Shown in pieces: positions 1-24,675 of a stretch of DNA of 24,675 bases. The notes beneath the pieces are model-generated. The model saw only the letters and a list, made by a program, of their open reading frames with translations. It was not told where the DNA came from and searched no databases. The stretch is from Candidatus Bathyarchaeota archaeon (lineage in GTDB: Archaea > Thermoproteota > Bathyarchaeia > Bathyarchaeales > Bathycorpusculaceae). Positions within the stretch are counted from its first letter, which is position 1. The number at the start of each line of letters is the position of its first letter. The DNA lies in contig CAVTZU010000012.1 in NCBI GenBank assembly GCA_963739305.1, forward strand, positions 1 to 24,675, written 5' to 3'. Made by a program: the position numbers and the translations under genes.

Positions 1-43
1 ATCTTATCTATCTCACTTCAGTAATCTAATGCCGAAATGGAGA

Positions 44-120
44 GCGGTCGTCGTCTAGCTGGTTAGGACACAAGCCTTCCAAGCTTGCAATCCAGGGTTC
101 GAATCCCGGCGACCGCACCA
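44..120 (+). tRNA. tRNA-Gly(TCC), intronless, CCA encoded
   Basis: Acceptor stem GCGGTCG/CGACCGC + A-CCA; anticodon arm CAAGC-CTTCCAA-GCTTG (anticodon TCC); T-loop GTTCGAATC; D-arm containing TAGCTGGTTAGG. Confidence 0.95.
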
Positions 121-141
121 ATGGTGCGCGCGGCTGATTCC

Positions 142-154
142 AAGGCTTATATAC
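142..154 (+). promoter_or_regulatory. Putative archaeal TATA box for the TspO-like gene
   Basis: AAGGCTTATATAC about 30 nt upstream of the TTG start at 180. Confidence 0.5.
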
Positions 155-179
155 TCTCGACCACGAATACCCATTTTGG

Positions 180-966
180 TTGGTTAGGTTGACCGAATCA
201 AAAACTCCTTTGTTACTGAAAGGAGCGAACATCGTTGCCTTCGTGGTCACTCTAATAGTGAACTCCGTTGCGGGAATAGGTCTGCTCAATGGAATCTCAA
301 CCGGAGCCGTTTCGGACAAATATGCGACGCTGATCACTCCTGCGGGTTACGTTTTTTCTATCTGGAGCGTGATCTACATTCTGCTCTTCGTTTTCGTGGT
401 TTATCAGGCGTTGCCCAGTCAAAATGGCAAGATATTCCACAAACAGATAGGTGTTCTCTTTTTTGTTGAGCAGTGTCTTCAACGTTGTATGGCTTTTCCT
501 GTGGCAGTACGAATACATCACGTTGTCCGTTCCCCTCATTTTTGCGCTCTTAGCATCCTTGATCGCGATTTATTTGCGGTTGAACATCGGCAGATCAAAC
601 GTCCCTACGAGAGAACGACTCAGTGTTCATTTGCCGTTCAGCGTTTACTTAGGCTGGATAACCATTGCCTCAATTGCAGACGTTGCCGCGGCGCTGGTTT
701 CAGTGAACTGGGACGGATTTAGCATCAGTAATGAAACATGGGCGATCCTCGTGGTCATCGTGGCTTTGATCATAACGTTGCTTGTCACTTTCACGCGCAG
801 AGACATCGCATACGACTTAGTCATTATTTGGGCTCTTGTCGGCATAGCGGTGAAGCAGAGTACATACCAGAACGTCGTCTATGCAAACGAGATAAGCGCG
901 GTGATCATCGCTATTTCGTTGGTTCTGGCAATCCTGACCACAAGATCCAGGAGAACGAGGTCGTAA
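180..966 (+). pseudogene. TspO/MBR-related tryptophan-rich multi-pass membrane protein, split by one extra T (pseudogene or sequencing error)
   Basis: ORF 180-722 carries ITPAGYVFSIWSVIY; ORF 451-966 carries FNVVWLFLWQ and PFSVYLGWITIA. Removing one T from the T6 run at 459-464 joins them (QIGVLF-LLSSVFNVVW). Confidence 0.8.
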
Positions 967-975
967 TGGACTCTG

Positions 976-998
976 CCGGATTAGCGCGCGCTAACCGG
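976..998. repeat. Palindrome between convergent genes, possible terminator or boundary site
   Basis: CCGG-A-TTAGCGCGCGCTAA-CCGG; 981-994 is a perfect 14-bp palindrome. Confidence 0.7.
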
Positions 999-1009
999 TC
1001 ATCAACGAG

Positions 1010-2407
1010 TCAGAGGTTGTATTCCTCTAGGTATGTTGGCGCGCTGACTTGCCATCCGCCTTTGGAACGAAGATAATTCTCTAGACTCTGGATTGAGCTC
1101 TCTTCGCCATGAGTTAGGAAAACTTGTCTGGGCGGGGATTTGAAGTTGTTGAGCCAACGTTCCAAATCGTTCATGTCCGCATGAGCAGAAAAGCCTTCAA
1201 TATCCTGAATCTTCATCCGTACGGGATAGAGTTGTCCAAAGATTCTAACAGGTGAGACGCCGTCTAGAATTTGCCTTCCCAGTGTACCGGCTGCTTGATA
1301 TCCTACGAAAAGTAGTGTGGAGTCTGGGCGAGTTATATTTCTAACAAGGTGATGCTTTATTCGGCCTCCGTCGATCATGCCCGAACCGGCCATGATGATA
1401 ATTGAGCCCTTGATGAGGTTGATGGCTTTCGACGCCTCAACGGATTCGACTAGTTTCAATCCTGGGAAATCAAACGGTGATTGGCCATCTTTGAAAAGGG
1501 ATTGTGTTTCTTCGTCGAGGTATTTCATGCATCGTTCAAACACTCTCGTTATCTCGACGGCCATGGGGCTGTCCAAGAAAGCCATAATGTACGGTATTCT
1601 TCCTTCACGCGCCAGTTTGTTGAAATAGTACACTAATTCTTGGGCGCGTTCGATAGCGAAGGTTGGTATGATGACGTTTCCGCCCGCGTTGATGGTGTCG
1701 TTTACGGTTTTTCCGAGCTTATCCTCCGCGTCTTGGAGACTTTCGTGTTTGCGATCTCCATAAGTTGATTCCATAACCACGTAATCGGCTCGCTCAATGA
1801 ATGAAGGATCTCTGAGCAAAGGTTTGTTCCATTGGCCTATGTCTCCTGAAAAGACAACGTTTTTTGTTTCGTTTTCATCTCGAACGGTGACTTCGATCAT
1901 GGCTGACCCGAGGATGTGACCGGCGTCGTGGAAGCAGACTGTAACTTGGGCGTTCAGTTGACTTGGCTGCTCATAGGGAAGAGCCCTGAGGAGAGGAAAA
2001 CATTTCTCAGCGTCCTGAACCGTATAGAGCGGGATTTCGGGGCGAGGTCCTTCGCGACCCTCCTTTTCATGGCGTCTTTTCTTCAAGGCAGCGTCTTCTT
2101 CCTGCATTCGAGCAGAATCTAGAAGCACGATTGGAAACAATTCTTTGGAAGCAGGGGTCAGTAGGATTTCCCCAGTGAATCCTTCCTTCACAAGCTTGGG
2201 GACGAGCCCCGAGTGGTCGATGTGAACATGAGTCAGGAGTAAGTGCTGAATCTGGTCGGGAGGAACAGGAAATGCTTGCCAGTTTCTGTAGGAGTAATCT
2301 CTTTCCTGAAAAAGCCCACAGTCAACAAGTATCTTCAATCCGCCAGCTTCAAGCAGGTAGCTTGAACCTGTCACTTGACGCGTTGCACCTAAGAATTTGA
2401 TTTTCAA
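1010..2407 (-). CDS. MBL-fold beta-CASP ribonuclease (COG1236/YSH1-like)
   Basis: LGATRQVTGS, LVDCG, THVHIDH (HxHxDH), AGHILGS, FSGDIG, MESTYG, FSAHAD, THGE motifs. Confidence 0.92.
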   Translation of the reverse strand: MKIKFLGATRQVTGSSYLLEAGGLKILVDCGLFQERDYSYRNWQAFPVPPDQIQHLLLTHVHIDHSGLVPKLVKEGFTGEILLTPASKELFPIVLLDSARMQEEDAALKKRRHEKEGREGPRPEIPLYTVQDAEKCFPLLRALPYEQPSQLNAQVTVCFHDAGHILGSAMIEVTVRDENETKNVVFSGDIGQWNKPLLRDPSFIERADYVVMESTYGDRKHESLQDAEDKLGKTVNDTINAGGNVIIPTFAIERAQELVYYFNKLAREGRIPYIMAFLDSPMAVEITRVFERCMKYLDEETQSLFKDGQSPFDFPGLKLVESVEASKAINLIKGSIIIMAGSGMIDGGRIKHHLVRNITRPDSTLLFVGYQAAGTLGRQILDGVSPVRIFGQLYPVRMKIQDIEGFSAHADMNDLERWLNNFKSPPRQVFLTHGEESSIQSLENYLRSKGGWQVSAPTYLEEYNL

Positions 2408-2470
2408 AGCACTTCCTCTACAACGAGGTTTCTCCTTTCTGCCCTATCTGTTCTTCGTATTCCCTTGCAA

Positions 2471-3619
2471 TCAGAGTTGGAAAAGATCTCTGTCAAAGTT
2501 GGTCAGAAACTCTGTTTTCCTTTTTCCAATCAACACAATGTCTTCAACGCGCAAATAATATTCGCCGGCGTGCCAGAGCTTTGGTTCCACGGCCATCACC
2601 ATGTGTGACAGTAGAACTTGATCGTAATTCGGGTCGAGCCAAGGCGGTTCGTGGACTTCCACGCCGATGTTGTGTCCCACAGACTTCATTGGCAGTCGCG
2701 CCCGCAAGTAGTCGCCGAAGCCTGATTTGTCTAGGCTTGTTTCAATCGTTGGGAAGACATCGCAGACTCGCATGTTTCCTTCTTTCATCTTGTCGACGGT
2801 TTCAACCACCGCGTGTTGAAGAGCTTCGTAGCCTTTCTTGACTTCTATGCTTGCCGGTCCAAAATATAGGCTTCTTCCAAAATCTGAACAGTACCCGTCC
2901 TGCACGAACCCGTTGTCAAAAGCAATCGAAGTTCTCGGCTTCAGACCTTCATCCACGGGAACGGTAACGAGAGTGGAAGACACTTTAGAACCTGATTTGA
3001 CGTAGCCGATCCATGGGGGAAACGAAACGTCTGACGCCCCTAACCGTCTGCCTTCACACTCAAGCTCGATTCTGAGTTGCCGTTGCGTGGCGCCTTTCTG
3101 GATTTTTGGCAAGACCGCTGCTACGGCTTTGTCGGTGAGTCCTGCCACTTTCCGGAGTTTTTCTATCTCGCTTGAATCCTTGATCATCCTGACGTGATCC
3201 ATTAGATGTTCAGCCTTGGAGAACTCAGGGTTCTTCAAAGCCTTCTTCATTTCGATGAACGCGGAACCCCAAACGTGATCGCCCACACCTACCTTCTTTC
3301 CATGCAAGTCAAGATCTTTCAATACCTTCATGATCAACGTTTCAAGCCGGTCTTTGTCCGTGAACGTTCTGGCATCTTTGATCCAGGTCTCGCGTGTCAT
3401 TCTCGCCCATTCATCGCCGACCGTAAGAATAGGTTCTCCTTTCCTGGGCACGAAAACAAGGTTCGCGGGATTTCCCAGGTCTGTCCAATGTCGCCAATCG
3501 ATGAGCAACCCTGTCAGATACTGGAAATTCTGACAGGAACCGTAAACAACCAGGTCCAGACAAAGTTCTTCCATCTTTTCCTGAAGCCCAATCAATCTGC
3601 GTTTGTAGTCAACGCTCAT
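2471..3619 (-). CDS. M24 family Xaa-Pro (amino/di)peptidase
   Basis: Creatinase-like N-domain, RMIKDSSEI, D-x-G...GYCSDFGRS, GHNIGVEVHE, AVEP, RVED metal ligands. Confidence 0.9.
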   Translation of the reverse strand: MSVDYKRRLIGLQEKMEELCLDLVVYGSCQNFQYLTGLLIDWRHWTDLGNPANLVFVPRKGEPILTVGDEWARMTRETWIKDARTFTDKDRLETLIMKVLKDLDLHGKKVGVGDHVWGSAFIEMKKALKNPEFSKAEHLMDHVRMIKDSSEIEKLRKVAGLTDKAVAAVLPKIQKGATQRQLRIELECEGRRLGASDVSFPPWIGYVKSGSKVSSTLVTVPVDEGLKPRTSIAFDNGFVQDGYCSDFGRSLYFGPASIEVKKGYEALQHAVVETVDKMKEGNMRVCDVFPTIETSLDKSGFGDYLRARLPMKSVGHNIGVEVHEPPWLDPNYDQVLLSHMVMAVEPKLWHAGEYYLRVEDIVLIGKRKTEFLTNFDRDLFQL

Positions 3620-3818
3620 TTCAACATCTCACATCAATCAAGCAGCAAAGGATCCAGAAAAGATGTTTAGTCTCTTCAGGATATTTATGGTTTCACAGAA
3701 TTCGCATTCGCCAATGTCTCGTCGTAACGCTGGCGCGTGTGTCGATTGACCCTCAAAGAAGCAAAAAACTTTACAAGAGAGCAACGGACAAGTTTTGTTT
3801 TGAGAACCGTGGTCTCGC

Positions 3819-4067
3819 ATGGAAGATTCTGAAAAGAAGAAGGACAAAGAGAAAGCTGAGGGGCGCAGGAAGAAGTTCTGTCCACGATGCGGTTCCACAG
3901 ACATTTTTTTCGCCCGTGGCCTGCCGCAACTATGGTCGATCTGGGAGTGCAGAAACTGCGGGTACTACGGCGCGTTCATAGTAGAGGACGGGGCGACGTC
4001 GCAAAAAATCCGTGAAGAATGGGCTCGAAAACACAAGGCGAACGGCAAACCACAGGCTTCGGATTGA
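3819..4067 (+). CDS. Small Zn-ribbon protein (CPxC...CxxC)
   Basis: FCPRCGS...WECRNCGY; 82 aa, divergent from the peptidase gene. Confidence 0.7.
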   Translation: MEDSEKKKDKEKAEGRRKKFCPRCGSTDIFFARGLPQLWSIWECRNCGYYGAFIVEDGATSQKIREEWARKHKANGKPQASD

Positions 4068-4129
4068 CTTGGAAGTTTTGCATCTAAGCGTCTACAGCTC
4101 TGACCATCGCCTTCGGCGGGATAGGTGGA

Positions 4130-4993
4130 TCAGTCTTTTCGGGCAACGAAGACCAGCCAATCCGCCTTCGGCTTTCTAGGTGGCTTAATCTTCCAGTCGG
4201 GGTAGCACTTGATCTCCTTGAAGCCTGCCTCTTGAAGATAGTGAACGGTGTCCCAGTAGGTGAAGAGTCTCATGCGTTCACGGTCACGGAAGACGTGTGT
4301 ACCGTCAGCAGCCTCGATAACACTGATTTCTTCCCACCAGGTCACACCACGCACTTGGTCAAAGTCTTCCACGCGATCTGTGTCAACGCATCGTATTCCT
4401 CTCGCGCGGGTCTCTTGAAAGTGATACCCATGCATGCGTGCGTGTGCACGTTCTGATACAGGGTTGAAAACGTTGCAGATCATTACTCCTCCTGATCTCA
4501 GGCCGCGATAAATGTGCAGCAGACACCTCAGCACGTCGTCATCATCTGGCAGCAGAAAGAGTATATAGAGTGCAAGTGCCGCGTCAAACTCACTCTCATA
4601 ATGCAGTTTCGTGGCGTCGCCCCGCGACACTTTCACGGAAACACCCTCCCGATGAGCCCTGGCCTCTGCTACCTGAACTCGTTCAGGAGTGTAATCCAAT
4701 CCAGTGCATCGATAGCCACGACGAGCTAAACCGATTATGTGTCGCCCGTTTCCGCAGGCAATATCGAGCACGTCATTGACCTGATGAGCTGCATCGGCAC
4801 GGAACGCAGATTCGAGAAAGTCGAGCTCACGTTTTAGCTTAGTGCGCGCGCTTGCTCCTTGATCCAACAGGTCTTCGTAGTATGCCCGATGAGCGTAGTA
4901 GGCGCGAGAAGCGTTCAGAACAGTCTCTCTTGCAGTTTCCTTTCGATTCATAAAGGTCAGGTCTCGTTTGACCCGCGATATAAGATTTCGCAA
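4130..4993 (-). CDS. Class I SAM-dependent methyltransferase (true start may be ATG at 4951)
   Basis: VLDIACGNGRH motif I, TGLD, RGDA, FDAA, LRSGG. Confidence 0.9.
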   Translation of the reverse strand: MRNLISRVKRDLTFMNRKETARETVLNASRAYYAHRAYYEDLLDQGASARTKLKRELDFLESAFRADAAHQVNDVLDIACGNGRHIIGLARRGYRCTGLDYTPERVQVAEARAHREGVSVKVSRGDATKLHYESEFDAALALYILFLLPDDDDVLRCLLHIYRGLRSGGVMICNVFNPVSERAHARMHGYHFQETRARGIRCVDTDRVEDFDQVRGVTWWEEISVIEAADGTHVFRDRERMRLFTYWDTVHYLQEAGFKEIKCYPDWKIKPPRKPKADWLVFVARKD

Positions 4994-5059
4994 TGGATCG
5001 AAGTCGGGAAATACGCCCCAGATGAGTTTTCTTTGAAGCGTTTAGCCAGAACTTGCGTT

Positions 5060-8000
5060 CTACCATTGGGCTGAAGACACGGTTTCCAAGTATTCGTTCA
5101 ATGAACGCAGAGTAAGCTCGTAGCCATCTTCCTCGTCCTTCAAGATCTTCACGAGCGCTGAAGCCAATTCAAGATTGGTCAGAACCGGTATGTTGTACTC
5201 GATGGCTAGCCGCCGAATCGTGTACTCATCTCTTAGCACGTCCTCTTGCTCTCTGGAAGCACTAGTTAGAGGTATATTGACGACCAGATCGATCTTCCCC
5301 TCCCTAATATAGTCAGCAATGTTTGGTTTTCTACCAGCTTCCCTCACTTTATGCAGAACAGATACGCCTTTCTCACCTGCATCCATTATAGCTTCGGCGG
5401 TGTGTTGTGTCGCGTAGATCTGGAAGCCCATTTGGGAGAGTTGTTTTGCCAAAGGAACGATCTGTTTCTTCAATTCTTTGCCGCCCACCGTTATCAGAAC
5501 CGAGCCTCCGGCGGATGGAATCTTGAAGTCTGCAGAAAGCAGCGCTTTGGAAAGAGCGTCGGTGAAGCTTTCTCCTAGACATGCCACTTCGCCGGTGCTG
5601 AGCATTTCCACGCCCAGAACTGGGTCGGCTCCGCTCAAGCGCATGAAGCTGAATTGAGGAACCTTGACGCCGACGTGTCTGACTGGAGGAAGCCCGAGAA
5701 TTCCAACATCTTTCAGCTTCTTACCCAGCATCACTTGCGTCGCTAGGCCGATGAGGTTGACGCCTCTCGTTTTGCTGACGTATGGCATCGATCGCGATGC
5801 CCTCAAGTTGCATTCGATGACGTCGATTTGACCATCTTTAACGAGGTATTGGATGTTGAAGGGCCCCTTGATTTTCAGCTCCTTCGCGATTCTGTTGGTG
5901 TAGTCTTCGATGTCGCTCTCCACCCTAGCAGTAAGCGTTTGCGAAGGAATGCTCATCGTCGCATCTCCGCTGTGAGTTCCAGCGTCCTCGACGTGCTCAA
6001 TGATTGCGCCGATCAGTGTATCGTCTCCATCAGATACTCCGTCAACTTCAACTTCCCTTGCATTTCTGATGAACTTGGAAACCACCACAGGGTGCTGAGG
6101 TGAGACTTTGGTTGCAAGAGCGAGATAGTTCTCAAGTTCGTTTTCTGAGTGGGCAACTCTCATCGCAGATCCAGAGAGGACATAGCTGGGCCGAACGAGA
6201 ACCGGGTATCCGATCTTGTCAGCAAACGTTTTCACTTCTTCGAGGTCCGTGAGCGCTTTCCAGTCGGGCTGGCTGATCCAAAGGTCATCGACAAGTGCGC
6301 TGAATTTGGCTCGGTCTTCTGCGCGGTCTATGCTCTCTGCCGATGTGCCGAGCAGTTTAACGCCGAGGCTGTCGAGTTTCAAAGCGAGGTTATTCGGGAT
6401 TTGTCCTCCGACGCTGGCAATCACTCCCAGCGGATTCTCCTTTTCATAGATGTCGAGTATGCGCTCTTTCGTCAACTCCTCAAAGTACAGCTTGTCAGAC
6501 ATGTCATAGTCGGTTGAGACTGTCTCGGGGTTGTAGTTGATCATGATTGCTTCTTGGATGCCGTTCTTCTTGAGGGCCCAGATCGTGTTTAGGCTGCACC
6601 AGTCAAACTCGACGCTTGAGCCTATTCTGAATACTCCAGAACCGAGGACGATGACTTTGCTCTTGCTGGCGCTGAAGTCTATGTCATCTTCGTCTCCACC
6701 GTACGTTAGATACAGATAGTTGGTTTTCGCTGGCCATTCTGCAGCCAACGTGTCAATCTGCTTAACGACAGGAACGATGCCGGACTGCTTACGAGTTTTG
6801 CGCACAAGCATCTCGTCTGTCTTCATTGCTATGGCGATCTGTTCGTCTGAGAACCCAAGTCTTTTCGCTTCCCTAATCAGAGAAAGACACTCAGATTTGT
6901 CCAAGCTTGCGCTGCGGAGTCTTTTTTCCATGTTGATTACGTTTTGGAGCTTGTGCAGGAAGAACGGATCAATCCCACTGAGACGGTAGATCTCCTCGAT
7001 CGATAACCCATTTTTCAAAGCCTTGACTATTTTGAAGAATCTTTCATCGGTTGGATTTGCGATTTCGTCCCTGAGCTTTTCAGAGGGTTCGGCGTATTTT
7101 TCGTCGCTGTTGCACACGAGGCCTCTTTTCCCTGTGTCGAGCATGCGGACAGCTTTCTGCAGAGCCTCCTCTAGACACCTGCCGATCGCCATTACTTCTC
7201 CCACGGATTTCATTTGGGGCCCGAGATGGTGATCCACGTTCCTGAATTTTTGAAGGTCCCACCTCGGATACTTTACTACCACGTAGTCCAAAGCCGGTTC
7301 AAAGCATGCCGTGGTGACCCCAGTGACTTTGTTCATCAATTCTGGAAGAAGGTAGCCGACGGAGAGTTTGGCGGCTATGTAAGCCAGAGGATAGCCCGTT
7401 GCCTTGCTCGCCAGAGCCGAGCTTCTGGACATACGTGCGTTTACCTCTATGGGGCGATAATCGAGACATCTGGGGTTTAGAGCCCACTGGATGTTGCATT
7501 CGCCGATGACGCCGAGGCTCCTTATGGCTTTGATCGATGCTTCGCGCAGCGAGTGGTATTCAGCGTTGGAGAGAGTCTGAGAAGGGGCCACGACAATGGA
7601 ATCGCCAGTGTGGACTCCCATCGGGTCGATGTTTTCCATGTTGCACACGGTCAGGCAGTTGTCAGCGTAGTCTCGCATGACCTCATACTCAAGCTCTTTC
7701 CAATGAGTTAGGTACTCCTCAACGAGAACTTGAGAAATCATGCTCTGTGCAAGGGCTCGGCTGACTATGTCCCTGAGTTCAGTGTCGTTGTATGCCACTC
7801 CTGACCCCTTTCCGCCGAGTGTGTAAGCAACGCGAACGATGACTGGGTATCCTATTCCATCTGCCAACGCGAGAGCTTCTTGAACCGAGGTTGCCGAGCC
7901 ACTTTTGGGTATCGAGATTTGAGCATTAATCATCGCTTGCCTGAAAAGCTCGCGATCCTCGGTGTCCTCAATAGTTTTGATCGGCGTCCCCAAAACCTTG

Positions 8001-8338
8001 ACGCCAAACTTCTCAAGAACACCTTCCTTGTCAAGCTGAACCCCACAGTTGAGAGCCGTTTGTCCTCCGAAGCCAAGAAGTATTCCGTCGGGGGTTTCTT
8101 TTTCGATCACTCTTGTCACATGCTTCGAAGTCACTGGCAGAAGGTAGACTTTTCCAGCGAGGTGAGGGTCGGTTTGAATCGTGGCTATGTTGGGGTTGAC
8201 GAGAACGGTCTCGATGCCCTCTTCTCTCAGAGCTTTGAGGCATTGACTCCCCGAGTAGTCGAATTCCGCGGCTTCACCGATCTTTATAGCTCCGCTGCCG
8301 AGAATCAGAACTTTTCTTATCCAATCAAACTTTGGCAT
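5060..8338 (-). CDS. carB: Carbamoyl-phosphate synthase large subunit
   Basis: LGSGAIKIGEAAEFDYSGSQ, NPNIATIQTD, two ATP-grasp halves (IEVNARMSRSSALASKATGYP; IECNLRASRS), C-terminal MGS-like domain; 1092 aa. Confidence 0.98.
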   Translation of the reverse strand: MPKFDWIRKVLILGSGAIKIGEAAEFDYSGSQCLKALREEGIETVLVNPNIATIQTDPHLAGKVYLLPVTSKHVTRVIEKETPDGILLGFGGQTALNCGVQLDKEGVLEKFGVKVLGTPIKTIEDTEDRELFRQAMINAQISIPKSGSATSVQEALALADGIGYPVIVRVAYTLGGKGSGVAYNDTELRDIVSRALAQSMISQVLVEEYLTHWKELEYEVMRDYADNCLTVCNMENIDPMGVHTGDSIVVAPSQTLSNAEYHSLREASIKAIRSLGVIGECNIQWALNPRCLDYRPIEVNARMSRSSALASKATGYPLAYIAAKLSVGYLLPELMNKVTGVTTACFEPALDYVVVKYPRWDLQKFRNVDHHLGPQMKSVGEVMAIGRCLEEALQKAVRMLDTGKRGLVCNSDEKYAEPSEKLRDEIANPTDERFFKIVKALKNGLSIEEIYRLSGIDPFFLHKLQNVINMEKRLRSASLDKSECLSLIREAKRLGFSDEQIAIAMKTDEMLVRKTRKQSGIVPVVKQIDTLAAEWPAKTNYLYLTYGGDEDDIDFSASKSKVIVLGSGVFRIGSSVEFDWCSLNTIWALKKNGIQEAIMINYNPETVSTDYDMSDKLYFEELTKERILDIYEKENPLGVIASVGGQIPNNLALKLDSLGVKLLGTSAESIDRAEDRAKFSALVDDLWISQPDWKALTDLEEVKTFADKIGYPVLVRPSYVLSGSAMRVAHSENELENYLALATKVSPQHPVVVSKFIRNAREVEVDGVSDGDDTLIGAIIEHVEDAGTHSGDATMSIPSQTLTARVESDIEDYTNRIAKELKIKGPFNIQYLVKDGQIDVIECNLRASRSMPYVSKTRGVNLIGLATQVMLGKKLKDVGILGLPPVRHVGVKVPQFSFMRLSGADPVLGVEMLSTGEVACLGESFTDALSKALLSADFKIPSAGGSVLITVGGKELKKQIVPLAKQLSQMGFQIYATQHTAEAIMDAGEKGVSVLHKVREAGRKPNIADYIREGKIDLVVNIPLTSASREQEDVLRDEYTIRRLAIEYNIPVLTNLELASALVKILKDEEDGYELTLRSLNEYLETVSSAQW

Positions 8339-8340
8339 CT

Positions 8341-9486
8341 CTATTTTCCTCCCAGTTTCAAGAAATCATCAAAAAGAAATTCTGTATCTAGAGGCCCTGG
8401 CTCTGCCTCGGGATGCCACTGAACGCCGAACGCTGGGTGACGTCTGTGTCTTACGGCTTCAACCGTCTTGTCGTTTGCGTTAATGAACCAAACGGACAAG
8501 TCAGTGCCTTTCACTGAGTCAGGGTTCACCGCGTACCCATGATTCTGCGTTGTGATGTAACATCTTCCCGTTTCCAAGTCAAGCGCAGGCTGGTTCTGCG
8601 ATCGGTGACCATACTTCAGCTTGAACGTGTCTCCGCCCATGCCAAGAGTCAAAAGTTGCGTGCCCAAGCATATTCCAAGCACCGGAACGCCTTCTTCAAC
8701 AAGCTCTCTCACGCACTTCGCCGTTTTGACGCATCTCTTAGGATCTCCTGGACCGTTGCTTATCACAACACCATGAGGCCTGTACTCCAGGATCTCGCTC
8801 GAGGAAAAATCGTAGGGGACTCGGACGACCTCTACTTCGCGTCTCAGCAGGCCTCGCAGAATGCCATATTTCACGCCGCAGTCGATCACCACTATTCTCT
8901 TGCATGCGCCAACGCCGTGGAACACGGGTTCTTTGATGGTAACCTCGCCAACAAGATCTCTCGAATTAGGATCCTGAACCGCCCTCATCTGCCGCTGAAG
9001 CTTCTCTAGGTCTGGCTCGTCACCTTCCTTACAGACTTCAAGTACTCCATTCATGACGCCCTTGACACGAAGTTTCTTCACTAGCTTTCTTGTATCAATT
9101 CCCCAAATGCCCGGCACACCCTCTTCCGCGAGCCACTCATCGAGCGATTTACGTGACTGCCAATGAGAAGGATCTTTGCATAATTCGTGGATAATCAGCG
9201 CTTTCACTTTGATGCTATCAGATTCAAAATACTTCAAAAGCCCGTTCTCCGAGTCCCCTGGAGGAACACCGTAATTGCCTACGAGCGGATAAGTCAACGT
9301 TAAGATCTGCCCATTATACGATGCGTCTGTCAGAGCCTCAGGATACCCCACCATAGATGTTGAGAACACGACTTCGCCAGAAACTTGTCTTGCTGCACCA
9401 AACCCAAAACCTGAGAAAATAGACCCGTCTTCGAGAAGCAAGAGCGCTTCAACGCTTTCTTTTGGTCTCGCTAATTTCTGGTTCAA
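8341..9486 (-). CDS. carA: Carbamoyl-phosphate synthase small (glutaminase) subunit
   Basis: LLLEDGS, GEVVFST, SNGPGDP, GICLG (catalytic Cys), TQNHGYAV, QWHPEA; directly upstream of carB. Confidence 0.98.
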   Translation of the reverse strand: MNQKLARPKESVEALLLLEDGSIFSGFGFGAARQVSGEVVFSTSMVGYPEALTDASYNGQILTLTYPLVGNYGVPPGDSENGLLKYFESDSIKVKALIIHELCKDPSHWQSRKSLDEWLAEEGVPGIWGIDTRKLVKKLRVKGVMNGVLEVCKEGDEPDLEKLQRQMRAVQDPNSRDLVGEVTIKEPVFHGVGACKRIVVIDCGVKYGILRGLLRREVEVVRVPYDFSSSEILEYRPHGVVISNGPGDPKRCVKTAKCVRELVEEGVPVLGICLGTQLLTLGMGGDTFKLKYGHRSQNQPALDLETGRCYITTQNHGYAVNPDSVKGTDLSVWFINANDKTVEAVRHRRHPAFGVQWHPEAEPGPLDTEFLFDDFLKLGGK

Positions 9487-9600
9487 AGCCCTACCCTACA
9501 TGCTGAGTTGTATTCTTAAGCTTTGTGTTGGGACAGTGTTGGTCTGAGACAAAGTCCTATTCATAATGAAAACGAAGAAGTATCGTGACCGTTCCATCCG

Positions 9601-10392
9601 ATGCAGCGATGTAATACACGATGGGGTAACTTCAATCATGGTTTGATGCGCCAAGCATTAATAATGGCTGTTTCCTTTGTTTGCTTGGTTGTCGGGGTTT
9701 CTTTGGACGCTTACCTGGCCTACGCTTCGACTACCTTGGTTGTACTGGGCGTGATAGCTTTTGGGCTGTCTTCTGTCTTCCATTACAGACTCAGACGTTT
9801 GGCCAGGGTTTCCAAAGGTCCTGTAGCCAACGTGTTCAACCGAACGTTTGTGGTCTTTGATCCGTACTCGGAGAGAACGATTTTTCACAGGCTCTTGATT
9901 CTGTTGCCTCTCTTGCCCCCGATTATGGGGTTTGCAGCGGCCGTACTCTTGTTCGTAATCATCAATGCGGGTCTGTTGTTGACGCTGTTAATTTCAATCG
10001 TGGGTTTGAGTTTGATCGTGGTTGAAGAGTCGGTTGAGGCCCTAGAGGAGAGCAAGTTGCTCCTTCGGGCGATTGAAAGTGAAAGCGATTTCGGCGTGGG
10101 TGACGTTCGGTTGCTGAGTTCAACGAAGCGGACGTTGCCGAGGCTGAGGCGTTATTACCTGGTACTTTCTGCATGTTTGTTTGTGCTAGCATGGGTCTTG
10201 CCCTTCGTATGGCTTCAGTTCCTGTGGGGTTTCGGGATGGCTCTGGGGATGCTAATTTGGGCGAGTGCATTCATTGCGGGGCCAATTTACCTGTTAGCCG
10301 TTGCCCTATACGCTCTTGGGTTGACTGCAATAATCTCTTTAGTCAGAATGGCGAAGACACGAATCTTGGGGTCCAGCGCGGAAGCCGTGTAA
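9601..10392 (+). CDS. Hypothetical multi-pass membrane protein (start may be 9646)
   Basis: 263-aa ORF with about 6-7 hydrophobic segments; no family recognised. Confidence 0.7.
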   Translation: MQRCNTRWGNFNHGLMRQALIMAVSFVCLVVGVSLDAYLAYASTTLVVLGVIAFGLSSVFHYRLRRLARVSKGPVANVFNRTFVVFDPYSERTIFHRLLILLPLLPPIMGFAAAVLLFVIINAGLLLTLLISIVGLSLIVVEESVEALEESKLLLRAIESESDFGVGDVRLLSSTKRTLPRLRRYYLVLSACLFVLAWVLPFVWLQFLWGFGMALGMLIWASAFIAGPIYLLAVALYALGLTAIISLVRMAKTRILGSSAEAV

Positions 10393-10577
10393 TCTGGTTT
10401 GTGGTTCGGAGGCAAAGTCTTGCCTAACCAACCTACTGATCTTTCTCCCCGTCAAAAAAATCTGCAGATTCTCGTAGCACGCACGGCAGGCTGGAACAAT
10501 GATTAATCATAGGTCTGTACGTTATGAGCCGTCGGCTCGGGATACGTTGAAATACGCGCGGTGGGATGTAAGTACCT

Positions 10578-11537
10578 ATGAATTACCGAAATCTCGGCAA
10601 ATCTGGCCTTAAAGTATCACAGATCTGTCTGGGAACCAATAATTTCGGTGGACAGATCAATGAAGAAGCTTCCATAAAGATAGTTAACAAGGCTATCGAC
10701 TGCGGGATAAACGTCATAGACACAGCAAACATATACACGGGAGGCAAGTCTGAAGAAATAATTGGAAACGCCGTGAAGAGCCGCAGGGACGAAGTCGTCC
10801 TAGCAACAAAAGTGGGATTCGGCGCCAGTGAAGGACCAAACCGGACCGGGCTCTCGCGCAAACGTATTCTTTCTCAGGTTGAGCACAGTTTGAGAAGCTT
10901 ACAGACAGACTTCATCGACATCTATTATCTGCATCGCTTCGACCCTGAAACGCCTCTTGAGGAGACGCTTCGAACGTTCGACTCCCTCGTACGCAACGGA
11001 AAGGTGAGGTATATAGCGTGCTCCAATTTTTCGGCTTGGCAGATAGCCAAAGCCCACGAGATCTGCGAGGCGCATGATTTGGAGAAGTTCATCGCGGTTC
11101 AACCACCCTACAATCTTCTACAAAGAGACATTGAGAAAGACATTATCCCCTATTGCCAGCAAGAAGGATTAGGGATTCTAACATACACGCCGCTGATGGG
11201 AGGTTTTCTAACCGGAAAATATTCGAAAGGTGCGCATCCGCCAACAGGCAGCAGGTTCGAGTACAATCCGAGACTCTGGGAACGCGCGAACAAAGAATCG
11301 AATTTTGCAGTTCTAGAGCAGATTGAAAGTGTGGCTAACGAAGTCGGCATATCCGTTTCAAAATTAGCCATTTCGTGGATACTGAAAAACCCGGCGATAA
11401 CAGCGCCCATCGTGGGGGCTTCAAGCGCAGAACAAGTCGAGGAAAACTGTAAAATAGCCGAAATTAACCTCAAAGACGAAACCTATCAGAGACTAAACGA
11501 GTTGACAAAGGGCCTAAGCTTTGCACTGTACTCCTGA
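10578..11537 (+). CDS. Aldo/keto reductase
   Basis: LGKSGLKVSQICLGT, IDTANIY, LATK, SLRSLQTDFIDIYYLH, GKVRYIACSN, QPPYNLL, PIVGAS. Confidence 0.95.
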   Translation: MNYRNLGKSGLKVSQICLGTNNFGGQINEEASIKIVNKAIDCGINVIDTANIYTGGKSEEIIGNAVKSRRDEVVLATKVGFGASEGPNRTGLSRKRILSQVEHSLRSLQTDFIDIYYLHRFDPETPLEETLRTFDSLVRNGKVRYIACSNFSAWQIAKAHEICEAHDLEKFIAVQPPYNLLQRDIEKDIIPYCQQEGLGILTYTPLMGGFLTGKYSKGAHPPTGSRFEYNPRLWERANKESNFAVLEQIESVANEVGISVSKLAISWILKNPAITAPIVGASSAEQVEENCKIAEINLKDETYQRLNELTKGLSFALYS

Positions 11538-11820
11538 ATGATTAACACTAGGAGACCGATCAAAGAAAACTGAACCTGCCGAGTCGGAACATGAGATAGC
11601 GCGCGCTAGTTCGACGATCTCATAAGAACGCTTTGTCGAATTCATCACTGGGACAATGTGCTATAAGACACACGCTCACTCATGTCAAGTGCTTTGAGTG
11701 GTTTGGGTTGGCTGCGGCTGTGAGCGCGCGCGCTCGCTTGATTCAGTCTTAATACCAACTTAGTGCGTAACAATAAGGTCAGGTGCCAAGAATGGTTGAC
11801 ATACGGACTGTCTGGCACGC

Positions 11821-12588
11821 GTGATGAAGGGGGCAAGTGGATTGGACCTTAGAGGTAAAACGCTGATTGTAACAGGAGCTTCAAGGGGAATTGGCCGAGC
11901 TTTGGCTTCAGAACTGGCTCAGAATGGTGTCAACCTTGTCTTGAACGCCCGAAGCGGTGCACTCTTGGATGAGGTGGCCACTGCCGCTAGAGGGAAAGGT
12001 GTGTACGCATTGACAGTGGTAGGTGATGCCGCGTTAGCCAGCAACGCCCGGAAAATGGTGGAAGCCGCGATTGGTATTGGCGATTTCGTCGGTTTCATTC
12101 ACAACGCCGGAATCGCTCATCCTGGTCCATTCTTGTATGAACTGGATGAGGCCAAGTTTGAGGATGTTTGGCGATCCAACGTGTTAGCTGGTTACCAGAT
12201 CGCGCGTTTCTCTTATCCAGAACTGCGGCGAAGGAAGAGTGGCTTGGCGGTCTTCTTTGGGTCAGGAGCTGCGGAGATGTACTTAGAAGGCACTGGAGCC
12301 TACTGCCTCTCCAAGGCCGCGGAAGAGCATTTGGCGAAACAACTTGCCGTTGAGGCTCCAGAGATCACTTGCTTCGTGTATCGACCTCTGGCTGTCGACA
12401 CTGAGATGCAGAAGAGTGGCCGTGAAGCAAAGGGCAGCGGGGCCAAGGTGTTGCACCGCGTATTCGGAGACTTGAAGGAGAGAGGGCTCCTAACTCCCGA
12501 AGCGTCCGCGAGAGCGTTAGTGCAGATAATCCAAAATGACCCGCGCAGCTTCCACGGCAAGATAGCTACCTACAAGGACGGTTTATAG
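11821..12588 (+). CDS. Short-chain dehydrogenase/reductase (SDR)
   Basis: IVTGASRGIG Rossmann motif, HNAG, YCLSK (YxxxK), VDTEMQ. Confidence 0.93.
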   Translation: MMKGASGLDLRGKTLIVTGASRGIGRALASELAQNGVNLVLNARSGALLDEVATAARGKGVYALTVVGDAALASNARKMVEAAIGIGDFVGFIHNAGIAHPGPFLYELDEAKFEDVWRSNVLAGYQIARFSYPELRRRKSGLAVFFGSGAAEMYLEGTGAYCLSKAAEEHLAKQLAVEAPEITCFVYRPLAVDTEMQKSGREAKGSGAKVLHRVFGDLKERGLLTPEASARALVQIIQNDPRSFHGKIATYKDGL

Positions 12589-12634
12589 CGCGCTATTAAT
12601 GCGCGCGTCTCTTTTGCCAATTATGGTTTAGACA

Positions 12635-12700
12635 GTTTGCTCTTGAATACTTGGAGTGGAACATTAGATTTGTTGCACTATAGGAATGAGATACTGTTCA
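12635..12700 (+). repeat. Degenerate third copy of the ~75-nt intergenic element
   Basis: GGAACATTAGATTTGTTGCACTATAGGAA aligns to GGAACATTAGATTTATTGTTCTATATGAA at 21182-21210. Confidence 0.6.
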
Positions 12701-12761
12701 GAAAAAGAAAATGACGGCGGGCCATCGGGCCTGTTCATTCCTAGCATTTGCAGCTGATGAT

Positions 12762-12845
12762 TGAATTAGATGCTGTTCCACAAGGGATAAGAACGTATAA
12801 TCTGATAGTGTTCTCTTGACAGGTTGATGAGGAGAGGTCTTCTTG
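12762..12845 (+). promoter_or_regulatory. Promoter/5'UTR of STAND paralog 1 (duplicated at 21281-21364)
   Basis: CAAGGGATAAGAACGTATAATCT (12781-12803) identical in both copies, BRE/TATA-like; GAGGAG Shine-Dalgarno-like sequence before TTG. Confidence 0.75.
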
Positions 12846-15800
12846 GCATCCATTGAACGTGAACGTGTTCCGAGTCCACGTCCTATCGCTGCAAGAGAGA
12901 TACCTCTCATCGACAGAGTCGAAGAAATGAAACTCTTGAAGGAAGCTGTCGACAGGACGATTCAAGGTGAGGGCGGTCTGGTTTTTCTCTATGGAGAGGC
13001 CGGAATCGGTAAGACAAGATTGGCGAGAGAGCTTAGGGCTTATGCACATCTTCGTGGAATGCGTGTTCTTTACGGCAGATGTCCTGCTCTGTTCAGAATG
13101 GATGGAGTTCCTCCTTACATTCTTTGGAAGGAGGTTATCAAAGACTATTTGGAAACGTGTACAATTGAGCAATTGGACAGGGTCATCGGCTTTTATCCTG
13201 CTGAAATTGCCAAACTTGTTCCTGAACTCAATCAAAGACTCAGAACAATCCCTCAGTCCTACCAGATAAGTCCTGAGCAGGAGCAAAACAGATTGTTTGA
13301 AGCAGTTTCACAATTCGTCACCAACATCTCTAGGGAAACTCCTCTACTCATCGTTCTTGACGATTTGCAATGGACTGATCCGTCTTCGCTCTTGTTACTA
13401 CATTATCTGGCTCGCGGCGTTCAGAAAACACCTCTACTTCTTCTGGGAGCTTATCGCAGCACAGACATCGATGCAAAGCATCCGTTGTCTCCGGTCTTGA
13501 CGGAGTTGAAGAGAGAGCGGTTGCCGGTTTCCATCTCTTTGAAACGAATGTCTCGAGACGACGTTTCAGAAATGATCAAACAGATACTGGAGCAAGATGA
13601 AGTTCCACCAGAATTCTGCAGTCTGGTCTACGAGAAGACGAGAGGCAACCCGTTCTTCGCCGAGGAGGTCATAGAATCTCTGAAAGAAGAAGAGGTCATC
13701 CACAGGGAGGGAAACAAGTGGAAGTTCAAAGAAACTTCCAAGATCGAGTTTCCAGAAAGCGTTAGAAATGTCGTTAAGACAAGGCTTAATCGTTTGGATA
13801 GTGAATGTCAGAACGTCTTGACCCTGGCTTCCTTTGTTGGAAACGATTTCACGTTGGAAGCAATGTGTGCACTCACTGGAATCGAAGAGAACAAGCTTCT
13901 TGAATTGATGGACAAGATGCTCGAGACAGGACTGGTCAAAGAGAGGGAGATCCGTGGAGAAGGCATCTGCTCTTTTGCCGACATATTGGTTAGGGATGTC
14001 GTGTATGAAGACGTTAGTCTTCTGAAGAGGAAGAGTCTTCACCGGGTTGTCGGGAACGCCCTCGAAAAAGTCTACGCTAAGAAGATTGACGAGCATTTTG
14101 GAGAACTGGCGTCCCATTTTCTCGAAGGTGGAGAGAAGAACAAAGCGCTTGAATATTTCTTCAAAGCCGGAGAAAAAGCCGCAAAGATTTATGCCAATGC
14201 AGAGGCGGCCTCGTACTTCCAGTCCGCACTTAAACTACTGGAGGACGAGAGAAATGAGATTCGAAAAAGAGGAGATGTTCTTGAAAGGCTTGGTGACATC
14301 AAGAATCTCGTAGGCGAATATGATTCTTGCATTAGATATTGGACTGAAGCGCTAGAGCTTTGGGAACAAATCGGTGAGAAAGAAAAGGCTTCAAGGTTGC
14401 ACCGCAAGACAGCCAACGTTCTTTGGATGGTAATTGGCGACACGGAGAAGGCCGCAGAACATCACGAGATGGCTTTGAGAGTTTTGGAGAAGGAACCTGA
14501 AAGTGCCGAATTAGCGAGTCTCTTTGAAGACATGGCCCGCTTCTATTCTCGCACCCAGGATGAAACTAAAGCTCTTTCTTGGGCTGAGAAAGCAATTGAG
14601 CTGGCCAAAAAACTCAACGATCATGAAGTCATTGCACGTTCTTACGGCACTCTGGGAGTGATCTTCGCTGAAACTGGGAAAGCAAAAAAGGCAATTGAAT
14701 GCCATGAAAGATCCTTGAGGATAGCGCTTGATAACGGTTACATGGACATCGCATTGCGTGCCTACAACAACGTTTCAGCAGAGCTAGATACTGAAGGAGA
14801 AAAAGAGAAAGCATTGGAGTTTGCCGTAAAAGGATTCGAACTGGCAAAGAAAATTGGAGCTATAAGATGGATATCTTGGATAGGCACAGGCCTTTCATCG
14901 ACATACTTTGAAATGGGAGATGCGGCAAAGGGACTTCCTTTGGCTGAAGACTCGGTTTCACTGGATAGGAAGGCGGGTGACCTTACTAATCTTTCCAATT
15001 CCCTGAACAACCTCGGATACATTCACCTCATATTGGGCGAACTGGATAGGAGCGAGCTATACTTCAAGGAAGCTCTAGTCCTTGCGCAAAAAGCGAAAAA
15101 TAACCAGCAAACTGGCTACAGTCATGCACTCATTGGATGGCTCTATTCCTACAAAAGCGAATACATCAAGGCAGAAGAGCAATTTAGGAAGGCATTTGAC
15201 GTATTTGAAAAGGCCGGAATGAAATACTACCAAGCATATACCTCTTTCAGGCTTACCTGGGTGAACACAGAGCTAGGAGAAATTGACAAAGCCCAAAACT
15301 TCCTTGCAAAAACAGTCGAATATGCTGTCGAAGCAGGAGACAAATTGCTCATTGCTTTTGCGGACGCTGGCAAAGGAATGCTGTTTCGAACCCAGAAAAG
15401 GTGGAAAGAATCTATAGAGTTTTTCGAAAAGAGTCTTCAAGAACTCGACACTCTCAATTCAAGGCGATGGAGTATCTACTGGCCCGCTAAACTGAGCTTT
15501 GAAAACGCCCGGGTTTACCTGGAAAGAGACCAAAAAGGCGATAAAGAGAAAGCCCGCGATCTCCTCAACCAAGCACTTGAAATGTTTCAGAAATTGAACG
15601 CCAAAATAGAGGTTGAGAAAACTACGAGATTGCTTGAGACTTTGCACCCGCTTCAGGCACAAACGCTTGAAGGGGGGATCATCACAGCGAATCTTGAACA
15701 TGGCGATGTTCAAATCAACATCACGGCTGCGCCCAGAGAACTAAAGATCGGTGAGAGTCTAGAACTGGAAATAGAAGTTACAAATACTGGCAAAGTTGGA

Positions 15801-16097
15801 ACCATTCAGCTTACGAAGATCACAGAAGCCATCCCTGAAGGTTTCGCTGTAATCAAGAAGCCTGAATTGTACCGCGTAGAAGGCAATGATCTCAACTTGA
15901 AAGAGAAACTGCTTGAACCTCTCAAAAGAGAGGAAATCAAGTTTGTTCTGACACCGAAGACTCAAGGCACGTTCAACATCAAACCAAGAATAGTGTATCT
16001 TGACGAAAATCGCAAAGAGAAAACCTGTGAGCCTAAGCCACTAAGCATAACGGTCAAGGAACTCGGCATCAAGGGCTGGCTTAAAGGAGAAAGATAA
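12843..16097 (+). CDS. STAND-class (AAA_16/MalT-like) NTPase with TPR array and C-terminal Ig-like beta-sandwich, paralog 1
   Basis: LIDR pre-Walker motif, GEAGIGKT Walker A, LIVLDDLQW Walker B, TRGNPFF GxP motif, ~40-aa helical repeats, beta-rich C-terminus (ELEIEVTNTG...IPEGF...GTFNIKP). Confidence 0.9.
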   Translation: MASIERERVPSPRPIAAREIPLIDRVEEMKLLKEAVDRTIQGEGGLVFLYGEAGIGKTRLARELRAYAHLRGMRVLYGRCPALFRMDGVPPYILWKEVIKDYLETCTIEQLDRVIGFYPAEIAKLVPELNQRLRTIPQSYQISPEQEQNRLFEAVSQFVTNISRETPLLIVLDDLQWTDPSSLLLLHYLARGVQKTPLLLLGAYRSTDIDAKHPLSPVLTELKRERLPVSISLKRMSRDDVSEMIKQILEQDEVPPEFCSLVYEKTRGNPFFAEEVIESLKEEEVIHREGNKWKFKETSKIEFPESVRNVVKTRLNRLDSECQNVLTLASFVGNDFTLEAMCALTGIEENKLLELMDKMLETGLVKEREIRGEGICSFADILVRDVVYEDVSLLKRKSLHRVVGNALEKVYAKKIDEHFGELASHFLEGGEKNKALEYFFKAGEKAAKIYANAEAASYFQSALKLLEDERNEIRKRGDVLERLGDIKNLVGEYDSCIRYWTEALELWEQIGEKEKASRLHRKTANVLWMVIGDTEKAAEHHEMALRVLEKEPESAELASLFEDMARFYSRTQDETKALSWAEKAIELAKKLNDHEVIARSYGTLGVIFAETGKAKKAIECHERSLRIALDNGYMDIALRAYNNVSAELDTEGEKEKALEFAVKGFELAKKIGAIRWISWIGTGLSSTYFEMGDAAKGLPLAEDSVSLDRKAGDLTNLSNSLNNLGYIHLILGELDRSELYFKEALVLAQKAKNNQQTGYSHALIGWLYSYKSEYIKAEEQFRKAFDVFEKAGMKYYQAYTSFRLTWVNTELGEIDKAQNFLAKTVEYAVEAGDKLLIAFADAGKGMLFRTQKRWKESIEFFEKSLQELDTLNSRRWSIYWPAKLSFENARVYLERDQKGDKEKARDLLNQALEMFQKLNAKIEVEKTTRLLETLHPLQAQTLEGGIITANLEHGDVQINITAAPRELKIGESLELEIEVTNTGKVGTIQLTKITEAIPEGFAVIKKPELYRVEGNDLNLKEKLLEPLKREEIKFVLTPKTQGTFNIKPRIVYLDENRKEKTCEPKPLSITVKELGIKGWLKGER

Positions 16098-16174
16098 CCT
16101 CAAACCAGTTTTGCGAAAACGTTGTAGCGCGCGCCTTGGTTTTGCATTCATTAGCGGGTCACTCTAGTGAGCAT

Positions 16175-16610
16175 CTACTTCTCCAGAATGCTCTTCAGAT
16201 TGTTTAAGGATGCCTCGACACCGAAAATCTTGTCCCCGAACAATCCGCAAATTGAGCAAAGAATCCCCCAACCCCAACAAGCACATGCATATGTGACTTC
16301 AGTTCCCCCCTCAACGGGTTTCAAGGTATATGTTAGAGTCAAATGCGATATTCCCCCTGCGATACCTTTCGAGCTATACATAATCTTCTCGTTTTTGAGA
16401 CTCTCCGTGATCTCCAGATCATATTTCGCGTGCTTCTCAGTCACGTGAGCAGATGCACCCAGTCTATACTTGTCCTCGGGAGTGCGCACCTCGGAAATGA
16501 ACGCGACACTCTTCCAGTACATCCATTCTAGCATCTTGTCGAAAGCCAAGCATTTCCCAGACTTTCTCAGGCGGAGCCTTGATTACAACTGACTTTTCTA
16601 TCCTAACCAA
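16175..16610 (-). pseudogene. SRPBCC/START (polyketide cyclase-like) protein with a 1-nt insertion near 16550
   Basis: AGGAG SD then TTG at 16610 gives MVRIEKSVVIKAPPEKVWEM, typical of SRPBCC; the rest (LAFDKMLEW...YTLKPVEGGTEVTY...SLNNLKSILEK) is one base out of frame. Confidence 0.8.
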
Positions 16611-16900
16611 AATAACTCCTCCCTAATTGTCTATCCAACTATCTCTTCTTCAGCATATAAGATATCTAGGGCGCGCGGTTAGTTCTGGAAGCTTTTGGGT
16701 TGAGATAGAGGTTCTGATTCATGGCGGAGGATGCTCTAACATTAATGGAAGCTGCTATCTCTACCACTATAATGCACCTAATTTAATGAATGCTATGAAG
16801 AAATCGTTCTCAGGAACCCCTTCAATCTATTTCTTCATCTTCAACCAGAGTTCTGCAGTTTTAGCGCACGCGGTATAATACCATCCACAATAGACTTGGG

Positions 16901-16946
16901 TTTTTTGGGTTGGGATAAGACTTTACCCCCAAACCCAAAGAAAAAA
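16901..16946 (-). terminator. Imperfect hairpin with oligo-T run downstream of the DUF6326-like gene
   Basis: TTTGGGTTGGG...CCCAAACCCAAA inverted repeat; minus strand reads TTTTTTCTTT about 50 nt after the stop. Confidence 0.45.
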
Positions 16947-16997
16947 CTGACCTTTCGTGAATGGTATGCCTAGTCGCTACCGAATGCGCTTTGAAGG

Positions 16998-17387
16998 TTA
17001 ACTCTTCGGCCACTTGTACGCGTACCAGACAACTAAAGCAGATAGTATAGTTCCGACGACAGAACCAACTGCTAGGACGGATTGGTTCTCAAGCTTCTGA
17101 ACTAGCAATATCAGCGAAAACGCAACGTAAACCAAACCCACAACGATGTTCAGACCGCGATTCAATCTATCCCGCAAACGCACAGAAAGAAACGCCATAA
17201 TCAAGGAAACTGTAAACAAGACAACAAGTGCCAACAAAAACTGAGGACTTATTGCAAGACCGTACTTCACGCCAGATCTTATCTCATCAAGCACACCAGG
17301 CTCGTAAAACTCAAAAACCAGACTCGTCAACCCGCCGACGGTATTAACCAACCACAAAACAGCAAGCCAAATCTTCACATCCTCCAC
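16998..17387 (-). CDS. Small 4-TM membrane protein, DUF6326-like; start reassigned to GTG 17387
   Basis: GGAGGTG SD then MEDVKIWLAVLW; later LKDR-like NRGLNIVVG and IVWYA-like VVWYAYKWP; TATA-like CTATTATA at about 17441-17448. Confidence 0.7.
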   Translation of the reverse strand: MEDVKIWLAVLWLVNTVGGLTSLVFEFYEPGVLDEIRSGVKYGLAISPQFLLALVVLFTVSLIMAFLSVRLRDRLNRGLNIVVGLVYVAFSLILLVQKLENQSVLAVGSVVGTILSALVVWYAYKWPKS

Positions 17388-17530
17388 CCCCACCACCTCC
17401 TCTTTACCAGAAAGACAATCCAAGGAATCATGCCAAGTACTATAATAGTTTAGCGCGCGCGCCCTTTCCAAAAAAGTCAAGGTAGTCTTCCCGGGTGAAA
17501 GCGTTTATTTATCAAATGCCTTCATTATGA

Positions 17531-18034
17531 TTGCTGGTGAGTCGGGTGAAGAAAACCGTTGAAGAACAAATGAGAACCCTGCTTACTAAATACACGTACC
17601 CACCGGTTGAAGTGGCAATTCCAATTCTCGAGAGAGCTGGTCGGGGAGAGGAGGAACTTGCAAATCAAGTTCATGAAGTAGACATGTCCGTGTTAAGTGG
17701 TATAATGAAGATTCTGAACCTGAAGGAAAAGAATATGAGAACTGTATCCAAAATGTTCGGAGTGTTGCTCAGTTATTATGGTCAGAAATACGAGCCCGTT
17801 GAGTTGTCGGAAAATCGCTTTTGTTTGAGCGTCTCAGACTGTCCCATGCTGCACGTGGGCAAGAACGTGAGCACCGAAGTCAGATGCAAGTTCTGTGATG
17901 TACTCTGCTCTTCAACAGCTAAAGCTATGGCGCAGCTCGTGCTCGGCGAGGCAGGCAGTTGTAGCTGGGATAAAGCCCTAATCAAAGGCGGCCGTAAATG
18001 CACAGTAGCGTTTGAACTTGTGAAGACAAAATGA
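17531..18034 (+). CDS. V4R/ATC-hydrolase-like small ligand-binding protein (4 Cys)
   Basis: VSDCPM...FCDVLC...IKGGRKCTVAF pattern; ATGA overlap with the next gene. Confidence 0.6.
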   Translation: MLVSRVKKTVEEQMRTLLTKYTYPPVEVAIPILERAGRGEEELANQVHEVDMSVLSGIMKILNLKEKNMRTVSKMFGVLLSYYGQKYEPVELSENRFCLSVSDCPMLHVGKNVSTEVRCKFCDVLCSSTAKAMAQLVLGEAGSCSWDKALIKGGRKCTVAFELVKTK

Positions 18035-19026
18035 ACCAATCAAGAACGCTCTTGATTGTCATTCTCGTAGGAACTTCCTTAGTAGCTGTTTTTCTAGCTT
18101 GGCGAAACATCACGTCGCCGATCGATTTTGCCGACCTCAAAACCGTGTTGACAACAACAACAGAAACGTTCGGAGGCCTGCTGGGCATAATAACGGCTGG
18201 ACTCATGTTCACCCATGGAAAATTCAGTGAACTCGCAACTGAACTCGACGAAAAATCACCTGACTACCTTTCAGGCACGCTATCCTTGGAAAAAGTTCAG
18301 ACGATCGGAAACAACCTCCTTGCTCTACGAAAATCGTTCTCGCTACTCGAAACTCAAACAACCGTAGAAGAAGAGAAAAATCTCTACAGGAGAGTAATTG
18401 AGAAAGCATCATCAATGTTTGTGGGCTTCGCGGTTCTGTCAGACCTTAAGTTGACACAACAGGGACTAGCCGAGACCGATCTGATGATTTCAGGAATGGA
18501 TCCTCAGCTTTATGTGAATTACAAAAAAGAGAGAAATCAAATTAAAAAGGAATGGCAAATACTCGTCATAATAAAGCAAATAGTAGACACGTGGGAAGGA
18601 CCAAAAACATTAGTCCTAGAAAAACACGAAAAGAGAACGTCACTGCAGCAAGACCTTAGGAACTCCACTTCCCTCCTAGCGTTAAAAGAAAGACTTGACA
18701 AAGACTCAAAACAGGTCCGTGCCGAAACCGAAGAAATCTACAACGAACTGGCCGAAGACATCGGCAAAATCGGCAGACAACTTCATCAAGACAGAATACC
18801 TCAATTACTCTCTCAGATGGAAAACGCAAACACCGTCCGAGGCAAATACTTCTATCTCGTACTTGCTTTCATCGCGACACCTCTTTTTATAAACCTATTC
18901 ATACTGCCACAACTATCAATAGGAACAGCATCATTCTTGCAACCCATCATTTCAATCACAAGTTCATTGTGCGTGATGGGAATAGCTTTCCTTCTCCTCT
19001 ACATCAACAGAATGCTAAACGTCTAA
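18031..19026 (+). CDS. Hypothetical membrane protein: 2 TM + helical/coiled-coil soluble region + 2 TM
   Basis: Hydrophobic N- and C-terminal pairs around a charged helical region; translationally coupled to 17531-18034. Confidence 0.75.
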   Translation: MNQSRTLLIVILVGTSLVAVFLAWRNITSPIDFADLKTVLTTTTETFGGLLGIITAGLMFTHGKFSELATELDEKSPDYLSGTLSLEKVQTIGNNLLALRKSFSLLETQTTVEEEKNLYRRVIEKASSMFVGFAVLSDLKLTQQGLAETDLMISGMDPQLYVNYKKERNQIKKEWQILVIIKQIVDTWEGPKTLVLEKHEKRTSLQQDLRNSTSLLALKERLDKDSKQVRAETEEIYNELAEDIGKIGRQLHQDRIPQLLSQMENANTVRGKYFYLVLAFIATPLFINLFILPQLSIGTASFLQPIISITSSLCVMGIAFLLLYINRMLNV

Positions 19027-19050
19027 GCAAAGCGCGCTTCCTTTTCGAGT

Positions 19051-19124
19051 GTATTGTTTGCAGGATTGCCATCAGAATGGGACATTAGATTTATTGTGCT
19101 ATATGAAAAAGCATTACAGTTAAA
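19051..19124 (+). repeat. ~75-nt non-coding direct repeat, copy A
   Basis: GTATTGTTTGCAGGATTGCCATCAGAAT-GGG-ACATTAGATTTATTGTGCTATATGAAAAAGCATTACAGTTAAA; about 3 differences from copy B. Confidence 0.95.
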
Positions 19125-19196
19125 GTGTGTGCGCTGGCGTTTTACCAGAAAACTTAACTCGTGAAACACACCAGTGGGCTAATAGGAGTGGTCTCT

Positions 19197-19666
19197 ATGG
19201 AAAAAGATCCAATTCTGGTTATTGACAAGCCCGATTTTGTCGTGAGGCTTCATAAAGAATGGATTGACGTTGATTTGAAAAGGGAGGCAAAGCAAAACTT
19301 GAACGTGTAATTGAGAAGGATCCATTACTCAGCAAAACAATAGGGTATGTTCTCCAGAGCAAGATTCCCTCGGATGTTGAACTGTGCGACATAAATTCCG
19401 TTGAGGTTGACGGTAAGGGGCAACTGAAACTGGTCATACCACGGCATGTGGACATTGTCCTTCCATTGGGCGTTGATGATGCAAATAGACTGGCCTGTGA
19501 GCTAAAGGATTTGATACCGTTGGCGAAAACGAAGAAGAAAGCCGACAGAAAAAGAGTGCCTCTCCACATGTGGTGGCCGACCTATATCGGTCGAATCTGG
19601 AATTCGCTACTAGTCAAGGATATCGGTGAAACGCAAACTGGTGCAGAAATGCTGACTTGGAAGTGA
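19197..19666 (+). pseudogene. Hypothetical soluble protein with a 1-nt deletion at about 19278-19284
   Basis: AGGAG SD, ATG 19197 MEKDPILVIDKPDFVVRLHKEWIDVDLK; adding one base at AAAAGGG continues GGKAKLERVIEKDPLL...VIPRHVDIVLPLG into ORF 19448-19666. Confidence 0.7.
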
Positions 19667-20141
19667 TTGCAATTTCAGAGAATGAGAAGGATTATCAGAT
19701 TACTTTCAGGTTACGGCAAATACTTTAAATATACTGGTTCTCCTCAGCGGTTTTACATTTACAGGCATCACGATACTGCTTAGTCTGTATCCTGTTCTGG
19801 GAAGTCTGACAGTTCAGTTTATACTTTTCTTTCTGGCGTCTTTGTTCTTCTTGTTTCATGTTATGTTAGCATGGTTTAATTCTAATTTGATGAAGCTTTC
19901 CAGAAATCTTCCTCCAGTGACGAGAGAAATAGTAGCTTTTCAATCGTCTAATAATATCGAGTTACATGCTATTACAGTTAGCAGTCGTGTTGATGTTTCT
20001 ATTTGGAATCTCATCTATCTTTCGTTGGCGTCAGGAATTGTGTTGGCTATATTCGTCATCGTTCAAATCCAAGGGATAAAAAGGGTCGGAGAGGTTCCAT
20101 TTCAACGAAGTGGAAGACAAGACATAGAATCACTCTGTTGA
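19663..20141 (+). pseudogene. Hypothetical 3-TM membrane protein, probable 1-nt deletion near 19695
   Basis: The frame of ORF 19842-20141 is open back to 19686 (SDYFQVTANTLNILVLLSGFTFTGITILL) with no start; GTG 19663 overlapping the previous TGA gives VIAISENEKDY one base out of frame. Confidence 0.55.
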
Positions 20142-20267
20142 CACCACAGCGCACGCTCATTGTTGAAAAAAGGAGGGTTATTGCGTTTTTTGAATAGTTG
20201 TATTCCTTCGATTGTTGTGACGTATTGGAATCCGCACGCGCGGGAGGTTTACGTTGAGATGACGTGT

Positions 20268-20283
20268 CAAAAGTTATAAATAA
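20268..20283 (+). promoter_or_regulatory. Putative BRE/TATA for the SnoaL-EthD pair
   Basis: CAAAAGTTATAAATAA about 40 nt upstream of 20319. Confidence 0.55.
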
Positions 20284-20318
20284 CGATTAGAAAGAAATGG
20301 CAATTATTCGTTTAAGAA

Positions 20319-20771
20319 GTGATTGATTTGGAGCCTGGAGAAGTCAAGACTACTGTACATAATATGCTTGAAGCGTTCAACAAGAGGGACTTGAAAAGTA
20401 TGCTTTCTTTCTTTACAGATGATGCGACATATGTACGACCTGAAGGAATTTTCAAGGGAAAAGAAGAAATAGGGCGGTATTACGCCTGGACCTTTTCTAA
20501 CTTCTCAGAGCTGACAATTACAGAGAAAGGGATCATTGTCGAAGGAGATAAGGCTGTCCTCGAGTTTGTTATGAAAGGAATTTCTCCAAGGGGTGGCGGC
20601 AGAAATCTACGGCTCGCAGGACTGGACCTATTTGAGTTCAAAAACGAAAAGGTTCAGCAACTTCATATCTATCAAGATAGGCTTTCAACGGCCAAACAGT
20701 TAGCAAATGGGTGGTTTGAGAACATGATAATAAACGGTGTCGTTAATCGGATGGAGAAAGGTCTGCGTTAG
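20319..20771 (+). CDS. SnoaL-like / NTF2-family protein
   Basis: MLEAFNKRDL..MLSFFTDDA, FKGKEEI, IVEGDKAVLEF, LFEFKNEKV...YQD. Confidence 0.85.
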   Translation: MIDLEPGEVKTTVHNMLEAFNKRDLKSMLSFFTDDATYVRPEGIFKGKEEIGRYYAWTFSNFSELTITEKGIIVEGDKAVLEFVMKGISPRGGGRNLRLAGLDLFEFKNEKVQQLHIYQDRLSTAKQLANGWFENMIINGVVNRMEKGLR

Positions 20772-20813
20772 CACGCGCGCGAGGTATCGATCGATCTAGG
20801 AGGTGAGAGCTGG

Positions 20814-21134
20814 ATGGTGGTGAAGATAATGATGAAAGTGTATGCGAAGGAGGGCATGAGCAAAGACGAGTTCGTCAACCATTGGCTGACCAAGCATGCT
20901 CCATTAGCGAAAAAGAAATTCGGTGACAAACTCAAGAAGTACGTGATCAACATCGTTATGTCAGCCGATGGCGAAGAGCCTGGGTACCAGGGCACAGCGG
21001 AGCTCTGGTTCGAAAACATGAAGACGCTTCAGAAAATTATGGCCTCTCCAGCATTTGAGAAAGTCATGGCAGCCGCCGAGAACTTTGCGAGAAAAGGTAC
21101 GATGGTGATCCTCGAGGAACACACAATTATATGA
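20814..21134 (+). CDS. EthD-family dimeric alpha/beta-barrel protein
   Basis: KEGMSKDEFVNHWLTKHAPL, KYVIN, YQGTAELWFE; GGAGGTGA SD. Confidence 0.85.
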   Translation: MVVKIMMKVYAKEGMSKDEFVNHWLTKHAPLAKKKFGDKLKKYVINIVMSADGEEPGYQGTAELWFENMKTLQKIMASPAFEKVMAAAENFARKGTMVILEEHTII

Positions 21135-21152
21135 TCTGTGCGCGCTTTCGGG

Positions 21153-21227
21153 GTATTGTTTGCAGGATTGCCATCAGAATAGGAACATTAGATTTATTGT
21201 TCTATATGAAAAAGCATTACAGTTAAA
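21153..21227 (+). repeat. ~75-nt non-coding direct repeat, copy B
   Basis: Near-identical to 19051-19124; flanked by GCGCGC at 21140 and 21230. Confidence 0.95.
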
Positions 21228-21280
21228 ATGCGCGCCCATAGCAAGAGGCTTACTAGTTCTCTTCAGTTGGGGACAAAGGA

Positions 21281-21364
21281 TGAATTAGATGTTGTTCCGC
21301 AAGGGATAAGAACGTATAATCTAATAACATTCTATTGACGATTTGATGAGGAGGCGTCTTCTTG
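21281..21364 (+). promoter_or_regulatory. Promoter/5'UTR of STAND paralog 2
   Basis: Colinear 84-nt homolog of 12762-12845, with 23 identical nt around TATAAT. Confidence 0.75.
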
Positions 21365-24300
21365 GGATCCATTGAACGCGAGCGTGTTCCCACTCAACGT
21401 CCCATCCCTGCAAGAGAGATCCCGCTCATCGACAGAGTCGAAGAAATGAAACTTCTGAAAGAGGCCGCCGACAGGACGATTCAAGGCGAGGGCGGCCTCG
21501 TGTTTCTTTATGGAGAGGCGGGAATCGGAAAGACAAGGCTTGCCAGAGAACTTGCCACATATGCGCACTTGCGTGGGATGCAGGTTCTCTATGGCAGGTG
21601 TCCTGCACTGTTCAGGATGGATGGAGTTCCACCCTACGTAATCTGGAAGGAAATCATCAAAGAGTATCTGGAAATAAGCACTCCTGAGCAATTGTACAGG
21701 GTGATAGGCTACTATCCGGCTGAAGTGGCAAAACTGGTTCCAGAGCTCAGCCAGAAGCTAAGATCGATTCCTCAGTCTTTTCCCATAGGTCCTGAGCAGG
21801 AGCAAAACAGGCTTTTTGAAGCTGTCTCGCAGTTTGTCACGAACATTTCCAGAGAGGCTCCTTTGCTTGTGGTTCTTGACGATTTACAGTGGACCGATGC
21901 ATCCTCACTTCTACTATTTCACTATCTGGCTCGTGGCGTGCAGAAAACGCCATTACTTCTTTTGGGAGCCTACCGTAGCACTGACATCGACGCTGAACAT
22001 CCGCTGTCGCCAGTCTTAACGGAATTGAACAGGGAACGCCTGGCGCGCCCTGTCTCTCTAAAACGAATGTCTCTTGAGGATATTTCGGAGATGATTAAGC
22101 AGATATTAGAGCAGGACGATGTTCTAACCGAATTCTGCAAGTTAGTCTATGAGAAGACAAGGGGCAACCCCTTTTTCGCCGAGGAAGTGATAAAATCCCT
22201 GAAAGAAGAGGAAGCGATTTATCGAGAGGCGAACAAGTGGAAAATCAAAGAAGTCACGAAGATCGAGTTTCCTGAGACCGTAAAGAGCGTCATAAAGACA
22301 AGAACAGGTCGACTAGATGATGAACAGCGAAATGTTTTGACGATGGCTTCTCTTGTTGGAAATGACTTTACGTTTGAGGCTTTGCAAGGAGTCACTGGTT
22401 CAAACGAAGATGAACTGCGCAAGATAGTAGATGGGCTGCTCAAAACAGGATTGCTCAAGCACAGAGATGTGCGAGGAGAAGACGTGTGTTCTTTTGCTGA
22501 TGTAATTGTGAGGGACGTGGTGAGTGAGGAGGTTGGAACCTATGAACGCAAGAAACTCCACGAAGTAGTCGGAACGGCTCTGGAGAAGGTTTATGCTGCA
22601 AAGATTGATGAACACCTAGGCGAATTGGCCTTACACTTTCTTGAAGCAGGAGACAAAGACAAGGCGCTTGGCTATTTTTTGAAAGCAGGAGACAAGGCGA
22701 CCGATGTTTATGCAAACAACGAAGCTGTTTCCTACTTCCAGTCTGCTCTCAAACTTCTTGAAAGCAAAGAAGGCGAAACTCGGGAAAGAGCACGCGTTCT
22801 TGAGAGACTTGGAGAAATCAAAATGCTTATTGGAGAAAATGACCTTGGCGTGAAATACTTGAATGAAGCTTTGCTACTGTGGAAGCAACTTGATGAGAAA
22901 GAAAAAGTTGCAAGACTACACCGCAAGATGGCATTTATTCTTTGGACCGAGATTGGCGATACGGAGCAGGCTCAGGAGAATTTAGAAAAGGCTTTAAGGA
23001 TCTTGGAAGCCGGACCTGAAAACGTAGAATTGGCAGCACTCTATGAAGCTTGGGCTTTCTTTTCAGTATTTCACCCCGGAGATATAACGAAAGCTCGCTC
23101 ATGGGCTGAGAAAGCCCTCGAACTTGCAAAGAAACTGAATGCTTCTGAAGTTGCTGGAAGCGCATACCATGACTTGGGAATCGTGTTCGGCGCCACGGGA
23201 GAGCAAAAGCAAGCCGTTGAATGCATGGAAAAAGCCTTGAAAATAGCGCTCGACAACAGTTACGTTAGAAATGCTGTACTTGCCTATAACAACCTTGCCG
23301 CTGAACTCCCAGCAGAGGAAAATGAAAGAAGATTAGATTGTCATGAAAAAGCATTGGAGCTGTCAAAAAAAGCAGGGATGATTACGGGCATATCCTGGGG
23401 TCAATACGCTATGGCTACAGAGTATTTCCGCATGGGTGACATTGAAAAGGCACTTACCTTGGCGGAGGAATCAGACACGTTGAGTAGGAAGATAGGTAAT
23501 TTGTTTAATATGTGCTGCTCCACATCTTTTCTTGGACTTCTATATCATGTTAAGGGAGAATGGAACAAAGGCGAGCAGTGCCTAAAAGAATCGTTAAGCA
23601 TATCCCAAAAAATAAAGAATCCTCAAGAAATCGCGGCTAGTTACTGGGGGCTTGGCTGGTCCTACTATGACATGGGCCAATATTCTAAGGCCAAAGAATT
23701 CTTTGACGCGCTGGCTGAAGTCAATGAGAAAAGAGGAAAAGCCCTCCAAGTATATGGTTATAGATGGCTTGCTATGAACGACATAGAGCTTGGCGATATT
23801 GACAAAGCAAAAGCCCTATTGGACGACATTCACAAGTTTGCCCACGAAATACAAGACAAACAACTCATCGCCGATGAAGACACAAGGAGAGCTATGCTGC
23901 TGCGTGGAGAGAAAAGATGGGACGAATCCATCGAACTCTTCAAAAGAAGCCTTCAAGAAAACGAGGCTTTGGGTGCAAGACGTTGGAACGCGTATTGGTT
24001 CGCCAAACTTGTTCTCTATGAATATAGCCGTGTGTATTTGGAGAGAAACCAACCGGGCGACAAAGAAAAAGCCCGCGACCTGCTCAACCAAGCTTTGCAG
24101 ATTTTCCAGAAAATGGAAGCCAAGAAAGACATCGAAAAAACAATGACGTTGCTCGAGGCCTTGAATCCTCCTTCAACCCAAACCCTTGAAACAAAAGTCA
24201 GTCCAAAAGCTCATGAGGTCATTGACCTCCAGTGCAACATGATAGCTACTCCGAAAGAGCTGAAAATCGGTGAGAGCCTCGAGTTGGAAATAGAACTCTC

Positions 24301-24616
24301 AAACACGCGCAAGGAAGGGTCCATGTTGCTAACCAAGATAGCAGAGGTTGTTCCAGAAGGTTTCGCGGTAGCAAAGAGACCTGAATCCTACCGCGTCGAA
24401 GGCAATTGCCTCAACATGAAAGAAAAGCAGCTTGATCCCATGAAAAAAGAGGAAGTGAAGCTTGTTCTAATACCAAAGATCCAGGGCACGTTTCACATCA
24501 AACCAAAAATAACATATCTTGATGAGAATGGCAAGGAGAAAACCTGCGAGCCCAAACCTGTAAGCATAACGGTTAAGGAGCTTGGAATCAAAGGTTGGCT
24601 CAAAGGAGAAAGATAA
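21362..24616 (+). CDS. STAND-class NTPase with TPR array and C-terminal Ig-like domain, paralog 2
   Basis: Same motifs (GEAGIGKT, LVVLDDLQW, TRGNPFF), same length (1084 aa) and same last 17 residues as paralog 1. Confidence 0.9.
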   Translation: MGSIERERVPTQRPIPAREIPLIDRVEEMKLLKEAADRTIQGEGGLVFLYGEAGIGKTRLARELATYAHLRGMQVLYGRCPALFRMDGVPPYVIWKEIIKEYLEISTPEQLYRVIGYYPAEVAKLVPELSQKLRSIPQSFPIGPEQEQNRLFEAVSQFVTNISREAPLLVVLDDLQWTDASSLLLFHYLARGVQKTPLLLLGAYRSTDIDAEHPLSPVLTELNRERLARPVSLKRMSLEDISEMIKQILEQDDVLTEFCKLVYEKTRGNPFFAEEVIKSLKEEEAIYREANKWKIKEVTKIEFPETVKSVIKTRTGRLDDEQRNVLTMASLVGNDFTFEALQGVTGSNEDELRKIVDGLLKTGLLKHRDVRGEDVCSFADVIVRDVVSEEVGTYERKKLHEVVGTALEKVYAAKIDEHLGELALHFLEAGDKDKALGYFLKAGDKATDVYANNEAVSYFQSALKLLESKEGETRERARVLERLGEIKMLIGENDLGVKYLNEALLLWKQLDEKEKVARLHRKMAFILWTEIGDTEQAQENLEKALRILEAGPENVELAALYEAWAFFSVFHPGDITKARSWAEKALELAKKLNASEVAGSAYHDLGIVFGATGEQKQAVECMEKALKIALDNSYVRNAVLAYNNLAAELPAEENERRLDCHEKALELSKKAGMITGISWGQYAMATEYFRMGDIEKALTLAEESDTLSRKIGNLFNMCCSTSFLGLLYHVKGEWNKGEQCLKESLSISQKIKNPQEIAASYWGLGWSYYDMGQYSKAKEFFDALAEVNEKRGKALQVYGYRWLAMNDIELGDIDKAKALLDDIHKFAHEIQDKQLIADEDTRRAMLLRGEKRWDESIELFKRSLQENEALGARRWNAYWFAKLVLYEYSRVYLERNQPGDKEKARDLLNQALQIFQKMEAKKDIEKTMTLLEALNPPSTQTLETKVSPKAHEVIDLQCNMIATPKELKIGESLELEIELSNTRKEGSMLLTKIAEVVPEGFAVAKRPESYRVEGNCLNMKEKQLDPMKKEEVKLVLIPKIQGTFHIKPKITYLDENGKEKTCEPKPVSITVKELGIKGWLKGER

Positions 24617-24675
24617 TCCCAATACACCTTTCCTTCTACGCATTCTTCCACAGTTTGTCGTTAAACATCGCTCGT

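Follow-up and report, generated by a model that had tools for sequence, protein, structure and literature searches.

Two STAND genes near a contig end

The window (the whole stretch of DNA that was analyzed, 24,675 nt) carries two plus-strand genes for proteins of 1084 aa, each consisting of a STAND NTPase, a TPR array and a C-terminal Ig-like domain with a short tail: copy 1 (P0001; 12843-16097), identified from the ORF list, Pfam and an AlphaFold2 model, and copy 2 (P0002; 21362-24616), identified from the ORF list, Pfam and BLASTP. The gap between them is 5,264 nt, and 59 nt separate the stop codon of copy 2 from the contig end. The two 1084-aa paralogs about 5.3 kb apart that a preliminary description of this DNA had reported are therefore exact ORFs, with 701/1087 identities (64%, E = 0) by BLASTP. 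Both MalT-type regulators and NLR/Avs immunity are built on a STAND NTPase chassis.

Each gene begins with TTG, just ahead of which lies GGAG(A/G)G. Because codons 1-28 differ synonymously between the copies, and because an in-frame TGA is found 15 nt upstream, we place the gene start at this TTG, which excludes an N-terminal domain hidden further upstream. The regions preceding the two genes are ~88% identical and contain a conserved, family-specific promoter/leader, at 12761-12842 for copy 1 and 21281-21361 for copy 2 (both plus strand), which reads TTGAATyAGrTG ... TTCCACAAGnnATAAGAAC ... GGAG up to the TTG. Its core recurs in 18 of the 19 family-gene upstream regions examined. We abandoned a structured leader or riboswitch as an explanation, since RNAalifold found no pairs in a consensus RNA structure and the sole match of the Rfam scan was a tRNA at 44-117. 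Nor was the element borne out as the mark of a regulon: a genome search for its 19-nt core that allowed up to 3 mismatches gave five sites, two of which are those of the STAND genes, while two of the other three sit 31-50 nt upstream of secreted-protein genes, which suggests a BRE/TATA-like promoter core.

In copy 1 the NOD (12912-13976, plus strand) comprises the NBD (residues 24-205), a helical domain (216-282) and a winged-helix domain (286-378). It is followed on the same strand by the TPR sensor array (14019-15644; residues 393-934, with the variable part at 561-860), assigned from TPR_12 and TPR_MalT matches and the helix pairs of the model, by the Ig-like beta-sandwich (15708-16055; residues 956-1071), assigned from Pfam BatD and the model strands, and by the C-terminal tail KELGIKGWLKGER (16056-16094), recognized by family conservation. 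In copy 2 the Ig-like domain (residues 963-1071) and the tail (1072-1084) span 24248-24613 (plus strand), on the evidence of Pfam BatD and of a tail equal to that of copy 1. The Pfam AAA_16 match at residues 24-200 is strong in both copies (104.0 and 100.6 bits, E = 1.6e-29 and 1.8e-28 for copies 1 and 2; cut-off 32.6), as are those to TPR_12 (E = 4.3e-43 and 1.6e-41) and TPR_MalT (E = 1.5e-14), and each protein has ~13 TPRs. Both have the Walker A sequence GEAGIGKT and the Walker B sequence LLxVLDDLQW. The AlphaFold2 model of copy 1 (mean pLDDT 80.6) has the NBD at 25-205, the helical domain at 216-282, a winged-helix domain with beta-hairpins at 286-378, TPR helices at 393-934 and a beta-sandwich at 956-1074; the N-terminal 22 residues and the linker 936-953 are disordered. 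An NBD with Walker A and B, then helical and winged-helix domains, then a repeat sensor is the STAND arrangement, and the order described earlier (STAND NTPase near the N-terminus, TPR array, C-terminal beta-sandwich) is borne out by Pfam and the model.

The same description had recognized no output domain in either protein, and we agree: Pfam, NCBIfam and the copy 1 model revealed no catalytic or DNA-binding domain and no toxic effector, whether nuclease, TIR, SIR2, protease or another kind, fused to the proteins, and in the Pfam and NCBIfam scans neither terminus had a recognizable effector domain beyond AAA_16, TPR and BatD-like, nor was any HTH family matched, LuxR-type included, the C-terminus being a beta-sandwich. 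It took an output domain to be the norm for AAA_16 STANDs, a premise that does not hold in this genome, where all four strong AAA_16-TPR proteins are without one; the two members besides our pair likewise have no further domain, and the effector-less form is ordinary here. An effector domain at one terminus is described as general for STAND NTPases, not universal, in PMC6468293.

A Bathyarchaeia family with two interchangeable C-termini

The two proteins are members of a strongly conserved Bathyarchaeia family, and the family search confirmed the expansion that had been supposed. Among the 121 proteins of our family set, 100 have the architecture NOD-TPR-Ig+tail, 19 are NOD-TPR-KaiC-like and two (P0060 and P0096) are kinase-NOD-TPR-Ig+tail, with an N-terminal Ser/Thr kinase (Pkinase E = 2.4e-53) on the STAND chassis, a kinase fusion of the kind that the preliminary description had proposed to look for. 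Walker A is present in 119/121 and Walker B in 115/121. Family variation is concentrated in TPRs 561-860, where mean pairwise column identity over 53 members is 0.48, compared with 0.79 in the NOD and 0.73 in the Ig domain. For the six closer pairs dN/dS ranges from 0.08-0.15 for the NOD to 0.30-0.43 for TPRs 561-860, so the whole protein is under purifying selection.

On the family tree (residues 1-930) copies 1 and 2 fall into different deep clades; they are old paralogs, and a recent tandem duplication is ruled out as the origin of the pair. Ig+tail and an inactivated KaiC-like domain are interchangeable on one chassis: the tree requires at least six changes between the two states, copy 1 is itself nested within a clade of KaiC type (SH-like support values of 99 and 97), and it shares 84% identity with P0006 as far as residue ~925, after which the C-termini diverge. 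Both alternative ends are non-catalytic, because none of the 19 KaiC-like ends has a Walker A. We also considered that the tail might be what is left of the motif at the KaiC domain's N-terminus, and dropped this because the junctions share V-x-E alone. How STANDs without a fused effector pass on a signal is poorly understood, in archaea especially, and this family, with two non-catalytic C-terminal modules repeatedly exchanged on one chassis, offers a clean comparative handle.

Matches to P0001 (E <= 1e-50) occur in 9 of 61 related genomes, and the Ig module in 37 of 301 genomes of the class; this patchy distribution fits an accessory gene, a defense gene included, as well as it fits a regulator. 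Genome context yields no pathway, because no neighbor is conserved across 25 loci and none is common to more than four (a single cluster reaches four). Even in same-genus genomes the orthologs and their flanking genes are not syntenic. The earlier proposal that the pair and the gene island that it brackets make up one system is thus not supported by the tree, the neighbors or synteny. In the window the neighbors are metabolic or function-unassigned genes, and it contains, as had been noted, no kinase, cyclase or HTH gene.

The Ig-like module and its tail on other proteins

The profile match and the beta-sandwich place the Ig-like domain among BatD/DUF11/CARDB-like Ig domains, although the BatD/DUF11-like score at residues 962-1071 is marginal (25.1 and 24.5 bits in copies 1 and 2, cut-off 24.1). 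Atlas leads for the domain are DUF11/CARDB, with scores below 0.9, and the homologous Ig domain of a protein on contig C27 of the same genome matches cohesin, macroglobulin MG and CARDB folds at Z 8.9-11.4. With phmmer, neither Ig+tail alone nor the NOD alone had a significant match among PDB sequences. The tail, ELGIKGWLKGER, is identical in both copies, with a column identity of 0.95 over 53 family members and the consensus ELGIxGWLKG, whose E, G, G, W and G are the same throughout all 102 Ig-bearing family proteins. In the copy 1 model the last 8 residues (1077-1084) have pLDDT below 50, a helical turn lies at 1076-1080, and the modeled tail docks nowhere. A complex prediction for two Ig+tail segments (950-1084), run without controls, had a score of 0.00, the mark being 0.42, and speaks neither for nor against binding. 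Our literature searches, over the main texts of a limited library, found no paper describing the STAND-TPR-Ig architecture or the tail.

The Ig module extends well beyond the STAND family, with 490 representative clusters at E <= 1e-3. Among the best 150 of these, the Ig domain is followed by a KaiC-like domain in 15, a wHTH-like domain in 10, AAA in 4, DUF835 in 2 and a class III cyclase in one (P0210), and otherwise by the tail only. Fusions of the Ig module elsewhere, which the preliminary description had suggested seeking with kinases or cyclases, were thus found with cyclase, KaiC-like, AAA, DUF835 and MarR-like wHTH domains. A second family ending in the module is an NTPase-free helical scaffold with four copies in this genome. 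After the Ig domain, members of this family have either the tail alone or MarR-like wHTH, iKaiC, AAA, cyclase or DUF835; together with our pair the four copies account for all six genome ORFs that end in the tail. There are six further Ig copies elsewhere in the genome, two of them with wHTH, on a large scaffold of their own. The wHTH assignment is based on the model of the C27 protein, which matches the MarR-family structures 6pco_A (Z 9.0, rmsd 3.6, 79 aligned) and 3cjn_A (Z 8.8, rmsd 2.2, 72 aligned).

The Ig domain is accordingly a connector ahead of wHTH, iKaiC, AAA, cyclase and DUF835 outputs. Because it is fused to output domains in relatives, Ig+tail stands at the output position in the window proteins, and signaling in trans through the Ig domain or tail, as had been proposed, is the natural reading. 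BLASTP found in this genome no stand-alone homologs of the fused wHTH, iKaiC, AAA, cyclase and DUF835 domains, so that a Rosetta-stone partner is missing here; the one kinase match of this search was weak (E = 6.8e-4).

Candidate functions and known systems

Our best explanation, which we favor by a modest measure, is that the two proteins are ligand-gated oligomerizing switches with an adaptor-type output, belonging to a cytoplasmic, Bathyarchaeia-specific clade of AAA_16 (MalT/PknK-type) proteins. In this explanation, we infer ligand binding, oligomerization and recruitment. A ligand, different for different paralogs, would bind the variable central TPRs (561-860) and release the NOD from autoinhibition; exchange of ADP for ATP would be followed by oligomerization, which would cluster the C-terminal Ig+tail modules, and these, once clustered, would serve as an adaptor output without enzymatic activity and bring in a downstream partner. 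This partner may be common to the NTPase-free helical-scaffold proteins ending in the same module. Signaling by recruitment of a partner is probable because relatives swap Ig+tail for other output domains, and PMC5847659 describes archaeal signaling that relies on protein-protein interaction instead of on fused outputs, with KaiC-family domains as hubs.

Several known systems share parts of this architecture. Among the solved structures that rank high in the Foldseek results, PH0952 of Pyrococcus horikoshii (PDB 6MFV) alone matches over the full architecture (6mfv_A, rank 2, E = 5.1e-10, 736 columns). Its TPR region matches the family profile at E = 1.5e-13, and it resembles our proteins in NOD, arm and TPR sensor; according to PMC6468293, which also describes its autoinhibition and switch mechanism, it differs in carrying an ArsR-like HTH effector at the N-terminus and in lacking the C-terminal Ig domain. 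E. coli MalT and the LAL regulators have the same succession of NOD, repeat sensor and C-terminal output, in keeping with the TPR_MalT match, but the window proteins end in an Ig-like domain and a 13-residue tail instead of a LuxR-type HTH. The best NOD similarity is to NCBIfam TIGR03903 (residues 9-469 against model positions 470-924, E = 4.5e-57), a model of TOMM kinase/cyclase-AAA_16-TPR fusions; however, the 193.7 bits fall far below the curated 705.75, the NOD part alone is covered, and the window proteins have neither kinase nor cyclase. Such fusions have an architecture of the M. tuberculosis PknK type.

An NLR-like immune role had been proposed for the pair. The proteins do resemble Avs STAND NTPases in joining a STAND NTPase to a TPR sensor that is the site of concentrated variation, and in a distribution that is patchy even inside the genus; the TPRs would then bind a viral protein and the oligomer would activate a toxic effector in trans through Ig+tail. 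Also in line with such receptors are a dS mosaic along the gene, suggesting recombination among paralogs, and the slightly low GC of the 12.8-24.7 kb region (44.9%, near the 6th percentile for 12-kb windows, versus 47.4% in the genome as a whole), and PMC13581612 offers in Avs7/Dsr1 a precedent for a module common to STAND and non-STAND proteins. We nevertheless find this decidedly unlikely. The N-terminal effector of Avs proteins is absent, as is any other effector domain. PADLOC-DB 2.0.0 (2023, which is without newer Avs families) gave the pair a generic TPR model and P-loop matches at E >= 0.003 only, and gave no specific match to the intervening genes, six neighboring ORFs or the scaffold family; the window ORFs scanned included no identifiable defense or mobile-element gene. 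The NOD is highly conserved and length is constant in a set of over 100 distinct sequences, dN/dS averaged by region is under 0.45 throughout, and the outputs of relatives are regulatory (wHTH, kinase, cyclase, iKaiC) rather than nucleases, TIR or SIR2.

There are two other readings. The tail may be a weak amphipathic or basic localization signal instead of a motif for docking to proteins, active only when multimerized by the NTPase, so that the output would be relocalization to the membrane or another surface, much as the MinD-type membrane-targeting sequence acts only when multimerized. The tail is indeed a short C-terminal segment, predicted to be flexible and to contain a helical turn, its I, W and L are flanked by K, and in the scaffold family it is often 3-7 residues longer, mostly basic (GWLKGPxKKxR); but three invariant glycines per ten residues disfavor a helix, and P0226 has the motif internally, ahead of its wHTH domain, making this reading very improbable. 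We are equally doubtful of a role outside signaling, in which the proteins would be ATP-dependent scaffolds or TPR proteins of an assembly/co-chaperone-like kind, with Ig+tail as a structural or client-binding end. The top sequence matches among solved structures are scaffolding TPR proteins (LGN/Pins, kinesin light chain), and both the missing output domain and the high conservation would suit a scaffold, yet an AAA_16 NOD with a winged-helix domain is a STAND switch module, and a kinase on the same chassis and an Ig domain ahead of wHTH or cyclase are signaling architectures.

The switch reading that we prefer may be taken further, in a form that we consider unlikely: the Ig domain and ELGIxGWLKG tail could be an archaeal coupling adaptor that docks sensor-only proteins, both STAND-TPR and helical-scaffold ones, onto Ig-bearing output proteins, in a network of the NLR-plus-adaptor style whose building block would be a beta-sandwich. 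Docking might be homotypic or via the tail, the outputs would be MarR-like wHTH, iKaiC, AAA, cyclase and DUF835, and Ig+tail would be analogous to CARD/PYD or to bacterial EADs. Like EADs (Kaur et al. 2020, PMC7159879), Ig+tail is a small non-enzymatic terminal domain on a core NTPase, with more copies fused to effector or signaling domains and the same outputs sometimes placed directly on the core; EADs are mostly alpha-helical and usually have their second copy in an adjacent gene, whereas Ig+tail is a sandwich with a tail, its other copies lie mostly on a large helical scaffold, and no partner gene is adjacent. If the module is such a docking adaptor, it would define a signaling network in Bathyarchaeia, a lineage that is abundant in sediment and soil and is uncultured, and would supply a 135-residue bait for a partner search; if not, the family is a well-annotated but ordinary AAA_16-TPR expansion.

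The KaiC-like ends, without Walker A, that take the place of Ig+tail in 19 of the 121 family members recall the archaeal KaiC-like and inactivated KaiC-like (iKaiC) signaling domains reportedly described by Makarova et al. in 2017, a study to which PMC5847659 and PMC6393860 refer; the window proteins differ in having the Ig+tail alternative. The Pfam KaiC model matches two genes in this genome, on contigs C4 and C17.

Architecture of the two STAND proteins

The preliminary description of two 1084-aa paralogs about 5.3 kb apart is borne out: copy 1 (12843-16097, + strand) and copy 2 (21362-24616, + strand) are separated by 5,264 nt and share 701/1087 identities (64%). They lie on contig C12, which makes up the entire 24,675-nt window, in a 2.3-Mb genome of 36 contigs. 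Both copies begin with a TTG start codon with a GGAG Shine-Dalgarno motif ahead of it. An in-frame TGA is found 15 nt upstream of the TTG, and many of the changes that separate the copies within codons 1-28 are synonymous, which shows the N-terminus to be real and excludes an upstream domain.

Pfam detects AAA_16 at residues 24-200 (E 1.6e-29 in copy 1, 1.8e-28 in copy 2), TPR_12, TPR_MalT and further TPR models spanning about 417 to 946, and a marginal BatD/DUF11-like match at 962-1071 (25.1 and 24.5 bits vs a cut-off of 24.1). The AlphaFold2 model of copy 1, with 53 homologues as input (mean pLDDT 80.6, pTM 0.58), has an NBD (25-205), a helical domain (216-282) and a winged-helix domain (286-378), together the NOD, followed by paired TPR helices (393-934), a disordered linker (936-953), a beta-sandwich (956-1074) and a final turn of low confidence (1076-1080). 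Pfam and the model thus agree with the STAND NTPase, TPR array and C-terminal beta-sandwich first read from the sequence, and no additional, cryptic domain is seen in the model. These STAND-TPR switch proteins are real, intact and strongly constrained.

A fused output domain had been taken as the norm for AAA_16 STAND proteins, an expectation that fails in this genome. There are four strong AAA_16 matches, and the two encoded elsewhere in the genome (859 and 948 aa) likewise consist of AAA_16 plus TPR only. Because all four lack a fused effector, its absence is the rule here and no oddity.

Exchange of modules within the family

Of 7,999 candidates scored in a search of a 5.8-billion-protein collection, 5,833 matched at E <= 0.001; the top 120 are 60-97% identical to copy 1. 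Where the matches listed are named by their source, the labels are unspecific ("tetratricopeptide repeat protein", "predicted ATPase"), and the organisms given are Candidatus Bathyarchaeia and, in one case, Candidatus Njordarchaeum. In a species-representative genome collection, close relatives occur at 24 of 27 confirmed loci, 20 of them titled Bathyarchaeia or Bathyarchaeota. The other four (L025, L030, L038 and L041) are short contigs of 3.6-8.7 kb in a MAG labelled Candidatus Acidoferrum, with family genes of Bathyarchaeia type at 59-67% identity; mis-binning of archaeal contigs is more likely than transfer to a bacterium.

We classified 121 proteins, namely 119 of the best-listed ones and both window proteins, leaving out P0084, which is copy 2 itself. 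The NOD-TPR-Ig+tail form, ending in the Ig-like beta-sandwich and a short conserved tail, accounts for 100 of these; 19 are NOD-TPR-KaiC-like, and two carry a Ser/Thr kinase ahead of NOD-TPR-Ig+tail (Pkinase E 2.4e-53 in P0060). The STAND NBD keeps Walker A in 119/121 and Walker B in 115/121. Walker A is missing from all 19 KaiC-like ends, which have LTSPSCDERD at the P-loop position and are thus inactivated. All Ig-bearing proteins, 102 of the 121, have the tail motif V-[KR]-E-[LM]-G-[ILV]-x-G-W-[LI]-[KR]-G. The Ig+tail sits at the output position, and a second non-catalytic module can take its place.

In an approximate FastTree tree of residues 1-930 only (120 rows, fragment P0005 dropped), the Ig+tail/KaiC state changes at least six times and the kinase state once. 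Copy 1 and P0004 (89% identical) are nested within a KaiC-type clade with SH-like support of 99 and 97, and up to about residue 925 copy 1 shares 84% identity with the KaiC-type protein P0006, beyond which the two are unrelated. For the closest pairs, dS is 0.12-0.31 in the TPRs vs 0.55-1.06 in the NOD, a mosaic pattern along the gene that points to recombination among paralogs. Recombination is also the likely means of the Ig+tail/KaiC swaps. Family genes of three different MAGs (L021, L022, L027) show TPR dS 3-5 times below NOD dS in the same gene pairs; these genes are therefore mosaics, probably produced by gene conversion or recombination between paralogs.

Mean pairwise column identity among 53 members is 0.79 in the NOD (1-410), 0.67 in TPR 411-560, 0.48 in TPR 561-860, 0.65 in TPR 861-930, 0.73 in the Ig and 0.95 in the tail. 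Region-averaged dN/dS for six closer pairs is 0.08-0.15 in the NOD and 0.30-0.43 in TPR 561-860, where constraint is relaxed or diversified. This variability fits a sensor surface whose specificity differs among paralogs.

The Ig module elsewhere and its likely mode of action

Six ORFs in the genome end in LGI[KR]GW, two of them the window genes; the other four (contigs C15, C18, C20 and C9, the C9 copy apparently broken) are all-helical, NTPase-free proteins of ~1100 aa with no Walker A. On C27 (1205 aa) and C17 (fragmented) the Ig domain is followed by a 100-aa domain replacing the tail. The modelled C-terminus of the C27 protein (pLDDT 80.1) shows an Ig sandwich at model residues 64-177, matching cohesin, macroglobulin MG and CARDB folds at Z 8.9-11.4, and a helices-plus-hairpin domain at 179-287, matching the MarR-family regulators 6pco_A (Z 9.0, rmsd 3.6, 79 aligned) and 3cjn_A (Z 8.8, rmsd 2.2, 72 aligned). 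We assign this terminal domain as a MarR-like wHTH with moderate confidence, since the Z values barely exceed the tool's "common" level. The scaffold-Ig genes on C9 (L012:6890-10205) and C17 (L018:7369-10460) are split into two and four overlapping frames, which makes them pseudogenes or products of faulty assembly.

With the C-terminal 152 residues of copy 1 as query, a full HMMER scan gave 490 representative clusters at E <= 1e-3; 235 of these reach <= 1e-10 and 45 reach <= 1e-30. Among the best 150 of the 490, classified by BLAST against exemplars, helical scaffold-Ig proteins are the majority; the part after the Ig is KaiC-like in 15, wHTH-like in 10, AAA in 4, DUF835 in 2 and a cyclase in 1, or is the tail only. 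Pfam confirms KaiC (P0183, P0219, P0202, P0223, P0160, P0215, P0178), AAA (P0182, P0195) and DUF835 (P0254, E 7.9e-17). The suggested search for the module fused to kinases or cyclases succeeded, with Guanylate_cyc in P0210 (E 1.8e-18) and the kinase on the STAND chassis itself. The tail motif occurs in 98 of these 150, often lengthened by a few basic residues in the scaffold family; in P0226 it is internal and precedes a wHTH.

At four of six loci (L012, L013, L015 and L019, on contigs C9, C15, C20 and C27), scaffold-Ig genes adjoin genes for very large extracellular proteins. Scaffold-Ig neighbours include an S8 subtilase with CARDB repeats (1903 aa), an SBP_bac_5 protein, a dockerin/Big_3_5 protein (1402 aa) and a NosD/beta-helix protein; the scaffold-Ig family may be regulatorily linked to extracellular degradation.

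Among known systems, MalT has the same domain order, with its output behind the sensor. The Foldseek hit at rank 2 is PH0952 (6mfv_A), a STAND protein of archaeal origin that also senses through TPRs, described in PMC6468293 as carrying an N-terminal ArsR-like HTH. The best NCBIfam match, the kinase/cyclase fusion family TIGR03903, covers the NOD portion only and is far below cut-off. The nearest concept to the Ig+tail is the effector-associated domain as outlined by Kaur et al. 2020 (PMC7159879), which the Ig+tail resembles in architecture but not in adjacency, and homotypic binding is hypothetical. No published description of the architecture was found in the main texts of the literature searched.

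As the most likely mode of action we lean towards one in which a ligand would gate oligomerisation of the STAND-TPR protein, and the oligomer would display its Ig+tail adaptors as a cluster to a common partner. A role against viruses is conceivable but unsupported, and we think it improbable: PADLOC, consulted for a defence system, has no specific model for the two proteins, variability of the sensor alone is no sign of an arms race, and positive selection is not seen at region-averaged resolution.

The pair in its genomic surroundings

The window holds a tRNA (44-117), a beta-CASP RNase, an M24 peptidase and a methyltransferase upstream of copy 1, carAB-type carbamoyl-phosphate synthase genes (5060-9486, - strand), and, immediately ahead of copy 1, an aldo/keto reductase (10578-11537, +) and a short-chain dehydrogenase (SDR; 11821-12588, +). 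Between the copies are a weak SRPBCC-like ORF (16175-16549, -), a DUF6326 membrane protein (16998-17480, -), a 167-aa Cys-rich ORF (17531-18034), a 331-aa membrane/coiled-coil ORF (18031-19026), a SnoaL-like protein (20319-20771) and an EthD protein (20814-21134). The Cys-rich and 331-aa ORFs overlap by 4 nt and have no Pfam, NCBIfam or PADLOC match; the latter has membrane helices at its termini and a long coiled coil. PADLOC models match none of the ORFs between the copies. As initially noted, no kinase, cyclase or HTH gene was identified among the window ORFs scanned, nor an integrase or transposase. From 12800 to 24675 the GC content is 44.9%, lower than that of the window's first half (49.8%) or of the genome as a whole (47.4%); among 12-kb windows this ranks near the 6th percentile.

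The idea of a pair bracketing an island as a system did not survive comparison of neighbourhoods. All-against-all comparison of flanking ORFs, the gene itself and shadow frames aside, found no neighbour cluster shared by more than four of 25 family loci, and in five same-genus genomes the close orthologues, reductase genes and inter-copy genes are scattered at unrelated places (in G009 the SDR gene and STAND orthologue are ~100 kb apart on one contig). With no widely common neighbour and no synteny, the pairing looks incidental. Copy 2 falls in another deep clade of the residue 1-930 tree than copy 1, which rules out a recent tandem duplication. Distribution is patchy: copy 1 is matched at E <= 1e-50 in 9 of 61 relatives, its own genome counted, and of 301 genomes in the class 37 contain a match to the Ig module at E <= 1e-8, the eight matches in copy 1's own genome being among the highest counts.

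An 80-85-nt upstream element (12761-12842 for copy 1, 21281-21361 for copy 2, about 6920-7003 in L020-L040) and the TTG start are kept across the STAND family, whose proteins are only 55-70% identical. Its consensus is TTGAATCAGrTG..TTCCACAAGCAATAAGAAC..TCTAATAGTGTTCTATTGATAGG..GGAG..CTTG; it is found in 18 of 19 upstream regions (the exception is L039), and L030 and L038 of the Acidoferrum-labelled MAG carry the same element. No RNA structure is predicted for it, and it probably serves as a promoter/operator specific to this family, coupled to a weak start codon. A second similarity block upstream of both copies is due to a GCGCGC-bounded repeat of ~96 nt (19032-19136 and 21140-21235, partial at ~12650-12690), which could be a MITE-like element or an intergenic repeat. 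The genome contains ~12 copies of this repeat, full or partial, one of them 20 nt past the stop of the AAA_16-TPR gene on C17, and same-genus genomes have many 85-97% matches to it.

Follow-up and report, generated by a model that had tools for sequence, protein, structure and literature searches.

The window analysed here, a stretch of 24,675 nucleotides from a Candidatus Bathyarchaeota archaeon (contig CAVTZU010000012.1), contains two paralogous genes, referred to as A and B, whose products combine a P-loop NTPase with a TPR array. The question raised by this locus is whether these proteins are receptors in which a constant scaffold presents a variable groove to different ligands, as put forward by analogy with NLRs in a preliminary description of the sequence. 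Innate receptors of plants, animals, fungi and bacteria have a chassis in common, the STAND ATPase equipped with a repeat sensor. To our knowledge, archaeal STAND ATPases have barely been characterised, and the Bathyarchaeia are uncultured.

Two STAND ATPases of one family

A and B are MalT-clade STAND ATPases composed of an AAA_16 domain, a winged helix, TPR and a beta-sandwich, and belong to a single Bathyarchaeia family. The features of the two loci are as follows.

12762..12842, + strand: conserved non-coding leader or promoter 5' of A, near-identical to the stretch before B
12843..16097, + strand: paralog A, STAND ATPase gene, 1084 aa (ORF list, translation)
12843..14072, + strand: A residues 1-410, nucleotide-binding oligomerisation module (NOD) with AAA_16 P-loop, helical arm and winged helix
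14073..15644, + strand: A residues 411-934, helix pairs forming the TPR array (AlphaFold2 model, Pfam TPR families, LGN/Pins sequence matches)
14190..15542, + strand: A residues ~450-900, exchangeable sensor cassette, delimited by breakpoints in relatives
14634..15473, + strand: A residues 598-877, seven 40-residue repeats, the most divergent stretch (register and entropy table)
15708..16094, + strand: A residues 956-1084, beta-sandwich of the C-terminus and its conserved tail ELGIKGWLKGER (Pfam, model, Foldseek)
21281..21361, + strand: conserved leader 5' of B, as before A
21362..24616, + strand: paralog B, STAND ATPase gene, 1084 aa, architecture as in A, 64% identity to A
23156..23989, + strand: seven repeats of B aligned to A 598-877 (pairwise alignment; coordinates from alignment gaps)
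24227..24613, + strand: C-terminal beta-sandwich of B, tail as in A (sequence, Pfam)

Gene A starts at a TTG codon with a Shine-Dalgarno-like GGAGAGG just 5', and this start region is kept across 83 homologues and in the 5' alignment. Its product is matched in Pfam by AAA_16 (1.6e-29), TPR_12 (4.3e-43), TPR_MalT (1.5e-14) and BatD (2.8e-5), the AAA_16 scores of A and B reaching 104 and 100.6 bits for a cut-off of 32.6. Both proteins display a P-loop with a GxxxxGK[ST] Walker A motif (GEAGIGKT, 51-58) and an hhhhD[DE] Walker B motif (LLIVLDD and LLVVLDD, 168-174), and residues G51, G54, G56, K57, T58 and D173 are invariant in 83/83 homologues. An arm and a winged helix followed by a repeat sensor are recognised in the AlphaFold2 model of A, where helices and the beta-hairpins 286-295 and 365-378 precede the TPR pairs, the pLDDT of the NOD being only 55-80. 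The top Foldseek match of the whole model is 6mfv_A, an archaeal STAND protein with a TPR sensor (E=2e-13, 16% identity).

The TPR array is modelled as alternating helices from H412-429 to H921-934 with a pLDDT mostly above 90, and the helix A/helix B pairs carry the small/large pattern at positions 4, 7, 8, 11, 20, 24 and 27. TPR_12 scores 145.8 bits for a cut-off of 30.1, and TPR_1, TPR_2 and TPR_8 are likewise above their cut-offs. Position 1 of the seven repeats of A falls on residues 598, 638, 678, 718, 758, 798 and 838. Repeats inside one protein share 16-17% mutual identity, their number is constant across the 83 proteins, and positions 7, 8, 15, 19 and 20 display low entropy in the family alignment. 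Among solved sequences, those nearest to the variable repeats (residues 683-834) are the TPR of LGN/Pins, with E values of 2e-13 to 1e-11.

When isolated, the C-terminal domain of A matches Pfam BatD (6.2e-7) and DUF11 (3.5e-4); its model is all-beta (pLDDT 88) and is matched by TRAP-beta in Foldseek (8b6l_F, TMq 0.69). The tail ELGIKGWLKGER and the C-terminal beta-sandwich also end four NTPase-less solenoid proteins of ~735-1136 aa in the same genome. Some relatives display a KaiC-like ATPase at this end or possess an N-terminal kinase. Neither an HTH family nor, accordingly, a LuxR-type DNA-binding domain was found in A or B by Pfam and NCBIfam scans.

The leader, conserved upstream of 78 family genes, contains a core of 23 nt which is exact before A and B, with 0 expected by chance. 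An RNA element was rejected as its identity, as there is no Rfam match and folding is no better than that of shuffled sequences (z=0.64). A 6-codon upstream ORF, present before both genes, has no start codon in a number of relatives and was therefore discarded as the reason for the conservation. Directly upstream lie metabolic genes, namely those of an aldo-keto reductase and an SDR for A, and of SnoaL-like and EthD proteins for B. No conserved neighbour or operon partner emerged from 80 loci (the largest neighbour cluster comprises 7/80), and no synteny with same-genus genomes extends past ~115 nt upstream or 35 nt downstream of the gene. PADLOC returned only a generic TPR model for A and B, with no defence-island context; the best NCBIfam match, TIGR03903, lies well under its cut-off; and no fused or adjacent effector of the kind found in Avs (nuclease, protease, Sir2, TIR etc.) was detected by Pfam, PADLOC or inspection of the neighbours. 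Homologues are patchily distributed, occurring in 23/151 same-family genomes with 1-5 matches per positive genome. With 2 close copies in the present genome, the receptor repertoire suggested in the preliminary description is a small one, and no expansion of paralogs is observed.

Variation and constraint in the sensor

Pairwise alignment of A and B yields 701/1087 identities (64%), unevenly distributed along the proteins: 84% for residues 1-300, 60% for 301-410, 63% for 411-597, 44% for 598-877, 68% for 878-930 and 74% for 955-1084. The initial impression of similar NTPase domains followed by far less similar TPR is thus borne out (84% for residues 1-300 and 44% for 598-877). The four peptide pairs quoted in its support were located at A residues 597-608, 675-688, 715-728 and 755-768 (nt 14631-15146), with 4/12, 4/14, 4/14 and 5/14 identities, and each variable peptide sits in a helix A of the AlphaFold2 model (594-611, 674-690, 714-731 and 754-770). 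The further statement that changes cluster in one helix per repeat goes too far: of the sites within residues 598-877, 64/98 in helix A (positions 1-14) and 67/126 in helix B (17-34) are changed (Fisher P=0.076). The contrast becomes significant for the canonical concave set 2, 5, 6, 9, 12 and 13, with 32/42 sites changed versus 123/236 elsewhere (P=0.004) and a mean BLOSUM62 score of 0.6 versus 2.3 at the others. Similarly, the partner motif KA.SWAEKA.ELAKKLN, described as kept, is indeed a conserved helix B (574-590), but belongs to the less variable repeat preceding 598-877; given its 67/126 differing sites, helix B cannot be called kept in the core.

Synonymous sites of A and B are saturated from end to end of the gene (pS 0.74), as is the case for nearly every window of 60 codons, and dN/dS is therefore not obtainable from this pair alone. 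The NTPase has the same value, and gene conversion from one paralog to the other is therefore rejected as the source of the likeness of its core. An unusual likeness between the two genes is confined to the leader and the first 60 codons (pS 0.45).

Variability was consequently assessed on a family alignment of 83 full-length homologues, with the concave face assigned by canonical TPR register rather than by model coordinates. Mean entropy is 1.73 bits in repeats 598-877 versus 0.51 in the NTPase. It peaks at repeat positions 2, 5, 6 and 9, and also at 10, 13, 38 and 39; in the canonical concave set the mean reaches 2.64 bits versus 1.55 elsewhere (Mann-Whitney P=1.7e-11), and this set ranks 1st among 40 register shifts and supplies 21/42 of the most variable sites. 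As judged from this register, the variation gathers on the A-helix face which borders the concave groove of a canonical TPR and, as in NLRs, appears focused on the putative ligand-facing surface of the repeats. In the available part of a general survey of the fold (Magliery & Regan, PMC1261162), the concave, ligand-contacting TPR positions are those which vary here. Groove sites accept 8-18 residue types each, with the exception of two sites (3 and 4 types). Trp represents 8.1% of the residues at groove sites, compared with an overall share of 1.7%, and is absent (0%) from the disordered linker; charged residues account for 17% at groove sites versus 39% in helix B. Such a Trp-rich, charge-poor composition is unlike that of an unconstrained surface.

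Selection was estimated from phylogenetically independent close pairs (n=24), which offer less power per site, with three further pair sets as a robustness check. In the 24 pairs, dN/dS amounts to 0.52 [0.44-0.60] in the groove, 0.34 in the rest of helix A, 0.24 in helix B and 0.08 in the NTPase; the NOD is held by strong purifying selection across the family. Groove dN/dS is close to double the helix-B figure in all pair sets (0.49-0.55 versus 0.21-0.24), and the helix-B positions presumed to face outward, a guess from the register, are more constrained (0.19-0.22) than the groove. An even spread of the variable sites with no raised dN/dS, announced beforehand as the pattern of simple relaxed constraint, is not what is observed, because the variable sites are uneven and groove dN/dS exceeds that of helix B. 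The site-wise search for positive selection proposed at the outset gave a negative answer: no site class exceeds 1 in any pair set, and the 15/517 sites with a ratio above 1 include no significant one (best uncorrected P=0.07). These values do not demonstrate positive or diversifying selection acting on substitutions. Mean pN in 105 pairs is 0.49 in the groove, about equal to the 0.43 of the disordered linker, and the substitution rate by itself is therefore compatible with near-neutral drift.

Re-assortment of the sensor cassette by recombination

The distances of the NTPase and TPR regions are poorly correlated (Spearman 0.16-0.21 over 3160 pairs). Among the pairs with a TPR pS below 0.2, 10/18 have an NTPase pS above 0.45; conversely, 8/17 of those with an NTPase pS below 0.3 have a TPR pS above 0.55. 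Sliding nucleotide identity reveals sharp breakpoints in discordant pairs near codons 300 and 420-450, with recovery near codon 900. At the syntenic loci L068/L084, 3 kb of upstream flank and 1.4 kb of the gene are common at 86.6% before homology is lost, and at L098/L109 the downstream flank is common at 90% while TPR codons ~674-905 are not. Breakpoint tests at domain borders had been suggested as a check; the breakpoints observed lie near codons 300 and 420-450, including at these syntenic loci with unalignable TPR middles and between two copies on one complete chromosome. The closest TPR relative of A, P0003, shares 94% identity with it in the TPR, 85% in the NTPase and 82% in the C-terminal domain; in P0003 and P0004, conservation of the cassette of A reaches 94-100%.

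Approximately unbiased (AU) tests were applied to pairs picked after the distances were known. On TPR DNA, 3/3 completed NOD-sister pairs were rejected as TPR sisters (p=1e-46, 2e-73 and 3e-4). On NTPase DNA, 0/3 TPR-sister pairs were rejected as NTPase sisters (p=0.49, 0.74 and 0.11), and exchange in these three pairs therefore rests on the jump in synonymous distance, not on topology. Along the TPR tree the C-terminal module switches type 11 times, versus a shuffled mean of 13.8, and the DNA-set loci closest to A and B in the TPR, L054 and L078, have KaiC-like ends.

Taken together, the NTPase, the TPR cassette (~codons 450-900, bordered on either side by conserved sequence) and the C-terminal module have uncoupled histories and have been re-assorted by homologous recombination, a reshuffling of NOD, sensor and output modules which is also a property of NLRs. 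Sensor divergence arises mainly by whole-cassette swaps and not by demonstrable positive selection. The constant scaffold of the preliminary description corresponds to the NTPase (84% identity between A and B, dN/dS 0.08); since the NTPase and TPR histories differ through recombination, it is not simply the slow-evolving part of one lineage.

Interpretation and comparison with known systems

The explanation that we favour, with modest confidence, regards A and B as ancient members of the family, acting as groove sensors for differing ligands, diversified mainly by cassette recombination and activated in a MalT-like manner. Both would have separated long ago within one family, retaining the common layout with its ~12 TPR pairs followed by a C-terminal output module. 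The TPR groove would be the surface that sets specificity by binding the ligand, which is probably a peptide or protein, and A and B would in that case recognise different ligands. By analogy with PH0952 and MalT, ligand binding may free the protein from autoinhibition and permit ADP/ATP exchange and oligomerisation; a nucleotide switch with inducer-dependent multimerisation is accordingly predicted for both. Oligomerisation would then cluster the beta-sandwich as an output, a role possibly filled by the KaiC-like ATPase or the N-terminal kinase in relatives, and new specificities would be acquired mainly through the import of old, divergent cassettes, not through fast point substitution.

The main competitor is plain relaxed constraint, where the A-helix face varies as the least constrained part of the fold, ligands need not differ and there may be no specific binding in the groove. 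It is consistent with a groove dN/dS of 0.5 with no significant site, with the similar pN of groove and linker, with the 53% of helix-B sites also differing between A and B, and with the general behaviour of TPRs, in which positions 2, 5, 9, 12 and 13 are the most variable and least constrained according to the accessible part of PMC1261162. A free surface is nevertheless not expected to be ~5-fold enriched in Trp and depleted in charge relative to the protein and the linker, nor to vary more than helix-B positions which, if the register guess is right, face outward. Replacement of entire cassettes at syntenic loci with the frame still open, together with conservation of the A cassette in P0003 and P0004, also argues against this view, which we consider possible although rather doubtful. 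A purely technical origin of the mosaics, by chimeric metagenome assembly across the conserved NTPase or by misalignment of repeats, is conceivable as most loci are short-read metagenome contigs of a multi-copy family with conserved 5' parts. The same pattern is however displayed by L027/L028, located on one complete 2.17-Mb chromosome (NTPase pS 0.36, TPR pS 0.81), and by gene A versus P0003; nucleotide identity of the NTPase between unrelated members, only ~75-85%, is low for k-mer mis-joins, and very few gaps are needed to align the repeat region. Artefacts are hardly credible as an explanation.

As to function, each copy might be a MalT-like metabolic regulator sensing a small molecule tied to neighbouring enzymes, the groove differences reflecting different metabolites. 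The TPR_MalT matches, a MalT homologue as closest fold (PMC6468293, in the part available) and the small-molecule enzymes directly upstream of A and of B point in this direction; the beta-sandwich in place of a DNA-binding domain and the lack of conservation of the neighbours across the 80 loci point away from it and make such a role decidedly unlikely. Like-with-like recruitment by death-fold or amyloid motifs operates in eukaryotic and fungal NLR pathways. A more speculative, immune-like extension of the groove-sensor explanation, which we regard as unlikely, would be a recognition system of the Bathyarchaeia with a recombining pool of TPR cassettes and a homotypic beta-sandwich adaptor output. 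Divergent cassettes would form a common pool, moved between loci and lineages through their conserved flanks (the leader and NOD on one side, the capping repeats and output module on the other), and activated A or B would recruit the four NTPase-less solenoid proteins by like-with-like domain contacts.

Irrespective of its ligands, the family constitutes a clean natural data set (>1,300 homologues, fixed repeat number, few indels) showing which TPR positions vary and how sensors are swapped as cassettes. For a STAND sensor such a pattern would come as no surprise to a specialist, and it is typical of receptor families. If groove residues set specificity, the homologues would provide natural scaffold-and-groove pairs for the study and engineering of TPR recognition, as well as a route to what abundant sediment archaea sense.

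The likeness to known systems is of several degrees. Peptide ligands of LGN/GPSM2 and Pins lie in a channel lined by A helices. These eukaryotic scaffolds have a ~40-residue repeat in common with A and no NTPase, and the likeness is at the repeat level only (18-20% identity). The order of P-loop NOD, arm with winged helix and TPR sensor is that of PH0952 from Pyrococcus horikoshii (PDB 6MFV) and E. coli MalT, the resemblance being also apparent from the Pfam TPR_MalT and AAA_16 matches. A switch between resting and active states has been modelled for these proteins (PMC6468293, available part). In contrast to MalT, A and B possess a beta-sandwich (in relatives, a KaiC-like or kinase module) instead of a LuxR-type DNA-binding end, and no counterpart of the cassette exchange and groove hypervariability is apparent in the accessible portion of the same source.

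In Avs and other bacterial NLR-like receptors, sensors are shuffled among NTPase clades ('others spanned many clades' in the excerpt available, PMC13581612). Avs proteins resemble A and B in their STAND NTPase, TPR-like sensor, in this case binding a protein ligand, and patchy distribution. They differ in that A and B have no recognisable effector or defence context, and Avs3 ranks only 43rd in the fold search (TMq 0.13); by this analogy, A and B are no more than candidates for an antiviral role. Fungal NLRs, with TPR, ANK or WD repeats, assort effector, NOD and repeat modules combinatorially (Dyrka et al. 2014; PMC4986451, consulted in part), much as modules are re-assorted in the Bathyarchaeia family. 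Their repeats are described in the same partial source as >85% internally conserved, variable in number and containing sites under positive selection, unlike the present repeats, which are 16-17% identical, fixed in number and devoid of significant dN/dS above 1. No description of the Bathyarchaeia STAND-TPR family was found in the literature searched, although the supplements of PMC13581612 might list it. A and B belong to a known kind of system, the sensor-diversifying STAND receptors, in the form of a new archaeal family.

Architecture and surroundings of the two paralogs

The window is contig C12 in its whole length (24,675 bp); the genome bin to which it belongs (G000) measures 2.3 Mb, with contamination rated 7.8%. 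The two STAND ATPase paralogs, A and B, lie among housekeeping and small-molecule enzymes, including carbamoyl-phosphate synthase.

Features of the window and of other contigs of its genome
44-117, + strand: tRNA gene (Rfam RF00005, 60.6 bits)
10578-12588, same strand as A: aldo-keto reductase and SDR, small-molecule enzymes upstream of A
12843-16097, + strand: paralog A ORF, 1084 aa
15708-16094: beta-sandwich of A
20319-21134, same strand as B: SnoaL-like and EthD, small-molecule enzymes upstream of B
21362-24616, + strand: paralog B ORF, 1084 aa
24227-24613: beta-sandwich of B
G000 C9:11358-13562; C15:73626-76961; C18:132361-135768; C20:89100-92408: four solenoid ORFs (L130-L133)

Both paralogs display an AAA_16 P-loop domain (Walker A GEAGIGKT, Walker B hhhhDD), a long TPR array (TPR_12 and TPR_MalT matches) and a C-terminal domain with a weak BatD/DUF11-like match. 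An AlphaFold2 model was computed from 83 homologues (mean pLDDT 80.9; mostly >90 in the TPR part, 55-80 in the nucleotide-binding module, NOD) and comprises a NOD bearing the hairpins of a winged helix, ~12 helix pairs and a C-terminal end made of beta strands only. Its top PDB match is 6mfv_A (E=2e-13), a MalT homologue from Pyrococcus that is itself a STAND protein carrying a TPR sensor; next come the TPR domains of LGN/Pins, which are also nearest by sequence to the variable repeats (E=2e-13). The C-terminal domain is predicted to fold as a sandwich of beta strands alone (pLDDT 88), with TRAP-beta as its nearest structural match (TMq 0.69), so that an enzymatic output is not evident. Residues 1-23 of A (12843-12911; same in B) are predicted to be disordered (pLDDT <50) yet are almost invariant in the 83 homologues (S3, E5, R6, P10, R13, P14, E19, P21 and L22); their synonymous distance (pS) is low too, with a mean of 0.43 vs 0.62-0.73 elsewhere.

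A and B share 701/1087 identities, distributed as 84% over residues 1-300, 60% over 301-410, 63% over 411-597, 44% over 598-877, 68% over 878-930 and 74% over 955-1084. The preliminary description of very similar NTPases and much less similar central TPRs therefore largely holds. As the median NTPase identity to all family members is 0.81, the value of 84% represents a family-wide plateau and not the mark of a recently shared scaffold. Synonymous sites are saturated (pS 0.74 overall; 0.45 in the first 60 codons only); the duplication is thus old, and dN/dS is not obtainable from this pair. A and B are not mutual nearest relatives in FastTree trees.

No neighbour is conserved across 80 family loci: the most frequent neighbour cluster is present at 7 of them, and the enzymes preceding A and B are not kept elsewhere. 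In same-genus genomes, synteny reaches no further than about 115 nt ahead of the gene and about 35 nt beyond its end. A non-coding leader of ~80 nt (12762-12842 before A, 21281-21361 before B) is more similar between the two paralogs than their coding DNA; its 23-nt core is exact before both genes (0 expected by chance), recurs in 3 other loci, and most leader columns are 80-99% conserved ahead of 78 family genes. The leader contains GTATAAT, which is TATA-like, as well as GGAGAGG, resembling a Shine-Dalgarno motif, ahead of the TTG start; as an RNA element it has neither an Rfam match nor a folding signal (z=0.64). A promoter or operator specific to the family is its probable role, and it could also provide a 5' homology arm for exchange. 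The C-terminal beta-sandwich with its tail LGI[KR]GWLKG ends six ORFs of this genome, namely A, B and the four solenoid proteins (735-1136 aa, weak TPR matches, without NTPase), whose C-terminal domains are 42-57% identical to that of A. A common output or adaptor module is possible.

Variation and constraint in the TPR repeats

Averaged over the alignment columns of 83 full-length proteins, entropy is 0.51 bits in the NTPase, 1.06 in residues 411-590, 1.73 in 591-860 and 0.72 in the C-terminal domain. Residues 598-877, seven repeats of 40 residues, were stacked on the TPR register (L7/G8 = 604/605). Entropy peaks at positions 2 (3.03), 5 (2.98), 6 (2.97) and 9 (2.74), as well as 10, 38, 39 and 13, with helix B (positions 17-34) at 0.9-2.0 bits. 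Magliery & Regan (PMC1261162) place positions 2, 5, 6, 9, 12 and 13 on the concave side of TPRs, in contact with the ligand, and find the greatest variability across TPRs generally at these positions too. This a priori groove set averages 2.64 bits vs 1.55 (P=1.7e-11), ranks 1 among 40 register shifts and supplies 21 of the 42 most variable repeat sites, which by helix fall 26 in A and 11 in B. By the TPR register, the variable positions would line the concave face. Between paralogs A and B, the proposal that changes gather in one helix per repeat is weakly true (64/98 helix A sites differ vs 67/126 in helix B, P=0.076); the four peptide pairs originally quoted do map to nt 14631-15146, all inside A helices. 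When grouped by the groove set, 32/42 sites differ vs 123/236 of the remaining sites (P=0.004).

For the analyses at DNA level, the 103 ORFs matching A in the fetched loci were reduced to 80 unique sequences by excluding those not spanning residues 20-900, below 50% identity, N-containing or duplicated. Pooled Nei-Gojobori dN/dS over 24 phylogenetically independent pairs (overall pS 0.05-0.55) is 0.08 in the NTPase, 0.14 in the winged helix, 0.19 in TPR 411-597 and 0.32 in TPR 598-877; within the repeats it reaches 0.52 [0.44-0.60] in the groove set, 0.34 in the rest of helix A and 0.24 in helix B. Upon re-choosing pairs by TPR pS (15, 29 and 25 pairs), the groove remains at 0.49-0.55 and helix B at 0.21-0.24. 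The groove thus evolves about 2x faster than helix B and 6x faster than the NTPase. In the per-site test, 15/517 sites lie above neutral expectation, none of the 517 significantly (best P=0.07, uncorrected); of the top 15, 11 are groove positions and another 2 fall at position 39 or 10. Positive selection on the groove is accordingly not demonstrated by pooled or per-site dN/dS. This result would suit plain relaxed constraint, as would a mean nonsynonymous distance at groove sites (0.49) close to that of the disordered linker (0.43). Trp is, however, enriched in the groove (8.1%, against 1.7% in the whole protein and 0% in the linker) and charged residues are scarce there (17% vs 39% in helix B), a composition which argues against mere lack of constraint. 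As a rival explanation, relaxed constraint nonetheless retains considerable weight.

Mosaic evolution of NTPase, TPR and C-terminus

Mosaicism is the main new result of the family analysis. NTPase and TPR distances are almost uncorrelated (Spearman 0.16-0.21, 3160 pairs): 10/18 pairs with TPR pS<0.2 have NTPase pS>0.45, and 8/17 with NTPase pS<0.3 have TPR pS>0.55. Discordant pairs switch sharply along the gene, which places breakpoints near codons 300 and 420-450. In loci L054/L053, sliding nucleotide identity climbs at codon 300, from 70-89% to 91-100%; in L068/L084 it drops from 92-99% to 39-59% past codon 420-450; L027/L028 (both on a single complete chromosome), L056/L061, L055/L057 and L098/L109 switch likewise, identity often being regained near codon 900. 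L068 and L084 are alike at 86.6% across 3 kb of flanking sequence upstream and on through the initial 1.4 kb of the gene, with zero blastn homology beyond; L098 and L109 are alike at 90% in the downstream flank and not in TPR codons about 674-905. AU tests, on pairs selected after the distances were seen, rejected sisterhood in TPR DNA for 3/3 completed NOD-sister pairs (p=1e-46, 2e-73, 3e-4) and did not reject it in NTPase DNA for 3/3 TPR-sister pairs (p=0.49, 0.74, 0.11); the argument for exchange in the latter is the jump that synonymous distance makes, as with 0.54 vs 0.01 in L054/L053.

Judging by protein-database relatives, gene A itself takes part in this pattern: its identity to P0003 is 94% in TPR 598-877, but 85% for the NTPase and 82% for the C-terminal domain; its identity to P0004 is 100% through the TPR, falling to 73-83% in the last 60 residues. 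The C-terminal type (beta-sandwich in 15 sequences, KaiC-length in 55) undergoes 11 changes on the TPR tree vs a shuffled mean of 13.8 (7/200 shuffles as low), and 8 on the NTPase tree (0/200 as low). The nearest TPR relatives with DNA of A and B, L054 and L078, both end KaiC-like. The gene 3' end (15708-16094 in A) is a separate mosaic unit, L080/L086 being identical through codon 955 with a pS of 0.17 in the C-terminal domain; family-wide, pS there is 0.54, lower than in the TPR (0.70-0.73).

Distribution of the family and comparison with known systems

A and B are the sole close copies in their genome, the next matches reaching no more than 32% NTPase identity. Among 8000 scored candidates from the protein database, 1378 proteins match at E<=1e-50, including variants of about 1170 aa that end in a KaiC-like module and variants of about 1370 aa that begin with a protein kinase. 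The NOD is matched at E<=1e-100 in 23/151 genomes of the same GTDB family (14/78 high-quality ones) with 1-5 matches each; copies are thus few per genome and their distribution is patchy. With this low copy number and no significant site, the family does not qualify as a large, positively selected repertoire of the NLR kind. Two same-genus copies, G004:C80:729-3986 (L015) and G009:C10:105616-108873 (L018/L024), carry one in-frame stop each (TAG and TGA), which suggests that some copies may be decaying. Loci L035, L040, L044 and L047, whose contigs all belong to a single bin with the title Candidatus Acidoferrum sp., point to mis-binning or transfer; the remaining close matches are titled Bathyarchaeia or Bathyarchaeota.

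In the best-supported reading, the family consists of MalT-clade STAND receptors whose variation sits in the sensor groove and in which the sensors, flanked by conserved sequence, are exchanged as cassettes. A and B would be two old cassette lineages living in one genome and, by analogy with PH0952/MalT (PMC6468293), ligand binding would release autoinhibition and lead to oligomerisation. Literature searches brought up no prior description of this Bathyarchaeia family, PMC13581612 being covered in passages of its main text. MalT-type regulators have an HTH, which this family lacks, and Avs-type defence proteins have an effector and a defence context, neither of which it displays; PADLOC returned a generic TPR model only. 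Precedents exist: fungal NLRs (PMC4986451) combine concave-side TPR polymorphism with modular assortment, and Avs-type STANDs (PMC13581612) share sensors across NTPase clades.
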